IMG/VR virus record: IMGVR_UViG_3300042890_006166
Span: 62,670 to 126,669 of that record
Origin: a virus
Reading direction: 5' to 3' (one strand)
DNA length: 64,000 bases
Below the pieces are notes generated by a model that worked only from the letters and a program-made list of their open reading frames with translations, ran no database searches and was not told the DNA's origin. This document shows, one piece after another, positions 1 to 64,000 of this stretch. The stretch's first letter is position 1, and the number at the start of each line of letters is the position of its first letter. The position numbers were made by a program, and so were the translations under genes.

Positions 1-2
1 AA

Positions 3-140
3 AGATTAGAAGCAGACGCGGCTAAAATTGGTATGAGCGATGCTCAGCTTAAAAGAGAAATTAGAGACTTGAAAACAAAGCATACCGACAAAATAGGTGA
101 CGTCAGAACGAAAATAACAATAGCCAGAAGATATGACTAA
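3..140 (+). CDS. C-terminal fragment of a hypothetical helical protein (5'-truncated by window edge)
   Basis: Open frame from base 3 (RLEADAAKIGMSDAQLKREIRDLK...ARRYD) to TAA at 138-140, overlapping the next ATG at 133. Confidence 0.7.
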   Translation, partial: RLEADAAKIGMSDAQLKREIRDLKTKHTDKIGDVRTKITIARRYD

Positions 141-402
141 AATTATTTTAAATCTTGGGGATTTCCCTTTGAACGAGGATGTTAATTCAGATTTAGTAAA
201 TGCTAAGAAGGCGGTGAATGATCAATTGCAAGCCATTAGGGACGAAATCCAAAATGAAAAGAATCAATCAGAGGTAGCTCAAAAAACTGCCAGTTTAAAA
301 AAACAAGCGACTCTATATGCTGCATTACCTGCTATGCTGAATAAACTGGCAACATCAATGGAAGCTAAAGAAAAATCTGGAGATAAAACAAACATATACT
401 AA
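133..402 (+). CDS. hypothetical coiled-coil protein, putative internal head protein
   Basis: 89-aa ORF with an N-terminal 'LGDFPLNE' motif followed by a heptad-rich helix; tightly packed operon. Confidence 0.7.
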   Translation: MTKIILNLGDFPLNEDVNSDLVNAKKAVNDQLQAIRDEIQNEKNQSEVAQKTASLKKQATLYAALPAMLNKLATSMEAKEKSGDKTNIY

Positions 403-404
403 AG

Positions 405-2864
405 ATGAGAAATTATTTCACTCACAACCCTGCTGCAAAATCTATTATTACAGATTTTATGAAGCTTAATGAAAATGCCTCGGTGGACAATCTTCTTAAA
501 AGAGCAACAGAGATTTGCTTAGATACATTCAAAAAAATTGTTTTTGATCTTGCCTCTCAAGAAAATCGCAACCCTGATGTTTTAAGATCCATGTTGTTGG
601 ATATTGCATCCGCCAAAACTGTCAAAAGCTTAGTTGCCAAAATCAAAGATTATGCAGGGGAGTCTGAATTGGCAGATTCTAGATTTTCTAAGGTTAAAAA
701 TATGTATATGAATGCCTTAAATTCTATGGGTGATGCATTGAAAAGATTGGTTGAAATTGATTCTAAATTAGAGGATTCTATTATTGATTCTTACAAAACT
801 TCAGCTAATCGATTAATTTCCTCTTTGGATTCTATTGCATTAAGTTTTTCAAAAAAGAAAGCGACTAATGAATCTTCAAGTTTTGATTTTAATTCAAATT
901 CTTTGAACGAGTCTCTCGTAGGGTTTAGCGGTAGAATCGAAAAACTAAGAAAAAAACTTGTTAATTTGATTTCTGATTCCAAAGGAAAGGATGCAAAAAA
1001 TGGATATGGGAGAGACTGGCAAAGACTGTTTTCTTCACTGGAACAAAAATTAGAAGCCATTGAAGACTCCAAAGATTTAACTGGCGAGAAAGACAGAAAA
1101 ACTTTGTCTGAACTAGAAAAACAAACAGATTCTCTTTCCGAAGAATATTACAATTACAAGATTAGAACTGCAGAGATGAGTATGAAAAAGATCATTGATG
1201 ACGATGAACTTGTGACAAAATATTCAGATGTGAATCAAATTATTACCGATGCTTTGGACATTATAGCAAAAGCAAATGGTCAAGAGTTATTGATAGATAA
1301 AACTATCAGGGAAGAAATGGATGAGATGGAGCAGAAGGTGATTCAAAAAATTTTCCCGATAAAAATTGGAGCAAAGGACACAGACCTGAAATTTAAAAAG
1401 TCTGGTATTATCACTGCTGTACAGAAATCTTTAATGTCATCTTTCCCCTCTTTTAAAACTTTCTTACAAAAACATGGAGGGGCGGATGGTAAATACGGTA
1501 AAGCAACATCAATTGCAATCAAGTCTATCCAATCTTTACTTGGAAATAAAAACGCAAATGGTGAATTGGATAAACCCCTTTTCGATTCTCTCCTGAAAAT
1601 GGAGCAAATCTCCGGCGAAAACAAAAAAATGTTAACAAATGCTTTGGGTGTTTTGAAAAAAACATATGCTATGTCAGAATCCAAGGTTTTAGGAATAGAG
1701 AATTTCTCAAAATTATTTGAAGCCATTTTTATCGATGATGATGATCTAGAAAGAGAAATCCAAAAAAATTCAGCAGATTTGGCTAATATGCCCGAAAATA
1801 GTTCTGCAAAAGATAAAGAAGAGAAAACATCAGAAGATTCTAAATTAGCAAAAAAATTATCAAAGCTGTTAAGAAACGGTTACAACAAAAATGCAGAAGA
1901 GGAGGATTTTTTGAAAGAAGATGGAACACTTAAGAGTTCTTATCCGAATGAATTCGTGAGTGCGTGGATTAGTACACTAGAAGAAAACTCTAGCTCATCT
2001 GATAAACCTGGCTTCTTTTGGTTCCAAGAGCCTGATGAAAAAACGGGTGCTCTTTATTCAACTAAAAGATTGGCAGGTAATTACAAAAAACCATATAATT
2101 GGGAAAAATGGAAGGAATTTTCAGGAGGGGAAACTTCACAAGAAAAAGATTCTTTCGCAAGATGGTACACGAGCTACTACACAGGGTTTGGTGGTTTAGA
2201 AGACATTCAAAAAGAAAAGGTAATTAAAGAACTACTTGACTTCTATTCAAATCCAAAAAACTCCTCTATGGTTAATCCAAAATTGGCTGATTCTTTCAAC
2301 GATTGTGCTAGTTTTTATGATGACATAAAAGATGCAATTAAGGCAGGTAAATCTTCACCGGATTCAGATTCATATGAATACTTTAAACAGGGATATTTGA
2401 CTTCTGAAGCCATGGCAAAAATCTTAGAGGCTGCTTCAACTGCTGCACAAATAGATGATGAAGAGCCAGATTTAGGATTCTATGATTTTTTGATGCTTTC
2501 GATCTGTGTATTCCTTTGTGGATCTTCCATAGCTTGGAATTCTGAAAAGAAAAAATGGGATTCAGCTTTGAATATTTTGAAGAATAAGGTATTGACAGAG
2601 GGTGTTTTAAAGAAAATCTCGGATGTTAAAGTGGTAGAAAATGATCCCAAATCGCCAATCCCATCATTGAATAAACAAGGAATAGAGATATTGACTAAGG
2701 GATATGATGGTAACTCCAAAAAAATCTTCAAAGAAAATTTAGAAAGAGCCTCTAAAGTTCTTGTTCCTTTAGTCGAAAGACATGCAGATAGAATGAATTA
2801 CAAGAAGAAGGAAGACATTAAAACATTCGACTCTAAGAATGTGTTTGTGGTTAATTTAGATTGA
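405..2864 (+). CDS. large putative internal head/ejected protein with a peptidoglycan-binding-like domain
   Basis: 819-aa Lys/Glu-rich ORF; several [LT]NE motifs; 'AVQKSL...ADGKYGKATSIAIKSIQSLLG...NGELD' matches the PG_binding_1 pattern. Confidence 0.7.
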   Translation: MRNYFTHNPAAKSIITDFMKLNENASVDNLLKRATEICLDTFKKIVFDLASQENRNPDVLRSMLLDIASAKTVKSLVAKIKDYAGESELADSRFSKVKNMYMNALNSMGDALKRLVEIDSKLEDSIIDSYKTSANRLISSLDSIALSFSKKKATNESSSFDFNSNSLNESLVGFSGRIEKLRKKLVNLISDSKGKDAKNGYGRDWQRLFSSLEQKLEAIEDSKDLTGEKDRKTLSELEKQTDSLSEEYYNYKIRTAEMSMKKIIDDDELVTKYSDVNQIITDALDIIAKANGQELLIDKTIREEMDEMEQKVIQKIFPIKIGAKDTDLKFKKSGIITAVQKSLMSSFPSFKTFLQKHGGADGKYGKATSIAIKSIQSLLGNKNANGELDKPLFDSLLKMEQISGENKKMLTNALGVLKKTYAMSESKVLGIENFSKLFEAIFIDDDDLEREIQKNSADLANMPENSSAKDKEEKTSEDSKLAKKLSKLLRNGYNKNAEEEDFLKEDGTLKSSYPNEFVSAWISTLEENSSSSDKPGFFWFQEPDEKTGALYSTKRLAGNYKKPYNWEKWKEFSGGETSQEKDSFARWYTSYYTGFGGLEDIQKEKVIKELLDFYSNPKNSSMVNPKLADSFNDCASFYDDIKDAIKAGKSSPDSDSYEYFKQGYLTSEAMAKILEAASTAAQIDDEEPDLGFYDFLMLSICVFLCGSSIAWNSEKKKWDSALNILKNKVLTEGVLKKISDVKVVENDPKSPIPSLNKQGIEILTKGYDGNSKKIFKENLERASKVLVPLVERHADRMNYKKKEDIKTFDSKNVFVVNLD

Positions 2865-2906
2865 TGTTAAAAATTTGATGTTTCATTCTTATTTTTAGCC
2901 CCAATC

Positions 2907-3263
2907 ATGAATAAAATACTTTTTCTCATTCTACTTACTTTTGTTTCTTGCCGGAAAGAATTGGATATAAAACCAATTGATCCAAAATATTCGAAAGATT
3001 TAGTAAACCAAGAGATAATTCAACCAGCTTTAGATCAAGCAAAAATTCTAAGCAGAGATTCTCTTTTTTATCCCTTAAATTCAAGTTTGGCCGTTTTTCA
3101 TAGTCAATTCCCAAATGAATTCAGAAAATTCGAAAGTTTACGAGGGGATAAAGAAAGAGCCAATTTTTTGAAAAGGAATCATAAGTTCAGAAAAATTTGG
3201 AAGAAACTAGGTAATAATGAAAAGAAATTGAATTCAATTAATTCTATAAAAACTTATCAATAA
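2907..3263 (+). CDS. predicted lipoprotein
   Basis: MNKILFLILLTFVSC: basic n-region, hydrophobic h-region, lipobox Cys15, then RKELD. Confidence 0.7.
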   Translation: MNKILFLILLTFVSCRKELDIKPIDPKYSKDLVNQEIIQPALDQAKILSRDSLFYPLNSSLAVFHSQFPNEFRKFESLRGDKERANFLKRNHKFRKIWKKLGNNEKKLNSINSIKTYQ

Positions 3264-3345
3264 ATTTATAGAAATAAGATTATATCAATTGAATACACCA
3301 TCAGTTTTACAATCTATTCTAAAGTGTGAATTTTTTTCGAAACAT

Positions 3346-3353
3346 TATCTTTG
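3346..3353 (+). promoter_or_regulatory. Bacteroidota sigma70-type -7 promoter box (TAnnTTTG)
   Basis: TATCTTTG in the 108-nt intergenic gap, 18 nt upstream of the kinase ATG; GTG (near-match to the -33 TTG) lies 19 nt upstream of the box. Confidence 0.55.
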
Positions 3354-3371
3354 TGTTTTAATTAAATTCAC

Positions 3372-3908
3372 ATGATCACAATTTTTGAAGGAGCAAGAAA
3401 TTCTGGTAAAACTTTTCTGGCGAACAAATACTCCCAGCAAACGGGAATGCAAATTTACAAATTTGAATTTGCTGGATGGTTTTCTGGATTGATGATTCCA
3501 GACGAAGATCCAAAGACACATTATTTTGCATTAGGAAAAGAGGCCATGCTACTTCAGCTCAATAGAGATGGACTCCTGCCTCATTTTATCTTGGATCGGG
3601 GATTTCTCACTGTTTTAACCTGGGGGATTATCAGCAAAAGAATCACTCAGCAGGAAGCTTCACAACAACTTAATCTTTTGAGGGATAAAGGACTTTTGGT
3701 AAACCTAAAGATAGTTCTAGTTGAAGGCACAAACCCAGAATCCAGAACTAAAGACCAATGGGATTTTCGAGAGGGGTCTGCAGAGGAAAAAGAAACTCTT
3801 TTAAATATAATTTCTGCTGTTCAATTTCTTCAGCCTGATTTAGAAGTTGTGAAACTTACTAATGACTTTACCCATATGACCACAAAGAATTTAATTCATT
3901 TGATTTAA
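3372..3908 (+). CDS. thymidylate-kinase-like (d)NMP kinase
   Basis: N-terminal P-loop 'IFEGARNSGKT' and 'ILDRG' motif typical of the dTMP kinase family. Confidence 0.75.
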   Translation: MITIFEGARNSGKTFLANKYSQQTGMQIYKFEFAGWFSGLMIPDEDPKTHYFALGKEAMLLQLNRDGLLPHFILDRGFLTVLTWGIISKRITQQEASQQLNLLRDKGLLVNLKIVLVEGTNPESRTKDQWDFREGSAEEKETLLNIISAVQFLQPDLEVVKLTNDFTHMTTKNLIHLI

Positions 3909-3909
3909 T

Positions 3910-5346
3910 ATGTGTGGTATTTTTATTAATATAGACGGGGAAACCTCGAGATTAAATTCTATGTCACATAGAGGTATAGAATCAAATACGATTGAAAGAG
4001 ATGGAGTTTTTTTATCCCACACTAGACTTCCAATCCAAACAGAAGAAGGGGATGGGTGGAAACAACCAATTGAAATTTCACCAGGGATTTTCTTGCTTTA
4101 CAATGGTGAGATCTTTAACTATGACACCACAGTCTTTGGTTCAGACATAGAATATCTTTGTCAAACATTTGCCCCTTGGAAGGGAGGATCTTTCCAAATG
4201 TTTTGTTCTTTGTTCGTTCCTAGAATTCAAACCTGGGATGGATTTTGGGCGATAGCTATCTATGATTCCAAATCTAAAGACATTATTTGTTTTACCGATC
4301 CGCTTGGGAAAAAATGTTTATACACCAACGATGATGGCGAGCTAGCTTCCGAAATAAAGGCGGTTCAACATTGGTTTAGCCCTCAAGATTCACATTTCAT
4401 TTCGACAGTTAGAAAATTTGGATATGTAACCGACGATTCAACCCCCTACAGAGACGTTAAAAGAATTTTACCCAACACGATTTATTATTACAATTTGGAA
4501 GTTCCCGGTTTTAAATCTACTTACTCTAATTATTATAGAGGATTTAACTTCCCAATTGAAAATCTAACACCCGGAGATTATGAAGCTCACATGGAGTGGC
4601 TGTGGGCAAAACTTTTTGAATCTGTTCAAAACAGATTAATTTCTAAAAATTATCCTATTTCACTACTTGTTTCTGGTGGTTTAGATTCATCTATCATTGC
4701 TGGGATCTTATCACAAATGTCTCCAGAGGTAAAATGGTTTTCTATAGAAAATGGAGAATCCAAGTTTGTTAAAATCCTGTCTGAATTTTACCAAAAGGAT
4801 GTTAATTTTTTGGAGTACAACATGGATGAGTCTAAAATTAAAAAAATCTATCAAAAATGGAATGAAAGCCCTATTGATTTGGGTTCAGTAGTACCTCAAT
4901 TTTTTCTCTTTGAATCGGTTAAAAATCAAGGAAATTCTAGAATTGTTTTAAGTGGAGACGGAGCAGATGAACTTTTCGGAGGTTATTCAAGAATTCACGA
5001 GTATGATTCCCAGTTTTCTGATATATTCGATGAATTGAGATTTTACCACCTTCCCAGATTGGACAAGCTTTCAATGGCACACACATTGGAACTTAGAAAT
5101 CCTTTTTTACACCTTGACATAGTTCGATTTGCTTTACATCTACCAAGAGAATGGAGAACAGATAAAAAAATTCTGAAAGATACATTTGGGCCTCTACTTC
5201 CCTCTGAAATTGTGGATCGTCCTAAAGAGGCTTTGAAAAATCCAAAAATCAAAGAGAACAAATTGAAGTATCGTCAACAGGCAGTTGACCTTTTTCTTGA
5301 AGTTGAACAAACCGAATCATTTTCAAAAGTAGAAGTAGATATATAG
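3910..5346 (+). CDS. asnB: asparagine synthetase B-like glutamine amidotransferase (Ntn GATase + PP-loop synthetase)
   Basis: MCGI N-terminal nucleophile, HRG, YNGEIFNY, SGGLDSS PP-loop, SGDGADELFGGY and DKLSMAH..E.R.PFL motifs. Confidence 0.9.
   Translation: MCGIFINIDGETSRLNSMSHRGIESNTIERDGVFLSHTRLPIQTEEGDGWKQPIEISPGIFLLYNGEIFNYDTTVFGSDIEYLCQTFAPWKGGSFQMFCSLFVPRIQTWDGFWAIAIYDSKSKDIICFTDPLGKKCLYTNDDGELASEIKAVQHWFSPQDSHFISTVRKFGYVTDDSTPYRDVKRILPNTIYYYNLEVPGFKSTYSNYYRGFNFPIENLTPGDYEAHMEWLWAKLFESVQNRLISKNYPISLLVSGGLDSSIIAGILSQMSPEVKWFSIENGESKFVKILSEFYQKDVNFLEYNMDESKIKKIYQKWNESPIDLGSVVPQFFLFESVKNQGNSRIVLSGDGADELFGGYSRIHEYDSQFSDIFDELRFYHLPRLDKLSMAHTLELRNPFLHLDIVRFALHLPREWRTDKKILKDTFGPLLPSEIVDRPKEALKNPKIKENKLKYRQQAVDLFLEVEQTESFSKVEVDI
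5338..5345 (+). promoter_or_regulatory. putative phage late promoter GATATATA
   Basis: Exact copy of a motif found 17-27 nt upstream of seven starts in this window; here 17 nt before the GTG at 5363. Confidence 0.6.
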
Positions 5347-5362
5347 AAAAAAAGTCTACCTA

Positions 5363-6085
5363 GTGAAAATTCAAAAAGTTCAAAATTTCGACGAATTTAC
5401 TTCCAAAAAAATAAACGAAGCAAACGATTCATTTTTTTCCTTCGATTTTTTAGGAAATCTATTTACAAAAGGATTTGATGCTTTCACCGATGTACTGAAA
5501 GGAAAGGTTACTGCCCATATTTTTGAATATTTGGGGATTGGAGAGGGATCAATTCTTTCCAAATTGGTACAAAACTTTGTTGAAACTATCCCAGTAAAAG
5601 ATTATTATGCCATTTTATTCAAAGGTAAAATTAGTGCTCCATATTTGGCTCCTAAAGCAGCACAAGCAACAATTGAATTTTTAATAGAAATGGGGCCAGA
5701 TGGAATAGCAAAAAATTTAGGAATTACCGATACCAACGGATATTTATACCGAACAATTTCGGAGATGCTCACCAACGAAGTTACAAAAAAAGATTTCTCA
5801 AAAAAATTAGAAAATTTCTATCTTTCTATGTTTGGTGGATTACCAGAAACTTCTGCAGAAGATTTTAAGAAATCGCTTAATCCCCAGGAAAAAACGAAAA
5901 TAGAAAATGAATTGGCTGCAAAAGCCAAAGAAAAAGGCATTCCCACAGAAAACCCTAAAGAAAAAAACACAATGTTGGACAACTTCTTTTCTAATTTAGG
6001 ATCAATGAACCAGGCAAACCCAACCCAAATCGGTAACACATCAGGGGAGGATTTATTCACGACCCTTCTTCAACCAAAAAAATAA
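5363..6085 (+). CDS. hypothetical protein, putative internal head protein
   Basis: GTG start; N-terminus 'KVQNFDEFTSKKINE' resembles T4 capsid-targeting/cleavage leaders. Confidence 0.7.
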   Translation: MKIQKVQNFDEFTSKKINEANDSFFSFDFLGNLFTKGFDAFTDVLKGKVTAHIFEYLGIGEGSILSKLVQNFVETIPVKDYYAILFKGKISAPYLAPKAAQATIEFLIEMGPDGIAKNLGITDTNGYLYRTISEMLTNEVTKKDFSKKLENFYLSMFGGLPETSAEDFKKSLNPQEKTKIENELAAKAKEKGIPTENPKEKNTMLDNFFSNLGSMNQANPTQIGNTSGEDLFTTLLQPKK

Positions 6086-6094
6086 AATCAAATC

Positions 6095-6436
6095 ATGAAT
6101 ATAAATGATGTATCAAAAAGAGAAATTTTAGATTTTAAAGATTTTCTGGGTAAGGTTATGGACAATACGTTCAAACCGTTAGCCGCAGAAAATCAAAAAG
6201 ATTCTTACGATAGAACAGGATTTCACAAGATCAAAAGAGAACCTGCCTATGACTTTGTGGGTTATGCCGATGCCGTCTTTTCTCCAGATAAAGCTGGTAT
6301 TGGATTGCCTGGTTACAACGCTGGTAAAGACAGGCAGTACATCAACGCCATTGGTGGTCCAGGTTTAACCCCAACAACAACCAACGAATCTGAGGCAATT
6401 GATTACACCAAAATCAAAAGACTAGAGGATTTCTAA
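6095..6436 (+). CDS. hypothetical protein, putative internal head protein
   Basis: 113-aa ORF with 'ILDFKDFL' near the N-terminus and 'TNESEA...IKRLEDF' at the C-terminus; followed by a terminator. Confidence 0.7.
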   Translation: MNINDVSKREILDFKDFLGKVMDNTFKPLAAENQKDSYDRTGFHKIKREPAYDFVGYADAVFSPDKAGIGLPGYNAGKDRQYINAIGGPGLTPTTTNESEAIDYTKIKRLEDF

Positions 6437-6454
6437 AGATTTTGTTTTTAATAG

Positions 6455-6486
6455 AAGGACGGGTTTGAAACTCGTCCTTTTTTTTT
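6455..6486 (+). terminator. Rho-independent terminator
   Basis: AAGGACGGGTT-TGA-AACTCGTCCTT stem (11 bp, one G-U) running into a T-tract, 18 nt after the stop at 6436. Confidence 0.85.
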
Positions 6487-6497
6487 GGTATAAGAAT

Positions 6498-6505
6498 TAA
6501 ATTTG
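6498..6505 (+). promoter_or_regulatory. possible Bacteroidota -7 box (TAAATTTG), near-leaderless start
   Basis: Matches TAnnTTTG just after the terminator and 4 nt before the ATG at 6510; no good -33 box. Confidence 0.35.
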
Positions 6506-6509
6506 TCGT

Positions 6510-7181
6510 ATGTCCAAAATTCGTTTGGTTCACATTTTAACCGAAATAGATACACCTAGGGAAATAGCTTCCATTGCTTCTTTGTCTCCCCTTGGAAATA
6601 TGGGATTAGAATATGCTCAACAAGTAAACCAAAGATATACTGGAGATGACTGGAAATTAACTAAAGCTTTGTGTCAGAATGAATTTACCAATCATGGCCC
6701 TGGACACTATGGAGCTTTCCAATCGTTCAAGAAGGCAATGTTGGAAAATTTTGATGATGATCTAGATGCCTTGATCCTGTGTGAGTGTGATTGTGTACTA
6801 GAAGTAACCCCGGAAGATTTCATGAAGACAGTATATAGGGCTATTGAATTTTGTAACAAACACGAGATACGTTATTTTTCCCTTGGCTCTAGATTTGTGA
6901 ATGGATTTTTACAGTCCCCAGTCTCTGAAACAGACCCAGATTTTCCTGAATTTTATACAACACCAAAAATTATTTTGGCCCATTGTGTTATCTTACACCG
7001 TTCTGGTAGAGAATTTTATTTGAACCGTTTAGGAGAGAATAATTGGGATTCTCCGGATTTGTGGTTCAATGAAATAAATTGGCTACACGGTAACAATAAA
7101 TTCGGTATCTCTTGGGAAAGATCTGCATTCCAACACGAGGGTCATTCTTTAATTGATGACTGCTGGAAAAATTCACAGTAA
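6510..7181 (+). CDS. glycosyltransferase, GT-A fold, GT25-like
   Basis: 'GHYGAFQSFKKAM...LILCECDC' corresponds to the GT25 'GC..SH...W...ILEDD' segment; 'AHCVILHRSG' corresponds to 'THAY.I...GA'. Confidence 0.6.
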   Translation: MSKIRLVHILTEIDTPREIASIASLSPLGNMGLEYAQQVNQRYTGDDWKLTKALCQNEFTNHGPGHYGAFQSFKKAMLENFDDDLDALILCECDCVLEVTPEDFMKTVYRAIEFCNKHEIRYFSLGSRFVNGFLQSPVSETDPDFPEFYTTPKIILAHCVILHRSGREFYLNRLGENNWDSPDLWFNEINWLHGNNKFGISWERSAFQHEGHSLIDDCWKNSQ

Positions 7182-7883
7182 AGCCACTTGACTTTCTAAA
7201 TCTTTAATGAAAAGTTCTTTGGCGATCTTTAAAATGTTAGATTCCTCATTGAAGTCTTCTTGAATTTCAATAACCGTGACTTTTGAATTTGGTGCTTGGA
7301 CTCCAACAGTAACCAAAATTTCATTTACAAGATGATCATAGGATATTGAAAAAAAATTGTTAGAAATTCTAACTCTTTTCATCATAATTCCAAAGGAAGA
7401 AGCATTAGAATATCTGGACCACCAGTATGAATAAATTTCATCAGTGGCAAGATTTCTAACCAATAAAATACCTAAATCTGAATTTTTCTTGTCTGGAGTC
7501 AGATTGTAAACCGAAATTCTTTTTTCTAACTTTTTCCAAATGTTTGTTCCCAGCTCGGCGTACTTATACAAACAATCCAAAGATAAATCAACAATTTCCC
7601 GAAGTTCTTCTTTTTCTTCTTCTGTAAATTTTGAATCTATGAATTTTTCAAAAATCTGAATTTCTTCCTGATCCATTTTTTGAAGATCTAATTTTTCGTT
7701 TGCCAAAATTTTTTCAGACAATTTTAAACCTTTAATAGAAGAAAAAATTTGTTGAATGGGATGATAAATGTTGTCCCTTCGAATTTCTTCATTTACTTCT
7801 TGTAGAAAGTCTAACAAAATGTACTGTTTGTGTTCGGTATCTATTGGTAACTGTAGAAACCAGGTGGACTCGAGATTTTTCAT
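7173..7883 (-). CDS. hypothetical protein
   Basis: 236-aa ORF, convergent with the glycosyltransferase gene (9-nt overlap), preceded on its own strand by GAATATATA. Confidence 0.75.
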   Translation of the reverse strand: MKNLESTWFLQLPIDTEHKQYILLDFLQEVNEEIRRDNIYHPIQQIFSSIKGLKLSEKILANEKLDLQKMDQEEIQIFEKFIDSKFTEEEKEELREIVDLSLDCLYKYAELGTNIWKKLEKRISVYNLTPDKKNSDLGILLVRNLATDEIYSYWWSRYSNASSFGIMMKRVRISNNFFSISYDHLVNEILVTVGVQAPNSKVTVIEIQEDFNEESNILKIAKELFIKDLESQVALL

Positions 7884-7914
7884 GACCGTTGGTTTAAATT
7901 TTTGAAATTCATCA

Positions 7915-7923
7915 TATATATTC
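7915..7923 (-). promoter_or_regulatory. putative late promoter variant GAATATATA (minus strand)
   Basis: + strand TATATATTC, 31 nt upstream of the minus-strand ATG at 7883; same variant as at 50039. Confidence 0.4.
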
Positions 7924-7957
7924 TTGAGTCAGCCCTAAAAAGGAAAATGGAGTTGAC

Positions 7958-7965
7958 GATATATA
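7958..7965 (+). promoter_or_regulatory. putative phage late promoter GATATATA
   Basis: Exact motif 19 nt before the ATG at 7985. Confidence 0.6.
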
Positions 7966-7984
7966 AACAAAGTAATTGTCATAC

Positions 7985-8419
7985 ATGAGAATTCAAGATT
8001 TTGGTTCATATTCAGTTCAAAAGAAAAAAAGGTTCACCTCGGAGCACACTTTCACAGCATCTTTGGATTATGTTGATGTCAAATTGACCAACCGCCCTCC
8101 TGAATTGTCGGATGTAGACGATTTAAAATGTGAGATTGAATATGAGATTTCGATTGAAAGACAAAAACAAGGAGTTCAGGATATATCATTCAAAATAAAC
8201 CAAATTGAATTGGAGGTTAAAGTGGACGACCATCCGGATGATCCGAAAGAGTTTGAATTTGAAATTGTTCCTGGGGAAAATATTGATTCCAATCTGGTAG
8301 TTATACGCAAGGGAGAATCTTTAATTCCAACCGATCCCACCTTTTTACACATCGATATGAAAAAGTCAGCTAAAGTAGCGGATTTCAAAGTTACAGTCTT
8401 GTTTGGAAAAAATGAATAA
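7985..8419 (+). CDS. hypothetical protein
   Basis: Acidic beta-rich ORF; ATG 7985 preferred over TTG 7976 from promoter spacing. Confidence 0.7.
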   Translation: MRIQDFGSYSVQKKKRFTSEHTFTASLDYVDVKLTNRPPELSDVDDLKCEIEYEISIERQKQGVQDISFKINQIELEVKVDDHPDDPKEFEFEIVPGENIDSNLVVIRKGESLIPTDPTFLHIDMKKSAKVADFKVTVLFGKNE

Positions 8420-9302
8420 TTTGGTTCCCTATTTTGAAGAATTTTTTTCTCTAAATGAGTCAAAATCTTCTGGAAAAAAAAATTTAGGCATCATAGGACC
8501 TTTGGCAAACTGGTCACTTAAACTTCAAGTATATCCGGAACCTAATCAGGGTATGATTGGATATGCCATAGATGAAAATTGGGTCGAGCTGGAACACAAT
8601 GACAAAAAAGTTAGATTTCCGAAATCCTGCTGTGAAATGAAGTCCAATACAAAATCGGCGGTCATCCACATAAAACCTTACACGAAGTGGTTTTCAAAAT
8701 TGAAGAATCGAGAAGAAATGGAAGATTTTATCGATAATTTCGTCGAGTCCAACACGGTTAAAAAAGAAAGTGGTCTGGAGAGAATATCGGAAAACACCCA
8801 AATTATTTTGGATTTATTTGGAATACATTCACAAGTACAAAATAATCAGATGAGGTTTCCCGGACTTTATGAATTGAAATTGGACAATGGAATGGAGGTA
8901 GAGATGGAAAAAAATGAAGGATCTGAACTTTTTTCTGAACTGAAAGTTTACAAATCTGGAGATGCTAAATTTCCAGACATCAGGATTAAAAGAAAAAACA
9001 ACCAATATCTGATGGAATTCAGAGGGCCTTCTGGAAAATTTATTGAGTCCGAAGAATCACTCGTAGATCTTTTCGAAAATAGAATTTGCACATACCTAAC
9101 TAAATGTGTTTTGGGCATGGATTGCTCAGAAGAAGAATCACATTTAATCGGGAGGTTGAAAGAAACTTTGTCTGAAAAAGTGGATCTAAAAAATTCAGAT
9201 AAGATAGAAAAGAGAAAAAAAATGATTGAAAATCTGAGAGATGTCTTAAGCAATTCGATAGAGAATTCTCTACTGGAAGACATTTTGCAAGGCGAAAATT
9301 AG
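8412..9302 (+). CDS. hypothetical protein, putative internal head protein
   Basis: ATG 8412 overlaps the upstream stop; N-terminus 'MNNLVPYFEEFFSLNES' carries the leader motif. Confidence 0.7.
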   Translation: MNNLVPYFEEFFSLNESKSSGKKNLGIIGPLANWSLKLQVYPEPNQGMIGYAIDENWVELEHNDKKVRFPKSCCEMKSNTKSAVIHIKPYTKWFSKLKNREEMEDFIDNFVESNTVKKESGLERISENTQIILDLFGIHSQVQNNQMRFPGLYELKLDNGMEVEMEKNEGSELFSELKVYKSGDAKFPDIRIKRKNNQYLMEFRGPSGKFIESEESLVDLFENRICTYLTKCVLGMDCSEEESHLIGRLKETLSEKVDLKNSDKIEKRKKMIENLRDVLSNSIENSLLEDILQGEN

Positions 9303-9317
9303 TCTAATAAGAAACTT

Positions 9318-9325
9318 TACCTTTG
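9318..9325 (+). promoter_or_regulatory. possible Bacteroidota -7 box (TACCTTTG) next to a late-like GATATAAA (9331-9338)
   Basis: TAnnTTTG match in the intergenic gap before the 9399/9444 gene; no clear -33 box. Confidence 0.35.
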
Positions 9326-9398
9326 TTCCTGATATAAACAGAAATCAAGTTGTAAGTTATTTTGTGTTGTTAATTTTAAAAAAATTCTTTCTAAATTA

Positions 9399-10049
9399 AT
9401 GTACATGGGGTGGCTAAAACGTATATTCAATAAATCAAAAAAAATGAATTGGAAAGACAAAAGTCTAGAGGAAATACAAAATTTTTTTCAAACAAAAGAT
9501 TTTCAATGGTTGAAGGGAGATCAGATGGGAAATATCGAGAAATTCAAATCCATAGAAAAAGACGAATCTACAGGTTTAATTTTCATTTCATTTCGCTCTG
9601 GTGGAAGAATGAACGTGGAATTGGTTCAAGAATATATGGATGTTTTCCCTTCACAAAATATAGATTTCAATGCTGTTGCTACCTCCAACCCGCATACTCC
9701 TACACAAACCAAGCCTGATATTTCATCTCAACCCAACAAGAAAACCAACTCTGTTTCATCTGTACAGCTTTCCGAATCTCCGATATATAGCTTATTGAAG
9801 AAACAAAAAACAAATTGGGTTAACGTGAACATCACCTTAAAATTGAATCTACCTTCCAAGAATTTGTATGGGGTTCTTACCACTTCTTTCGAGGAAGCTG
9901 ACCGTGAAATTGTGAACTTCGTGACGGAAGGGATCGACATAGATGATATCAAATCCGCTTTGGGAGATTCTATTTTGGCGTATTACGACAAGAAAAAAAA
10001 TCTAGTTTCTTCTGATAAATTTTTAGACCAAGTAGAAGATGGACAGTAA
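9399..10049 (+). CDS. hypothetical two-domain protein (start may be ATG 9444)
   Basis: 216-aa ORF with two globular-looking segments joined by a Pro/Thr/Ser linker; A-rich leader before 9444. Confidence 0.7.
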   Translation: MYMGWLKRIFNKSKKMNWKDKSLEEIQNFFQTKDFQWLKGDQMGNIEKFKSIEKDESTGLIFISFRSGGRMNVELVQEYMDVFPSQNIDFNAVATSNPHTPTQTKPDISSQPNKKTNSVSSVQLSESPIYSLLKKQKTNWVNVNITLKLNLPSKNLYGVLTTSFEEADREIVNFVTEGIDIDDIKSALGDSILAYYDKKKNLVSSDKFLDQVEDGQ

Positions 10050-10614
10050 TATTCTTTTTGAAAATAATCTTTTCCGTGTTGAAGAGAGAAACGGATCGAC
10101 CGGTATGATCCCACTTTTCACCAATGTGGTGATTATGCCTTTTATCTCCGATGAACAGGGATTGCCTTTGTCCATAGGAGTTCTAAAAGAGCCAAATCCT
10201 TTTAGAGAAGGAGGTATGTCGGTTTCTTTAATATCGGGAACTACTGAAGAGGAAGATCCAGATTTACTTGCCACCGCCAAAAGAGAGCTGAAAGAAGAAA
10301 GTGGATATGACGTACAAGACAACAAAAAATGGTTTTATTTAGGGTCAGTTACATCTTCCAAATTTGTGGACCATGAGCAACCCTGTTTTGCAGTAGATGT
10401 TACCGATGTTCCTAAAGGCGATCCAGAACCAGATGAAACTGAAAAAGAAAATGGCATGGAATTTAAATTCATCTCTGCCAACGATGTCGTTAAACACAAA
10501 GATATTTTTATTCCGGGTCTTTTTTTAAAGCTGTTCAAGTTCGTGTTGGGATTCGACGTTCAGAACAAACAGAATGGACTCGAAAAAAGTAAAGGTTTTA
10601 AATTTTCAATTTAA
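10039..10614 (+). CDS. Nudix hydrolase
   Basis: Nudix box 'GTTEEEDPDLLATAKRELKEESGY' (G-x5-E-x7/8-RE-L-x-EE-x-G). Confidence 0.85.
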   Translation: MDSNILFENNLFRVEERNGSTGMIPLFTNVVIMPFISDEQGLPLSIGVLKEPNPFREGGMSVSLISGTTEEEDPDLLATAKRELKEESGYDVQDNKKWFYLGSVTSSKFVDHEQPCFAVDVTDVPKGDPEPDETEKENGMEFKFISANDVVKHKDIFIPGLFLKLFKFVLGFDVQNKQNGLEKSKGFKFSI

Positions 10615-10619
10615 TTTTT

Positions 10620-10943
10620 ATGAGTCAAGCTAGAAAAGCCAGAAAAGAACTTGCTAAATCTTTGGGTTATTTGAAGAAAGATGAATCTATGATGTCTTTT
10701 AGAGAAAGAGTAAGAAGAGCTAACCAAATGGGTAAACAATTTCATACAATTCATCTTCAAAATGTTATGAATCAAGAAATTCAATCTGGAAGGTTGCTAA
10801 CCAACGCACAATTAGATAATTTAGGGAAAGAAAAAAATCAAACTGAAGGAAATTTTGGACTCAATTTGGATTCATTCGAATTTTTAGATGAATTAAAACC
10901 AGAGGAATCGTCACACAATGACATTCTAGACAACCCAAAATAG
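10620..10943 (+). CDS. hypothetical protein
   Basis: 107-aa ORF with basic N-terminus and acidic tail; tight operon packing. Confidence 0.65.
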   Translation: MSQARKARKELAKSLGYLKKDESMMSFRERVRRANQMGKQFHTIHLQNVMNQEIQSGRLLTNAQLDNLGKEKNQTEGNFGLNLDSFEFLDELKPEESSHNDILDNPK

Positions 10944-10944
10944 C

Positions 10945-11277
10945 ATGATTGATTGTTTGGCAGAGATTAAGATTTTTCTAGCTAAATGTTCGGCCAAAGA
11001 AGCCAAAAAAAAATTTGATGGCGGGATTGACTTTTCCGTGATAGATATTGGTAAAATTATTCGGGATTTAGGTTACAATAACTTAGATTTAAGTAAAGAA
11101 TCTGAATTTATCATCAATTATACTATTCAAAGAAAAATAGACCAGGGGATATATAATACAAAGAACAACACCATAATGATCGTACACAAAAATCTTTCAA
11201 ATGATTTTATTTCTAATTTAAATTCTTTTTTAAAGGAATACGAAAATGAATTTGAATTTTCGATCGAGATGTTGTAA
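10945..11277 (+). CDS. hypothetical protein
   Basis: 110-aa ORF starting 1 nt after the previous stop. Confidence 0.65.
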   Translation: MIDCLAEIKIFLAKCSAKEAKKKFDGGIDFSVIDIGKIIRDLGYNNLDLSKESEFIINYTIQRKIDQGIYNTKNNTIMIVHKNLSNDFISNLNSFLKEYENEFEFSIEML

Positions 11278-11294
11278 AAATTTGTATGAATTAG

Positions 11295-13259
11295 ATGTCC
11301 AAAAATAGTTCTTTTCAGGGAACAAACACACCTACCACAGGAAATACTTTTTCAATAGCAGATCAAAAGCTAAATCCTATCTTAAAGGATTATTGGTTTG
11401 GTTCTAGAGAGGCATCTGCACAAGAAATTGCAAACGATCAAGTTTCAAGATGGTCGAATTTGGGATCCTCTAATCCAAATAAAGGTCCAACTGCTAGGTC
11501 TTTATTTTATAACGCTGCTAATCTATTTGGTCCAGATGCTAAATTTGGTCAATTTCTTTTTTATTCTTTTTCAAATAATTCAAACACTTTCCGGCAGGAA
11601 TACTATCAATCAGAGCAAACCCAATTTAACTCTTCGATTTCTTCTATTTCATCAAAAAATCCTTCTGCTGGACAATTGGTTAGAGCCGCGAATGAGATAA
11701 GAGCTGCTATACTGCCTGGACAAATTGGGAGTACAACAAATACTGGAAACAATACTACAGGAAGCCCGGGAAAAATCATAGGAGGTGCATCTGCTCCATA
11801 TTATTGGAGAGATTTTTTGTATTGTAAATACTATGGCACAATTCCTAATAATTACATGATTACCCTAAGGAGATTCCCAGCTCCAATGAGAGATAATTTG
11901 AGCATACCCAGTCAATTAATACAAACCGATCTATACAAACAAAAAGGAGCCGGTATGCCAGTAGCCCAAGCGGTTACCTGGTGGGGAGGGCAGACTGGTA
12001 ACACTTTAAATGATATTATTTCCTTTTCAACGGGTCTTGTATTCCAATCCAAAACCCAGGAAGAAATATTAAAGGTTGAAGGGTTTGATCAAGGTTTTTT
12101 TAAGACTGTGTTGGGTAGAGCTTTGGGAACCACTGCTGATCTAGCCGGCGCTTCACAACTATTTGGTGCTTTAGGAGATTCTCTTTCCGTTTTAGTTTCT
12201 GCGTCTGACTCTGGAAGAGGAGCAGTAACTATTCCTAAAATAAATCAGGCTTTAAGGGATAAAATGCAAAACACTTCAAATGGTCCTCTGTCAGATTTTA
12301 TTTTTAATCCAGTTGATACCGTAGATAAAACTTATTACCGAGGAAGAGGTTTAACTTTTAGTGGTGGACCCATTTATCTCAAATTCCACTACGAGTTAAC
12401 TTCTGTTGGCCAGGTTAATACGAAAGCTGCTTTGGTTGATATAATTGGAAATTTGCTAGGTTTGGGAACCAACTATGGAAATTTTCTAACTCCTGATGTT
12501 AGATACGATAACGGATTTCCCGCTATAGGTTTTCCAGGTGGAGATCAAGGATTAAAAGCTTTTTACTCTGATCCCATTAAATGGGTTAAAACCACAATTA
12601 AATATCTAGCAGATCCAGATGGAACTACGATGGATGATCCTCAAGTTCGACAACTGAAAAAATTTACTTCGGATCTACAAACTGCTACAAATCAGGTTCA
12701 AAGTATGCTTCAACAAATCGATTCCTCCGGGGGTGGAATTGAAAAATTGGCCAAAGAGATTGAAGGCCCGCTCGGAAACATTTTGGCTTATGCCTTGGCA
12801 GATGATTTAATTGCAAAATTCGTACCCCCTCTATCACTTAAAACTGGAGCTCCTGTTGGTGAATGGCATTTGGTTGTAGGTAATCCGATGAATCCTATAG
12901 CAATGATTGGAAATTTAATTTGTTCTAATTTAGATATAGAATTTGGTGAAGTATTAGGTCCGGATGATTTTCCCACTGAAATCATAGCCACATTCACATT
13001 AGAACATGGTAGAGATCGGGAAAGAGGTGAAATTGAATCTATGTTTAACCGTGGTGATGGAAGATTGTACCAATCTACTTTACCCACCTATTCCAACACC
13101 CAATCTACTGCCAGCACTGCACTGGTTGACGGTACCACAGTTCCTTATGATATCAATGATTCAACGTTGGCTAATCCTTACTTGTTTTTTTCTGATAACA
13201 ATTTCACACCGGGTGCTGTTCAAAATAATTTCATAGACCCAAATAATCCTATCCCATAA
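11295..13259 (+). CDS. putative baseplate-tail tube junction protein (T4 gp48/gp54-like)
   Basis: 654 aa; C-terminal beta-rich tube-fold-like segment (WHLVVGNP...LICSNLDIEF...FPTEIIATFTLEH); first gene of the baseplate run, before a gp53-like gene. Family call rests mainly on synteny. Confidence 0.45.
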   Translation: MSKNSSFQGTNTPTTGNTFSIADQKLNPILKDYWFGSREASAQEIANDQVSRWSNLGSSNPNKGPTARSLFYNAANLFGPDAKFGQFLFYSFSNNSNTFRQEYYQSEQTQFNSSISSISSKNPSAGQLVRAANEIRAAILPGQIGSTTNTGNNTTGSPGKIIGGASAPYYWRDFLYCKYYGTIPNNYMITLRRFPAPMRDNLSIPSQLIQTDLYKQKGAGMPVAQAVTWWGGQTGNTLNDIISFSTGLVFQSKTQEEILKVEGFDQGFFKTVLGRALGTTADLAGASQLFGALGDSLSVLVSASDSGRGAVTIPKINQALRDKMQNTSNGPLSDFIFNPVDTVDKTYYRGRGLTFSGGPIYLKFHYELTSVGQVNTKAALVDIIGNLLGLGTNYGNFLTPDVRYDNGFPAIGFPGGDQGLKAFYSDPIKWVKTTIKYLADPDGTTMDDPQVRQLKKFTSDLQTATNQVQSMLQQIDSSGGGIEKLAKEIEGPLGNILAYALADDLIAKFVPPLSLKTGAPVGEWHLVVGNPMNPIAMIGNLICSNLDIEFGEVLGPDDFPTEIIATFTLEHGRDRERGEIESMFNRGDGRLYQSTLPTYSNTQSTASTALVDGTTVPYDINDSTLANPYLFFSDNNFTPGAVQNNFIDPNNPIP

Positions 13260-13262
13260 TTT

Positions 13263-13862
13263 ATGTTAAATATTGATACTTTATATCAGAACAAAAGTGT
13301 TTTTAATCCCAATAAGGATTTACAGAACAATGGTGTTGGGATTTGGGATTTAACCGCTGGGTCGATGGATTTTCGAAATATAAATCTGAAGATTAATCGT
13401 TACTTTTTGGTGAGAGAGGAATTTCAAATGAGACCAGATCAATTAGCTTTCCAGGCTTTTGGGGATCTTTCTTATACCGGATCTCTTATGAAAATCAACA
13501 ACATTTCAAACCCATTTGCGTTGAAAGAAGGGAACTTGATTGTTATTCCTTTACAGGAAAGAATTGAAGCTTCTTTCGCTTTGAAACAAGCAACCTTGCT
13601 TCAGTCCAACACAACCAACAATCCAAATCAGCAATTTAGAGATGTTCAAGAACAGAAGAAATTTAAGATTTCTAATTCAAGACAGAAATTTTTAGAACAA
13701 AGGGGTAAAGCCAAAAATGCACCCGATCAAATTTTGCCACCGAATGTTACCCAGCCTGGAGAAAGACAAACAGTTAGAACTAATGTTGTTATTGGATTGG
13801 CCCCAGATGTTAGTAACGCTCCAGCTAATCCTGCAGGTAATTTTAACTCCATCCCCAACTAA
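13263..13862 (+). CDS. gp53: baseplate wedge protein, T4 gp53/LysM-like
   Basis: 'RPDQLAFQAFGD...LMKINNISNPFALKEGNLIVIP' matches the gp53/LysM pattern. Confidence 0.75.
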   Translation: MLNIDTLYQNKSVFNPNKDLQNNGVGIWDLTAGSMDFRNINLKINRYFLVREEFQMRPDQLAFQAFGDLSYTGSLMKINNISNPFALKEGNLIVIPLQERIEASFALKQATLLQSNTTNNPNQQFRDVQEQKKFKISNSRQKFLEQRGKAKNAPDQILPPNVTQPGERQTVRTNVVIGLAPDVSNAPANPAGNFNSIPN

Positions 13863-13864
13863 AT

Positions 13865-15367
13865 ATGGCGGCCGATCAAATCATCATTAATAATGTTGCC
13901 AGAACCAGTATTCAGCTGGATCAGTTGGCTGTTCCGAATAGAACCGGAGGAGACAACCAAGGTTTAGATGACGCCTTAATGGACGCCGATGATAAATCTT
14001 TCGGCGGATATAAACCTGTTGTTTTTATTAATGGTTATTTTGTAGACAAATATTTATCTCATTTAGAATTGGACATGTCTGGTTTTTTGCCAGAAATAAG
14101 ATTCCAATTTTCTATGGAAAATCCCATGTTCCTCAGTGTTAATTATCCTAAAGATGGTGATATTGTATCTGTTTATTTTCGAAGCTGGGTTTCAGTTTAT
14201 CGACCTTTGAGAATGGACTTTAATATCTTAACCGTTAAATCCGGCGTTTCTGGTAATTCGGAAGGCAATGGAATTACATTTAATATTTTGGGTGAATGTC
14301 GAATCCCTGCTTTATATAATGAGGTATCTAAGGCTTTTAGAAATTCCACTTCTTATGATGTCTTATTTCAAGTTTCTCAAGATTTAGATTTAGGATTTTC
14401 TACGAATGAAACGGAAGTAATAGATAACATGACGTGGATTTGTCCTAATATGTCATACTATGATTTTATCCGGGAGGTTGTATCAAGGTCTTACAAAGAT
14501 GATAGAAGTTTTTTTACGTCTTTCATAGATTGTTATTATAATCTCAATTTTGTAAATCTAAACAACCAAATTTCGACATCTGATGTTGTACAGGAATGTC
14601 GGGTTGTTAGGGGTTCTGCTACCGGAACATCAGACGATACTGCTTTCCCGAAAAGTGAATTATCAGAGCAACAGATTCCTTTGGTTCTTAGTAATGAAAA
14701 AGGAAATAGCGATTTGCCAACCTATATACAGGGTTATACTTTGATTTCGAATGCAGGAAACATCACCAACCATCAAGGATACATCCACGAAGTACAATTT
14801 TGGGATGAGGGCCTGGTCACGGAAAATGAAATTGAAAAGTACATAAGGTACACAGTTGAAACAATAACAACAGAGAGCGTAGGTGAGAACATGATCCTAC
14901 AAAGGGGCAGGGCAAAAGAAAAATTATACCAAAGAGAATTCCGAAAAAATTGGTATGGGATTTTAAATAATTTCCAGGATGGTGGAGTACATGAAAATTT
15001 TATTCAGGCACTAGTTCAAAATGAAATTAACAATGATGATATAAGGAAATTCACATTGAGAGTTGAAACCGCTTCTTATTATGGTGGAATATACAGGGGA
15101 ATGGCCATTCCTGTTTTTATCTACGTAAATGATCAAGGGAAAAGAAAAGAAAATACAGGATCAAACAACAACCAAAATCCAGAGCAGGACATTAATCCAG
15201 TCTTAGATCGATTTCTTTCTGGTATTTACATTGTTATGGGAATTAAGGTTAATTATGAATCTTATAGAGGAATTTACATGCAACTTGATTTATGTAAGAG
15301 AGAATGGATTTTAAATAGTGCAGGTCAATTCCCCAAAACATTCCCAATAAATCTTATTACTGGATAA
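13865..15367 (+). CDS. baseplate hub protein (T4 gp27/P2 gpD/Mu gp44-like)
   Basis: 500 aa between gp53-like and spike genes; alternating beta/alpha hub pattern with C-terminal 'FLSGIYIVMGIKVNY....YMQLDLCKREW'. Confidence 0.6.
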   Translation: MAADQIIINNVARTSIQLDQLAVPNRTGGDNQGLDDALMDADDKSFGGYKPVVFINGYFVDKYLSHLELDMSGFLPEIRFQFSMENPMFLSVNYPKDGDIVSVYFRSWVSVYRPLRMDFNILTVKSGVSGNSEGNGITFNILGECRIPALYNEVSKAFRNSTSYDVLFQVSQDLDLGFSTNETEVIDNMTWICPNMSYYDFIREVVSRSYKDDRSFFTSFIDCYYNLNFVNLNNQISTSDVVQECRVVRGSATGTSDDTAFPKSELSEQQIPLVLSNEKGNSDLPTYIQGYTLISNAGNITNHQGYIHEVQFWDEGLVTENEIEKYIRYTVETITTESVGENMILQRGRAKEKLYQREFRKNWYGILNNFQDGGVHENFIQALVQNEINNDDIRKFTLRVETASYYGGIYRGMAIPVFIYVNDQGKRKENTGSNNNQNPEQDINPVLDRFLSGIYIVMGIKVNYESYRGIYMQLDLCKREWILNSAGQFPKTFPINLITG

Positions 15368-15370
15368 ATA
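15363..15370 (+). promoter_or_regulatory. putative late promoter variant GATAAATA
   Basis: Close to the T4 late consensus TATAAATA, but only 5 nt before the ATG at 15376 and overlapping the upstream stop. Confidence 0.3.
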
Positions 15371-15375
15371 CAATC

Positions 15376-17736
15376 ATGGGAATCCAGGCTACAGACAGAA
15401 ACAGAAATTTGTTCCTGAAGGGATTTAGACTTTCAGATCAGGGCAAAAATGAAGATCCTACTTATTTGGGATTCAAGTTTGTCTTTGATTTTGGAGTATT
15501 GCCAATCAATCCAGATTACGGTTGGGCACCTAGTCCTTTACTGAGAATCCCTAATTATACTGCCGGAAATGGAGCTGGTATGGCTTCTGGACTTGAAAAT
15601 CCATTTGGGCAAGATGCCTACAATCTAGGTGGTCCAATCTACTATTCCACCTTCAATTATTTGTTGGAAAGAGAAGGGGGTTTCTTGGTCGGTTCTAATC
15701 AAACCAAAAGAGCTAATGCTTTGCGTCAATTTCAAGTTTTATTGGCTAACATCAACAACAATTCGCCTTGGTTTTTTCAATCCATTGATGGTCTTGATAA
15801 GTTAGAGAAAATTGCCAGAACAGGGTTTCAAGACGAAGCAGGATTTGACAATTTCAATCCTCAAAAAACCGATGGAAAAACTTTAACGATCAACTGTTTG
15901 GAATCCCTAAATCTAAGAATTTCTGCATTGGCCGATTTGTATGAAACAGCCATGTTCGATGCTGACAATATGAGATGGTTAGTTCCTAGAAATCTAAGAA
16001 AATTCACGATGTACATTTTCGTGACGGAGATTCGCAATTTTTTTAAAACCTCAAGATTGACCGGATCATCAACAGTTCTAGCTTCTTTGGATAATTTGAC
16101 GAATGTTCTCACAACTAATCGAAATCCTGGTTCTAATATTCAAAATTTAGGAATAGACGATCCCATCGAAAATTTATCAGGGAATCCAGGAAACTCTTTC
16201 ACCTCTTTTGCATCAAACGTTTTTGGTCAATCTGGATTGCAAAATGATGTTCAGGCTTTTCGTAATCAGCAGGACCAAAGTGGCATAAAACCTGTTTTTA
16301 TTTACGAGTGCCATCAGTGTGAATTTGATTTCAGTTCCAGTACACCTTTGGCTTCATCTATAGACATGGGAAGCTCTTCGGCAGATTCTTTAATGGCAAA
16401 ACAAAGTTTCAAGATTCACGTGGGAAAGGTTAGAATGAAGAATCAATATCCCAATATTAGAAACGACAAAAAACCTTTGATCCTGGCTGATGGTGCCTAT
16501 CAAGATCGAACCTCGGTCCAAACTGCTGCTTTAACGTTGGAAACAATTGCCAGCCAAGCTAATGAATTGATTACAAATTTCACTTCGGCAGCAATTAACG
16601 ATCTGGTGAATGAAGGAATTAATCAATTTGTGAATCCCGCTTTAAGTGGATTAAACCAATCTTTACTTGGAAACATTTATTCTTTTAATCCTTCACAAAT
16701 TGGCCGATTGGTTACACCCAATGGATTTAATTTCAACGATGCCCAGAATTTTCTCAATGGGGCGGCATCAACCGGAATTGATAATATCTTTAAGGGTAAT
16801 TTACCTAACCCACAAAAGGTTGGCCTCGGTGGACCTCCGGAACGAGCATATCCACCGATTTCTCCCCCACAAGATGTTTATCCTAGAGTTCCTGGCACCG
16901 ATTTAGGAACACCTTCTAGAGTTTATCCACCCCCGGGAGGAGACGTTTATAATTCTGTCCCTGGATCTGATTTAGGTGTACCAGACAGAGTATATCCGAT
17001 CCCTACCGGAGATGCTTATAACAACGTTCCTGGTTCAGATTTGGGTGTACCCGATAGGGTTTATCCAAATCCAGTAGGGGATGTTTATACAGATGTTCCG
17101 GGCTCAGATTTGGGTGTACCAGATAGGGTTTATCCAAATCCAGTGGGTGATGTTTATGCCGATGTTCCTGGATCTGATTTAGGTGTCCCCGACAGGGTAT
17201 ATACACCTCCAGGTGGAGATGTGTATGACAACGTACCAGGTTCAGATCTGGGATCTCCCGATCGGGTGTACCCGCCACCGGGCGGGGACGTGTACACGGA
17301 TGTGCCCGGGAGAGATCTGGGTGTACCAGATAGGGTTTATCCCACAGATCCTATTGGAGACATTTATTCTGGGGTACCTGGACCTGATTTGGACGTTCCA
17401 GATAGAGTGTATCCTATTACAAGTGATGATGTTTATACCGATACTATTTTTCCAAACACACTTCCTAGAGAACAAGTTTATACTCCTAGTACTTTGTCAA
17501 ATGTGGCCGGAGAGCTAAGATCTGTAGAAAATTCTTTTACCCAACCTCCTGGATCTGTCTATCAGGCTTCCCCACCCCGGCCAATGCAAGGGGGACTGGG
17601 TGATGTATATCCGCCTACGGTTGGAGATTTTATTGTAGAACCCCCTCTGAACTTAGGCAACATGAAACCTTCTACTAAATTCAATCCTAGTTTAGGTAAG
17701 TTCAATCCTACTGAAGAGATAGAAGACGAACAGTAA
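15376..17736 (+). CDS. tail-tube-fold (gp19/gp54-like) protein with C-terminal 23-aa Pro-rich repeats
   Basis: N-terminal half has a tube-like pattern (KTLTINCLESLNLRISALADLY...RKFTMYIFVTE...FIYECHQCEFD...FKIHVG); C-terminal PGSDLGVPDRVY repeats. Confidence 0.5.
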   Translation: MGIQATDRNRNLFLKGFRLSDQGKNEDPTYLGFKFVFDFGVLPINPDYGWAPSPLLRIPNYTAGNGAGMASGLENPFGQDAYNLGGPIYYSTFNYLLEREGGFLVGSNQTKRANALRQFQVLLANINNNSPWFFQSIDGLDKLEKIARTGFQDEAGFDNFNPQKTDGKTLTINCLESLNLRISALADLYETAMFDADNMRWLVPRNLRKFTMYIFVTEIRNFFKTSRLTGSSTVLASLDNLTNVLTTNRNPGSNIQNLGIDDPIENLSGNPGNSFTSFASNVFGQSGLQNDVQAFRNQQDQSGIKPVFIYECHQCEFDFSSSTPLASSIDMGSSSADSLMAKQSFKIHVGKVRMKNQYPNIRNDKKPLILADGAYQDRTSVQTAALTLETIASQANELITNFTSAAINDLVNEGINQFVNPALSGLNQSLLGNIYSFNPSQIGRLVTPNGFNFNDAQNFLNGAASTGIDNIFKGNLPNPQKVGLGGPPERAYPPISPPQDVYPRVPGTDLGTPSRVYPPPGGDVYNSVPGSDLGVPDRVYPIPTGDAYNNVPGSDLGVPDRVYPNPVGDVYTDVPGSDLGVPDRVYPNPVGDVYADVPGSDLGVPDRVYTPPGGDVYDNVPGSDLGSPDRVYPPPGGDVYTDVPGRDLGVPDRVYPTDPIGDIYSGVPGPDLDVPDRVYPITSDDVYTDTIFPNTLPREQVYTPSTLSNVAGELRSVENSFTQPPGSVYQASPPRPMQGGLGDVYPPTVGDFIVEPPLNLGNMKPSTKFNPSLGKFNPTEEIEDEQ
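16891..17450 (+). repeat. coding tandem repeat, 69-nt unit (PGSDLGVPDRVYPxPxGDVYxxV), about 8 copies
   Basis: Units start at 16891, 16960, 17029, 17098, 17167, 17236, 17305 and 17377. Confidence 0.95.
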
Positions 17737-18404
17737 TGGCAAATCCTCGATTTTATTTAGGGCAGGTCGTAGACATTAACGATCCCAGAAAATCCGGTCG
17801 AGCACGGATTAGAGTTTTTGGACTTTTTGATGGACTAGACCACGAAGATATTCCATGGGCTAGTCAAATAAGTGGACTTTCTTTCGGAAAGGGCGGATCT
17901 GGAACAATCTCCATCCCTAAGTTGGGTGCCATAGTTGTGGTTCAGTTTGATGGACAGAATTACTATAAAATGAACTATTATGGTGAGAAGGACTATGCCC
18001 AAGACATGTTGGCAGAGATAGCCGATTCCTACGAGGGAGCACAGGTTATCGTGTATGACACAGAAGCTGAACCTGGACCGTTGACTTTATTTTACACGAA
18101 AAAGAAAGGAGCTGTATTCTCTTTAGGAGATGCAAAGATCCAGTTTGATACACAAGACGGAGGTCAGCTCAGAGTTATTATTGAGATGGGCCAGGATCAA
18201 ATCCGGATGGAAAATAACAAAGTAATCATTAACTCTAATAACATCGAGTTGGGAGAAGCTGCTATTGAGGCAGTCATTAAAGGAAACACTTTCCAAACCT
18301 ATTTTAATTCCCATACTCATGTTGGTAATTTGGGTGCACCCACTTCACCTCCTGTCGTTCCATCTACTCCCAATCATTTGTCTACTGTGAGTAAAACTAG
18401 ATAA
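17736..18404 (+). CDS. gp5: central baseplate spike (gp5 N-terminal OB-fold / gpV-like)
   Basis: 'GQVVDINDPRKSGRARIRVFG...DIPWA...PKLGAIVVVQF' Gp5_OB motif; C-terminal 'NSHTH' HxH; no lysozyme domain. Confidence 0.85.
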   Translation: MANPRFYLGQVVDINDPRKSGRARIRVFGLFDGLDHEDIPWASQISGLSFGKGGSGTISIPKLGAIVVVQFDGQNYYKMNYYGEKDYAQDMLAEIADSYEGAQVIVYDTEAEPGPLTLFYTKKKGAVFSLGDAKIQFDTQDGGQLRVIIEMGQDQIRMENNKVIINSNNIELGEAAIEAVIKGNTFQTYFNSHTHVGNLGAPTSPPVVPSTPNHLSTVSKTR

Positions 18405-18406
18405 GC

Positions 18407-21232
18407 ATGTCAATAATTCCTAAGTGTTTAACTGATGATCAGATTGATAATTTCGTAAATAATGTTAATAAAACATCTGACGAAATTTTAGGTGAAAGTA
18501 AATTTAAAATTCCCAACCCGGCATTACCTGGCCTTGGCTTATTGGTTAAGTTACAAATCAAAATTTTTGAAAAATCTATTTTGGTGAATTTTCTTCCAAT
18601 TATAAAAGGGAAACAAATTTTAACAGAAGCTTTCACTAAATTGAGAGTTTTAAAATTCATCAGGGAAAGGACTGAAGAAGTTGCAGAATTGTTACGAAAT
18701 CCAATACAAACACTTTTAAACCAAGCGGTAAATATTCCTTTAGCACAAGATTTTCCGTTTCCAGTTGCCTTGCTTTTTGGAATTAGAACTTCTAGTGGAG
18801 ATATACAGAATCTAATAAGTGACATAAACACAGTAGGTAACGATGTTCAATCTGTTAATACATTGTTAAACTACAAAATAGAATTTGATTCTATTTTGGA
18901 TCCACCCCCAGGATTGATCACCTCTCCTGATAGATCACCAGATAATCTTCAACAAATGAAAGTTAATTTCACGAGTGAATCTGGCGAAAGGGATTCTCCT
19001 TTGTTATTTCTAAAACCTGGTGATTATTTTTCACTTGATTTTGAAAACTTTACCAATACATATCAAGTTTCAGAAATTGAAATACAAACTAATTTCATCC
19101 AATTATTTTTTCAGCTTCAGGCAACTTCTTCTCCTTCTTTCGTATCACAACAAGAAAAAGTTTTCGTTCCTGGATTCTCCTCCGTTTCTCTCAGAATTTC
19201 TAGAAAAATTTCATTAAGACAATTCCTGAATGAACAGGGAAAATTAATAATTCCTCTTACGGCATTTGGTATTAGTTTACCTATATCCTTAGAATTGGGA
19301 AATTTCGATAGATTGAGCGAAACGAATCCAACTTACAAATTTGTTAAGAAATTAGAGGCGGAAACCAATTTGGATTTCTCAAAAGTTCTTAGTGATATGA
19401 TCGATGGAATTTTCCCAGTTATCGATTGGGAAGAAATACAAAAGGATCCCAGATTTAGAAGTTCACAAGAGGACTCCAAGTTAGAAATGATAAACCTGGC
19501 TCGTTTAATCCAAATCGGAACGGATAATCCTTTGTTTATGATTCGAATGATTTTGAATTATCTGAAGTTACTGTTGCTACCAATAGAGGTCGTTGTTTCT
19601 GTATTTAAAACAATACTTTCTCAAATAAGTAACCCAATTTCTTTAATCAGAATTATTTTTCTAATTATTTCTAATCCTTTGAGATTTTTATGTGACATTA
19701 TTTCAGATGCTTTTTTGAAATTCCTGAGGGTATATTTAGAACCTCCTTTAGCTCCTTTGATTCAGTGGAATGAGCTAGTTCAAGATCCTGTTGATAGAGG
19801 AAGAGGTTTAAAACCTTTGTTTTCTGATTTGATTTGTGGAAGATTTAAAAACAAGTTGGCAAATTACAATCCAGATTCTAATTTTTTCGTTCAAGAATCA
19901 GCCAAATTAAAAATCCCACCAGGAGAAAATCCAATTGTTCAATTAAGTTATAATTTGACACAGAATCCCATTCCAGATCTAGGAGAAGTAAGTTTGCAAT
20001 CACCAATCTTAAGTCAAAATACATCGATGAGATTTAGCACAATTACTGACACTGTCGAAAACGGTCTTGCCTATTTGACTTCCCTAGGGATTGGTGACAC
20101 CTTTTATCTTAGCTCTAATGGCCAATTTCAAAATTTTAGGGTTTCAGGAAAAAATCTAATTGAAAATAACAACCAAACTTATTTTGAATATTTAGTACAA
20201 CCGGTGAATGTAACCGAAGTTTATGCCACCCAAGAAAATCAACAGCTCCAATCCGCCTTCAACGGTATTGTTTCGGATCAATTTAAAGCATCAATCAGTG
20301 TAAACAATCCAAATAAAACTTTTTTGTTTATTTTAGAGCGTTACTTGCCAATGAAGGCCATAGCCGCCTGGGAAAGCATAAAGGGAATTTTTTCTATTAC
20401 AGTGGCTCTTGCCTCCGAAATACCTTCTCTTATTCCTTTATGTTTTAAATGTATATTTTCTGGAAATAGAAATACTCAACAAACCCCATCTTCTCTGACA
20501 CAAGAGGGTTCTTCGGATTTTCTTCAAGGTTTTATTTCTTCTTTGGACATTGAATTAGACCCAGATAGAAGAAATTTTGGTGAGTATAAATCCGGGGAAG
20601 GAAGAGAAGCCTCAGAAGAATTCTTTCGGGAAATTCAATTAAAAGAAATTAATCCAGGAAGTCCAGGAGGGTCTGAAAAAACACCCAACACGGAAGGGGG
20701 AATTCAAGAAGTGTTTTTGGATTTACAAAAAGCAAGGCAAGCAGAGGGAAAATCAACTCGTGTTTACAGATCAAATCTTCCTGTCGAATTTCAATCTAAT
20801 TTCAGATGGGATTCTTTAACACTGAACCAAATAGGAGAAAATCTGAAAGTTTTGTCTAGAGTTGCATATGAGCTTTCCTTTAGGGCTACAAGTAGTAGTC
20901 AAGAAAACTCAAATACTATCATAGATTTCTTAGCTAGTCTAAATCCTCTTACTTCTATTGCAAATGATATCAGAAATGAAAGTCAAAATGAATTGGTAAA
21001 CAAATCTATTCCTATTACAGTTTGGGCTTTAACGGAGAACGGCGAAAGCGAATTCAAGATAATTAACAATGGACCACTGTACCAATCCTTTTTGGATTAT
21101 TCTTTTTTTACAAAATACGATCCAGAAATTGAAACCACGGAATTTAGATTTAAAGCTAGTCAAGTGAGATACTATGTTAATTTTAATTTCAGATTTGCTA
21201 AAGATATTTTGCTTCCTGCTTTGAGAGACTAG
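18407..21232 (+). CDS. large putative virion protein with hydrophobic helices and a duplicated beta-domain
   Basis: 941-aa ORF directly after the spike gene; function not recognised. Confidence 0.7.
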   Translation: MSIIPKCLTDDQIDNFVNNVNKTSDEILGESKFKIPNPALPGLGLLVKLQIKIFEKSILVNFLPIIKGKQILTEAFTKLRVLKFIRERTEEVAELLRNPIQTLLNQAVNIPLAQDFPFPVALLFGIRTSSGDIQNLISDINTVGNDVQSVNTLLNYKIEFDSILDPPPGLITSPDRSPDNLQQMKVNFTSESGERDSPLLFLKPGDYFSLDFENFTNTYQVSEIEIQTNFIQLFFQLQATSSPSFVSQQEKVFVPGFSSVSLRISRKISLRQFLNEQGKLIIPLTAFGISLPISLELGNFDRLSETNPTYKFVKKLEAETNLDFSKVLSDMIDGIFPVIDWEEIQKDPRFRSSQEDSKLEMINLARLIQIGTDNPLFMIRMILNYLKLLLLPIEVVVSVFKTILSQISNPISLIRIIFLIISNPLRFLCDIISDAFLKFLRVYLEPPLAPLIQWNELVQDPVDRGRGLKPLFSDLICGRFKNKLANYNPDSNFFVQESAKLKIPPGENPIVQLSYNLTQNPIPDLGEVSLQSPILSQNTSMRFSTITDTVENGLAYLTSLGIGDTFYLSSNGQFQNFRVSGKNLIENNNQTYFEYLVQPVNVTEVYATQENQQLQSAFNGIVSDQFKASISVNNPNKTFLFILERYLPMKAIAAWESIKGIFSITVALASEIPSLIPLCFKCIFSGNRNTQQTPSSLTQEGSSDFLQGFISSLDIELDPDRRNFGEYKSGEGREASEEFFREIQLKEINPGSPGGSEKTPNTEGGIQEVFLDLQKARQAEGKSTRVYRSNLPVEFQSNFRWDSLTLNQIGENLKVLSRVAYELSFRATSSSQENSNTIIDFLASLNPLTSIANDIRNESQNELVNKSIPITVWALTENGESEFKIINNGPLYQSFLDYSFFTKYDPEIETTEFRFKASQVRYYVNFNFRFAKDILLPALRD

Positions 21233-21253
21233 CATACAATCGAAGTTTGAATC

Positions 21254-21293
21254 TTGGTTTTAAAAAGATATATAGATGGTCTTTTTAAACCAA
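21254..21293 (+). promoter_or_regulatory. 14-bp RNA hairpin containing the late promoter GATATATA (21267-21274), upstream of the S1 gene
   Basis: TTGGTTTTAAAAAGA (21254-21268) pairs with TCTTTTTAAACCAA (21280-21293) with one bulged T; ends 5 nt before ATG 21299. Confidence 0.7.
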
Positions 21294-21298
21294 AAAAA

Positions 21299-22462
21299 AT
21301 GAAATCATCCAAAAAAATTTTAGTAGAAACTTCTAGTTTCAACTGGGACATTCCCAACAACTTCACGGTAAATCCAAAATTTAAAACCGCCGAGAAGACC
21401 AAAGTTTACTGTCATGAAAGTTATGCTTTGGAATTGTACAATCTGATGACCGGCAGCATGAGCGGGTTTAGAACTTCAAAGGATTTGTCCGCTGGGGGTT
21501 CATATTCGTGTGTTATTTCGGCTTCTGATTCCACCCACGCCTTAGCACAAACAGAGTCTGGGCAAACCATCTATATCGACCTTAAAAAAGAGTCCAAAGA
21601 TGCTGCCAGATTGGGCCTGATGGATGCCATCAACTTTGAAGTGGGCTCGGAAATTCAAGCAGCCGTTCGTCAAATCGCCGGCACCTATTATGGTTCTGTC
21701 GTAGATTGTTACATTCAAAATTTAAAGGCAGAATTTTTCGACCAAATCAAAAAGCAAACCTTAGCATATGAGGCAAGGGTAAAATCCATCAACAAAGGGG
21801 GTTATCTGGTAGATGTCAATGGAGTTGAGTGTTTTCTTCCTGGATCTCTGGCAGCAGCCAACAAGATCACAGATTTCGACTCCTACATTGGCAAGAGATT
21901 TTATGTTATGATCGATGGTTATGTTGCTGCTAAAGACATCTTTGTTGTTTCTTACAAGAAGTATTTACACAAAATCATGGATCACAAGATCCAAGAATTG
22001 GATATGACCAAAAAATACAAGGGTCACGTCACCGGAACTTCCGCCTTTGGTGTATTTGTTGAATGGGAAGAGATTTTCACTGGATTGATTCATAAAACAG
22101 AATTTGAAAATCAGGTCATCGAAGGTTTCAATCCAGGCGATGAGATCGAATTTTACATTAAAGAAATTAAGGACGACAACCGTCTGACTTTGACCTTCGG
22201 GGAACCTCTAGAGAAAAATAAATGGATGTACGAATTGAAGAAAAATGTAGAAGACGGCACCTCAGAACCCATGGATGCCATCGTTAAACACAAAAGAAAA
22301 AATGGTGCCTTAATTGAAATTGGAGACTCTGGCCAGCTTGCTCTTGTTCCACAGGAAAAACTGGGCAAGAATTCCAAAAATCTCCAGGCAGGAGATACCA
22401 TTCGGGTTCAGGTCTATCAGGTAGATCCATTGGCCGGAAAAATATACGCTAGTCAGGTCTAA
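21299..22462 (+). CDS. rpsA: ribosomal protein S1 (bS1) homologue / multi-S1-domain RNA-binding protein
   Basis: S1 OB-fold repeats 'ARVKSINKGGYLVDVNGVECFLPGS', 'GHVTGTSAFGVFVEW...GLIHKTE' and 'AIVKHKRKNGALIEIG...ALVP', plus a degenerate N-terminal copy. ATG 21299 preferred over TTG 21254. Confidence 0.85.
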   Translation: MKSSKKILVETSSFNWDIPNNFTVNPKFKTAEKTKVYCHESYALELYNLMTGSMSGFRTSKDLSAGGSYSCVISASDSTHALAQTESGQTIYIDLKKESKDAARLGLMDAINFEVGSEIQAAVRQIAGTYYGSVVDCYIQNLKAEFFDQIKKQTLAYEARVKSINKGGYLVDVNGVECFLPGSLAAANKITDFDSYIGKRFYVMIDGYVAAKDIFVVSYKKYLHKIMDHKIQELDMTKKYKGHVTGTSAFGVFVEWEEIFTGLIHKTEFENQVIEGFNPGDEIEFYIKEIKDDNRLTLTFGEPLEKNKWMYELKKNVEDGTSEPMDAIVKHKRKNGALIEIGDSGQLALVPQEKLGKNSKNLQAGDTIRVQVYQVDPLAGKIYASQV

Positions 22463-23853
22463 TGAATTCACACTTCGACAAATATCAGGCCCTTTCATCA
22501 TCCGTTCTAGGATTCGAATTTGAATTCTTTTCCGAGATGGTGAGAGGCCGAATTGTCGAATCTCTTTCTAAGCTGCTTGGAAAAAAGGTTATTTTGTCCG
22601 ACAAATATCATTCTAAAATTCCAGTCAGCGCCGATAGTTTCAAGCTAGAACCAGACTATTCCGGAGGAAGCAAAATGAACGAGCTAATCACTGGACCCAT
22701 GTCATATGGAGAAGCCATTCCGGTTTTAATCAAAGTTTTAAAATGGATTGAAGCCAATGGTTGGACCACGGATCGGTGTGCTTTTCAATTTTCTATTTCT
22801 TTCGATCCTCACGACAGAAAATTAGAAAAAATGGAACGTTTGGATCGTATGAAATTTATTTTAGGAATTGATGAAGGTATAGTTTATTCGTCATTTGGAA
22901 ACCGAACCAATAATGTGTATGCCAAATCTCTAAAGAAGATCGTACCAGTCAACAAATTTTCAATTTTAGAAAACATCACCACGATCGATCCAAAGTTGTT
23001 TAAGTTGCCTGGAGAGAAATATTATGGAGCAAATTTTACCAAATTACAAGATGGATATGTTGAGATACGCTATCTTGGAGGAAAGGACTACCAAAAGAAA
23101 ATTAATCCTATTTTAGAAGTTACGGATTATGTTACTTTGTTGTTACATGATATCCTATCTGGCAAAAAGGTCTACGGAAAAGAGGACGTCCAAAAATTAC
23201 AGGAGATGATGAGACAGCACACGAAGGTCGTGAGAAGTTTTTCAAATCCTGATTCATTCTTCATGAACTATCCAGATTTTCACGTGTTGGTTGATTTGAA
23301 AGGTTACGAAGAAAATATTAAAACTTATTGGTCACACATTAGGGAAAAAATATTTGATCTAATTGTTGAAGGTGGTATACAGGCTTGTTTTTTCAATTAT
23401 GATACTTCCATTGGTAGATTCCAAATCAAAGATGCCAAAAGCAAAAATGGATTGATTTTAAGGGATGTTGACATTTTTGACAGCATAGTTAAAAACGGAA
23501 AATTAGAGAACTGTAATTTATATGGAACACAGGTAAAAAATTCTGAGATTTATGACTGTAAACTAGTTTTTGGCAACAAGCTCTACGACAGCAAATTTCA
23601 AAATTCCATAGCAGACTATGGAAATTTGCTTGAGAACTGTTACATCGATTGTCCACAGCAGATGGTAGATTGTGAAGTCAAAGGTGGAGTATTGAGAAAG
23701 GCGGATTTAGGAAGGAACTCACTTATTTCCGAACAAACCGAGAAGGTCAAAGATTTCAACGAAATCCGTACCACACGTTTTATTTCAGATTCAAGGTTGA
23801 AAAATTTGAACGACCCAATCGCCAAGATCAAATTTAAAAATATCAATTACTAA
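22462..23853 (+). CDS. putative amidoligase (glutamine-synthetase-like COOH-NH2 ligase) with C-terminal beta-solenoid
   Basis: 'GFEFEF', 'LEPDYSGG', 'ELITGP', 'TDRCAFQFSISF', 'KYYGANF' and 'EIRYLGG' follow the Amidoligase_2 motif order; C-terminal ~5-residue repeats (LENCNLY, VKNSEIYDC, LENCYID). Confidence 0.65.
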   Translation: MNSHFDKYQALSSSVLGFEFEFFSEMVRGRIVESLSKLLGKKVILSDKYHSKIPVSADSFKLEPDYSGGSKMNELITGPMSYGEAIPVLIKVLKWIEANGWTTDRCAFQFSISFDPHDRKLEKMERLDRMKFILGIDEGIVYSSFGNRTNNVYAKSLKKIVPVNKFSILENITTIDPKLFKLPGEKYYGANFTKLQDGYVEIRYLGGKDYQKKINPILEVTDYVTLLLHDILSGKKVYGKEDVQKLQEMMRQHTKVVRSFSNPDSFFMNYPDFHVLVDLKGYEENIKTYWSHIREKIFDLIVEGGIQACFFNYDTSIGRFQIKDAKSKNGLILRDVDIFDSIVKNGKLENCNLYGTQVKNSEIYDCKLVFGNKLYDSKFQNSIADYGNLLENCYIDCPQQMVDCEVKGGVLRKADLGRNSLISEQTEKVKDFNEIRTTRFISDSRLKNLNDPIAKIKFKNINY

Positions 23854-23854
23854 C

Positions 23855-24640
23855 ATGACACTAGAAGAATTGATTCAGGAAATAAAAGATGATTTATCTG
23901 CCAGTTGTGCTTTGCCTTACAATTTGAACGACCAGGAAATCATTAGGATTATCACAAGGGCGAAGGCATGGATGTACGACAACTACCAGTACGCTGTGGA
24001 AAAAAGATATTTTGTTTTAGGTGGAGCTTTTTTCCAAACCCCACAGTTTAGAAACACCCGACAAGTTCAACTCCCAGATAAAATTGTGACAGTCTTCGAT
24101 GTCAGGGAAACCAACGGAAACGGGATTTCTGGCAACCCTGATAAGGACTTTGGAGATTCAAAATTGATTGGATCTGAACTTCTATTGTCTCCTTTTACTG
24201 GAGATAACCTTGTGTACAGAACCGTTATGTATTCTTATTTTGATTTGGCCAAGGCCTATCTTTTGCCTACTTATGCCTTTAGCTGGAACAAAAACACAAA
24301 GAAGCTTACAATTTTGGGTAGGGACCCAACTCCCCCCATTAGGTCATCTTCCCCTCAAAGTAATGCTAGCGGTTACAATCTGACCCAATCTGTTGTTGTA
24401 AGTTGTTTTGTAGCAATTGAAGATTATGAATTGTATAACGACGAATTATTCATCAGATATTGTTTTGCCAAGGCTAAACAATCTTTGGTTAAGGTTCTTA
24501 GCGCTTTCGATTACAACCTTCCAGGAGGAGTTAGAGTTAACACCTCAACTTTAAGTCAAGAGGCTTCTGCAGAGTTACAAGAGGTAATGAACATGATAAA
24601 TGGCGAGAACACCCCATCTTATTTTCTCCAGTGGAATTGA
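23855..24640 (+). CDS. gp13: neck protein, T4 gp13-like
   Basis: 'LEELIQEIKDDL...NLNDQEIIRIITRA' N-terminus and 'LPGGVRVN...L.QEA..EL' C-terminus as in gp13. Confidence 0.7.
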   Translation: MTLEELIQEIKDDLSASCALPYNLNDQEIIRIITRAKAWMYDNYQYAVEKRYFVLGGAFFQTPQFRNTRQVQLPDKIVTVFDVRETNGNGISGNPDKDFGDSKLIGSELLLSPFTGDNLVYRTVMYSYFDLAKAYLLPTYAFSWNKNTKKLTILGRDPTPPIRSSSPQSNASGYNLTQSVVVSCFVAIEDYELYNDELFIRYCFAKAKQSLVKVLSAFDYNLPGGVRVNTSTLSQEASAELQEVMNMINGENTPSYFLQWN

Positions 24641-24652
24641 AAAATATACACC

Positions 24653-24686
24653 AAATTGATATATATGTCAAATATTTTATCAATTT
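24653..24686 (+). promoter_or_regulatory. 9-bp hairpin overlapping the late promoter GATATATA (24658-24665), upstream of the endonuclease
   Basis: AAATTGATA (24653-24661) / TATCAATTT (24678-24686) is a perfect inverted repeat ending 6 nt before ATG 24693. Confidence 0.6.
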
Positions 24687-24692
24687 TTTTGT

Positions 24693-25898
24693 ATGGAAAT
24701 TCTTCAAAAAATCGAATCTTGGAGGGGCAAGCCTGGACAAGCTTTTGGCTCTTATCTTTTTTTAATAAAGACCAATCCCATTTATGTCTCCGATTTGGAA
24801 TCGTTGACTAGTTTTTTAGATTCACATTATCACAAGGAATCCATTTCTATCCAACAGAGATTTTATCACGTTTGGTTCGATTTCTATGAAATCGAAACTT
24901 GTTTTCATTGTGGATCCCCTAGAAAATTTGCTAACATACCGAAGTTTTCTATAGATCGTTATGGAGAAAAACCAACTAACCCTGTGAATTACTACAAAAC
25001 ATGTATGTTAGAAAATTGTTTAAAGAAACACAACAAAATTTCGACCTCACAAAGTTTGTTAAAAAAATATGGGACTAGCAATCCTATGTTAGTACCTGGA
25101 GCGATGGATAAATTGAAAGAAAGCAACAGAAAAAAATATGGAACTGAATTTTTCACTTCTACGGAAGAATTCAAATCGAAAACTAAAAAAACTTTTCAAA
25201 AAAAATATGGGAGGCATCCAACAAGTTTGAAAGAAACACAAGACAAAAAAAGAAAAACAAATTTGGAAAAGTATGGATATGAGAATGCCTTGGATAATCC
25301 GGAAATTAAACAAAAATCGAAAGACACAAACAAACAAAAATATGGGGGGAATTCGAGTATGTGTTCAAACGAGATAAAAGAAAAATCGAAAGAAACTAAC
25401 CGTAAAAAACATGGTGTTGATTGGTATGTTCAAAGTGATGAATTTAAAATTAAATTCAAAGAGACTATGATGGAAAAATATGGGGTTGAGCAGGTGATGC
25501 ACTACACACCTTCTTTTGAAAAATCTCTGGATACATCTTACAAGAAAAAATTATTTGTATTTCCTTTTGGTAGAATCGAGAAAATTCAAGGATATGAATG
25601 TTTTGCCTTGAATGAATTGATTAGCTCAGATTATTTAGAGGAAGATATTATCGTCAACAACAAAGAAATTGAAAAATATACTGGAAAAATTTGGTACTTG
25701 GATTCTGAACAAAAAAAGAGAAAATACTACCCCGATATTTATTTGAAATCTGAAAATAAAATAATTGAAGTGAAATCTGATTATACGTACGATGCTGGAT
25801 ATACTATAAACATCAGAAAGAAAAAAGCCTGTATCAATCTTGGATTTTTATTCGAATTTTGGATTTATGACGAAAAGGGCAACAAAAAAATAAAGTAG
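24693..25898 (+). mobile_element. free-standing putative homing endonuclease gene (KKYG helical repeats + C-terminal PD-(D/E)XK nuclease)
   Basis: CxxC...CxxxC N-terminus, seven ~23-aa '[KE]KYG...' repeats, and 'YYPDIY...IIEVKS' nuclease motif; inserted between gp13 and gp25. Confidence 0.7.
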
Positions 25899-25927
25899 CA
25901 TATTTTTTTGCCTTCTTTTTTCCGCCA

Positions 25928-25935
25928 GATATATA
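25928..25935 (+). promoter_or_regulatory. putative phage late promoter GATATATA
   Basis: Exact motif 19 nt before the gp25 ATG, followed by a GGGAAA-GCAA-TTTCCC hairpin. Confidence 0.6.
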
Positions 25936-25954
25936 AAGGGAAAGCAATTTCCCG

Positions 25955-26326
25955 ATGATAGAAATTTACAACAGAGACCCAGGAGATCCTCAATACAAAT
26001 CCGATGTTTTAGAAACTACGGACCCGATCGAAATTTGTATCGGTCAGCTCAAAATGTTGTTGCTGACAATTAAGGGAGAGGTTCTTGGAGATCCTTCATT
26101 TGGACTTAGTTTAGAGGAATTGGTTTTCAGCCAAGAGCTCTCTCAGAAATCCCTCACTGATGAAATTGGTCGTCAAATTAAAAATTATGTTCCAATTTTC
26201 TATCAGCTTAACGGTTATTTCAATGTTGAATTTTATGCCGGAACTCAGAGGGATATTGCGTATCTAAATTTTTTTATTCCGAGTTACGGAGGTAAAAGTC
26301 CTCTGGTCTCCCTGAAAGTAACTTAA
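25955..26326 (+). CDS. gp25: baseplate wedge subunit, gp25-like
   Basis: 'IGQLKMLLLTIKGEVLGDPSFG' GPW_gp25 motif; 123 aa; precedes a gp6-like gene. Confidence 0.85.
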   Translation: MIEIYNRDPGDPQYKSDVLETTDPIEICIGQLKMLLLTIKGEVLGDPSFGLSLEELVFSQELSQKSLTDEIGRQIKNYVPIFYQLNGYFNVEFYAGTQRDIAYLNFFIPSYGGKSPLVSLKVT

Positions 26327-26330
26327 TTAT

Positions 26331-28061
26331 ATGGCCACTAATATTTTCCAGAAAAATAATATTCTGATCCGGGGTCTGTTAAATGACACCTACAATTTTC
26401 TTCAAAGAACCTACAATCAAACCAGAAATGTGTTTACTGTGGCTTCTGCCTGGGGACAAATTTTATTTGTCTTGGAAAATATTTCCCAGCTAATTTTGTA
26501 TTTTATTGAAGACTCAATCACAGAATTAAACATCTATCAGGCCAGCAGGGATTATTCCATTAAAAGCTTGGCCAGAATAGCAGGTTATGATCCTGCCAGA
26601 GGTATGGCTGCTCAAGGAGAAATTGCTGTTACCTGGAATTTGAGAGAGTCTGATGTGGGCGGGGGAGCCATAATTTTGTCCGGTAGACCTAAAATTCAGT
26701 GTGAACAAAATGGGTTGATTTATACTTTGCTTCTGAATGGACCTTCAGTTAAAGTTCCTTTGAATCGAGGAGCAACATTCAATTTTAAAATGGTTCAAGG
26801 TGCTTTTCAAACATCCACCTTCACTGGAACAGGAGCTGCTTTACAAAGTTACAATGTTGTTTCAAAATCCGGTACTCTGATTGATCAATTTTATGTTGAC
26901 ATTTCCGTTAACGACGTTCCATGGAAAATGTATTTTTCTCTTTATGATATTCCATTAAACGGCAAAGGATATTTGGTTAAATCTGGAATTTCTGAGGGAA
27001 TTGATATTTATTTCGGAAACGGAAATTTCGGTCAACCCCCTTTGAGAGGAACTATTATAAAAGCCGAATATCTCCAAACCAATGGGTTCAGCGGCAATAT
27101 TGCTTCAAGAAAGGATCTTCAGTTGACCTATAGGTTTATGGATACTGGTACAGATTTATTTGGAAAAGAAGTTAATTTAAATAATTACCTTACAATTTTA
27201 GGAGTACTTGATCCTTCCTTCGGAAGTGATCCAGAACCAATTGAGCTAACCCGTCTGGTCGCTCCTAAAACTTCTCGTGCTTTCGTGTTTGCAAATTCCG
27301 AAAATTATGAAATCTATCTACAGAGATTTAATATTTTTTCACAAATTCAGGCATTTTCAACTTTTGGTGATGACGTTCTAGATGATGATAATGTTGTGTA
27401 TCTTTTTCTGGTACCGGATGTAACAATCAACATTCTAAGTGGGCAAGATTACTTTGATGTTCCTGCAGAAAGTTTTGTTCTAACTACCGCTCAAAAGCTT
27501 TCAATTTTAAATTTAATAGAAGATTCTGGCCAGATGATTGCCACGACAGTTGTAAAGATTTTAGATCCTGAAATTCAAAACTTCGTTGGAAATTTGGTTT
27601 TGTCTATTTTTGAAGGTTATGATCCTGAAATAATTAAGGATAAGGCAAGAACTTCTATATCGGAATATTTTATTAATTTGAAGAGAAGAGATAAAATTCC
27701 CAAATCTGATATTATCGCCATTGTTGAGGCTATTGATGGTGTGGATTCCGTTTCTTTTTATTTCGTTGGACAAGCAAATGAAGAATATCACAAAACGGTA
27801 GACAATCTACCTAACGCCAGTGCTGAACAAAAGAATAGACAAATTGGTTTAAATTCTTTTGGAGATATTGTAATTAACTCCGATGAATTAGTTTTAATTC
27901 GAGGAGGATGGTCAGATCGTTATGGTACCTTTTATGAAGTAGGTATTGTTCCAGGCAAACCTTCGGCATTGAACATTGATATTTCTTCAATCGTTCCGAA
28001 AAATTTGTCAGCACAATTGAATTCTGAACAAAGAGCAAGAATTATAGCCCAAAATCAATAG
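26331..28061 (+). CDS. gp6: baseplate wedge protein, T4 gp6/baseplate J-like
   Basis: 'IYQASRDYSIKSLARIAGYDP', 'GSDPEPIELTRLVAP...RA.V.A..Y' and 'KSDIIAIVEAIDGVDSV' patterns; synteny after gp25. Confidence 0.8.
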   Translation: MATNIFQKNNILIRGLLNDTYNFLQRTYNQTRNVFTVASAWGQILFVLENISQLILYFIEDSITELNIYQASRDYSIKSLARIAGYDPARGMAAQGEIAVTWNLRESDVGGGAIILSGRPKIQCEQNGLIYTLLLNGPSVKVPLNRGATFNFKMVQGAFQTSTFTGTGAALQSYNVVSKSGTLIDQFYVDISVNDVPWKMYFSLYDIPLNGKGYLVKSGISEGIDIYFGNGNFGQPPLRGTIIKAEYLQTNGFSGNIASRKDLQLTYRFMDTGTDLFGKEVNLNNYLTILGVLDPSFGSDPEPIELTRLVAPKTSRAFVFANSENYEIYLQRFNIFSQIQAFSTFGDDVLDDDNVVYLFLVPDVTINILSGQDYFDVPAESFVLTTAQKLSILNLIEDSGQMIATTVVKILDPEIQNFVGNLVLSIFEGYDPEIIKDKARTSISEYFINLKRRDKIPKSDIIAIVEAIDGVDSVSFYFVGQANEEYHKTVDNLPNASAEQKNRQIGLNSFGDIVINSDELVLIRGGWSDRYGTFYEVGIVPGKPSALNIDISSIVPKNLSAQLNSEQRARIIAQNQ

Positions 28062-28063
28062 AT

Positions 28064-28594
28064 ATGGCACAAGATTTTAATCCAAATTTTCCACAAAACA
28101 CCGTTAACTCTTACACTATGAGCGGTGTTAAATTCAATTCAACAACACCTTCTTTCGAAACAAGTTCAGATTTGTATTTAACAGTTGAGCAAGCTCAAAT
28201 CCGATCTTATAACTTAGGATGTTCTGGTTATAGAACTGCTATCACCAATTCTGTAGGTCAAATACAATACGCTCCGTGTTCTAATTTTTCAACATATCAA
28301 ACTATCATGAGGCAGATGACACCTTCAAATACACAAAGGAGATGGTACGCTTTCGATCCAAAAGAAAACATCGACGATATAAGAGATTCTATTAATGACT
28401 TTGGGTATGAAGGATTTGAATATAAGAACCAAATTTTCGAAAGGACTATGTCCAATCTTTTATTTAGAGACCCAACAAAAAACTTCATTTTAGAACATTA
28501 TCAAAGGGTTGTTTATGCTCTCATTGAAAGTGTAAAGCAAATTCGAAACTACTTTAATTACACAGTTCCTTTTAACAACAGAAGAGTTTTTTAA
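28064..28594 (+). CDS. hypothetical baseplate-associated protein with a DUF3721-like two-Cys motif
   Basis: 'LYLTVEQAQIRSYNLGCSGY....YAPC' motif; lies between gp6-like and gp7-like genes. Confidence 0.6.
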   Translation: MAQDFNPNFPQNTVNSYTMSGVKFNSTTPSFETSSDLYLTVEQAQIRSYNLGCSGYRTAITNSVGQIQYAPCSNFSTYQTIMRQMTPSNTQRRWYAFDPKENIDDIRDSINDFGYEGFEYKNQIFERTMSNLLFRDPTKNFILEHYQRVVYALIESVKQIRNYFNYTVPFNNRRVF

Positions 28595-28597
28595 TTT

Positions 28598-31500
28598 ATG
28601 ACAGGTCTAGATCTTAAATTTTTCAACAAAAGAGGAGATCCTCTCAATTTCGAATATGTCGGACCAACTGCTTCTGGTCCATTAACTGCAACGTTTAATT
28701 ATTTATCTGATCCTACAACCACTACACCCACTAGTGGATTCATGTCTTTATTAGATTTAAGTTCGAATACAATTTATCTAAGTGACACTGATCAAAGCGG
28801 TTTTTCTATTGTTCCTTGGTTTAATTCTATTGTTACTGCTTTAACGGAAGGAACAAAGGTAATGTTGACCTTCACGTACTATCCTGCACAAACTTTAGTT
28901 TGTGTTATTTCTGCTGCTACTATATCTAGTGGAGTTGTTACTCTAACATCTGCACAAATTTTGGGGTCACCCTTTATATCTTCAGGAACACCAGTTACCT
29001 GTGATACAAAATATGAAAATCTATCTGGAGGTTACTACAGAGGTTCTATTTTCTTCGATGAAGTATCTGCTGGATTGTATGAGAATGAACAGTTGTTTAT
29101 CGTTCAGCAGTTCAAGGATACTTCTACTTCTAATTTATTTTTGGGTTTCCCTCACACTGGAGCTACTGGTTCCGCCAATTCCCCTTTTTGGAGAACCAGA
29201 TGGGAAAATTCAACCTATGGAGATGTTGATGTTTCTAATATTATTTTTACATACCAAATTGTTGAAAATGACCCAGATATAGATGGTTTGCCATCAATTT
29301 TGAATTTTCAAAATTTGGCCGTCCCCATTATACAAAATTCAGGTGATGTTTATTCTGGAGGTTACATTCAAACACCAGAGTCTGGGACTCCATCGAAAGC
29401 TTTACAAATTAATATTGGACTGAATTCCGGAGATGTTGCTTCAAACATCTACGAAAGAAAATTGGTGATAGAAGACATTACATACGGTATAGAATCTCCT
29501 TATAAAATTGCAGAAATTTTATTTTATGGAGAGATTATCGGGGAAGATTCTAGGTTAGATGTATTAACTCAAAATTTAGGTCGCGCTTTTTTTGGAACAG
29601 ATTCTGTTATTTTAAAGAACCATGATCCAAATGAAATTCTACCAAACTACGTTGAAATCAACGAAAAAAGAAAAGAATTAATGGTTGCAGGGGAGGAGAT
29701 TTTTCCCTACATTGGAAGTTATAAAGGACTTATTGGAGCCCTGAAATTCTTTGGGTATCAAGATCTTCGCATCAAAGAATATTGGCTGAATTTGAATTTT
29801 AACAAGGTGAAATTGCAGCCTTTGCAACAGAATCAGGAATTTTTGGATAATTACGGTAACACATTGTTTCCAAACCAACAATCCATGATAGCCGATGTTT
29901 TGGATAATCCTAATACCGGAAAATATCGTCTTATACAAACTTATGGACCCAACGATGATGGAGAATATGTATTAGATATTTCAGGGGAAGAAACTCTAGT
30001 TCCAAGCAGGACATACAAGAAAACTGCTTTATTTGGATTGTACTATGATATAGTTAGAGCAAACGATGAATTAGACCCTTATGGATATCCAATCACGCAG
30101 GAAACCTTTTCATTCACTCAAGAAGAAGTTTTGTTGAAATTGTTTGCTTTGATGCAAAGACTAAAACAATCTTATCTTCCTCTAAATGCTAGAATCGTAG
30201 ATATTACCGGGGAAGGAGTTTATTTTAACATTTACAACACAAAAGAATGGACAGATTTTCTGGACAGAAGCGACATTGAATCCGGAAATAATGTAGACTT
30301 CATTGCAAATCCGGATTTTGGTTTTATTGAAGATCTCAGAGCCTTTGGCATAAGGCAGGATCCATATGGAATTCAAGCTCCAATGAACTACAACGATGTG
30401 ATCGACATTAATGTTACGGTAGCAGGACCTTCTGGCAACGTATTTCGATTCTCTGATGCAACTGGAACATCAACCTCTTTGTTCCAAGCTTCTGGTAACA
30501 ACCCCACTTTGAATTTGAATTTAGGAAAAACCTACAATTTCAACTTGATAACTCCTGGTTATGATTTTTATTTGACTACTCAATCTAATTTGTCACAGAT
30601 AGATCCTTTAGGGGTTGAAAACAATGGAGCAAGCGGAGGAACGGTTTCGCTAGAAGTAAATCCACAGGAACAAACGAACCTATACTATTATTCGTCAGTC
30701 AATACTTCTTTACTGAATGGCCAAATTATACTAAGTCCTTCTCCTATCTCGGATTTTGGTAATACTGTTGCCCCTTTAACAAACAATCAAAATTACACCG
30801 GACAGCAAAACTCGGCGATGCAAACTGCAATTGCTAATTTTTACTACTTCAAAGAAAACGGACAGCTTCAATTTTTAGGTGATTCAAGTCAGGATCCTAT
30901 TCAATTTGTAGATCCAAGTACTGGACAATTATATGTTAATCCAATCGGAATGCCTTTGATTTTGGAGTTGGCGGTGGACAGGTGGGTTTGGGATGAAATG
31001 GGTCAGTCTTGGAATTCTTTGAATTTGCCAACTTTCACAACTCAACCTACAGCCCTCACCTGGGACACAATTGATTTTTCTGCCTACAACGAAATTGAGT
31101 GGATCATCCAAAAATCCTCCACGCAACCAGGAACCGGATATTTTTATTCTTTCAGAGGTAACATTTTAGATTTTAATAAACTAGCCCATTTTTTACCATT
31201 TACTGGACAATATGATGTTACGTGTCTTCTTTATGACTCTTTCAATTTTGTTAACCGTAAAATTAAAAAAACAGCAGTAACGGTTTCACCAAAAGAAATA
31301 ACTCTGGATGCATGGACACGTTACAGAGAAAATGAACTGTACATCTGGGAACAAACGATTAGAGATTGGGATTCTTATCAATCTATTTGGGAATACCCTG
31401 CAGAGGGTAAGACTGAAAATGAAGTTGCAAAAGAAATTCCCCCTGAAATTCTCAATTTTGCTGTTTATGGTAACAACGGTAATCAAGTACAAAATTTGCA

Positions 31501-32626
31501 AGTGTTTGCCTCAACCCCCGCGGTTGGTGCTTCTGGAAATTTTACAATAAGCCAAAATGTTCTAACCGTAACTAAAGCTTATTCTCTTTTAATTACCGGT
31601 TCTCAGTTTGGATTTTTGAACATTTTTACTTCAGTTCCACACAACTACGTTTCGGGTCAAGGTGTTTATCTAGGTGGTTTCATGCCCGAAATAAACTCCA
31701 ATTGGAATATTATTATTCCATCAGGTTCAACTGGATATTCTTTTCAAATCCCTTATATTTTGGGACCAACTGCAGGAGTTGGTTTAACGGGTGGACCTGG
31801 TTCTATAGCCGGAGCAACCGCATACTTTGTTGATCCTTCTGTGTGGAACAGTCAGACGGTTACTGGAAGCGGGAATATATCGGTATCCATTAATAATCGT
31901 GTCGTGGGGGCTACATCTTCTGGATCCAATTTGCAAGCAACTGTGAATTCTATCGTTCAGCAAATAAATTCGGTTGTAACTCAGCCAGACTACTTTGCAC
32001 AGACTTTTAACCCAACATCCATCCCAGCAGTTGTAAACCTAGTGTCTGACGTTGATTCTGGAAATATAGGAAATGGAGATTCTTTGAGTGTTTCTGTTAC
32101 CGGATCACTTCAGGTCGTTTCCGTTGATCCTTTTCTTTCTGGTGGTATAACTGGTTCTTCTTCTTTTGTAGAATGGAGTCCATTATCAGGAGAATTCCCA
32201 GTTGAATCTTTGAAGTATTACGGAACGAAAAATTTGAACTGGAACACTTTCAACCAGTCAACTTGGGATGAGGCATACGCCCACGGATGGTACGATTTAG
32301 AATATCAAAATGGTTGGCTTGGCGGATTTGAGATTCATTCTATGCAACTTGGTGACAATGTTAAAATTAGTACCGGCAATGAGACTTTTCCGTTTCCTGT
32401 TGGTGTTACTTTTTCTGGTCCTAGTCCGCTTACTTTAAATGAAGTGGCAAACCAATTGAATTCATCAGAAGACACTCACATTACAAATTTCTACTATAGG
32501 GTAATTCCTTCTTCTTCCGGAAATGAATCTCCAACAACTGGACCCACACAAACACAATTTACCTCTTTCCCTGTGTTAGTGGTAACTTCTCCAACTCCGC
32601 CAACAGTACTTACTCCTTGCTCGTAG
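28598..32626 (+). CDS. large baseplate wedge protein, gp7/P2 gpI-like, with accessory beta-domains
   Basis: 'FPYIGSYKGLIGALKFFGY' resembles the gpI/gp7 'Y..KGT..G...L..FGY' core; follows gp6; PKD-like segment 'GQYDVTCLLYD'. Confidence 0.55.
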   Translation: MTGLDLKFFNKRGDPLNFEYVGPTASGPLTATFNYLSDPTTTTPTSGFMSLLDLSSNTIYLSDTDQSGFSIVPWFNSIVTALTEGTKVMLTFTYYPAQTLVCVISAATISSGVVTLTSAQILGSPFISSGTPVTCDTKYENLSGGYYRGSIFFDEVSAGLYENEQLFIVQQFKDTSTSNLFLGFPHTGATGSANSPFWRTRWENSTYGDVDVSNIIFTYQIVENDPDIDGLPSILNFQNLAVPIIQNSGDVYSGGYIQTPESGTPSKALQINIGLNSGDVASNIYERKLVIEDITYGIESPYKIAEILFYGEIIGEDSRLDVLTQNLGRAFFGTDSVILKNHDPNEILPNYVEINEKRKELMVAGEEIFPYIGSYKGLIGALKFFGYQDLRIKEYWLNLNFNKVKLQPLQQNQEFLDNYGNTLFPNQQSMIADVLDNPNTGKYRLIQTYGPNDDGEYVLDISGEETLVPSRTYKKTALFGLYYDIVRANDELDPYGYPITQETFSFTQEEVLLKLFALMQRLKQSYLPLNARIVDITGEGVYFNIYNTKEWTDFLDRSDIESGNNVDFIANPDFGFIEDLRAFGIRQDPYGIQAPMNYNDVIDINVTVAGPSGNVFRFSDATGTSTSLFQASGNNPTLNLNLGKTYNFNLITPGYDFYLTTQSNLSQIDPLGVENNGASGGTVSLEVNPQEQTNLYYYSSVNTSLLNGQIILSPSPISDFGNTVAPLTNNQNYTGQQNSAMQTAIANFYYFKENGQLQFLGDSSQDPIQFVDPSTGQLYVNPIGMPLILELAVDRWVWDEMGQSWNSLNLPTFTTQPTALTWDTIDFSAYNEIEWIIQKSSTQPGTGYFYSFRGNILDFNKLAHFLPFTGQYDVTCLLYDSFNFVNRKIKKTAVTVSPKEITLDAWTRYRENELYIWEQTIRDWDSYQSIWEYPAEGKTENEVAKEIPPEILNFAVYGNNGNQVQNLQVFASTPAVGASGNFTISQNVLTVTKAYSLLITGSQFGFLNIFTSVPHNYVSGQGVYLGGFMPEINSNWNIIIPSGSTGYSFQIPYILGPTAGVGLTGGPGSIAGATAYFVDPSVWNSQTVTGSGNISVSINNRVVGATSSGSNLQATVNSIVQQINSVVTQPDYFAQTFNPTSIPAVVNLVSDVDSGNIGNGDSLSVSVTGSLQVVSVDPFLSGGITGSSSFVEWSPLSGEFPVESLKYYGTKNLNWNTFNQSTWDEAYAHGWYDLEYQNGWLGGFEIHSMQLGDNVKISTGNETFPFPVGVTFSGPSPLTLNEVANQLNSSEDTHITNFYYRVIPSSSGNESPTTGPTQTQFTSFPVLVVTSPTPPTVLTPCS

Positions 32627-32632
32627 AATTAA

Positions 32633-32640
32633 GATAAATA
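32633..32640 (+). promoter_or_regulatory. putative late promoter variant GATAAATA
   Basis: Intergenic, 24 nt before ATG 32665; one change from GATATATA and close to T4 TATAAATA. Confidence 0.5.
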
Positions 32641-32664
32641 AAGAAAAATTCCAAATAAAATAAA

Positions 32665-35600
32665 ATGCCAGTTAGAATTACAGGAAATCAAACGAGTGTT
32701 TGCGATTTGTGGGCTGGGACCACCATAATTTGGGCTCAGGAACCAACTTTCAATGGAATTACTGGTGGAACACAAATATCGGAAGACGAGCAAGGACTCT
32801 CTGTATTTAATGGCGGAAATTCCGATTGGGCTTTTAAAGAATATCCAGGAGTAACTGGCGATAAAACAATCATAATTAATATCAGTACCGTTGGTATTGT
32901 AAATCAAGATCCGATAGATTGTTCTGCTCCAGAACCACCTACACCATCTCCATCATTAAGTCCAACACCAACTCCAACTCTAACTTCAACACCTACGCAA
33001 ACCCCTACCCCCACAACTACTCAAACTTCAACTCCTACAACCACATCCACTAATACACCTACTCAAACTTCAACTCCTACAACCACATCCACTAATACAC
33101 CTACTCAAACTTCAACTCCTACAACCACATCCACTAATACACCTACTCAAACTTCAACTCCTACAACCACACCCACTAATACACCTACGCAAACTCCAAC
33201 TCCTACTTCTTCAGCAACACCTACGCAAACTCCAACTCCTACAACCACACCCACTAATACACCTACGCAAACTCCAACTCCTACTTCTTCAGCAACACCT
33301 ACGCAAACTCCAACCCCTTCATCCACTCCATTTGCAGATCCAACTGTTTTATTTGCAGGAGTTTATACACCCAACGAATCTGTTTGGTGTGTTGGAAGGA
33401 ATTTAACTGTTTTCAGTGATGGTGTTTGGTCAGTTTATGATTCATCAAATTCGGCTGTTCCATCCAATTCACCTTGGTACCTAGATACAAGGTCAATTTC
33501 GATTGATACCAACGACACCAAATGGGTTGGATGTGCAGTTTCATCTGCTACATCACAGGTATTAATATTTTCCGTAGAAGGACCCAATGCTGCTACCGGT
33601 TCTTCTTGGAATTTGAGTGAATTTAATTTAGGATCCCCGAATTGGGAGGTTCCTTTAATTTATGCAAGTCCATTTGGTCAAGAAATTTTAGCAGTAATTT
33701 CTCCCTTGAACGGAGGAGTTCCAACTGGAGCTACGTGCAATCCTGGTCCAACTGGAGGATATCTTTGGAAATATAACAAGATAACAGAAAAATGGCAAGA
33801 GGTTTCTCCTGGATATGTTTGGCCAACAATTCATGACATCAAGGCGAAGGGAGAGGGTGGTACAGATTGGTCTTATTATATTGCAACGGACGAGGGGCTT
33901 CAAATTATCAACTCTGGAACTTTAATACCTCAAAATTTGCAGGACGGGACTATCTACCTGCCTGAATTGAAAAAAATCAGTAAATTCAACTCCTCGTTAA
34001 ATTCAGAAAGGGTCTATTCTGTAGATTTTGACGAGAATGGTAATTACTGGTTGGGAACAGAAGATGGATTAACATATTGGGATGGCCAAAAGTTTTACAA
34101 TTGGGCAGTTCCAGTTGTCTTGCCTGTGACCAAGGTTGTTTCAGTACCCTATGGACACGTGTTTTTCCGATGTGGGAATCCACAATCGAATCCGCCAACT
34201 ACCAATGGATTCTATCATTTCAATGGGGTTAATTTTACACACTATGATTCTTCAAATTCTGGATTACCATCGGATATTGTTGTAGATTTTGATGTGGCAA
34301 CGACTAAATCAATTGAAAATTCAATTACCACTTATCCCTACAATCTTTGGATCATTTCAGGAAACAATATTGTTTTATTCGATTATGTATTACCTCACGT
34401 GTATGCTTCCAGTAATTTCGAAGGAACCACTGGATGGAATTTTTTAAGCTACACCCCTTCACCTACTGGGGCAACCTCAAGTCAAGTACTTCTGCCTAAA
34501 GTTCAGAAGTACAATTGGGTTTATCCTTCTTGGCAAGGATATGATAATGCAGACTTGGCCCTAAACCATCCTGGAATGGATCCTAGAAATTTATTTTTGA
34601 CTACAAATTTTAAATCTATAGCCAATGGAGAAGCAGGAAACCAAAACTATTGGAACTGGGGTCAAACCACAACTTATGAGCAGCAAATCCAAGCACAAGA
34701 AATTCCAGATTATTCTTGGATGATTGGAATTACATCCTCTCCTTCTACATCACAAACAGTTGTGGTTACATCAACCACTAGATATGGAAATTTGAATGTT
34801 TTAGGTGGATATTCTAACGAACAATTTATAAACTTTGGTCCATCTAGCAACACTGAAGAATCATACATATTTGAAAATCCAAATTTTTCTGGAGCAACTG
34901 GGGAAGTTGGATTTTTAACTTTTTACACCGATAAAGGACAGGTTCAGGGAGTTATACCTTTCCGCGGAGGAAGAACTAGAATTTTGGATGTCAAACCTTC
35001 ATTCGATGGAAACTCGTTGATCGTAGCTGGGAAATTCACTTCTTATTTGGAAGCAGGAGAATTTGTTTGGAATACAAGATTCCCAAATGCTGCTGATTTG
35101 ACCATAACTGGTGTTACCGGACCTACTGGAGGTCCAATTGGATTCTCGAATTTGTCAACACCTGGAATAACTGGAAGTTTTGATTATCCATGGATTTTGA
35201 ATGGACCTACCTCTGGAACCGGTGCGTACATTCCAGATCCAGGTTTGCTTTACGATGAACCAGCCTATTTTATAGCAGAAGTTGATTTCGATCTGGGGGA
35301 TCAATGCAGTTATGGGGGAATTGATTTTGCCACCCAGTCTTTACAGTCTAGATTCAATTTGAAAAAATTTAGATATTTCCCTGCAATTGATTCTGCGAAT
35401 AACCCCATATCCGGTCCTACTGGTTTTTACCCTATTGGTATAGGAGTAAGCGGAGGAACGGAATTATCCATCTCGCAAAATTCAATTCGTCTCATGAGCA
35501 ATTTCATTGGAGGATATTCCACATTGAAAAATGATTATTCGAACGAAGGAGATTTGCCTGTTTCACCTGAATTTATTTTTAGTCCAATTCAAAATAACAC

Positions 35601-36990
35601 ATATTTACCAAGTGCATTTGTATTGGAAATGAATTCAGAATTTTCTTTGATTAATGCAAAAGTAATAGGAATGACGGGAGCTGGTTCTTTTGCTGATTCT
35701 CTTGTTAGTCTTCCCAACTCCCAAACTTTTCTAACCTCTGGAACATCCACCCATGATGTTAATTTTGGTGGAATTACCATTTCTCATCCATCCGGAGCAA
35801 CTGGATTTTCTTATCCTTGGGTTTTGCTTTCTAATTCAAATTTTGAAGGAATAACTGGTGCATTTGTACGTAACTATCAAATAAATAATTCTAACTATCA
35901 CACAGGTTGGCACAAAACAATTAGAGCTTTTAATAGCACATCGACCTACTACACCGCTTTCTTGTTTACAGGAGATGCTCTTATAGAAGGCGGAGGAACT
36001 AACGAAATTGTATCTGGGGTTTCTGGAGCACTTCAGGGTGGGATCTTATCCATTTCACCAGGAGGAAAAATTCAATCTGAATCAAATTTCGAAATTCTTC
36101 CTTCTTCTTACGAAGATGTTTATGTTACAAGAATTACAGAAGTTCAGGGATTAAGAGGAAATGGTGATTATTATCTTTCGGTGAATTATCCTTTACAACC
36201 TGGAGTAACAGGAAGCGGAAATTTAATTCAAAAAAGAAACATATCTGGAACATTTATCGATTCTTTTTCCACCTTTGAACCTGGGCAAACCGGAACACAA
36301 AATGAATTATTTTTCACAGTTTCTCCTGATTTGAATATTTTCATAACAGGAACAAATCAAGGTTTGACTGGCCCGACGGGTTTACCATATCCCTCTTCTA
36401 ATTTTTCACCGTTCGTTTCTTTCCTTGAAAGCTATAAACCCCCATTGGGAGTAGACGAAGGAAATATCATATCCCGTGCGGGATCGGGAGCGTGGACTTG
36501 GGTAGATGTTCACAATTCGGACAACAGTCTTTATGTTCCAATGTTATCCACAGTTTTCTTTTCTAATTATGCCTCTGAAATTTTTGGAAAACAAAACAAC
36601 CGATGGATTCTAAGCAATGCCAGAACTGGGGAGGTAATTTTAGATGTTAAATTTACACCATATTTTATTTACACATTTACAGAGTCAGATTATTATACCA
36701 TACAAAATACTGTCGAGGATTCGGCTGGAAATGTTTACCAAGTTTCAAAACCTGCCTTTGTGTCTGTGGTTAATCAATCTATACCAAGAGCCAATGATCC
36801 CAACCCATTGCTCGTTAATTCTGCAGACTACGGATACGTTGCTCCTGGTAGAGACTTCGAATCCCAATATGCAGATTTAGACAGACAAATTTTAGAAGAC
36901 CAAATTATAATTAGATCTCAGAATGTTTCAAATTATGGGTCTGGTCTTAAATTAACAGACGATCCAAATTCGACTTTTATAGGAAACTAA
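32665..36990 (+). CDS. large virion protein with Pro/Thr-rich linker, Reg_prop-type beta-propellers and C-terminal PKD-like domain
   Basis: 'YDSSNSAVPSN...SISID.NDTKWVG', 'ERVYSVDFDENGNYWLGTEDGL' and 'THYDSSNSGLPSDIV' two-component-regulator propeller blades. Confidence 0.7.
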   Translation: MPVRITGNQTSVCDLWAGTTIIWAQEPTFNGITGGTQISEDEQGLSVFNGGNSDWAFKEYPGVTGDKTIIINISTVGIVNQDPIDCSAPEPPTPSPSLSPTPTPTLTSTPTQTPTPTTTQTSTPTTTSTNTPTQTSTPTTTSTNTPTQTSTPTTTSTNTPTQTSTPTTTPTNTPTQTPTPTSSATPTQTPTPTTTPTNTPTQTPTPTSSATPTQTPTPSSTPFADPTVLFAGVYTPNESVWCVGRNLTVFSDGVWSVYDSSNSAVPSNSPWYLDTRSISIDTNDTKWVGCAVSSATSQVLIFSVEGPNAATGSSWNLSEFNLGSPNWEVPLIYASPFGQEILAVISPLNGGVPTGATCNPGPTGGYLWKYNKITEKWQEVSPGYVWPTIHDIKAKGEGGTDWSYYIATDEGLQIINSGTLIPQNLQDGTIYLPELKKISKFNSSLNSERVYSVDFDENGNYWLGTEDGLTYWDGQKFYNWAVPVVLPVTKVVSVPYGHVFFRCGNPQSNPPTTNGFYHFNGVNFTHYDSSNSGLPSDIVVDFDVATTKSIENSITTYPYNLWIISGNNIVLFDYVLPHVYASSNFEGTTGWNFLSYTPSPTGATSSQVLLPKVQKYNWVYPSWQGYDNADLALNHPGMDPRNLFLTTNFKSIANGEAGNQNYWNWGQTTTYEQQIQAQEIPDYSWMIGITSSPSTSQTVVVTSTTRYGNLNVLGGYSNEQFINFGPSSNTEESYIFENPNFSGATGEVGFLTFYTDKGQVQGVIPFRGGRTRILDVKPSFDGNSLIVAGKFTSYLEAGEFVWNTRFPNAADLTITGVTGPTGGPIGFSNLSTPGITGSFDYPWILNGPTSGTGAYIPDPGLLYDEPAYFIAEVDFDLGDQCSYGGIDFATQSLQSRFNLKKFRYFPAIDSANNPISGPTGFYPIGIGVSGGTELSISQNSIRLMSNFIGGYSTLKNDYSNEGDLPVSPEFIFSPIQNNTYLPSAFVLEMNSEFSLINAKVIGMTGAGSFADSLVSLPNSQTFLTSGTSTHDVNFGGITISHPSGATGFSYPWVLLSNSNFEGITGAFVRNYQINNSNYHTGWHKTIRAFNSTSTYYTAFLFTGDALIEGGGTNEIVSGVSGALQGGILSISPGGKIQSESNFEILPSSYEDVYVTRITEVQGLRGNGDYYLSVNYPLQPGVTGSGNLIQKRNISGTFIDSFSTFEPGQTGTQNELFFTVSPDLNIFITGTNQGLTGPTGLPYPSSNFSPFVSFLESYKPPLGVDEGNIISRAGSGAWTWVDVHNSDNSLYVPMLSTVFFSNYASEIFGKQNNRWILSNARTGEVILDVKFTPYFIYTFTESDYYTIQNTVEDSAGNVYQVSKPAFVSVVNQSIPRANDPNPLLVNSADYGYVAPGRDFESQYADLDRQILEDQIIIRSQNVSNYGSGLKLTDDPNSTFIGN
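32935..33330 (+). repeat. coding Pro/Thr/Ser-rich repeat (42-nt unit TQTSTPTTTSTNTP)
   Basis: Three identical 42-nt copies at 33019, 33061 and 33103, a near-identical fourth at 33145, then a further duplicated block. Confidence 0.95.
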
Positions 36991-37692
36991 TTATTTAGGT
37001 TTTGTGTTTCCCGTTACGCCCACAAGTTTGTATTTCCATTGTTCGTATCTCCTAACTATTTCTTTCAGAATTTTGCTCCGAACAATATCCTCTTCGGCAA
37101 AACGAAATTCCCCAACTCCTGAAATTCCTCTGACTAGTTCTACAAAGATGGGTAAAGCTACCTTTTCATATGCTATATCGTGCTGTGTTATGTCTCCAGC
37201 TACTAAAACTTTAGATCCTTCTCCAACTCTAGAAATATAAAGCATGAGTTGTTTCATGTCGCAATTTTGGGCCTCGTCTAAAATCATCATGGATCTATCG
37301 AAGGTAGCACCTCTCATATAAGCCAAAGGTCTGAATTCGATAGTACGTTCTGAAATTAATTGTCCTAATTTTTCCTTTGAGATTATTTTCTCCATGGTGA
37401 TTAAAAAACTTTCCATGAAAGGACTAATTTTTTCGCTAACATCTCCTGGTAAACTACCTAGCTTTTCTCCTGATTCTTGAATTGGTTTTGTAAAAATTAT
37501 TCTTTCAATTTCTCCCCTTTGAACCATCTTTAAAGCTGCGTAGCATGCTGAAAAAGTTTTGGAAGAACCTGCAGGACCCCAACAAAATGTGATTGTATTT
37601 TTGAAAATGGTATCGCAATAATTTTTTTGTTTTTCTGTGAAATTTACATCGTAAAAATCTTTAGCTGTTAGTTTGCTTTTTGCTGTGGGCAT
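36991..37692 (-). CDS. phoH: PhoH family ATPase
   Basis: 'GPAGSSKTF', 'IIFTKPIQESGEKLGSLPG', 'PLAYMRGATF', 'ILDEAQN', 'GDITQHD' and 'DIVRS' motifs. Confidence 0.95.
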   Translation of the reverse strand: MPTAKSKLTAKDFYDVNFTEKQKNYCDTIFKNTITFCWGPAGSSKTFSACYAALKMVQRGEIERIIFTKPIQESGEKLGSLPGDVSEKISPFMESFLITMEKIISKEKLGQLISERTIEFRPLAYMRGATFDRSMMILDEAQNCDMKQLMLYISRVGEGSKVLVAGDITQHDIAYEKVALPIFVELVRGISGVGEFRFAEEDIVRSKILKEIVRRYEQWKYKLVGVTGNTKPK

Positions 37693-37715
37693 ATTTTAGT
37701 GTTGTGAATTGTTTT

Positions 37716-37726
37716 GATATATATTC
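37716..37726. promoter_or_regulatory. bidirectional late-type promoter (GATATATATTC / GAATATATATC)
   Basis: One TATATA core reads GATATATA on + (22 nt before ATG 37746) and GAATATATA on - (25 nt before phoH ATG); flanked by TTTTGA/TCAAAA. Confidence 0.55.
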
Positions 37727-37745
37727 AAAATTAAAATTTGAAATA

Positions 37746-38630
37746 ATGTCAACTGTTAGTACAACCTCAATTTTAGGTTCAGATTCCATTTCAGCATCAA
37801 GAACAACCATCAATTCCAATTTTCTTCTTTTGCAAAATTGGATTAACCAGTATGTTGATGTATTCGGAATAGATTCGGTGAATGGAATCCTGGATTTATC
37901 TGCCGCTTCTACTGGAAGAATTTCAGCTAAAACCGGTAAGTTCGATCAAATCATAGTCCCTGTAGGTGGAACAGCTTTAGCACAAATTAATTCCAACGGA
38001 TCGAGTCAATTTGTGAGTGTTGCATCAACAACTTTAACTGCAAGCGGGGCCAGCATTTTCAATGGGACTCTAACTTCAAATGGTACAGTTACATTTGGTT
38101 CAACCACAAATTTATTGGGAAGTAACAACCTTAGTGGAGCTTTTAATATATTACTTGGAGGTCATTTTGTAGGACAGAATACCATTTATGATTCTGGTGC
38201 AACTGCCGGACAGCCTTTCGCACAGCCTTCTTCTGGAGGAGGTGGAAGATCTTCTTCTTTGTCTGTTCCATACCAAATTACTGGAATAGAAGACGTGATT
38301 TATGCCCAGTGTGGACCCGGTTGGTACATGTCTGTAGGTACTACCGGTGCGTCGGGATCTGCTTTAGTAGCTGGAACTAGAATTACAATCGTTAATACTA
38401 GTGCCACTGGTGGATTTTTAGCTACTGGAGTTCAAAATTCTGGAGCCTATTATACTGGATTCAATACGGATGCTTCTTACGCCAACTTTCCATCTGCTGG
38501 TATAACGTGTGACTCTGGAAAACCTTATCAATCTGTTATTACTTTACAATGGGAGCCTAGAATTTCCCAGGGAACTGGAACACAGCAAGGATCTTGGGTT
38601 GTACTTTCCTCTTCCAATATGACATTTTAA
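37746..38630 (+). CDS. putative tail/baseplate fibre protein with gp9/gp10-like N-terminal anchor
   Basis: ATG 37746; 'ILGSDSISASRTTINSNFLLL' anchor motif followed by a Gly/Ser/Thr beta-repeat region. Confidence 0.6.
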   Translation: MSTVSTTSILGSDSISASRTTINSNFLLLQNWINQYVDVFGIDSVNGILDLSAASTGRISAKTGKFDQIIVPVGGTALAQINSNGSSQFVSVASTTLTASGASIFNGTLTSNGTVTFGSTTNLLGSNNLSGAFNILLGGHFVGQNTIYDSGATAGQPFAQPSSGGGGRSSSLSVPYQITGIEDVIYAQCGPGWYMSVGTTGASGSALVAGTRITIVNTSATGGFLATGVQNSGAYYTGFNTDASYANFPSAGITCDSGKPYQSVITLQWEPRISQGTGTQQGSWVVLSSSNMTF

Positions 38631-38638
38631 CAAAAAAT

Positions 38639-40849
38639 ATGGCTAAAACTCCTTTTATACGTCCATTACAAGTTCAAGGTGGTACCTTCTACGCCTTTTC
38701 TTCGGCTGCTGAAGATCTATCATTTACATTCAACAACTCTATAAATCAATTCAAGTTTTCGAAATTTGCCTTGTTGAATATCCCCAATATTGATTCCACA
38801 AATCCTCTTGGTAATACTTTGAAACTCAACGCTCCGGACAGTGCTTTTTTGGATAAAGCAAGTGGGGCAAACCAAATTATTACATCCAATCAAAACGTTA
38901 ATTTTTCCCAGAGTTTTCAAAGTTATTGTTTGAATTTAGAAACCACTATTCTAAGCGGTAACAATTATGATCAATCGTTAAAACAAAACGTTTCAGAAAG
39001 GGTTTTTTGGAAGTGGATAAAGGAATTAGGAGGAATAAGATTTCAGCCAGCTAATTCTTCACAGGTAGTTTCGACTTTAGACCAAAATACTGTTTTGACT
39101 GTAAATGGATTGCCAGTAACTCAGAAAAGATATGTTGAAGGAGATCCATCCGGAGGAACCGGTTCTTATGGATTGACCGGAGCAACATACAATAGGGTAG
39201 TGCAGTACATTGGTAATTTAGACATTGTAAATTCAGTTAAGAATAACAATAACACTTACTCAGAGGTGTATGTGATGGTTCCAACCAAAGACGGTAATAC
39301 TCCTACAGTTCTATTTAAAAATGTTGTCGACCAAAATTATCCGATGGATTTTGGGTGGACCAATAACCCACAAGATCCTTTAAATGACGAGTATCTGACC
39401 GGAAGATCATACAACGAATTCAACCCCAGTGGTTTGACAAATTTGGCTATTTTTGACTGTGACGTTTTAGGATCACCTTCCGTAGAGTTCGAAAATACTT
39501 CCAATGGATCGACCGGTTCTGGAAATTGGTATTCCCCAAGAGCAATTGCTGATTCTTATTTTACTGATGCTACATTCACTAATCCTGCCGCTCAAATTTT
39601 AGAAAAATCATTTAACGGCGGAACCACTGGCAATGCATATCAAAAATACGTCAGAACAACTTTGGATTCTATCGGCATCGATTTTGATCCAAGTTCTTAT
39701 CAACAGATCGTAAGTAATCCTGCTATTTCTACATTGGAGGAATTCAATGCTACTTCCGAATCTACCGATTTTTCTTTCAATGCTGTTTTGATTTACTATG
39801 ATGTTTATGATCCGGCAATTCCTGCCGATTCTGCCACCAATTTATACGGAGTTCTTTTTCTAGATGATGTACAAGATACTGGGATTGGAACTTCCGAAAT
39901 TCCTGGATTCAAAAAATTTAAACCAAATCCTGTTACCAAGTTGAATGGTAACTCATTTGGACTGAAGCTGAACATCAAATTTGACGTAGATATCGATCAA
40001 ACTGGAGTAGAACAGGCAATAAACGATTATTCTCCTTTCTCACTGTCCATGTTTATGGATGCCATGAATGTTTTGCAAGATGCTTCAGGTACTTTGAATA
40101 ACACTGCTGCCATTTATGCGAATTTGGAAGACCGGGTCAACGCTTTAGAAAATCTAGTTTTAACATCAGATACAACTTTCACATTCGATCAAAGGATTTC
40201 ACAACTAGAAAATACATTGGCTGCAAATCAGGCTTTGTTCAATAATACTCAAGCCGTAATGGGATTAATCAACCAAAATTATGAGTTGATACGGGCAATT
40301 ATTAACAATGAAACCTCAGTTGAAATTTCTTATAACTTAAATTTAATCAAACAGGGCCAGGGAATAATTGTTGATAGATCAGTTCCTAATCAACTAACGA
40401 TTTCTAACAACAATCAAGATTATAACGTGGGGCCTAGGAAAGGAACGGTAACTTTACAGAATAATTCCCCAAATAGAATTCCTCTCCTAACATTCGGTAA
40501 CTATTACAAGCATGTCAACAATGGGGTTCCGATTACTTTGACCTCTGATTTGGTTATAAGACTAGATGATTCTACTGTAAATTGGAAACTAGGTCAGATC
40601 ATGAGATTTTGTTTTGGTGATCAAATTATACCTGGTAATTTCAATGTTAATTTCTTGACAAATTCACAAGGTAAATATCCACTCTCTAACCCAACCCAAG
40701 TACCATATTCTACTTTAATTCTTTCTTTAACCAACAATGAATTTGCCCCGTATGATTTCAAACCTGTTTTTGATATCATATGTGTAGATCCGGAAAATTT
40801 AATATTCCAGGTGGATCATGTTGGTAAAAGCATAACTAATAACTCGTAA
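38639..40849 (+). CDS. putative virion structural protein
   Basis: ATG 38639 (MAKTPFIRP) with an A-rich leader; Asn/Thr/Ser-rich with a central coiled coil. Confidence 0.7.
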   Translation: MAKTPFIRPLQVQGGTFYAFSSAAEDLSFTFNNSINQFKFSKFALLNIPNIDSTNPLGNTLKLNAPDSAFLDKASGANQIITSNQNVNFSQSFQSYCLNLETTILSGNNYDQSLKQNVSERVFWKWIKELGGIRFQPANSSQVVSTLDQNTVLTVNGLPVTQKRYVEGDPSGGTGSYGLTGATYNRVVQYIGNLDIVNSVKNNNNTYSEVYVMVPTKDGNTPTVLFKNVVDQNYPMDFGWTNNPQDPLNDEYLTGRSYNEFNPSGLTNLAIFDCDVLGSPSVEFENTSNGSTGSGNWYSPRAIADSYFTDATFTNPAAQILEKSFNGGTTGNAYQKYVRTTLDSIGIDFDPSSYQQIVSNPAISTLEEFNATSESTDFSFNAVLIYYDVYDPAIPADSATNLYGVLFLDDVQDTGIGTSEIPGFKKFKPNPVTKLNGNSFGLKLNIKFDVDIDQTGVEQAINDYSPFSLSMFMDAMNVLQDASGTLNNTAAIYANLEDRVNALENLVLTSDTTFTFDQRISQLENTLAANQALFNNTQAVMGLINQNYELIRAIINNETSVEISYNLNLIKQGQGIIVDRSVPNQLTISNNNQDYNVGPRKGTVTLQNNSPNRIPLLTFGNYYKHVNNGVPITLTSDLVIRLDDSTVNWKLGQIMRFCFGDQIIPGNFNVNFLTNSQGKYPLSNPTQVPYSTLILSLTNNEFAPYDFKPVFDIICVDPENLIFQVDHVGKSITNNS

Positions 40850-40861
40850 AATTCAAAAAAC

Positions 40862-43800
40862 ATGTCAGGCACACAAAACAGTATTAGTTCTTTAGTAGCT
40901 CAATTCCTGAGATTGCAAAAGAACGCGTTGGAAATTATAAATGGCTTGAATGAGGTTGCGACCTCTACGAACCAGACAGTACAAATTGAAATGCTGGATG
41001 AAGCGGGATTACCAACAAATGTTAGCATTCCCGCTTATGGCTATTTAAGTTCTCAGATCCAAAGGCTTGATTCAAATATTCAGGCTTTAGCGGGGTTAGG
41101 TGACAACTTTTCTACAGTAAGAAACCCAGATGGTACTTATTCTCAAATTTATAAGTCAGAGCCACTTCGCGATCCTAAACCTTTTGTTAACTTGCAAGTT
41201 CCCAGCACATTTGCAACCAGAGATAATTGGTTTTTCGAAAGTTTTCTAACACCTTTATTGTACATTAGTATAGATGTAACGGGGCAGCTACCTGACGATG
41301 CGGATAGAATTCTGATTAAAAGAATTATAGCCAATACCGAGACTGATGAACAAAAAGCATATTTCGATGCCAATCTGAACGGTAGAAACAACATAGGAGA
41401 GCAAGAATTTATTAATTCTTTGACAGATAATGGAATTTTCTATTTTGTTGATGAAGAAGTTATTCCTTTACCTTTAAGAACCATTAGAAATACTGGGAAT
41501 TTTAGTGTTTTATCATTTTACGATGACACGGTCAGCACAACAGATTCAAATGGACAAACTGTTCAAGAGACCAGGAGAAATTACAAGTTGAATTCTGTTC
41601 AATATACAGATACTAGTACTGGTGTAACAAACGGTAGGACTTTAGATGTTGGAAATTTTCTTTTAACTCCAGATGGAACTAGATATGAAATTATCTCCAT
41701 TAATATTAACCAGACCTCAGTTCAACTAAAAAGAACATCTGGATTTCAACCCGTAAGCATAGGCCCAAATTCCCTCACTTTACTTTCTACCCAATTTAAT
41801 CCAAGATTCGTAGATGTAAATGTTGGATATAACGAAAGACAAGGGGTTTTCTTTAAAAAAATCGACGACAACTACAACATTGTTGCTTCGTCTTGGTCAC
41901 CTGGAGTTGTTTTCTGGAGCAACCAACTTAGAATTAATACAACAGGTGGGGTACAAACTTTAGAACAATTTTATCTTAATTCCGTAGCTGATTTGGGTCA
42001 ACAGATGTTAGCTATGGCGAAAGAAAAAAAGATTTCTGCCATCTCTGGATTGACTCCGGATGCTCCTACTATTGTTCCAACAAACTTTAGAGTTGTTCCT
42101 ATCAACACACAACTAACACAGTCTACTGATGTACAAACACTGAATAACCAAGTTGCTTTGAAGGCAACTCTTCAAAGTGAAATTTCTCAGTTAGACACTG
42201 CCATAAACACAACTAGAGCACAAATCAATTCTGCGAGTAATACTTCTGTGATTGCTCAAACTCAAGTCGGTATAGCATCACTAGGAGCTTCTACAGCTAC
42301 AAATTTGACCAACACAACGCAAAATGTACAGGCTTTACAAGCTAATTTGAATTCTTTAACACAGCAAAGAGTTCAAAAACAGCAACTATTAGCTTCGACA
42401 ATCAGTCAAATTTCTACAACTTCTTCTTCTACTCCACAACTTTTGGCAGAACCTAAATATCGTGTTAGAGGTTTTTGGCCTATCCCTCCTCCCAAAGTAA
42501 ATCCTACTACAGGGCAACAGCAGGTAATTCAATTTATTATCGAATACAGATATTTAAGTGATTCAGGGGTAGCCCCTGCTATTCAGCAAATATCTTATCA
42601 AGATAATAACGGTCAGGAAAAAACAGGAGCTTTCAGTAACTGGAATAGAATTATAACTAATATAAGATCTAAAGTTTATGATGCGAGCTCTGGTACTTAT
42701 GTTTGGGCTCCAGAAATTACTGCCGATGCCGATGCCAATAACATCAATCAATTGGATATTCCAATTACTAGCGGCGAACAGGTAGAAATTAGGATTAAGT
42801 CTGTTTCGGAAGCTGGGTGGCCAGAAAATCCGATTACTTCGGATTGGTCTGAATCTGTGACAGTTTCATTCCCAGCGGATGCAACAACAGAAAGTGCAGT
42901 TGTTTCATTAACTACAAATTTGAAAGATGAAGCTTTACTTGCTATACAGCAGGACCTTTCTTCTAGAGGAGTAGATGCTTTATTGAATAGACAATTCACA
43001 GCCGGATCTAAAACTTTTTTGATCGATGCTCCAGTAATTTCTAGTGGTTTTACAGATGCTTCTGGAAATCCAGTAGATCTTTTCCAAAAACTAACAGATC
43101 TTCAAAATGAAATTGCTTCTTTAAAAGCTATGATAGATAAGTCAGTTGGAATCTTGGAAGTTCAACTGGTTGATGAAGCTGGAAATACCCAAATTATTAC
43201 AAGCGGTCAGACGTTGAGGGTGAATGCAGGTTATTACAACCAAATTTTCTTAAATGCCACTACAAGTGACGCAGGAAAAATTGCTGCTAAAATTTATCAG
43301 CTAAAATTAGTAAACACAGCTGCTGGTTTATTGGAATTGTCATCTTCTTTGCCGGGAGGCTTAGACGTAATTGCCGGGGTTTCAACTGCGTACACTTTAC
43401 CTCCTGGATATTCCCAAAATTTACGATATGGAGAAATTGGTATTTCTGTAACTTCTTTAACTGCAGCAGACATTATTCCTCAAGGATCTACTGGATCGGC
43501 GAACAATCAATCTTTTGAACAGTTAAGACAAGCTACACCATATGCTTCAGGAAACGCTAACAGCCAATTTATTTATCCCAGATGGAAAAGTGTAGGTTTG
43601 GACCAGGAACTTTATTTTAATGCTGAAACACAACCTTACACTTCCGGTTATGATTATTCGGGTAACGGAAACGGCCAGCCCTTAAATGGACCATCACTTA
43701 TTCCATTTGACCCTACAGATTCTTCTGTTCCCACGGCATCTGGATCAAATGGATCTGTTTGGAATGGTGGTTATACTGGTTCAACTGGTGCTTGGGTGGG

Positions 43801-44446
43801 TTTGGGAAATGGTACTCTAAGTGAATTTTGTGTTCACAAAAACCATCCTGCTTTAAATACTGGTTTGTCCTTCACTAATTTAGTTAAACCTAACTATGCT
43901 AATAATGGTACGGTTGTTTATCCTTATTTTAGACAATCTGATTATTTCTACACGGATTCTACCTTTAACAATTATTGGATGCAGCTAGGATATACCCCAG
44001 TGACTCAAGATTTTGTACAGGGAGCAACTGCCTCTAGAGAAGATTCCATGTACCCTCTCAAATTAGGTTTCGAAAGTAACGATGAATGGCTTATCGGAAA
44101 GTACTCATGTGGTTCTTATTTGTTTTTAGGACCAGCTACTTCTTCTTTGGTACAAGTACAAGGATCAACTTCTTTGGCCAATCAAACGGTTCAACAGGGA
44201 ATAAATAATGCTATTATTATACCCATCATCTTCCAATTTAGAGCAACAGATAAGCTGGGATATATTGGCGGATTTAATGCCGCTGGAAATCCTACCAATA
44301 TTACTTACACCAAAAAAATGGGATTAGACATTCAGGTAAGAAATCAAAGCACATTTTCGTTTGACTTAGAAGTAAGCGCAAAATACAAAAATGACACTCT
44401 ATCTTCTAGAAATTTCTCTTCTCAAGGCGGAACAAATTTAGGATAG
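40862..44446 (+). CDS. putative virion structural protein with coiled coil and FN3-like domain
   Basis: 1194 aa; heptads at ALKATLQSEISQLDTAIN; 'QFIIEYRY...EIRIKSVSEAG...SDWSESVTV' FN3 pattern. Confidence 0.65.
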   Translation: MSGTQNSISSLVAQFLRLQKNALEIINGLNEVATSTNQTVQIEMLDEAGLPTNVSIPAYGYLSSQIQRLDSNIQALAGLGDNFSTVRNPDGTYSQIYKSEPLRDPKPFVNLQVPSTFATRDNWFFESFLTPLLYISIDVTGQLPDDADRILIKRIIANTETDEQKAYFDANLNGRNNIGEQEFINSLTDNGIFYFVDEEVIPLPLRTIRNTGNFSVLSFYDDTVSTTDSNGQTVQETRRNYKLNSVQYTDTSTGVTNGRTLDVGNFLLTPDGTRYEIISININQTSVQLKRTSGFQPVSIGPNSLTLLSTQFNPRFVDVNVGYNERQGVFFKKIDDNYNIVASSWSPGVVFWSNQLRINTTGGVQTLEQFYLNSVADLGQQMLAMAKEKKISAISGLTPDAPTIVPTNFRVVPINTQLTQSTDVQTLNNQVALKATLQSEISQLDTAINTTRAQINSASNTSVIAQTQVGIASLGASTATNLTNTTQNVQALQANLNSLTQQRVQKQQLLASTISQISTTSSSTPQLLAEPKYRVRGFWPIPPPKVNPTTGQQQVIQFIIEYRYLSDSGVAPAIQQISYQDNNGQEKTGAFSNWNRIITNIRSKVYDASSGTYVWAPEITADADANNINQLDIPITSGEQVEIRIKSVSEAGWPENPITSDWSESVTVSFPADATTESAVVSLTTNLKDEALLAIQQDLSSRGVDALLNRQFTAGSKTFLIDAPVISSGFTDASGNPVDLFQKLTDLQNEIASLKAMIDKSVGILEVQLVDEAGNTQIITSGQTLRVNAGYYNQIFLNATTSDAGKIAAKIYQLKLVNTAAGLLELSSSLPGGLDVIAGVSTAYTLPPGYSQNLRYGEIGISVTSLTAADIIPQGSTGSANNQSFEQLRQATPYASGNANSQFIYPRWKSVGLDQELYFNAETQPYTSGYDYSGNGNGQPLNGPSLIPFDPTDSSVPTASGSNGSVWNGGYTGSTGAWVGLGNGTLSEFCVHKNHPALNTGLSFTNLVKPNYANNGTVVYPYFRQSDYFYTDSTFNNYWMQLGYTPVTQDFVQGATASREDSMYPLKLGFESNDEWLIGKYSCGSYLFLGPATSSLVQVQGSTSLANQTVQQGINNAIIIPIIFQFRATDKLGYIGGFNAAGNPTNITYTKKMGLDIQVRNQSTFSFDLEVSAKYKNDTLSSRNFSSQGGTNLG

Positions 44447-44447
44447 A

Positions 44448-47400
44448 ATGAGCACACCAATCTCAACACCCATCCCTGGACCAATCTGTGGACCTGGCCC
44501 CAAACTATTTGACTCTAACTCATCTTTTGGTGTTCTAAGAACAAATCCAAAAATAACAGGAAATGTAAAAATTACTTTGGATTCCGAAGGAGAAGTTTGG
44601 TTAAATTCTATGGATGCAAATCCTACTTTGAGTGATCAGAAATACAAAAAATATCGGGTAAGCGGAGAACTTTCTTATGGAAAAGATATTCAAAAATTTT
44701 TCTCAGGAGGAAAAATCCAACGAATTTCTTTAAATCCTGATGTTATTTTCGAAGTTGGTAAATTTACCGACGGGGAAAATAAACCGGTAGAGAATTTTGC
44801 ATCCCAATATGATTTTTTTTATGGATCTGGAGCTTCAACTTTAGTCGATAGAAATTATGCTGAAAATTTCAAATTTTTTCAGCCTTTATGGTTGAAAGAT
44901 GAATTACCTGATTTTTTTGTCGTTTTTAAAGTTCCCGAACCTTTAAGCTACCCATATTCTACAAATCAAACACAAATTGTAGACGGTTCTCAATACAAGG
45001 TTATACAAGAAATTTCATCAACAGAAACCTTTTCGATTACTTATGGAGTTGACTTATTTGGGAATCCCATTGTTTATTCTGCCGGACAATTTTTTACCGG
45101 AAACACAGTTTATTCATCTTATAATATAATTTCTGGTACTGGTAAAGTAGTTCTAATGGATGAGTTGTTATTCCAGCCTCAAGTGGATGACGTTGATTCT
45201 TATTTCAATTCTAAAATACTTCCTTATGCTTCTGTTATTTCTACTTTTGATTTAAGGTCAAATACGAAGATCGGGAAATACATTCGATCAATTGTAAACA
45301 ATCCCTCTTTTTCACAATCACCAATCGACTTTTCTTATCAACTAAATGCCTATACATACTTCAACGGAATAGATATTCAAACCGGTGCCTTCACGAAGAA
45401 AGGTGAGCTTTTGTATGATTTTTTAATTTCAAACGAATCAACACCTCAAATCGATTTCGAAAATTATGTGACTGAAGGTTTTTCTAGAAATGGAATCATA
45501 GCTCCGAATCTTCTTAATTTAGAATTTCTTTTCGATGATCCAGATTCAAACCTTTACACCATAAACAGATATTTCGGTGCTTACGTGTCGAAAAACTGTT
45601 TGGGTAGTTTTAAAATGAATGGAAATTTCTTTTATACCTATAGGGATTCAGCTGGTAACAATAACCTACCAAAGCCATCTTTGAACAATGTTGGATTTTA
45701 TAATTCTACTCAAAATAATTTTCAAAGTAGCACTACCGGAGTTAGACTTTATTATGAAGGTGCCACTGGATGGATTCCAGGATCTTATGATGTTAATGTG
45801 GCAGATCCACAAAAATTATTTTATATCACTGATAAGTTTGATAGATTTTACAGTTTGAAAAGATTTGAAAATTACAATTCAAACACCAATTCCTGGATAG
45901 ACAACACCCCGGTAGAGGCACAATTTGGACCCTTCACTAACGGAACATTTTCAACCGGTGCTACTTCTGGGTGGAAAACTGGTAATCTAGTAATTCCAAA
46001 TCGTAGCGTTAATCTTTTAGATTTCACTGGTCCAGGGGAAAAAATAGGAGGATATAGCGGGATCTTACCAACTTCTGAAGGACATGCTAACATCGACATA
46101 GAATTTCTCAAGGTCTCTGATCCAAATAAACCTGTAACTTTTAAAGTGATTTGGCCTGGAGGTAGTCAGGGAAATCTGATAGAAAAATATGATCTAATTC
46201 AATCTGGAAAATTGGGAGGTACTGTTTTGGGATGGAAAGCTGGTTCTTCTTATAACTCCGGAAATATCAATTACTTCAATTTGTCACAGGGAACTACAAC
46301 TGATGTTGCCTTTTCATTTTGCTCTTGTGTTAACAATATAAGTTCAATTGTTTGGAATTCTGCCAATTCGAAAAATTCTTCTATAATTAGGGCTAAAAAT
46401 CCTGGACCTAATTCCAACACACAATTCAAAATTGGCGTTTTCTCCGATTATTCTTCTTTTGAAAATTCGTATGTAGGAATTTGGTCCAACACCTCTTCTT
46501 ATAATATCGGAGACATTGTTTCTTTCTTCGATTCCTACTTTCAAGCTTTGAATCCAATTAGTACACCCGCTTTAGGAAATCTAAATCCTGAACCAATTTC
46601 GAATCTTGACTGGTTACCTTATCAAACTTTCACTGAAGAAGGTTTTTTGAAAATTGCTGGTTTAGATGCCTCAGATTTATCTGGAATTGTTAATTTTAGA
46701 GGTGGTTCTAAAGAAATTAAATCTAGAGTAATTTTCTCTTCTGAAGAAAAAGATAAGATTGTCCCTGGTACATGGATAGAGGTAGAAAGTGGGCGTGGTG
46801 TAACCGGTTCTGTTTCAATGATAACTGAAATAACACCATATGTTGAGGATCCTATCTATGCCAATGGATCGGATTTGATTTCTGGGTTCAGAGGTTATGG
46901 TGAACTTCTGATTGCTCACCTCCAAGACAAGAATGCTGTTATCAATTTGGGATCTGATGGTAATTTCAATTTATTTGAAATTGTAAGTTTAGAAAGCGGT
47001 GTTTTTTCATTTTTTGATTTGAAAGATTTTGATTTTGATTTTTTATCTTCAACATATGGGATGACCCCAACCCCAGAATTTCACAGATATTTTCAATTAA
47101 TTCCAGGTCAATCTGGTCAAATTATAAATGGGGTGAAATATTTGGTGAGACAGGGACAGATTAGATACGAAACTACTAATTATGTGTCTGGAGAATCTTT
47201 CATAGGAACCACAACAGATTTTTTCACTGACGCTGGTTCTTCGACAACGGGATTTACTGCTGTTGTCCTTCCAGCTATTTTTACACAGGTTGGATGGGTG
47301 AATGATACTTATCCATACAACATGTCACAGATACAGGCAGAACAAAATTTGAATTCTTTTATTGGTTTCTATGGAATACAATCAATAACTAGTGTGAATC

Positions 47401-50024
47401 CAATTCCAAATCAAAACAACAAGGAAGAAATTTTCAATTATGGAAAATTAGAAACAGAATATCAATACCTCCAAGAAAACTTCACCGTTCCGAGAGCAAA
47501 TGTTTCTAGAGTAGTACCATTTATTAATAAATGGGGATATCTTGGTGGAACCGATGTAAGAGGTAATCCTTATCGATTGAATTCTTCTCCTGCTTTTGCG
47601 CCAACTAATTTTTCCCCGAGCTTCGAAAACGATTCACAAAACCCTGGATATTTTACACACGAGTGGTTTCTTCTGGAAGGTGTTCCTAGACAATTTCCTG
47701 CTAACAAAATTTTAGAGCAAAACAGTTATTTACCAGGTAAGATTGATTTAGATTCAATTAGAGATGCCAATCCAAACCTGAGTCTGTATGCCTATTCATT
47801 TTTTACAGTTGAGCCTAGCGACTATCCAAGTCCTTATTATGACCCAAGTAATTTCACAAAAGAATTTTTCACACCATTCAATTACAACCCAGCTTCTGGA
47901 TTTTATGATACAGTTTTCAGGGGGGTGAAAATTTCATTGAAAAGAAGGAGCACATTACCCAATCCACCATCAGATCTTGATAAATTTGTTTTGAATTATA
48001 GAGGGTTCGAAGGTTACAATTTTTCATCTATTTTGAGAGTTGTACCGGAAGATCCAAATATTATACAGGCTCCAGTTTCATATGAAGTAATCGAAAACGT
48101 TCAACAAAAATTTGTGATATTTGTCACAACTGTTGTTATACAGGATTACCGGGCATTTCCTCTTGGATACACGGGTGGAACTGGGGCAGATCCTTATTTA
48201 GATTATCTTTTGTTATACAGTTTAGGTGATAAGAAACAGGATTCCGGAATTGGTCCAACTGGAGATCCAGGTCCAACGGGTTCATTATTGTATGAGATTT
48301 CGGATATCAAACTTTCTTCTGCTTTGGATTTATCTATTACTTCTAACTCTTTTGTTGGTACAGCAGGAAATTTAAATCCAGTTTATTTAATTCCAAACCA
48401 AAACTTTGACACTGACCTCAGGGAAGAAATTAACCTTTTTTACCCTGCTGGATCTACCGGAAGTGTGGGGGTTACTGGACCAGGAAGTTTTGTGGTACCA
48501 AGTCAAAATTATACTTATCCTTGGCCTACTGGAAGATCTCAAAATTTGGTAAATTTCCAGGCCGTCCAATCTCCAGATTATGTTTTTAATATTCCATTTG
48601 CTTTTAGTAATCCAGTAACAATTCCTGTAGGACCAAGATCAGCATATGCCAATTATCCAGTTTTTCAAGTAGAGGGGGGAGAAAATTATTTCAAATTTAT
48701 CATGAAGAGAATTTCCCTATCCCAGATTTTTGAAAGAGTAAACGGAGACAGCCCATACATTAAATACACAACCTATGAGTGGGACCAGCAAAGTTCAACA
48801 ACCAAAGCAACTACAAATTATTTTCAGATTTCCTTAACTAAACCAACATCTATTTACAAACCAACTGGAGTTTATCCTCAGCCAAGTTATAGTGGTCCTC
48901 AAACTTTAGGTAGAAGCAAACCAAGCGGATTTGAAATTGTTAATGGAGGATCAAATTACTCCTCTGATATTTTAAGATATGGTGGGCCTTACCAACCTTT
49001 ATTCAAAAAAATATTTAAATTCAAGGAGGATAAGACCGACACCTTGACAAACTATCCTTCTGTTGATTTGAGTTTTAGAAATTGCACTTTTGCTCCTGAA
49101 CAGCTTGATTTTGGAAAGATAGTTAATTTGGGTTATTCTAAGGTTTCTTTAGGAGCTGATATTTTACAAGATTCTCAAAATTTACCGCAAGGTCCTAAAT
49201 ATCCATATGTAGGTCAAAGTCCAATTTTCTACAAAGATTTTTCTGTCTTTTTGTCTAGTTGGGATCCAGGTTATTATAATTTGTATACTTCATCTACACA
49301 ACAAACCCCGGTTGCCGGAACTAGATCTATGAAAGAATTGAAGTCATTCTTAGGTTCTAAAATGATGCAAACACCCTACACCATAACAATTTACACATTC
49401 ATCACTTTAGAAATATCTAGAACAAATGGAACCACAGATGTTCAAGAGATTAACTTGTTGGCCAACAACTCAATTTCATCTATACAGAATTTAAATTCGA
49501 TCACATCTAATACTGGAGTAGGTCAGCTTGGAACATATCTGAGTAGCGTTGATCTATCAGTTTTGGATGAAAACATTTTTCCCCAGGTAGAAGTTTTATG
49601 GCAGAAAAATCCCATTACCAATACCGTTAGTGGTTCAATCCGATTAGATAGAATTTTAAGAAGATATCTTTTGAATTCTGGTATTTCTACAGTCTTTGTA
49701 AACAATATGGTTAGCGAATTTGGTGTTGGTAATCCCAATAACATAAATGATGATATAGACACTTACATACAAGAAAATATTAACCCAATTTATGAAGGTA
49801 TCACTTTTGATTTGTTCGTGAAGAAAACCGGGCAAGCTTTGTCATCCACTGAAATTTTGGTCAGAGGGGATTTGATCAATCCTGATAGAATTAGATATGC
49901 CTACAATCCACAGCCAAATTTCAAGCTAACTAAAATCACAGATTTAATTTACACCTTTGAGTATTCCTTGACTGAATCACAAAATTATTCTTTGACCTTC
50001 TCTTTCAGAATCCAAAAAATTTGA
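44448..50024 (+). CDS. very large putative virion structural protein
   Basis: 1858-aa beta-rich ORF within the tail module; no family recognised. Confidence 0.7.
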   Translation: MSTPISTPIPGPICGPGPKLFDSNSSFGVLRTNPKITGNVKITLDSEGEVWLNSMDANPTLSDQKYKKYRVSGELSYGKDIQKFFSGGKIQRISLNPDVIFEVGKFTDGENKPVENFASQYDFFYGSGASTLVDRNYAENFKFFQPLWLKDELPDFFVVFKVPEPLSYPYSTNQTQIVDGSQYKVIQEISSTETFSITYGVDLFGNPIVYSAGQFFTGNTVYSSYNIISGTGKVVLMDELLFQPQVDDVDSYFNSKILPYASVISTFDLRSNTKIGKYIRSIVNNPSFSQSPIDFSYQLNAYTYFNGIDIQTGAFTKKGELLYDFLISNESTPQIDFENYVTEGFSRNGIIAPNLLNLEFLFDDPDSNLYTINRYFGAYVSKNCLGSFKMNGNFFYTYRDSAGNNNLPKPSLNNVGFYNSTQNNFQSSTTGVRLYYEGATGWIPGSYDVNVADPQKLFYITDKFDRFYSLKRFENYNSNTNSWIDNTPVEAQFGPFTNGTFSTGATSGWKTGNLVIPNRSVNLLDFTGPGEKIGGYSGILPTSEGHANIDIEFLKVSDPNKPVTFKVIWPGGSQGNLIEKYDLIQSGKLGGTVLGWKAGSSYNSGNINYFNLSQGTTTDVAFSFCSCVNNISSIVWNSANSKNSSIIRAKNPGPNSNTQFKIGVFSDYSSFENSYVGIWSNTSSYNIGDIVSFFDSYFQALNPISTPALGNLNPEPISNLDWLPYQTFTEEGFLKIAGLDASDLSGIVNFRGGSKEIKSRVIFSSEEKDKIVPGTWIEVESGRGVTGSVSMITEITPYVEDPIYANGSDLISGFRGYGELLIAHLQDKNAVINLGSDGNFNLFEIVSLESGVFSFFDLKDFDFDFLSSTYGMTPTPEFHRYFQLIPGQSGQIINGVKYLVRQGQIRYETTNYVSGESFIGTTTDFFTDAGSSTTGFTAVVLPAIFTQVGWVNDTYPYNMSQIQAEQNLNSFIGFYGIQSITSVNPIPNQNNKEEIFNYGKLETEYQYLQENFTVPRANVSRVVPFINKWGYLGGTDVRGNPYRLNSSPAFAPTNFSPSFENDSQNPGYFTHEWFLLEGVPRQFPANKILEQNSYLPGKIDLDSIRDANPNLSLYAYSFFTVEPSDYPSPYYDPSNFTKEFFTPFNYNPASGFYDTVFRGVKISLKRRSTLPNPPSDLDKFVLNYRGFEGYNFSSILRVVPEDPNIIQAPVSYEVIENVQQKFVIFVTTVVIQDYRAFPLGYTGGTGADPYLDYLLLYSLGDKKQDSGIGPTGDPGPTGSLLYEISDIKLSSALDLSITSNSFVGTAGNLNPVYLIPNQNFDTDLREEINLFYPAGSTGSVGVTGPGSFVVPSQNYTYPWPTGRSQNLVNFQAVQSPDYVFNIPFAFSNPVTIPVGPRSAYANYPVFQVEGGENYFKFIMKRISLSQIFERVNGDSPYIKYTTYEWDQQSSTTKATTNYFQISLTKPTSIYKPTGVYPQPSYSGPQTLGRSKPSGFEIVNGGSNYSSDILRYGGPYQPLFKKIFKFKEDKTDTLTNYPSVDLSFRNCTFAPEQLDFGKIVNLGYSKVSLGADILQDSQNLPQGPKYPYVGQSPIFYKDFSVFLSSWDPGYYNLYTSSTQQTPVAGTRSMKELKSFLGSKMMQTPYTITIYTFITLEISRTNGTTDVQEINLLANNSISSIQNLNSITSNTGVGQLGTYLSSVDLSVLDENIFPQVEVLWQKNPITNTVSGSIRLDRILRRYLLNSGISTVFVNNMVSEFGVGNPNNINDDIDTYIQENINPIYEGITFDLFVKKTGQALSSTEILVRGDLINPDRIRYAYNPQPNFKLTKITDLIYTFEYSLTESQNYSLTFSFRIQKI

Positions 50025-50038
50025 GATTTTTGACTTGA

Positions 50039-50047
50039 GAATATATA
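50039..50047 (+). promoter_or_regulatory. putative late promoter variant GAATATATA
   Basis: Intergenic, 18 nt before ATG 50066. Confidence 0.5.
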
Positions 50048-50065
50048 AGCAAAGAATTTACAGTC

Positions 50066-51523
50066 ATGCCAACACTAAACATTCTGACCCTAAATCAGGG
50101 TGATACACAAGAAGATATTCGCAATAAAGTAAATGCGAATTTTGACTCTTTGGTGTTAAATGGAGGTGGACCTCAAGGGGTTCAAGGCCCTCAAGGGGAT
50201 CAAGGACCAGTTGGATCTGCTGGATCTCAAGGGGATCCTGGTGAACAAGGTACCAGAGGAACTAAGTGGTTTGTTGAACCCTCCCAGCCATCTGGTGGAT
50301 CTGGAGACGAAATATTAGTGGGTGATTATTGGGTTGACACACTTAACGACAACTCAATTTATCAATTTGATAATTCAGGTTGGGTATCAACTGGTTACAC
50401 CTTGCAAACTTCTGGGATTTTCTCCACTCTTTCTGGAATCACCGGTCCAACAGCTGGTGCAAATGCTATTGTGTTAAACACGCCATTTCCAAATTTATAC
50501 ACTACGGTTTTATCTGATGCTATTTCTACACAATCTACTGCCAATCCTTCTTATTCAAAGTTATTAATTGCAACTGATTCGGCGAATGATTTTCCATTAT
50601 TGGAATTTGCTAAAACAAATGCTGTAGGGATTGGAACTCCATCGGATTACACAAGACATCCTCAATTCAGATGGATGAATCCAAACCAGCAGAATTATAA
50701 TCTTTTATTTTCTGTTCCTCAAGATTCTATGCAATTTAATTCTGGGGGAAATATGTCAATACAAAGTACCGGCGGGGATATTCAAATTACTGCCCCACAA
50801 GATATCGAGATCGATTCACAATCTCAAATTTTGATGTACGCTGCGAATCAAATTTTGTTACAGAGCGAACAGATTGTTTTTTCGTCCAATAATTTCCAGA
50901 TGAGTTCCAGTGCAATGTCAATTTTTACCCAGGTTTCGGTGAATGCAAACACAACTAATCCTGCTTTACAGATATCAAATTCTGGAACAGGAGGTGGACT
51001 TCAAGTATTTTCTAATTCAACCAGTTCCTCTACTAATATAGTTGATTTTCAGTCAGGCGGAGAAACTAAATTTTCTATTAATGGGCAGGGAAAGGTTTAT
51101 ATGAAACAAACTGCCAGTTCTGTTAAATCAATCAGTTCATCTTCTGACTTAACCATATCTTTTACCCAATATTGGTTGCTGAATACATCAACAGTTAACC
51201 ACGGAAACACTGTTCTTTTTGTTCCTCCTGTTTCTGGTGGTTCCAAAGGGTTGATGATCTCAATGGGAAGTTTTTCGGGTAGCTGGTCAAATTATCTACA
51301 AAATTACGAGTCTATTCAGCTTTCGATTTCAGTAGTGGACCTCGGTAACGCTATCAGATATTTAGCATTAGGAGATTCTAGCAACGCAATAATTGGTAGC
51401 GCTGTTGATTTTGGGTCTGGGACGGAACAAAGATTTATCAACTTAACTATTATTAGAAACAACTCAGCTACTAATTATCTTGTTTTTTACAATACATGTG
51501 GGGGACTTTGTGGTAAATTTTAA
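50066..51523 (+). CDS. collagen-containing tail fibre protein (paralogue A)
   Basis: 'QGDTQEDIRNKVNANFDSL' anchor, 11 Gly-X-Y triplets (GPQGVQ...), then a 'W...PS...GD.W.D' fibre module. Confidence 0.7.
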   Translation: MPTLNILTLNQGDTQEDIRNKVNANFDSLVLNGGGPQGVQGPQGDQGPVGSAGSQGDPGEQGTRGTKWFVEPSQPSGGSGDEILVGDYWVDTLNDNSIYQFDNSGWVSTGYTLQTSGIFSTLSGITGPTAGANAIVLNTPFPNLYTTVLSDAISTQSTANPSYSKLLIATDSANDFPLLEFAKTNAVGIGTPSDYTRHPQFRWMNPNQQNYNLLFSVPQDSMQFNSGGNMSIQSTGGDIQITAPQDIEIDSQSQILMYAANQILLQSEQIVFSSNNFQMSSSAMSIFTQVSVNANTTNPALQISNSGTGGGLQVFSNSTSSSTNIVDFQSGGETKFSINGQGKVYMKQTASSVKSISSSSDLTISFTQYWLLNTSTVNHGNTVLFVPPVSGGSKGLMISMGSFSGSWSNYLQNYESIQLSISVVDLGNAIRYLALGDSSNAIIGSAVDFGSGTEQRFINLTIIRNNSATNYLVFYNTCGGLCGKF

Positions 51524-51538
51524 TTCCTATTTCTAATC

Positions 51539-53137
51539 ATGTTTAACACTAAATTCATTTTACCTGGTGATGATAAGGATCAAATTATCTCCAAAATAAA
51601 TTTCAATTTTCAACAAATTTTATTCAATGGGGTTGGATATGATGGACCAATTGGAAATGTAGGACCTACAGGAATTAGCGGAGAAGTTGGAGCAGATGGA
51701 ATATTTGGAGCCAACGGAAACCCCGCTACCCAATGGTTTTTTTCTGGCATAGAGCCTTCTCCTTCAGATTCAAGAAACGGTGATATCTGGGTAAATGAAG
51801 GACCTACTGGAGGGAGGGATATATTTGTTTTCGGACCTACCTCGTGGATTTATTCAGGAGAAACTCTTTTAGACGATTCAATTTTTTCTTTGGTTTTAGG
51901 AATAAGCGGTCCAGGACAATCTTCAGACAAAAATGCAATAGAAATATCAAATTATCCGGAAACCACAACTTTGGTTCTTTCTGACTCTCAATCTACTTTG
52001 AATGACGCCAATCCAAATTTGGCTAAATTATTAATTGCAACAGACGCAAGTCAGCAAAAATACCCATCTTTAACTTTTGATAAAACTTTTTATTCCGGAT
52101 CGAATCCTCCTTCTTTTTTGTGGGCAGGTACCGGTCCATCTTATGATTTCGTTTTTTCTTCCCCGCAAGAATTAAAAATCACTAGCGGGGCTACTGCCTC
52201 TTTCGGGCCAACAGGATCTTTATCCAGCATTTATTTTTTTCCTAATCAGTCTCTCAGATTAAACTCTGCACAAAACCCTGGACAAAATATAAATTTAAAT
52301 GCTCCAATTTCTGGTGGATATCTTTTGGCTTCAACCGCTAGCACGATCCAACTAACATCAAATAACATAAATTTAACCCCACAGTCTTTATCTTTTCAAT
52401 TTTCGGCGGGAACCGGTAGTTCTGTTAGTGGAACGGTAAACACTAACCCAATTCTTCGAATTACTAATTCATCCAGTGCTGGGTCTGGAGTGAAAGTAAA
52501 TCTAATAGGTTCATCTACCGATCCAATTGTAAGATTCACAAACAATCTTTCTTATAGGGTTTTCGAATCCAGGCCTGATGGATTAAATGTGGTAGGAGTT
52601 TCTGGACCATCTGGTTCAGCTTTTGGAAATTTTGTTAAAATGGTATCTTTTGCCAACAAAGTAAATACAAGTTCAACTTTCATTAGAAATAGTTTTACAA
52701 ACAATCTAATGTCGTTACCACTAACAGAACAATCTTCTGATTTAATATCGATTCAACCAGATCTAACAGGTCCAATATCATCTGATAATAGAATAGACAG
52801 AATTTATTTACAGATCGAAAATTTTTCAGGTATTTGGAGAGGACCAATTGCAGGAGGAAGAACCTTCGATATTTTTTTGAACAACAATACTTTGTGTTTT
52901 GGTGGTATTCGAAGTGTTTATCCGGGGCCTAGTGGTTTTACTTCAACATCCGTCCAAATTTTGGATACTGGAACTGGGATTAATGAAGGGTGTAGACACA
53001 TAAGACTCCAATTTTTATCCGAAGTTCAAATTGGCTACACTGCCTTTACAACATACGCAACCACTTCCGCTCCCCGTTGTGGATTTATCCCATATTCTAT
53101 AACTAGAACACCATCATCTCCAACTTCTCCAATTTAA
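51539..53137 (+). CDS. collagen-containing tail fibre protein (paralogue B)
   Basis: Same architecture as the upstream gene: 'PGDDKDQIISKINFNF', 10 Gly-X-Y triplets, 'QWFF...PSP...GDIWV', and shared 'TLVLSD...NP..AKLLIATD....P.L.F.K'. Confidence 0.7.
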   Translation: MFNTKFILPGDDKDQIISKINFNFQQILFNGVGYDGPIGNVGPTGISGEVGADGIFGANGNPATQWFFSGIEPSPSDSRNGDIWVNEGPTGGRDIFVFGPTSWIYSGETLLDDSIFSLVLGISGPGQSSDKNAIEISNYPETTTLVLSDSQSTLNDANPNLAKLLIATDASQQKYPSLTFDKTFYSGSNPPSFLWAGTGPSYDFVFSSPQELKITSGATASFGPTGSLSSIYFFPNQSLRLNSAQNPGQNINLNAPISGGYLLASTASTIQLTSNNINLTPQSLSFQFSAGTGSSVSGTVNTNPILRITNSSSAGSGVKVNLIGSSTDPIVRFTNNLSYRVFESRPDGLNVVGVSGPSGSAFGNFVKMVSFANKVNTSSTFIRNSFTNNLMSLPLTEQSSDLISIQPDLTGPISSDNRIDRIYLQIENFSGIWRGPIAGGRTFDIFLNNNTLCFGGIRSVYPGPSGFTSTSVQILDTGTGINEGCRHIRLQFLSEVQIGYTAFTTYATTSAPRCGFIPYSITRTPSSPTSPI

Positions 53138-53140
53138 ATT

Positions 53141-53377
53141 ATGTTAACACAATCTGAAAAAAAAATTGCACAATCTTTAAAAGAAGGATTCGTTCAAGTC
53201 AAGGATCGAATTCATGTAGTCGAAGAACAAATGAAATCTTTGAATTCTCAAACAGAGTCTCTGATCAACCATCTGGAAGATTTGAGACTTCAAGAAAAAA
53301 ATTTTATGGGTCAATTAAAAGAAAAATATGGCCCAGGTAAATTAAATCCTCTCACTCTTTCCTATGAAAAACTTTGA
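53141..53377 (+). CDS. small coiled-coil protein, possible fibre-assembly chaperone
   Basis: 78-aa heptad helix ending 'LKEKYGPGKLNP'; adjacent to fibre genes. Confidence 0.6.
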   Translation: MLTQSEKKIAQSLKEGFVQVKDRIHVVEEQMKSLNSQTESLINHLEDLRLQEKNFMGQLKEKYGPGKLNPLTLSYEKL

Positions 53378-54197
53378 TTCAAAACTCAAAATTATTGTTT
53401 CTCTATCTCTTTTAACTTGTCTTCTTTTTCTAGGTTCAATTTGGCAGAATCAGGAATTGCAGCAAGCCAAAGTAGATTCTCAAAGACATTTAAATAATTA
53501 TCTGGCGTCACATGATTCTATTGATGTTATTTCTTCGGAAAATGAAACTTTGTTGGCACAAAAATCATCAATGGATCTTTTTTATTCTGAATTGAGTGAA
53601 GAAAACATTGATCTTTTAAGAAGGTTAGATCTTGAAAAGAAAAAAAAGGCGAAGGTAATCATTCAAACTGAAATTGAATATCGCGACACTTCAATCTATA
53701 TTCCAATTACATCTTCTTTTGAAAACAATAAGCCAGCTTTTAATTTCAAATACAACCCGACTTTGAAGGGGAAAAATAGGATGTCTATCTCTGGAGTTTT
53801 ACCTTATTCAATTTCCTATGATACTTGCGAGTCAAAATCTGATTCCAATGGGGTGAATTGGAAAATACAACCTTCAATTACCCCGGGTATGGTTCATCTT
53901 GAAATCGAACAAAAAATCGATTTGGTAACTGGGTTATTCAGAGATCCACAAACCAAACGTTTGTATGTCAGAGCTTCTACGGATTTTCCTGGTATAACAT
54001 TTAATGAATTAAATTCAATTAACTTATTGGATGATGAAGAATCTAGAAAGGCTTTGCGTAATTCCAGAAAATCTTTTGGTATTGGAATGTCAGTAGGTTT
54101 TGGATTTACAGCAGGATCAAACGGATATATTGTAAGAGGACCTAATTTGGGTGTGGGGCTAACTTACACCCCAAAATTTCTTCAATTTGGAAAATAA
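53364..54197 (+). CDS. membrane protein, possible spanin-like lysis protein
   Basis: N-terminal TM helix (IIVSLSLLTCLLFLGSIW), coiled coil, and C-terminal amphipathic beta-hairpin (FGIGMSVGFG...GPNLGVGLTY). Confidence 0.5.
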   Translation: MKNFDSKLKIIVSLSLLTCLLFLGSIWQNQELQQAKVDSQRHLNNYLASHDSIDVISSENETLLAQKSSMDLFYSELSEENIDLLRRLDLEKKKKAKVIIQTEIEYRDTSIYIPITSSFENNKPAFNFKYNPTLKGKNRMSISGVLPYSISYDTCESKSDSNGVNWKIQPSITPGMVHLEIEQKIDLVTGLFRDPQTKRLYVRASTDFPGITFNELNSINLLDDEESRKALRNSRKSFGIGMSVGFGFTAGSNGYIVRGPNLGVGLTYTPKFLQFGK

Positions 54198-54208
54198 AAA
54201 ACAAAAAA

Positions 54209-56767
54209 ATGGCATACACCACAACATCTAAATATGTACAATTAACTCCTTATTTGGTTATGGAGTACATGTATGCTGCTCAGCCAAATCCAGAAACTTA
54301 TTTTGTAAACAACGGGGGAGGAAGCCCAACCGTAGGATTTAACAAATTAATCAACGGAATTATAGAATATAAAGGATCTCCAACCAACGAGGTCCAAATT
54401 TTCAATTTGGATGAAAATTATTCTATCACTCAGAACACCGCTTTAAACAATGTGGTTAAAACTTCTGAAAACTCTTTCATTCCATTGAACCCAAATTTGA
54501 TTGTACCTTACAATGATTTTAACCCAAAGCTAACCCCCACTGCAGATCTTGAAATTACATTCCCTTCGAATATTTCGGTGATTTATGACACCGTGAGATA
54601 TCACATTTTACAGGGATATAATTTGGAAAATATCGACGGACTGGTTTTATCTATTGCATTCTTAGATCAAGACGGATCCTACGTTACTTTTTCACAAATT
54701 GAATTGAGTTCAGGAACGGCTCAAAATTATACTTTGGATCCCAATCCTCTAACAATTGGGTCGAACATTTACGACAAGTATTTTCAGATCAACGTCCCTT
54801 CATTAGTGGACATGAACAACCAATATGCAGCGGCTAGTTTTTCGAACAAACCAGATACTTTGGCTGGAAAAACATCTCGTAGTGGAAGAGGATATGTAAC
54901 TGGTTCTCCAATGCGGATTTCTGTATGGCAAATAAATGATATAACCCAAGTTAACGGATATAACCAATATGGGGTTACTTTGTATGCAGCTCTTTCTTTA
55001 GAATCTGAAGATCCTTTTTCTAATGTTGGAGCCTATGTAGGTCCAGCCGAAAATGGAGATTATTTCGAATATTTTGCTACTGACAATGGAGGATTTATTG
55101 AAAATTTCATCCTATTTCAAAATTCTATTGGAAACCAATATTACGTAGACCACAAGGTTGAAACGGCGGAGCAAATCGGAGCGGCTTTCATTATTACCAA
55201 CAATTTTTCAACAATACAAACAACGGCATTTGATATTCCGTTGCTTTACAGACCTATTATTAGATATCCATCGGTGGCTGCTTCGTTTACGTTGCGTTAT
55301 ACTATGACACTAGTAAATTCTGTGGATCAATCTCGTTTGGTAAGAAATGCTTCTTTTACTTCCATCAATCCTGGTAGATATGGAGCTTTTATCGCTCCAT
55401 TGCAGCTTTCCGTTTTTCCGCAGACTCAGAAGATTTACAACAAATTGGCAAATCAATCCAATATCACTGTTCCATCTTCATCAATTGCTCCTATGGAAAT
55501 TGTGAAATATCAAAATGTGTTTGTTGAAAATAGCACGGTTAATTTAACAATGTCAAATCTAACTGTTACTGGAACAACAATAAGCCAAGCTGATGGTGGA
55601 GTAGCTCAAACTATTTCTTATGGATTGGGCCAAGCATACATAAGAATTTTACCATTCGATAATTATTACAAGTTCACTTTCTTTAAAAAGAATCCCAATG
55701 GAGTAACAGAGAAAATAGATTTAACTTCATCCGGGACTTTTAAACTTGTCTTCATAGACAATAAAAATAACAAATTGTTTGCCCCATCTATATCAGATAA
55801 AAACCTAGCCAATGCTTCTCAAGGTGAACTTGCTTTTAAAGTTGACCAAAGTTTGTCAGCCCAAATTTTAACATTTACAAATCGTAAATTTTATATTTCC
55901 AATCAGCCAGTGATAACCGAATCTTCACCAGTATCTGGGCAAAACTTATTCTCAAGATTTTCCAGTATTGGATCCAGATTGGCTAGAAGATCTTTATCTT
56001 CATCTGATTCTATTAGTGACATTCAGCTTTTAGCACGAAATTTTACATCACCAAATAACAATTCAGGAACGGCTAGAATCTCGAGTTCTTCTTCCTCAGT
56101 TTTATATTATGGAAATTGGTTGAAAGACAATGAGCCAACCCCCCCTGCAATTCCAGTTGAAACCGGTCCAACAGGTGGTGTAGAAGCCAGATCAGACCTT
56201 GCTTTAATTACGGGTCAAATTCCTCGTGAATCAACAATATTTTCCCCCTATTTAACATCAGTTCAAAGTTACTGGCAAAGAGCTCCAGTGGCAAGTGGTA
56301 GCACTTCTGGTACTTCTGGAACAACGACAACTGAAAATTCTTCGGTACAAACCCAAACTCTTAATGTTTTGGGAATTACTGCATTCAAGGCGGCAATAGC
56401 TTCTGACGTACAAGGTAAAATAGATTCCGGTTGGTCAAATCAACAAATTATTGATTATTTCCTTAATCCATCCGCTCTTGGGTACAAAATATATTCTGGA
56501 ATAACAAAGCAAATTTTCACCGACGCAGTTTCTGGTCTTTTTGCAAATTATGGAATATCTGGACAACTATTTATGGACCAGCTTGCAGCCTATGGTAACA
56601 CTGAAGGTGGATTGGACACAGGAGGTACTGCTGCTCAAGGTGGAAGTACCGGAAATCAAAGTGGATCTGATTCTGGAGGTCCAAATCGCCCAACTTTTCC
56701 AAGAGGAGGGGGAAGCTCAAATACCAGGCCTCCCTTGGGAGGTTTTAGACCAAGGGCTGGATTCTAG
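54209..56767 (+). CDS. putative virion structural protein
   Basis: 852-aa Asn/Ser/Thr-rich ORF with a Gly-rich low-complexity C-terminus. Confidence 0.7.
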   Translation: MAYTTTSKYVQLTPYLVMEYMYAAQPNPETYFVNNGGGSPTVGFNKLINGIIEYKGSPTNEVQIFNLDENYSITQNTALNNVVKTSENSFIPLNPNLIVPYNDFNPKLTPTADLEITFPSNISVIYDTVRYHILQGYNLENIDGLVLSIAFLDQDGSYVTFSQIELSSGTAQNYTLDPNPLTIGSNIYDKYFQINVPSLVDMNNQYAAASFSNKPDTLAGKTSRSGRGYVTGSPMRISVWQINDITQVNGYNQYGVTLYAALSLESEDPFSNVGAYVGPAENGDYFEYFATDNGGFIENFILFQNSIGNQYYVDHKVETAEQIGAAFIITNNFSTIQTTAFDIPLLYRPIIRYPSVAASFTLRYTMTLVNSVDQSRLVRNASFTSINPGRYGAFIAPLQLSVFPQTQKIYNKLANQSNITVPSSSIAPMEIVKYQNVFVENSTVNLTMSNLTVTGTTISQADGGVAQTISYGLGQAYIRILPFDNYYKFTFFKKNPNGVTEKIDLTSSGTFKLVFIDNKNNKLFAPSISDKNLANASQGELAFKVDQSLSAQILTFTNRKFYISNQPVITESSPVSGQNLFSRFSSIGSRLARRSLSSSDSISDIQLLARNFTSPNNNSGTARISSSSSSVLYYGNWLKDNEPTPPAIPVETGPTGGVEARSDLALITGQIPRESTIFSPYLTSVQSYWQRAPVASGSTSGTSGTTTTENSSVQTQTLNVLGITAFKAAIASDVQGKIDSGWSNQQIIDYFLNPSALGYKIYSGITKQIFTDAVSGLFANYGISGQLFMDQLAAYGNTEGGLDTGGTAAQGGSTGNQSGSDSGGPNRPTFPRGGGSSNTRPPLGGFRPRAGF

Positions 56768-56784
56768 AAAATTAACAATTTAAG

Positions 56785-57345
56785 ATGGCAATTTTAAACG
56801 CAAGATCCAATTCATTTTACTTCAACTTTCCCAAAGGGTTTTTTCCACCTAGTGTAGAAAATCGATGGATTGATTATTTAAAAAAACAGCCAACCCCTTA
56901 CGACACGATCACCTCCTTCATGAATTCCAGTATTCAGTCGGTGGGGTTCCCTACTATGAGTACAAATCTGGTATCACAGACGAAGAACTTGGGAAAACAA
57001 ATTAACTATCAAAGCGCAACCCCAGTCCAAGATTTATTTACCAGAGATTTCGATGTTTCGTTTAGAATAGGTGAGGGATTTGTAAATTATTTTATCATGT
57101 TGGAAACTGTTTTAGATAAACTAGCTTTCCAGAATGATGACCTATTTACTCCCGTTTTACCTCTTAGAATTTTGAACAACGAAGGAGGAGTAATTGTCTC
57201 GGTTGTATTTAAAGAAGTCAACCTAACGGGGATAAACGGAATCACCTTGAATTACACCCAAAATGCACCTAGTGTGAACACATTCACTGTTTCTTTTAAA
57301 TGTAACTTCATGGAGTTAGACATGGAAGTACAGAAAAGAAACTAG
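56785..57345 (+). CDS. tail tube terminator/completion protein, T4 gp3-like (tube fold)
   Basis: 186 aa; order 'IQSVGFP...FDVSF....NYFIM...LRILNNEG.VIVSVVF....TGINGITLNY....TFTVSFK' parallels gp3/gp19. Confidence 0.55.
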   Translation: MAILNARSNSFYFNFPKGFFPPSVENRWIDYLKKQPTPYDTITSFMNSSIQSVGFPTMSTNLVSQTKNLGKQINYQSATPVQDLFTRDFDVSFRIGEGFVNYFIMLETVLDKLAFQNDDLFTPVLPLRILNNEGGVIVSVVFKEVNLTGINGITLNYTQNAPSVNTFTVSFKCNFMELDMEVQKRN

Positions 57346-57352
57346 ATATATA
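57345..57352 (+). promoter_or_regulatory. putative phage late promoter GATATATA
   Basis: Exact motif overlapping the upstream TAG, 21 nt before ATG 57374. Confidence 0.6.
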
Positions 57353-57373
57353 AGAAAGAAAAAACACAATATT

Positions 57374-57619
57374 ATGAGAAAATTTTCTGAACTGACGAAG
57401 ATGAATGAAATGAAATATGGTCAACCCATGTACGGAGAAAATGACATGAAACAGCACATGAAGAATTTGCTGGTTGCCGCTTCTGGAAACGACCAAAGAG
57501 TTTTGAACGACGTGGTAGACTGTCTCTCCGACGAGCAGATGAAAAAGTGCTACGATAATCTTGTCAAAGTTTACAACTACACGGGGAAAGTAGGACAAGC
57601 CGTTGAACCCAACCTTTAA
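57374..57619 (+). CDS. small hypothetical protein, putative internal head protein
   Basis: 'MRKFSELTKMNE' leader motif; has its own late promoter. Confidence 0.65.
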   Translation: MRKFSELTKMNEMKYGQPMYGENDMKQHMKNLLVAASGNDQRVLNDVVDCLSDEQMKKCYDNLVKVYNYTGKVGQAVEPNL

Positions 57620-57633
57620 GGCGGTGAACATAA

Positions 57634-57963
57634 ATGTTAGGCCTCATCGAAATAAAATACGGCAAGGATAGTGCAGGTAAAATTCTTTCCTTAGCTATCA
57701 ATCCGTCTTCTGTAGGATCTATTTCCACGGGAGCTACCGGCTTTTTCATTTTTCTAGACTCTGTTAACACAACAGTTGTCCAACCTAATATCAACAATTT
57801 TTCAACTAAGCTGTCCTTCTTTGGGACATCTTTTGCTGATGCCCAAGCCATGGAGCAAGCCTGGCTGGCAGCCACCGACAATCTTTTAATAGAGGCCCAA
57901 ATTGTGACTTTGGATTTTCAATCACAGGGTTATATTTTTTCACAAACAATAGTTCAGGCGTAG
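57634..57963 (+). CDS. hypothetical protein, apparent paralogue of the N-terminal domain of the downstream collagen-like protein
   Basis: 109 aa; shares I-x-I-x-Y, G(F/V)(F/Y)(I/L)(F/Y), a late helix and 'LDF...G..IFS' with residues 1-105 of the next ORF. Confidence 0.7.
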   Translation: MLGLIEIKYGKDSAGKILSLAINPSSVGSISTGATGFFIFLDSVNTTVVQPNINNFSTKLSFFGTSFADAQAMEQAWLAATDNLLIEAQIVTLDFQSQGYIFSQTIVQA

Positions 57964-60900
57964 GTGAAAAAGATTGTAATACAATATATTTCTGGTTCAC
58001 AAACACTGGCCACTTCTTTCGAGTTAGACACACTCTCGGAAATTATTGCGGTCGAAAACGGGGTTTACCTTTACTTCACTACTGTTTACAATTCTGGACC
58101 TCTTACAGCTTCTAGATTTTATTATGGAACTGTAGTTTATATTACTAAAACCGGTCAAGGATATGACCTATATCAACAATGTATTCAGGCTATAGGTGAT
58201 GTAGTTACTGATCCAATCTCTAACGAAGGAATTTTAGATTTTACCTGGGACCCAGGTGTAACCGTGATTTTCTCTAACATGAGTGGGGATTCTAGCGGTG
58301 GTGGAACCGGAGGATCTAGCTCGGGAAGTTCTGGTACTTCAGGCAGCTCTGGTACTTCTGGATCTACCGGAACCAGTGGATCTTCTGGAACAACAGGAAG
58401 TTCTGGTACTTCTGGAACCAGTGGATCATCAGGAACTTCTGGATCTGATGGTACAAGAGGAACCTCTGGAACTTCTGGCTCATCGGGATCCTCTGGAACT
58501 ACTGGATCTTCTGGAACATCTGGTTCATCTGGAACTTCTGGATCAGATGGAACATCCGGAACTTCTGGCTCATCGGGATCCTCTGGAACTACTGGATCTT
58601 CTGGAACATCTGGTTCATCTGGAACTTCTGGATCAGATGGAACATCCGGAACTTCTGGCTCATCTGGATCATCCGGAACTACTGGTTCTTCAGGAACATC
58701 TGGTTCATCTGGAACTTCTGGATCAGATGGAACATCCGGAACTTCTGGCTCATCTGGATCATCCGGAACTACTGGTTCTTCAGGAACATCAGGTTCATCT
58801 GGAACTTCTGGATCAGATGGAACCTCTGGAACTTCTGGCTCATCTGGATCATCCGGAACTACTGGTTCTTCAGGTACATCAGGTTCTTCTGGAACTTCTG
58901 GATCAGATGGAACCTCTGGAACTTCTGGCTCATCGGGATCCTCTGGAACTACTGGTTCTTCAGGTACATCAGGTTCATCGGGTACTTCTGGTTCTGATGG
59001 GACTGCTGGAACATCGGGATCCTCCGGAACTACTGGATCTTCTGGAACATCTGGTTCATCTGGAACTTCTGGATCAGATGGGACTGCTGGAACATCGGGA
59101 TCCTCTGGAACTACTGGATCCTCTGGATCATCTGGATCATCTGGAACTTCTGGATCAGATGGAACATCCGGAACTTCTGGCTCTTCCGGATCCTCTGGAA
59201 CTACTGGTTCTTCAGGTACATCAGGTTCATCGGGAACTTCTGGATCAGATGGGACTTCAGGAACTTCTGGTTCATCGGGATCCTCTGGAACTACTGGTTC
59301 TTCAGGTACATCAGGAACTTCTGGATCAGATGGAACCTCTGGAACTTCTGGCTCATCGGGATCCTCTGGAACTACTGGTTCTTCAGGTACATCAGGAACT
59401 TCTGGATCAGATGGAACCTCTGGAACTTCTGGCTCATCGGGATCCTCTGGAACTACTGGTTCTTCAGGTACATCAGGTTCATCGGGTACTTCTGGTTCTG
59501 ATGGGACTGCTGGAACATCGGGATCCTCCGGAACTACTGGATCTTCTGGAACATCTGGTTCATCTGGAACTTCTGGATCAGATGGGACTGCTGGAACATC
59601 GGGATCCTCTGGAACTACCGGATCTTCGGGTACATCAGGATCATCAGGGACTTCTGGATCAGATGGAACATCCGGAACTTCTGGCTCATCGGGATCATCT
59701 GGAACTAGTGGATCTTCTGGAACATCTGGTTCATCTGGAACTTCTGGATCAGATGGAACTTCCGGAACTTCTGGTTCTTCCGGATCCTCCGGTACTACCG
59801 GATCTTCTGGTTCATCTGGTTCATCTGGAACTTCTGGATCAGATGGGACTGCTGGAACATCGGGATCCTCTGGAACTAGTGGATCTTCTGGAACATCTGG
59901 TTCATCTGGAACTTCTGGATCAGATGGGACTGCTGGAACATCGGGATCCTCTGGAACTACTGGATCCTCTGGAACATCTGGTTCATCTGGAACTTCTGGA
60001 TCAGATGGGACTGCTGGAACATCGGGATCTTCTGGAACTACTGGTTCTTCTGGAACATCTGGTTCATCTGGAACTTCTGGATCAGATGGAACATCCGGAA
60101 CTTCTGGCTCATCGGGATCATCTGGAACTAGTGGATCTTCTGGAACATCTGGTTCATCTGGAACTTCTGGATCAGATGGGACTGCTGGAACATCGGGATC
60201 CTCTGGAACTACTGGATCCTCTGGAACATCTGGTTCATCTGGAACTTCTGGATCAGATGGGACTGCTGGAACATCGGGATCTTCTGGAACTACCGGTTCT
60301 TCTGGAACATCTGGTTCATCTGGAACTTCTGGATCAGATGGGACTGCTGGAACATCGGGATCCTCTGGAACTTCTGGTTTAGATGGAACTTTTGGAACTT
60401 CTGGAACTTCTGGTTTCGACGGAACTTCTGGAACTTCTGGTTCTGACGGTACTTCTGGAACATCGGGTTCTTCTGGAACTTCTGGTTTAGATGGAACTTC
60501 TGGAACTTCTGGTTCTGACGGTACCTCCGGGACATCGGGTTCTTCTGGAACTACTGGTTCTTCTGGAACTTCTGGATTCAATGGAACCTCTGGAACTTCT
60601 GGTCTAGATGGGACTTTTGGAACTTCAGGAACCTCTGGATCCGATGGAACAGCAGGGACTTCTGGAACCGATGGAACATCAGGAACATCGGGTTCTTCTG
60701 GAACAACTGGATCATCTGGTACTTCTGGTTTGAATGGAACCTTTGGAACCTCCGGATCTTCAGGTACCACCGGAACTTCTGGAACTTCGGGTTCGTCCGG
60801 TACTACCGGAACATCGGGTTCCTCTGGAACATCTGGTATAAATGGTTCTTTTGGAACCAGCGGAACTTCTGGGTCAAGTGGGACCAGCGGGGCCGGAATC

Positions 60901-63900
60901 ATGAATTATTATGCTTCTTATAGTGATTCTACTACTCAAACAGTAACAGCGGAAGATACTCCAACCATAATAACTTACAATACGGTTGAAATAGAAAATG
61001 GATTTTCTTTGGTCAGTAATTCAAGGGTTACTCCAACTTATTCTGGGATTTATGAATTTTCTTTTTCTCCACAAGTTCAAAAATCACAAGGAACAAATTG
61101 CCTGATGAATTTTTGGCTGAGAAAAAATGGAACAGACATTATTAGAACAGATTCATACATTGACCTAGTTTCAAATTCTGTCATCCAACTTCCTTTTGTA
61201 AGCATAATAGTTGAGCTTTTACAGGGAGATTATTTGGAATTAATATTTGCGGCATCCACTGAATTTGGCGAGATTGTTGCCTTTCCTGCTATTACTACTC
61301 CCTATGTTGCTCCAGCAGCTCCTTCTGTAATTGTTAATATTAAAAATATAGGAGTAGCAGCAGCTGCCTATACATCAACCTCAGGAACAAGCGGTACTTC
61401 AGGTTTAAATGGTACTTCTGGAACTTCTGGATCTTCTGGGACTTCTGGATCATCTGGTACCTCTGGTGGAACAGGAACATCCGGAACTTCAGGTTCTTCT
61501 GGATCATCTGGAACATCCGGGTTTTCTGGTTCATCTGGGACTTCTGGATCTTCCGGAACTTCTGGAGGAACAGGTTCATCTGGTACTTCTGGATCTTCCG
61601 GAACCTCCGGTGGAGCAGGTTCTTCTGGAACTTCTGGTTCTTCAGGAACCTCGGGCTCATCCGGATCAAGTGGATCCTCCGGATCATCGGGATCTTCCGG
61701 AACCTCCGGTGGAGCAGGTTCTTCCGGAACTTCTGGTTCTTCTGGAACTTCTGGTTCTTCTGGATCAAGTGGATCATCTGGATCGTCGGGTTCTTCTGGA
61801 ACTTCCGGAGGAACAGGTTCTTCCGGAACCTCAGGTTCTTCTGGATCAAGTGGATCCTCTGGATCATCAGGTTCTTCCGGAACATCCGGAGGATCAGGTT
61901 CTTCTGGAACCTCAGGTTCATCCGGATCGAGTGGATCCTCTGGATCATCAGGTTCTTCCGGAACATCCGGAGGTGCAGGTTCTTCCGGGACTTCTGGCTC
62001 TTCAGGAACTTCTGGATCAAGTGGATCTTCTGGATCATCAGGTTCTTCGGGTACTTCCGGGGGAGCAGGTTCTTCCGGGACTTCTGGCTCTTCAGGAACT
62101 TCAGGTTCTTCTGGATCAAGTGGATCATCTGGATCATCGGGTTCTTCGGGTACTTCCGGGGGAGCAGGTTCTTCCGGGACTTCTGGCTCTTCAGGAACTT
62201 CAGGTTCTTCTGGATCAAGTGGATCATCTGGATCATCGGGTTCTTCTGGAACATCTGGTGGAACAGGTTCTTCCGGAACCTCAGGTTCTTCTGGATCAAG
62301 TGGATCCTCTGGATCATCGGGTTCTTCTGGAACCTCTGGAGGAGCAGGTTCTTCTGGAACCTCGGGTTCATCCGGATCGAGTGGATCATCTGGATCATCA
62401 GGTTCTTCCGGAACATCCGGAGGTGCAGGTTCTTCCGGAACTTCAGGTTCATCCGGATCAAGTGGATCTTCTGGATCAAGTGGATCCTCTGGATCATCAG
62501 GTTCTTCCGGAACATCCGGAGGTGCAGGTTCTTCTGGAACTTCAGGTTCATCCGGATCAAGTGGATCTTCTGGATCAAGTGGATCCTCTGGATCATCAGG
62601 TTCTTCCGGAACTTCTGGAGGAACAGGTTCTTCTGGAACTTCTGGATCAAGTGGATCTTCTGGATCAAGTGGATCCTCTGGATCATCAGGTTCTTCTGGA
62701 ACTTCTGGAGGAACAGGTTCTTCTGGAACTTCTGGATCAAGTGGATCCTCTGGATCATCAGGTTCTTCCGGAACATCCGGAGGATCGGGTTCTTCTGGAA
62801 CCTCAGGTTCATCCGGATCGAGTGGATCCTCTGGATCATCAGGTTCTTCCGGAACATCCGGAGGTGCAGGTTCTTCTGGAACCTCAGGTTCATCCGGATC
62901 AAGTGGATCTTCTGGATCGTCGGGTACCTCCGGAGGATCAGGTTCTTCTGGAACATCAGGTTCATCCGGATCAAGTGGATCCTCTGGATCATCAGGTTCT
63001 TCCGGAACATCCGGAGGTGCAGGTTCTTCTGGAACTTCTGGTTCTTCTGGATCAAGTGGATCTTCTGGATCATCAGGTTCTTCCGGAACCTCTGGAGGAA
63101 CAGGTTCTTCTGGAACTTCAGGTTCATCCGGATCAAGTGGATCTTCTGGATCAAGTGGATCCTCTGGATCATCAGGTTCTTCCGGAACTTCTGGAGGAAC
63201 AGGTTCTTCTGGAACTTCTGGATCAAGTGGATCCTCTGGATCATCAGGTTCTTCCGGAACATCCGGAGGATCGGGTTCTTCTGGAACCTCAGGTTCATCC
63301 GGATCGAGTGGATCCTCTGGATCGTCTGGATCGTCGGGTACCTCCGGAGGTGCAGGTTCTTCTGGAACCTCAGGTTCATCCGGATCGAGTGGATCCTCTG
63401 GATCGTCTGGATCGTCGGGTACCTCCGGAGGTGCAGGTTCTTCTGGAACTTCTGGTTCTTCTGGATCAAGTGGATCTTCTGGATCATCAGGTTCTTCCGG
63501 AACCTCTGGAGGAACAGGTTCTTCTGGAACCTCAGGTTCATCCGGATCAAGTGGATCTTCTGGATCGTCTGGATCGTCGGGTACCTCCGGAGGATCAGGT
63601 TCTTCTGGAACCTCAGGTTCATCCGGATCGAGTGGATCATCTGGATCATCAGGTTCTTCAGGAACATCCGGAGGTGCAGGTTCTTCCGGAACCTCGGGTT
63701 CTTCTGGATCAAGTGGATCCTCTGGATCATCAGGTTCTTCCGGAACTTCTGGAGGAACAGGTTCTTCTGGAACTTCTGGATCAAGTGGATCCTCTGGATC
63801 ATCAGGTTCTTCCGGAACATCCGGAGGATCGGGTTCTTCCGGAACCTCGGGTTCTTCTGGATCAAGTGGATCATCTGGATCATCAGGTTCTTCCGGAACA

Positions 63901-64000
63901 TCCGGAGGTGCAGGTTCTTCCGGAACCTCGGGTTCTTCTGGATCAAGTGGATCTTCTGGATCGTCTGGATCGTCGGGTACCTCCGGAGGAACAGGTTCTT
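57964..64000 (+). CDS. giant proline-free Ser/Thr collagen-like fibre protein with an internal C1q/TNF-like domain (3'-truncated, >2012 aa; absent from the ORF track)
   Basis: GTG at 57964, frame open to the window end: 120-aa N-domain, (Gly-X-Y)286, ~160-aa C1q-like domain (YASYSDSTTQT...SGIYEFSF...FWLRKNG...LLQGDYLEL), then (Gly-X-Y)>=290. Confidence 0.9.
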   Translation, partial: MKKIVIQYISGSQTLATSFELDTLSEIIAVENGVYLYFTTVYNSGPLTASRFYYGTVVYITKTGQGYDLYQQCIQAIGDVVTDPISNEGILDFTWDPGVTVIFSNMSGDSSGGGTGGSSSGSSGTSGSSGTSGSTGTSGSSGTTGSSGTSGTSGSSGTSGSDGTRGTSGTSGSSGSSGTTGSSGTSGSSGTSGSDGTSGTSGSSGSSGTTGSSGTSGSSGTSGSDGTSGTSGSSGSSGTTGSSGTSGSSGTSGSDGTSGTSGSSGSSGTTGSSGTSGSSGTSGSDGTSGTSGSSGSSGTTGSSGTSGSSGTSGSDGTSGTSGSSGSSGTTGSSGTSGSSGTSGSDGTAGTSGSSGTTGSSGTSGSSGTSGSDGTAGTSGSSGTTGSSGSSGSSGTSGSDGTSGTSGSSGSSGTTGSSGTSGSSGTSGSDGTSGTSGSSGSSGTTGSSGTSGTSGSDGTSGTSGSSGSSGTTGSSGTSGTSGSDGTSGTSGSSGSSGTTGSSGTSGSSGTSGSDGTAGTSGSSGTTGSSGTSGSSGTSGSDGTAGTSGSSGTTGSSGTSGSSGTSGSDGTSGTSGSSGSSGTSGSSGTSGSSGTSGSDGTSGTSGSSGSSGTTGSSGSSGSSGTSGSDGTAGTSGSSGTSGSSGTSGSSGTSGSDGTAGTSGSSGTTGSSGTSGSSGTSGSDGTAGTSGSSGTTGSSGTSGSSGTSGSDGTSGTSGSSGSSGTSGSSGTSGSSGTSGSDGTAGTSGSSGTTGSSGTSGSSGTSGSDGTAGTSGSSGTTGSSGTSGSSGTSGSDGTAGTSGSSGTSGLDGTFGTSGTSGFDGTSGTSGSDGTSGTSGSSGTSGLDGTSGTSGSDGTSGTSGSSGTTGSSGTSGFNGTSGTSGLDGTFGTSGTSGSDGTAGTSGTDGTSGTSGSSGTTGSSGTSGLNGTFGTSGSSGTTGTSGTSGSSGTTGTSGSSGTSGINGSFGTSGTSGSSGTSGAGIMNYYASYSDSTTQTVTAEDTPTIITYNTVEIENGFSLVSNSRVTPTYSGIYEFSFSPQVQKSQGTNCLMNFWLRKNGTDIIRTDSYIDLVSNSVIQLPFVSIIVELLQGDYLELIFAASTEFGEIVAFPAITTPYVAPAAPSVIVNIKNIGVAAAAYTSTSGTSGTSGLNGTSGTSGSSGTSGSSGTSGGTGTSGTSGSSGSSGTSGFSGSSGTSGSSGTSGGTGSSGTSGSSGTSGGAGSSGTSGSSGTSGSSGSSGSSGSSGSSGTSGGAGSSGTSGSSGTSGSSGSSGSSGSSGSSGTSGGTGSSGTSGSSGSSGSSGSSGSSGTSGGSGSSGTSGSSGSSGSSGSSGSSGTSGGAGSSGTSGSSGTSGSSGSSGSSGSSGTSGGAGSSGTSGSSGTSGSSGSSGSSGSSGSSGTSGGAGSSGTSGSSGTSGSSGSSGSSGSSGSSGTSGGTGSSGTSGSSGSSGSSGSSGSSGTSGGAGSSGTSGSSGSSGSSGSSGSSGTSGGAGSSGTSGSSGSSGSSGSSGSSGSSGSSGTSGGAGSSGTSGSSGSSGSSGSSGSSGSSGSSGTSGGTGSSGTSGSSGSSGSSGSSGSSGSSGTSGGTGSSGTSGSSGSSGSSGSSGTSGGSGSSGTSGSSGSSGSSGSSGSSGTSGGAGSSGTSGSSGSSGSSGSSGTSGGSGSSGTSGSSGSSGSSGSSGSSGTSGGAGSSGTSGSSGSSGSSGSSGSSGTSGGTGSSGTSGSSGSSGSSGSSGSSGSSGSSGTSGGTGSSGTSGSSGSSGSSGSSGTSGGSGSSGTSGSSGSSGSSGSSGSSGTSGGAGSSGTSGSSGSSGSSGSSGSSGTSGGAGSSGTSGSSGSSGSSGSSGSSGTSGGTGSSGTSGSSGSSGSSGSSGSSGTSGGSGSSGTSGSSGSSGSSGSSGSSGTSGGAGSSGTSGSSGSSGSSGSSGSSGTSGGTGSSGTSGSSGSSGSSGSSGTSGGSGSSGTSGSSGSSGSSGSSGSSGTSGGAGSSGTSGSSGSSGSSGSSGSSGTSGGTGS
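58324..60897 (+). repeat. Gly-X-Y block 1 (286 triplets; 81-90-nt higher-order units marked by GSD)
   Basis: GGN every 9 nt from 58324 to 60889; the antisense ORF shows Pro at every third residue, confirming no frameshift. Confidence 0.95.
61384..64000 (+). repeat. Gly-X-Y block 2 (>=290 triplets; GSS/GTS/GG[ATS], uncharged)
   Basis: GGN every 9 nt from 61384 to 63994; runs off the window. Confidence 0.95.

Follow-up and report, generated by a model that had tools for sequence, protein, structure and literature searches.

Probable late promoter boxes within leader hairpins at a subset of genes of an uncultured freshwater T4-like phage: a candidate T4-type gate

In bacteriophage T4, a helix over the ribosome binding site keeps e, soc, 49 and I-TevI silent when these genes are carried on early read-through RNA, and late promoters placed in the 5' strand of that helix give rise to transcripts from which it is missing; I-TevII, I-TevIII, segB and Aeh1 mobE are likewise arranged (PMC3014915, PMC2988022). 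The T4 late promoters themselves are strict 8-bp TATA boxes that start at -13, are read by gp55 and have no -35, and supercoiling favours late transcription (PMC2988020). For T4 genes 25 and 38, the account that PMC3014915 gives of earlier work (Nivinskas 1999; Malys and Nivinskas 2009) describes a 'split' ribosome binding site, in which a stem between the Shine-Dalgarno (SD) sequence and the AUG enhances initiation. Here we analysed the leader of an S1-like gene of an uncultured phage together with the leaders of other presumed late genes of the same family. Judging from their sequences and predicted folds, we lean with modest confidence towards a T4-type promoter-in-hairpin gate acting at a subset of late genes, whose leaders are devoid of an SD.

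The phage and its probable late promoter box

The stretch of DNA analysed, referred to as the window, is 64,000 nt long and forms the second half of a 126,669-bp IMG/VR virus record (G000:C1:62670-126669) with an estimated completeness of 46%. Nearly all genes lie on the + strand. The phage encodes T4-like portal gp20, prohead protease, tail sheath and neck protein, along with baseplate wedge gp25, gp6-like proteins and a head-tail adaptor; genomes of its relatives reach 230 kb and beyond, and near-identical DNA was found in lake/freshwater metagenomes of at least 17 studies. A blastn comparison of window positions 20000-24000 with a phage collection gave no match. The source is an uncultured freshwater T4-like jumbo phage. 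Its leaders are A-rich, G-poor and without an SD (an SD-like tetramer occurs in 6% of leaders compared with 14% in the background), which confirms the A-rich leaders assumed in an earlier note on this DNA. At the far end of the window, positions 57964-64000 hold a + strand open reading frame of at least 2011 codons that is still open at the last base and is made up of TCTTCTGG-type repeats numbering in the hundreds (295 + strand copies of the 8-mer); these repeats encode Gly/Ser-rich triplets and account for the rise in GC content to 0.48-0.52 in this region.

The octamer GATATATA occurs nine times in the window, where 1.9 copies are expected, and all 23 exact copies in the 127-kb contig are on the + strand (23:0), a bias seen for none of its 24 one-mismatch variants. 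Around these 23 copies we saw no flanking conservation and no conserved -35. About 18 of them lie 5-59 nt, mostly 16-32 nt, ahead of a start codon, and four are intragenic. Across five genomes, 98 of 128 copies are non-intragenic and followed within 75 nt by the ATG of a long ORF, most often at a distance of 16-29 nt, and the strand ratios in relatives are 21:0, 8:0, 38:9 and 23:7. The box is found ahead of the sheath, neck, portal gp20, prohead protease and gp25 genes, and it is unchanged in front of orthologues of the S1-like gene (27 loci, 33-96% identity), the neck gene (14 loci) and gp25 (32 distinct leaders). Where a gene is preceded by a canonical terminator, GATATATA is the sole conserved element between terminator and ATG, which speaks for a promoter and against an RNA processing site.

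A matching sigma factor is also present. The ORF at genome 40600-40959 (119 aa) matches phrog_234, 'late sigma transcription factor', with E 1.2e-13, and Pfam Sigma70_r2 with E 5e-4, the latter below the family cut-off. Homologues of gp33 and gp45 were not found in the 46%-complete fragment, and PF02916 (gp45 clamp) was also without a match in control genomes. A literature search on GATATATA as a phage promoter returned nothing relevant. Strand bias, position before structural genes, invariance among orthologues and the gp55 homologue together uphold the earlier proposal of a late promoter, and GATATATA is very probably a box of the gp55 type. Because T4 late boxes are strict 8-bp elements beginning at -13, we read it as the -13 to -6 box; start positions given here are predictions, taken from T4 as the box end +6.

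The tail sheath gene has two boxes in tandem ahead of it, at a distance of 51 nt from each other (genome 24386 and 24437), and both are also present in the related genome G001 (11810 and 11861). Two of the intragenic copies, at 9782-9789 and 11148-11155 (Table 1), may be internal late promoters; an in-frame ATG at 11176 comes 20 nt after the second of them.

Table 1. Promoter boxes, hairpin arms, leaders and genes, in window coordinates
Feature	Position	Strand	Remarks
Leader of 240-aa gene	5319..5370	+	box 5338-5345; stem 5335-5340/5354-5359; outer stem 5319-5325/5364-5370 over GTG 5363
GATATATA	7958..7965	+	19 nt ahead of ATG 7985; no significant occluding stem
Intragenic GATATATA	9782..9789	+	same relative place in G001 (61535)
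Intragenic GATATATA	11148..11155	+	same relative place in G001 (62901)
5' arm of S1-leader hairpin	21254..21268	+	TTGGTTTTAAAAAGA; 3' end overlaps the first two bases of the box
GATATATA, presumed late promoter box	21267..21274	+	predicted start ~21280, where the 3' arm begins
3' arm of S1-leader hairpin	21280..21293	+	TCTTTTTAAACCAA; spans -19 to -6 from the ATG; contains TTTTAAAC
S1-like gene, 387 aa, multi-S1-domain	21299..22462	+	closest to ribosomal protein bS1
Leader of homing-endonuclease-like gene	24645..24695	+	box 24658-24665; inner stem 24653-24661/24678-24686; outer stem 24645-24650/24690-24695
DUF7487 / homing-endonuclease-like gene	24693..25898	+	insertion missing from relatives
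Leader of gp25 (baseplate wedge)	25928..25957	+	box 25928-25935; GGGAAA 25938-25943 / TTTCCC 25948-25953; ATG 25955
GATATATA	37716..37723	+	22 nt ahead of ATG 37746; local stem z 2.1, unconserved in three relatives
GATATATA	57345..57352	+	21 nt ahead of ATG 57374; leader open in all three genomes

Hairpins in the leaders of the S1-like and other late genes

The stem that the earlier note had placed ahead of the S1-like gene, with the promoter box at the top of its 5' arm, is present. TTGGTTTTAAAAAGA and TCTTTTTAAACCAA form 15 pairs, with one bulged U and one U.G, the stem ends 5 nt ahead of ATG 21299, and its minimum free energy is -12 kcal/mol compared with -7.5 +/- 2.2 kcal/mol for dinucleotide shuffles (z -2.0; 7/200). 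Opening the initiation region, defined as -18 to +8 around the AUG, is predicted to cost 10.5 kcal/mol on a read-through RNA and 0.9 kcal/mol on a promoter-initiated RNA starting 6 nt past the box. Chimeras that carry the upstream halves of other promoters need about 3 kcal/mol, and none of 30 reaches the value of the S1 leader (z 4.3 to 6.2). Between gene 18407-21232 and the S1 gene no canonical terminator was found, so that read-through is plausible.

In nine lineages with at least 80% protein identity, which like all lineages compared here are phylogenetically non-independent, 90% of the S1-stem cells are paired. The covariation signal at this stem is thin: there is one compensatory pair (TTGG/CCAA to TAGG/CCTA), seven pairs are invariant, changes from A-U to G·U are frequent, and the covariation score is reached by 23 of 500 shuffles. 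The helix of G001 reaches over the AUG (-26 kcal/mol), and the leader is open in lineages at 61-69% identity; the S1 hairpin is restricted to one clade of the phage family. The sequence TTTTAAAC (window 21283-21290) is kept 9-19 nt ahead of the ATG in most S1 leaders (L001-L035), with or without the hairpin, and may be a leader element in its own right.

The encoded protein is a genuine relative of bS1 with several domains. Among NCBIfam rpsA models, the best score 77-80 bits, where the cut-offs are 524-720; residues 110-385 of the protein can be aligned to rpsA domains, and bS1 entries of the PDB match with E 7e-14. The gene is kept throughout the phage family and also in Lak megaphages; the closest phage relatives of the protein are those of Prevotella Lak megaphages and other huge uncultured phages, with ~31-35% identity over ~290 residues. 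In RNA-library run X20, short contigs cover 21855-22093 and 22320-22551, within the S1 gene and with no start visible, and being contigs these data cannot show 5' ends, nor transcription of S1.

Each leader was compared with chimeras and with the orthologous leaders in the related genomes G001, G002, G003 and G005. In the gp25 leader, a hairpin occupies the space from box end to AUG in 21 of 27 distinct lineages (mean z -4.7), with three to five pair types at several positions, and in 17 of the 27 its 3' arm takes in the first two bases of the AUG, which are thus paired. The 5' arm always starts between -2 and +2 of the box end, so that transcription from +6 would truncate it. At the neck gene (genome 19234, outside the window), all 10 distinct lineages are occluded, with a mean z of 3.4 against chimeras. 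In the outer stems the box forms part of the 5' arm, 0-8 nt separate the stem from the AUG, and the sequence is clade-specific; the leaders also carry a covarying inner hairpin. The neck results come from per-lineage folds and chimera controls, as RNAalifold with MAFFT misplaced the motif and predicted no pairs.

Gene 53938, likewise outside the window, has 11-bp arms around a TATATAN loop in 3/3 genomes (z 3.4 to 7.6). The arms are ATTTATTTGGA in G000, the present contig, and G001, and ACTGGTTTAGA in G002, which are unrelated in sequence and equal in geometry. This region (genome 53898-53940, 8.7 kb ahead of the window; L014:13898-13940) holds the strongest promoter-in-hairpin of the contig, with a TATATAG loop and a stem extendable to ~22 bp (-24 kcal/mol). 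It directly follows DNA-metabolism genes (UvdE, exonuclease), and the apparent start codon of the gene is TTG, or GTG in G002, where the stem is followed by T7 and may double as a terminator.

Two further leaders in the window show weaker or less widespread structure. That of the homing-endonuclease-like gene combines a 9-bp inner stem with an outer UAUACA/UGUAUG helix that pairs AUG 24693 (z -1.8 against shuffles, +2.1 against chimeras), a hairpin known from a single lineage. The gene and its own leader (24641-25927) are an insertion polymorphism: in one contig of RNA-library run X19, position 24640 is linked to 25928 through 37 letters of other sequence, and G001 is without the gene. L038, the only close relative that has it, carries the box CATATATA instead of GATATATA. 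The stem ahead of the gene starting at 5363 is weak in G000, G001 and G005 (z -1.8 against shuffles and +1.5 against chimeras in the window), and the G002 orthologue has a perfect 10-bp stem around the box. Opening costs on long versus short RNA are 13.8 vs 3.1 kcal/mol for the neck gene, 17.1 vs 4.7 for gene 53938, 9.3 vs 2.7 for the endonuclease-like gene and 7.3 vs 1.1 for gp25. The box overlaps the 5' arm at the S1, neck, 53938 and endonuclease-like genes and ends 0-2 nt ahead of it at gp25; the likeness to T4 e, soc and I-TevI drawn in the earlier note, with the box in or abutting the 5' arm, thus stands at several genes.

The geometry does not extend as far as had been supposed. Among the five additional sites listed in the earlier note, it recurs at 24653-24686 and 25938-25953 and weakly at 5320-5369. 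The site at 7954-7981 is not significant (z -0.7 against shuffles, -0.8 against chimeras), and that at 15340-15383 is a chance-level 7-bp stem of other geometry, with a 30-nt loop and no GATATATA (z +0.7). We also rejected a stem at 37716 for its lack of conservation. The leaders of the sheath, portal and protease genes and of genes 37707, 51211, 13284 and 57374 are open across genomes; that of 7985 is open too, G005 excepted. Taken together, leaders with the motif do not differ from others in opening cost (7.1 vs 5.7 kcal/mol, p 0.21). With this class comparison, consistently open late leaders and two of six listed sites failing, we rejected module-wide occlusion, and a module-wide timing system is not supported. 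The arrangement is gene-specific, present at ~5-6 of 18 promoter-bearing genes, roughly a third, and no rule explains which late genes are gated. Covariation across relatives, to which the earlier note had looked, is found at gp25 and the neck gene and, as kept geometry, at gene 53938, and is slight at S1.

These observations suggest the following model. Host RNA polymerase carrying the phage gp55-like sigma would read GATATATA as the -13 to -6 late box, and in sense RNA the sequence 5' of the predicted start would pair with the A-rich leader and/or the AUG. Read-through RNAs from upstream promoters would then form a hairpin over the ribosome landing site and be translated poorly. RNAs from the late promoter would begin inside or after the 5' arm, and so have no hairpin and a short open leader of ~10-20 nt. 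The target hidden in this way would be an SD-less leader with its AUG, not an SD. Candidate gated genes are the S1-like, gp25, endonuclease-like and 5363 genes in the window, and the neck and 53938 genes elsewhere in the contig. Three parts of the gate we infer: where transcription starts, that read-through RNA exists and that translation is affected. Since late expression is probable for the genes preceding S1 and gp25 as well, what looks like timing may really be insulation or dosage.

Alternative readings of the hairpins

The hairpins might instead act on the upstream transcript, terminating it in a non-canonical way, stabilising its 3' end or providing a processing site, and overlap promoters through the crowding of 20-70 nt intergenic spaces. 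Canonical terminators do occur beside late promoters in this phage family, hairpins directly ahead of promoters exist (e.g. at genome 37675), and the T7 tract after the 53938 hairpin of G002 gives it the look of an intrinsic terminator. However, the S1 and 53938 stems fail terminator criteria, and terminator-like matches are at chance level; for the S1 stem, an intrinsic terminator was rejected since the stem is followed by A8, with no U tract, and is absent from the intrinsic-terminator scan. Position also speaks against this reading, as the gp25 stem comes after the promoter box and includes the AUG in the 17 lineages mentioned above, and the neck stems run up to the AUG, whereas a 3'-end element would precede the promoter. 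We consider a role in the upstream transcript unlikely. A rule by which a lineage has either an upstream terminator or an occluding hairpin holds among the gp25 lineages, of which four hairpin-less ones carry strong terminators, but we rejected it as a general rule because a comparison of 77 sites does not bear it out (p 0.12, with the trend reversed). At genome 61215-61305 and G003 118130-118235, a terminator stands before a late promoter and the next A-rich leader is complementary to the terminator 3' arm and U tract, and this complementarity inflates the apparent occlusion scores at such sites. That promoter-embedded hairpins are gene-specific insulators replacing terminators and that the gated bS1 homologue reprogrammes host ribosomes late, in one late-translation circuit, is a speculative extension that we regard as very improbable.

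Alternatively, the stems could be DNA-level features, involved in extrusion or melting around the TATATA core as in N4-type hairpin promoters, or chance products of leaders with 35% GC. Single-site z-scores against dinucleotide shuffles are indeed modest (about -1 to -2), motif-bearing leaders as a class are not more structured, the stem at 37716 combines a z of 2.1 with a lack of conservation, and T4 late transcription is helped by supercoiling (PMC2988020). Against this, folding is better for the sense than for the antisense sequence in 9/9 lineages at S1, in 9/10 at the neck gene and in 18 vs 7 at gp25, the greater stability of the sense RNA being due to G·U pairs. This asymmetry, together with a stem geometry that is kept while the sequence changes among clades, favours a sense-RNA structure over a DNA palindrome or protein binding site. 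Moreover, the gp25 stems lie downstream of the box and not around it, and the presence or absence of a stem is a gene-specific property conserved across genomes. A DNA-level or chance origin thus appears decidedly unlikely. One could also suppose that late transcripts do contain the hairpins, which are melted by the phage S1-like protein or host bS1, so that late translation would depend on the supply of S1 (the feed-forward idea of the earlier note), or that the S1 leader is an rpsA-like autoregulatory operator. The phage does have a multi-domain bS1 relative, which is kept in its family and in Lak megaphages, and TTTTAAAC is conserved in most S1 leaders irrespective of the stem. Yet the 5' arms overlap or abut the box and would be excluded from gp55-type transcripts, some lineages have the S1 gene without a stem in its leader, and for most late leaders, being open, there is nothing to unlock. 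We hold this to be highly improbable, the least credible of the readings considered. For phage S1 as a feed-forward unlocker of late mRNAs we found nothing in support, and nothing links the protein to these hairpins. The S1 hairpin occurs in one clade only, and in the T4-type model an unlocker is needless because promoter-initiated RNAs are already without the 5' arm.

Comparison with known systems

If the T4-type gate is correct, the late-promoter-in-hairpin device of T4 is used far outside the T-even phages, and where there is no SD to hide, covering the A-rich leader and AUG appears to do an equal job. This fits, and does not prove, the view that SD-less initiation needs unstructured leaders. 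The gp25 and neck leaders provide alignable, covarying structures, and an uncultured family of freshwater T4-like jumbo phages is assigned a testable late-promoter consensus, GATATATA.

The E. coli gene rpsA is an autoregulated S1 gene with a structured, SD-poor leader. The S1-like gene described here shares the structured, SD-poor leader, but its lineage-specific 5' arm precedes the predicted start, and nothing points to autoregulation. With T4 gene 25, as portrayed in the account cited at the outset, the phage has in common a conserved hairpin in the gp25 leader; there is no SD here, the stem includes the AUG and the 5' arm starts at the promoter box. As regards the promoters, both phages have a strict 8-bp AT-rich box without a -35, in dozens of copies and before structural genes (PMC2988020 for T4), whereas the consensus found here differs at 4 of 8 positions (GATATATA, not TATAAATA) and all copies in the contig are on one strand.

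The closest match is with T4 e, soc, 49 and I-TevI, and what we propose is the e/soc/I-TevI mechanism in a new phage family, not a new mechanism. Shared with these genes are an 8-bp TATA-like box in or beside the 5' arm, a helix over the initiation region that is predicted only on upstream-initiated RNA, a gp55 homologue and the conservation of the arrangement in relatives; as in T4, one of the candidate gated genes is a free-standing homing-endonuclease-like insertion. The two systems differ in what is covered, here an A-rich leader with its AUG and no SD, and in the genes concerned, which are the S1-like, gp25 and neck genes of an uncultured freshwater phage of at least 230 kb that is known here from sequence alone.

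Follow-up and report, generated by a model that had tools for sequence, protein, structure and literature searches.

The end of the window, which is the whole 64,000-nucleotide stretch analysed here (positions 62,670 to 126,669 of IMG/VR record IMGVR_UViG_3300042890_006166), encodes a giant protein of Gly-X-Y triplets, and the question it raises is whether a virus could build a collagen-type fibre from little more than Gly, Ser and Thr. We think it probable, with moderate confidence, that the product is an accessory fibre protein of a T4-like jumbo phage of lakes, working through the trimer, glycan and tether mechanism proposed below. The open reading frame (57964-64000, plus strand) is free of stop codons over 2012 residues (translation of 57964-63999). 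It overruns the window, as the earlier note had said, although that end is also the end of the contig and not of the window alone; the C-terminus lies beyond the contig, and the triplet count of block 2 is a lower bound.

Translation bears out the two unbroken Gly-X-Y blocks and their claimed lengths (Table 1), as well as the claim that X and Y are mostly Ser or Thr. The X position of block 1 holds 156 Thr, 122 Ser and 8 other residues, and the Y position 210 Ser, 31 Asp, 25 Thr, 11 Ala and 9 others. Block 2 has 290 full triplets plus a partial one, with 184 Ser, 74 Thr and 31 Gly at X and 264 Ser, 14 Ala and 11 Thr at Y. The repeats are indeed free of Pro: all 11 Pro of the fibre protein are in its two globular parts, and none is found among 1730 repeat residues. 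Charge in block 1 is limited to 31 Asp and 1 Arg, block 2 has none, and a composition count of both blocks found no Lys. A super-period of 27-30 residues marked by GSDGT runs through block 1, and one of 24-33 residues marked by SGG(A/T/S)G, a regular Gly-Gly, through block 2. The Pfam Collagen model (PF01391) matches the fibre with 655.8 bits (E 1.8e-202; cut-off 27.2), a score that is not independent of the count of Gly at every third residue, since the model rewards Gly periodicity. If triple-helical, block 1 would be ~245 nm long.

Table 1. The fibre gene and its cassette, in window coordinates
Feature	Residues	Position	Strand	Description
Late-promoter-like motif GATATATA		57345..57352	+	Upstream of a three-gene cassette (81-aa ORF, 109-aa ORF, fibre gene)
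81-aa ORF		57374..57619	+	First gene of the cassette; from the ORF list
109-aa ORF		57634..57963	+	Abuts the fibre gene directly (TAG then GTG)
N-terminal non-repetitive domain	1-120	57964..58323	+	Presumed virion-attachment (anchor) module
Collagen-like block 1	121-978	58324..60897	+	286 unbroken Gly-(Thr/Ser)-(Ser/Asp/Thr/Ala) triplets, 0 Pro
Internal BclA/C1q/TNF-like jelly-roll knob	979-1140 (162 aa)	60898..61383	+	Presumed trimerisation/registration and ligand-binding module
Collagen-like block 2	1141-end	61384..64000	+	At least 290 Gly-(Ser/Thr/Gly)-Ser triplets, 0 Pro

The source genome is an uncultured T4-like tailed jumbo phage of freshwater lakes, with T4-type portal genes, and not the giant virus that the earlier note had implied. 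Its relatives are jumbo phages of Flavobacteriia, and its host probably belongs to the Bacteroidota. In 20 runs from 17 freshwater studies, half or more of the words sampled from the fibre locus are present. Genes for the baseplate hub, wedge and tail fibres lie upstream, and the fibre gene closes this baseplate/tail-fibre module. The motif GATATATA occurs nine times in the window, always on the plus strand (expected 1.9 +/- 1.45; 0 of 100 shuffles reach 9), and may, judging from sequence, have a promoter role. Relatives L015 and L018 have an 81-residue gene called at the matching position. The 109-aa ORF, which has no Pfam family, co-occurs in relatives with the gene for the N-terminal domain; its tblastn identity is 79% in L004, 64% in L013 and 53% in L001-type loci, and tblastn found no match to it in L006- and L012-type loci, both of which are also without the fibre gene.

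The N-terminal domain is presumed to anchor the fibre to the virion. It is conserved in relatives that bear different distal parts (78%, 61% and 63% identity). Some proteins join it to Gly-X-Y stalks and the complete P0158 (247 aa) joins it to a small knob, while L001-type phages encode it by itself, as a 108-aa protein with 39% identity. Its AF2 model has a pLDDT of 89. Comparison with PDB structures gave no significant match, the only rows being PH/PTB-like at Z ~5, and similar folds are found only in uncharacterised viral proteins of ~100 aa.

Fibres of this kind could instead form the hairy, glycocalyx-like coat of the earlier note, with slow sinking and shielding as its putative functions; we consider such a placement on the capsid rather unlikely. 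Hair-like protrusions stand on the capsids of the distant relatives PTm1 and PTm5 (PMC13282480, PMC8643167), and the anchor resembles capsid decoration proteins in being small (~108 aa) and in occurring also as a protein of its own. Yet the gene comes after baseplate and tail-fibre genes and not after head genes, relatives bearing the knob show tail-fibre architectures, and no fold link was found between the anchor and any known decoration protein. A part of the tail or baseplate is the preferred reading.

The internal knob is modelled as a jelly roll of the BclA/C1q/TNF fold (AF2 pLDDT 94.5, pTM 0.86). Its best Foldseek match in the PDB is the C-terminal domain of BclA (3tyj, E 5.8e-8, probability 1.00), and the central-spike knob of phage phi812, C1q and TNF ligands also reach a probability of 1.00. 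There are 399 structural matches in the PDB at E <= 0.001, with ExsFA/BxpB among the top rows listed. The likeness to the C1q/TNF/BclA class is at the level of fold only, at 12-18% identity; no Pfam family matches at E <= 1, and a sequence search of the PDB gave no meaningful match. These structural matches support the pairing of collagen with a C1q/TNF-like domain for which the earlier note had cited BclA. The fold class is trimeric, and the knob is in line with the repeats on either side, with no stop codon.

Many homologues of the knob (4346 representatives) are likewise internal and not in the C-terminal capping position. Among its best 150 homologues, 22 have at least 20 Gly-X-Y triplets, and 18 of these 22 have 12-30% Pro at X/Y, so that the knob is a habitual partner of ordinary collagen-like sequence. 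Phage records label its relatives C1q-like or cerebellin-like. P0012 and P0013 show the same order of Gly-X-Y, knob and Gly-X-Y; the C-terminal tails of these two proteins look endosialidase-chaperone-like by eye.

The Gly-X-Y pattern is neither chance nor a simple DNA loop. The register sites of 1517 triplets in three genes (576 here and 941 in two paralogues) hold not a single non-Gly codon. Within the blocks all four Gly codons are used, in shares like those of the genome at large, and per-site diversity at Gly codons is 0.00 at positions 1 and 2 and ~0.5, nearly saturated, at position 3, which indicates selection for a collagen-type register. In the Pro-free relatives P0012-14, each register break listed leaves the frame intact and puts one other residue in the place of Gly, once Ser and otherwise always Ala. 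Both are small and would be accommodated in the core of a tightly packed helix.

Such a register also bears on the idea that the blocks are disordered, mucin-like and heavily O-glycosylated 'bottle brush' spacers between folded knobs, which we regard as unlikely. Gly/Ser-rich sequence is the classic flexible linker; the want of Pro, the near absence of charge and the Ser-glycosylating enzyme encoded on the contig would all suit a spacer of this kind. Nothing about a disordered spacer would require Gly in each third position, yet all 1517 triplets keep it; nor does such a spacer fit with breaks confined to Ala or Ser, or with a knob family that habitually goes with Pro-containing collagen repeats.

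Quite improbable, in our judgement, is that the gene is real and its giant size in part an artefact of short-read assemblers that mis-counted or mis-joined tandem units. The contig stops inside block 2, L004, L013 and G001 also break within such repeats, none of the Logan contigs reaches across a block, and alternative joints are numerous. Exact repeats within block 1 reach 224 nt, so that the true number of its triplets may differ somewhat from 286. The units are diverged, however (82-84% matches; 88-97% of 127-mers within the arrays are unique in the contig), whereas looping would give identical copies. Both repeat/domain junctions are reproduced with zero differences in short-read contigs from three lake studies, the interiors being unspanned, and an identical 1126-nt contig spans the knob in three runs. 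The contig also carries two further giant Ser/Thr Gly-X-Y fibre genes, and the complete one, gene C (contig 4017-12557; 2847 aa), has 561 unbroken triplets between unique flanks; it includes a Peptidase_S74 chaperone domain (E 4e-11). A non-collagen polyproline-II or polyglycine-II assembly, as in the snow-flea antifreeze protein or the PGII sandwich of T4-like gp38 adhesins, is very improbable, for although it shares the Gly-X-X periodicity with small residues, and the evenly spaced Gly-Gly of block 2 speaks for it, those folds are short helices with turns or loops, whereas neither block has a turn-like break (as the earlier note had argued against an antifreeze-type bundle) and a three-fold knob is in line with the repeats.

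For collagen-type stalks, the remaining question is what could hold them together. The stability of collagen is usually explained by proline or hydroxyproline, by charge pairs, or by glycosylated Thr beside Pro. The fibre repeats lack stabilising imino acids and charged pairs at X and Y, we know of no demonstrated imino-free triple helix of such length, and our literature search found no study on collagen of such Pro-free Gly-Ser/Thr chemistry. In the collagen-like proteins known from prokaryotes, Pro takes up 19-31% of X positions, and charged pairs are present as well (PMC8968730, PMC3368898).

A GT25-like enzyme had been suggested earlier as the source of stabilising sugars, but PF01755 has no match in the contig at E <= 1, and Pfam scans detected no glycosyltransferase among window ORFs of at least 200 aa. 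A Mimivirus-type collagen with a GT25/lysyl-hydroxylase system was rejected, there being no GT25, no Lys in the repeats and a tailed-phage genome. O-glycosylation itself is plausible, as had been proposed, because the contig encodes a TibC-type Ser heptosyltransferase and two GT4 enzymes whose genes adjoin the paralogous fibre genes, ~100 kb from the present one. The TibC-type match (E 5.1e-54 over residues 44-387) keeps the GD motif and Cys339, Cys342, Cys358 and Cys370 (CxxC, WCPR, FECT); in TibC these correspond to catalytic Asp110 and four iron-finger Cys, and the enzyme modifies Ser rather than Thr (PMC4358343). The arrangement of fibre and TibC-type genes is repeated in relatives G001 and G005. 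We hold only tentatively, as a possibility less probable than not, that the stalks are true imino-free triple helices held by dense Ser O-heptosylation, plus further sugars, laid down by the cytoplasmic TibC-type enzyme of the phage.

The mechanism that we infer, covering the trimer, the triple helix, the glycosylation of this fibre, its attachment site and its function, would operate as follows. The conserved 120-aa N-terminal domain would dock the fibre onto the virion, and the internal BclA/C1q-like knob would keep three parallel chains in register, with the two Gly-Ser/Thr blocks zipping outward from it into collagen-type triple helices of ~0.25 micrometre each. In C1q-type knobs, which are usually C-terminal, the two chain ends emerge from a single face, so that a chain running through an internal knob would have to turn back as a hairpin or be kinked. 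Since Pro is absent from the repeats and charge nearly so, O-linked sugars probably stabilise the stalks as well as coat them. The cytoplasmic TibC-type heptosyltransferase of the phage would add sugars to serines and the GT4 enzymes would extend them. The fibre could then serve as a long flexible tether, making it likelier that the phage meets glycans on the host surface, and the binding parts would be the knob and a presumed distal domain beyond the contig end.

In the Thr-rich cuticle collagen of Riftia and in Gly-Pro-Thr(Gal) peptides, Thr sugars replace hydroxyproline as the stabiliser of the triple helix. Unlike the phage repeats, this collagen and the model peptides keep Pro in X, and the natural examples come from animals, where they receive their sugars in the secretory pathway. 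BclA of the Bacillus anthracis/cereus exosporium nap (3tyj, 1wck, 2r6q) shares a Thr-rich Gly-X-Y stalk and a C1q/TNF-like domain. BclA has Pro in its repeats and carries its knob at the C-terminus, after a much shorter stalk, whereas the phage fibre has no Pro, at least 576 triplets and an internal knob flanked by collagen, with an identity of 12-14%. The BclA stalk is O-glycosylated (PMC8968730).

Collagen-like sequence has been described in bacteriophages in general (Smith et al. 1998, through the passage of PMC1079782 that cites it). EPclA and EPclB of Escherichia coli O157:H7 prophages are likewise phage fibres with Pfam Collagen flanked by trimerising domains, and EPclA is a triple-helical rod by CD and EM (Ghosh et al. 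2012, PMC3368898). The collagen part of EPclA is 111 residues long (~30 nm), with Pro in nearly half of X, many charged pairs and no glycosylation (PMC3368898), in contrast to the at least 1730 nearly chargeless and Pro-free collagen residues here. Orf028 of the T4-like cyanophage P-SSM2 is a Gly-X-Y protein taken as a tail fibre (PMC1079782); its repeats include Pro, and neither an internal knob of the C1q type nor a TibC-type enzyme linked to it is reported there. The systems TibC-TibA and Aah-AIDA-I resemble this contig in setting a close TibC homologue beside extremely Ser-rich repeat proteins, and we propose Ser hyperglycosylation of a repetitive structural protein as their common logic. 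The known TibC/Aah substrates are beta-helical adhesins (autotransporters) of Proteobacteria and not collagen (PMC4358343), and we only infer that a collagen-like phage fibre may be an acceptor of a TibC-type enzyme.

If true, a heptosylated imino-free helix would make a chemically new class of collagen. A natural rod of Gly, Ser and Thr only, hundreds of triplets long, would put to the test the idea that a triple helix can be held by nothing but sugars, and would offer a simple, fully polar recombinant scaffold. The T4 long tail fibre measures ~145 nm; fibres of 0.25-0.5 micrometre would exceed it several-fold, and for abundant lake phages the encounter radius and adsorption would have to be estimated anew. 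If the reading is right, a bacterial virus carries glycan-coated threads of at least half a micrometre, longer than its virion. A TibC-type enzyme that acts on the fibres of the phage encoding it would carry protein heptosylation beyond proteobacterial adhesins into viruses, and would add to the precedent of virion glycosylation in mycobacteriophage (Freeman et al. 2023, in the part of PMC12619734 that cites it).

The fibre ORF, in frame 1 of the + strand, starts with a GTG at 57964 and stays open up to the final base of the window, giving a translation of 2012 residues. The window and the 126,669-bp viral contig, estimated by CheckV to be ~46% complete, share this last base, and the ORF is therefore truncated by an assembly break and not by the window. 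It consists of a non-repetitive N-terminal domain (the anchor) and two uninterrupted Gly-X-Y stalks (blocks 1 and 2) separated by a globular knob. The X and Y positions of both blocks are each 82-97% Ser or Thr, the other residues being Asp, Ala and Gly with a few Leu, Phe, Asn, Ile and Arg, and all 11 Pro of the ORF lie outside the repeats. The triplet counts and Pro-free repeats described in an earlier note agree with this translation and anatomy. Both stalks also have a super-period of ~9-11 triplets, marked in block 1 by the Asp of GSDGT every 27-30 residues and in block 2 by the Gly-Gly of SGG(A/T/S)G every 24-33 residues, near the 30-residue repeat of a 10/3 collagen helix.

Features of the fibre gene and its phage. 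Positions are window positions unless marked; L019 (numbered as the contig) and L021 are loci, and the features listed under them lie outside the window.
Feature	Position	Strand	Description
Anchor	residues 1-120 of the fibre ORF	+	non-repetitive; translation
Block 1	58324-60897	+	286 uninterrupted Gly-X-Y triplets
Knob	60898-61383	+	162-residue globular domain
Block 2	61384-64000	+	at least 290 further Gly-X-Y triplets (lower bound; the contig ends inside the block)
5'-open paralogue	L019:1-4017		at least 380 Gly-Ser/Thr-Ser triplets, 199-aa tail; Pro-free
Complete paralogue	L019:4017-12557		2847 aa, 124-aa head, 561 unbroken triplets; Pro-free
GT4 glycosyltransferase	L019:13870-15033	-	beside the paralogous fibres
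GT4 glycosyltransferase	L019:16927-17985	+	beside the paralogous fibres
TibC-type heptosyltransferase	L019:17982-19163	+	394 aa; PDB 4rap, E 5e-54
PfkB-family kinase	contig 45321-46319
T4-type portal (gp20)	L021:6075-7700		full length; Pfam Portal_T4, ~E 1e-59 to 1e-61
T4-type portal (gp20)	L021:7703-9310		full length, adjacent; Pfam Portal_T4, ~E 1e-59 to 1e-61
Asparagine synthase	3910-5346	+	E 9e-37
Baseplate hub OB domain	17736-18404		upstream of the fibre gene
S1-domain protein	21254-22462	+	402 aa; Pfam S1, E 9e-20
DUF7487 protein	24693-25898	+	homing-endonuclease-like
Baseplate wedge protein	26331-28061		upstream of the fibre gene
PhoH-like ATPase	36991-37692	-	E 1e-57
Tail-fibre protein	50066-51523		upstream of the fibre gene
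Tail-fibre protein	51539-53137		upstream of the fibre gene

The earlier note implied a giant-virus setting; the baseplate, tail-fibre and T4-type portal genes instead identify the source as a tailed phage. Several structural-size proteins (750-1860 aa) are also encoded upstream in the window, and the other half of the contig contains a weak neck-protein match besides the portal genes. By tblastn, the nearest cultured relatives are jumbo phages of Tenacibaculum, Flavobacterium and Chryseobacterium, with Sphingomonas phage PAU and Prevotella megaphages also near. Judged from these relatives, the host is probably a member of the Bacteroidota. The fibre gene is the last of the tail module, after 81-aa and 109-aa ORFs that follow a GATATATA motif. 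This motif has nine sites in the window (5338 to 57345, all on the + strand; 1.9 expected), and none of 100 shuffles contained nine or more copies. Several of the sites immediately precede structural genes, a placement consistent with a late-promoter element. Genes for an asparagine synthase, a homing-endonuclease-like protein and, on the opposite strand, a PhoH-like ATPase occur within the structural region, and a protein with several ribosomal-protein-S1 RNA-binding domains is encoded among the baseplate genes, immediately 3' of a GATATATA motif.

A search with the upstream 852-aa protein yielded 14 syntenic loci. At L004 the anchor (78% identity) is followed by 22 triplets, a different 111-aa knob and at least 46 triplets up to the contig end, and at L013 (61% identity) by Gly-X-Y stalks. 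In the homologous protein P0158, complete at 247 aa, the anchor (63% identity) leads directly into a small beta domain, and in L001-type phages it is a free 108-aa protein (39% identity). Neither the anchor nor the 109-aa neighbour was found at L006- and L012-type loci. In phage fibres the proximal module is usually kept while the distal parts are exchanged, and the same pattern here marks the fibre as accessory. L001-type relatives also encode a 1654-aa protein rich in Cys and Thr/Pro linkers (L001:13094-18055), inserted between genes of 186 aa and 109 aa at a position that is empty in this phage, another sign that the fibre locus is a hotspot for swapping fibre-like genes. A 411-aa gene matching Pfam RuBisCO_large (L016:2691-3926) occurs in a related phage, four genes 3' of the homologue of the fibre gene and flanked by NTP_transferase and gp32.

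The anchor was modelled with a pLDDT of 89. Its fold had no match at E <= 0.001 in Foldseek searches of the PDB, only PH/PTB-like rows at Z ~5, within noise, in VIA-align, only uncharacterised ~100-aa viral proteins in BFVD, and only unnamed viral clusters (<0.9) in the ESM Atlas. A tblastn search of a phage collection with its sequence gave no match, and its homologues of similar length comprised a single fragment. The 109-aa neighbour was considered as an anchor paralogue and gained no support (BLASTP E 0.12). We propose that the N-terminal domain fixes the fibre to the virion. A live variant of this docking site is that the fibres are capsid hairs, which are known on the distant relatives PTm1 and PTm5 (PMC13282480, PMC8643167).

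The tandem units of the stalks are 81-90 nt long and match each other at just 82-84%, and 88-97% of the 127-mers within the arrays occur once in the contig; the arrays are thus not an assembler loop. In 20 runs, drawn from 17 studies of freshwater or lakes, half or more of the words sampled from 56000-64000 were present, and Logan contigs from three of these studies were aligned to the fibre region. The junction of anchor and block 1 is covered in each of two runs by one contig (57000-58488 or 57000-58466) with 0 differences and in a third run with 3 differences. A 1126-nt contig over 60495-61620, comprising the end of block 1, the knob and the start of block 2, showed 0 differences in all three runs. 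The in-frame order of stalk, knob and stalk is therefore real. No Logan contig among the three studies spanned a whole repeat block, and many alternative joints occur. Exact repeats in block 1 reach 224 nt, and contigs of the relatives L004, L013 and G001 likewise end within such repeats. An inflated assembly could have altered the exact triplet count, though neither the order of magnitude nor the presence of the gene.

Closure of the contig on itself, which would join the fibre ORF to the 5'-open paralogue, was rejected. The contig ends share no 31-mers, with DNA identity of only ~73%; their repeat types differ; the genes that follow the locus in relatives (219-aa, NTP_transferase, RuBisCO-like and gp32) are missing from the contig; and the collinear 230-kb relative G001 continues ~110 kb past the fibre locus. 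A 715-bp ENA contig encodes a 131-aa protein (P0157) with 99% identity to the anchor that diverges exactly at the repeat start. An artefact of the short contig, or of the reading frame at the edge of the repeats, is the probable cause, and the protein could also be a variant allele.

Gly in the stalks is encoded by all four codons in genome-like ratios and Ser by both codon families. Over the 576 triplets of the fibre ORF and 941 of its two paralogues, Gly codon diversity per site is 0.00 at positions 1 and 2 and ~0.5 at position 3, which we read as strong purifying selection for Gly at each third residue. The pattern fixes the reading frame, which is continuous with the two conserved globular domains. 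A disordered mucin-like spacer would match the composition of the stalks but is at odds with this absolute conservation of Gly. A polyglycine-II (PGII) bundle requires turns that the stalks lack, as the earlier note had argued for a polyproline-II bundle.

The knob has no sequence match in Pfam or the PDB and 4346 representative homologues. Its model (pLDDT 94.5, from a 27-sequence alignment) belongs to the BclA-CTD/C1q/TNF class of jelly rolls; Foldseek gave probability 1.00 for 3tyj (E 5.8e-8), the central-spike knob of phage phi812, C1q-like proteins and TNF ligands, and the labels C1q-like and cerebellin-like already appear on relatives in some phage records. At least 20 Gly-X-Y triplets occur in 22 of the 150 best homologues, 18 of them with 12-30% Pro at X/Y, so the knob regularly accompanies collagen-like sequence of the ordinary kind. 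Many other homologues carry it mid-way in giant beta-rich, tail-fibre-like proteins. The Pro-free Ser/Thr composition of the fibre ORF recurs in three of the 150 (P0012-14). Two of these, P0012 and P0013, have the same order of Gly-X-Y, knob and Gly-X-Y, followed by fibre repeats and C-terminal tails that, judged by eye only, are endosialidase-chaperone-like. All listed register breaks in the three are in-frame single residues at the Gly position (Ala and one Ser), whose small size would suit the tight packing of a helix core. C1q-type folds have both chain ends on one face, so a knob inside the chain calls for a kink or hairpin, and the fibre may reach less far from end to end than its contour length.

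Two further giant Gly-Ser/Thr fibre genes are found at the contig start, and together such genes make up ~15% of the contig. The complete paralogue also has NVAxG-type head repeats and a C-terminal Peptidase_S74 chaperone (E 4e-11); giant Pro-free stalks therefore exist with unique sequence on either side, in a protein of genuine tail-fibre architecture. Both GT4 genes and the TibC-like gene lie directly 3' of these paralogues. In the cytoplasm, TibC adds heptose to Ser but not to Thr residues of repetitive adhesins (PMC4358343), and the phage protein keeps the catalytic Asp110 and iron-finger Cys339/342/358/370. The GT25-like enzyme invoked in the earlier note has no counterpart, as no GT25 gene was found in the contig. 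The order of fibre and TibC genes recurs in the relatives G001 and G005, and the G001 fibre has identical repeat types (GSS/GTS/GTRGTS) despite 58-66% identity of the TibC and 852-aa proteins. TibC and collagen genes are both present in G000, G001 and G005 and both absent from G002-G004, a co-occurrence that is not independent evidence, as the genes are adjacent and the records fragments. The PfkB-family kinase is compatible with, and not specific for, a heptose-7-phosphate kinase.

Collagen-like fibres are already known in phages. EPclA is a triple-helical rod of 30 nm in which half of the X positions are Pro (PMC3368898), orf028 of cyanophage P-SSM2 is another example (PMC1079782), and BclA is a precedent for the combination of collagen, C1q and glycan (PMC8968730). 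The fibre described here differs from all of these in its zero imino acids, near absence of charge, greater length, internal knob and linked TibC-type enzyme. Neither Pro-free Ser/Thr collagens of phages nor phage homologues of TibC were the subject of any paper retrieved in our literature searches.

We hypothesize that the jelly-roll knob sets three chains in register and that the Gly-X-Y blocks zip outward from it into collagen-type helices, each ~0.25 micrometre long at ~0.29 nm per residue. Because these helices would lack Pro and charge, their stability would probably depend on hydration and O-linked sugars; the TibC-type enzyme would attach sugars to Ser, and the GT4 enzymes would lengthen them. 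The knob and the distal end past the contig break would bind host surface structures, and a long flexible thread of this kind would give the phage a larger capture radius.
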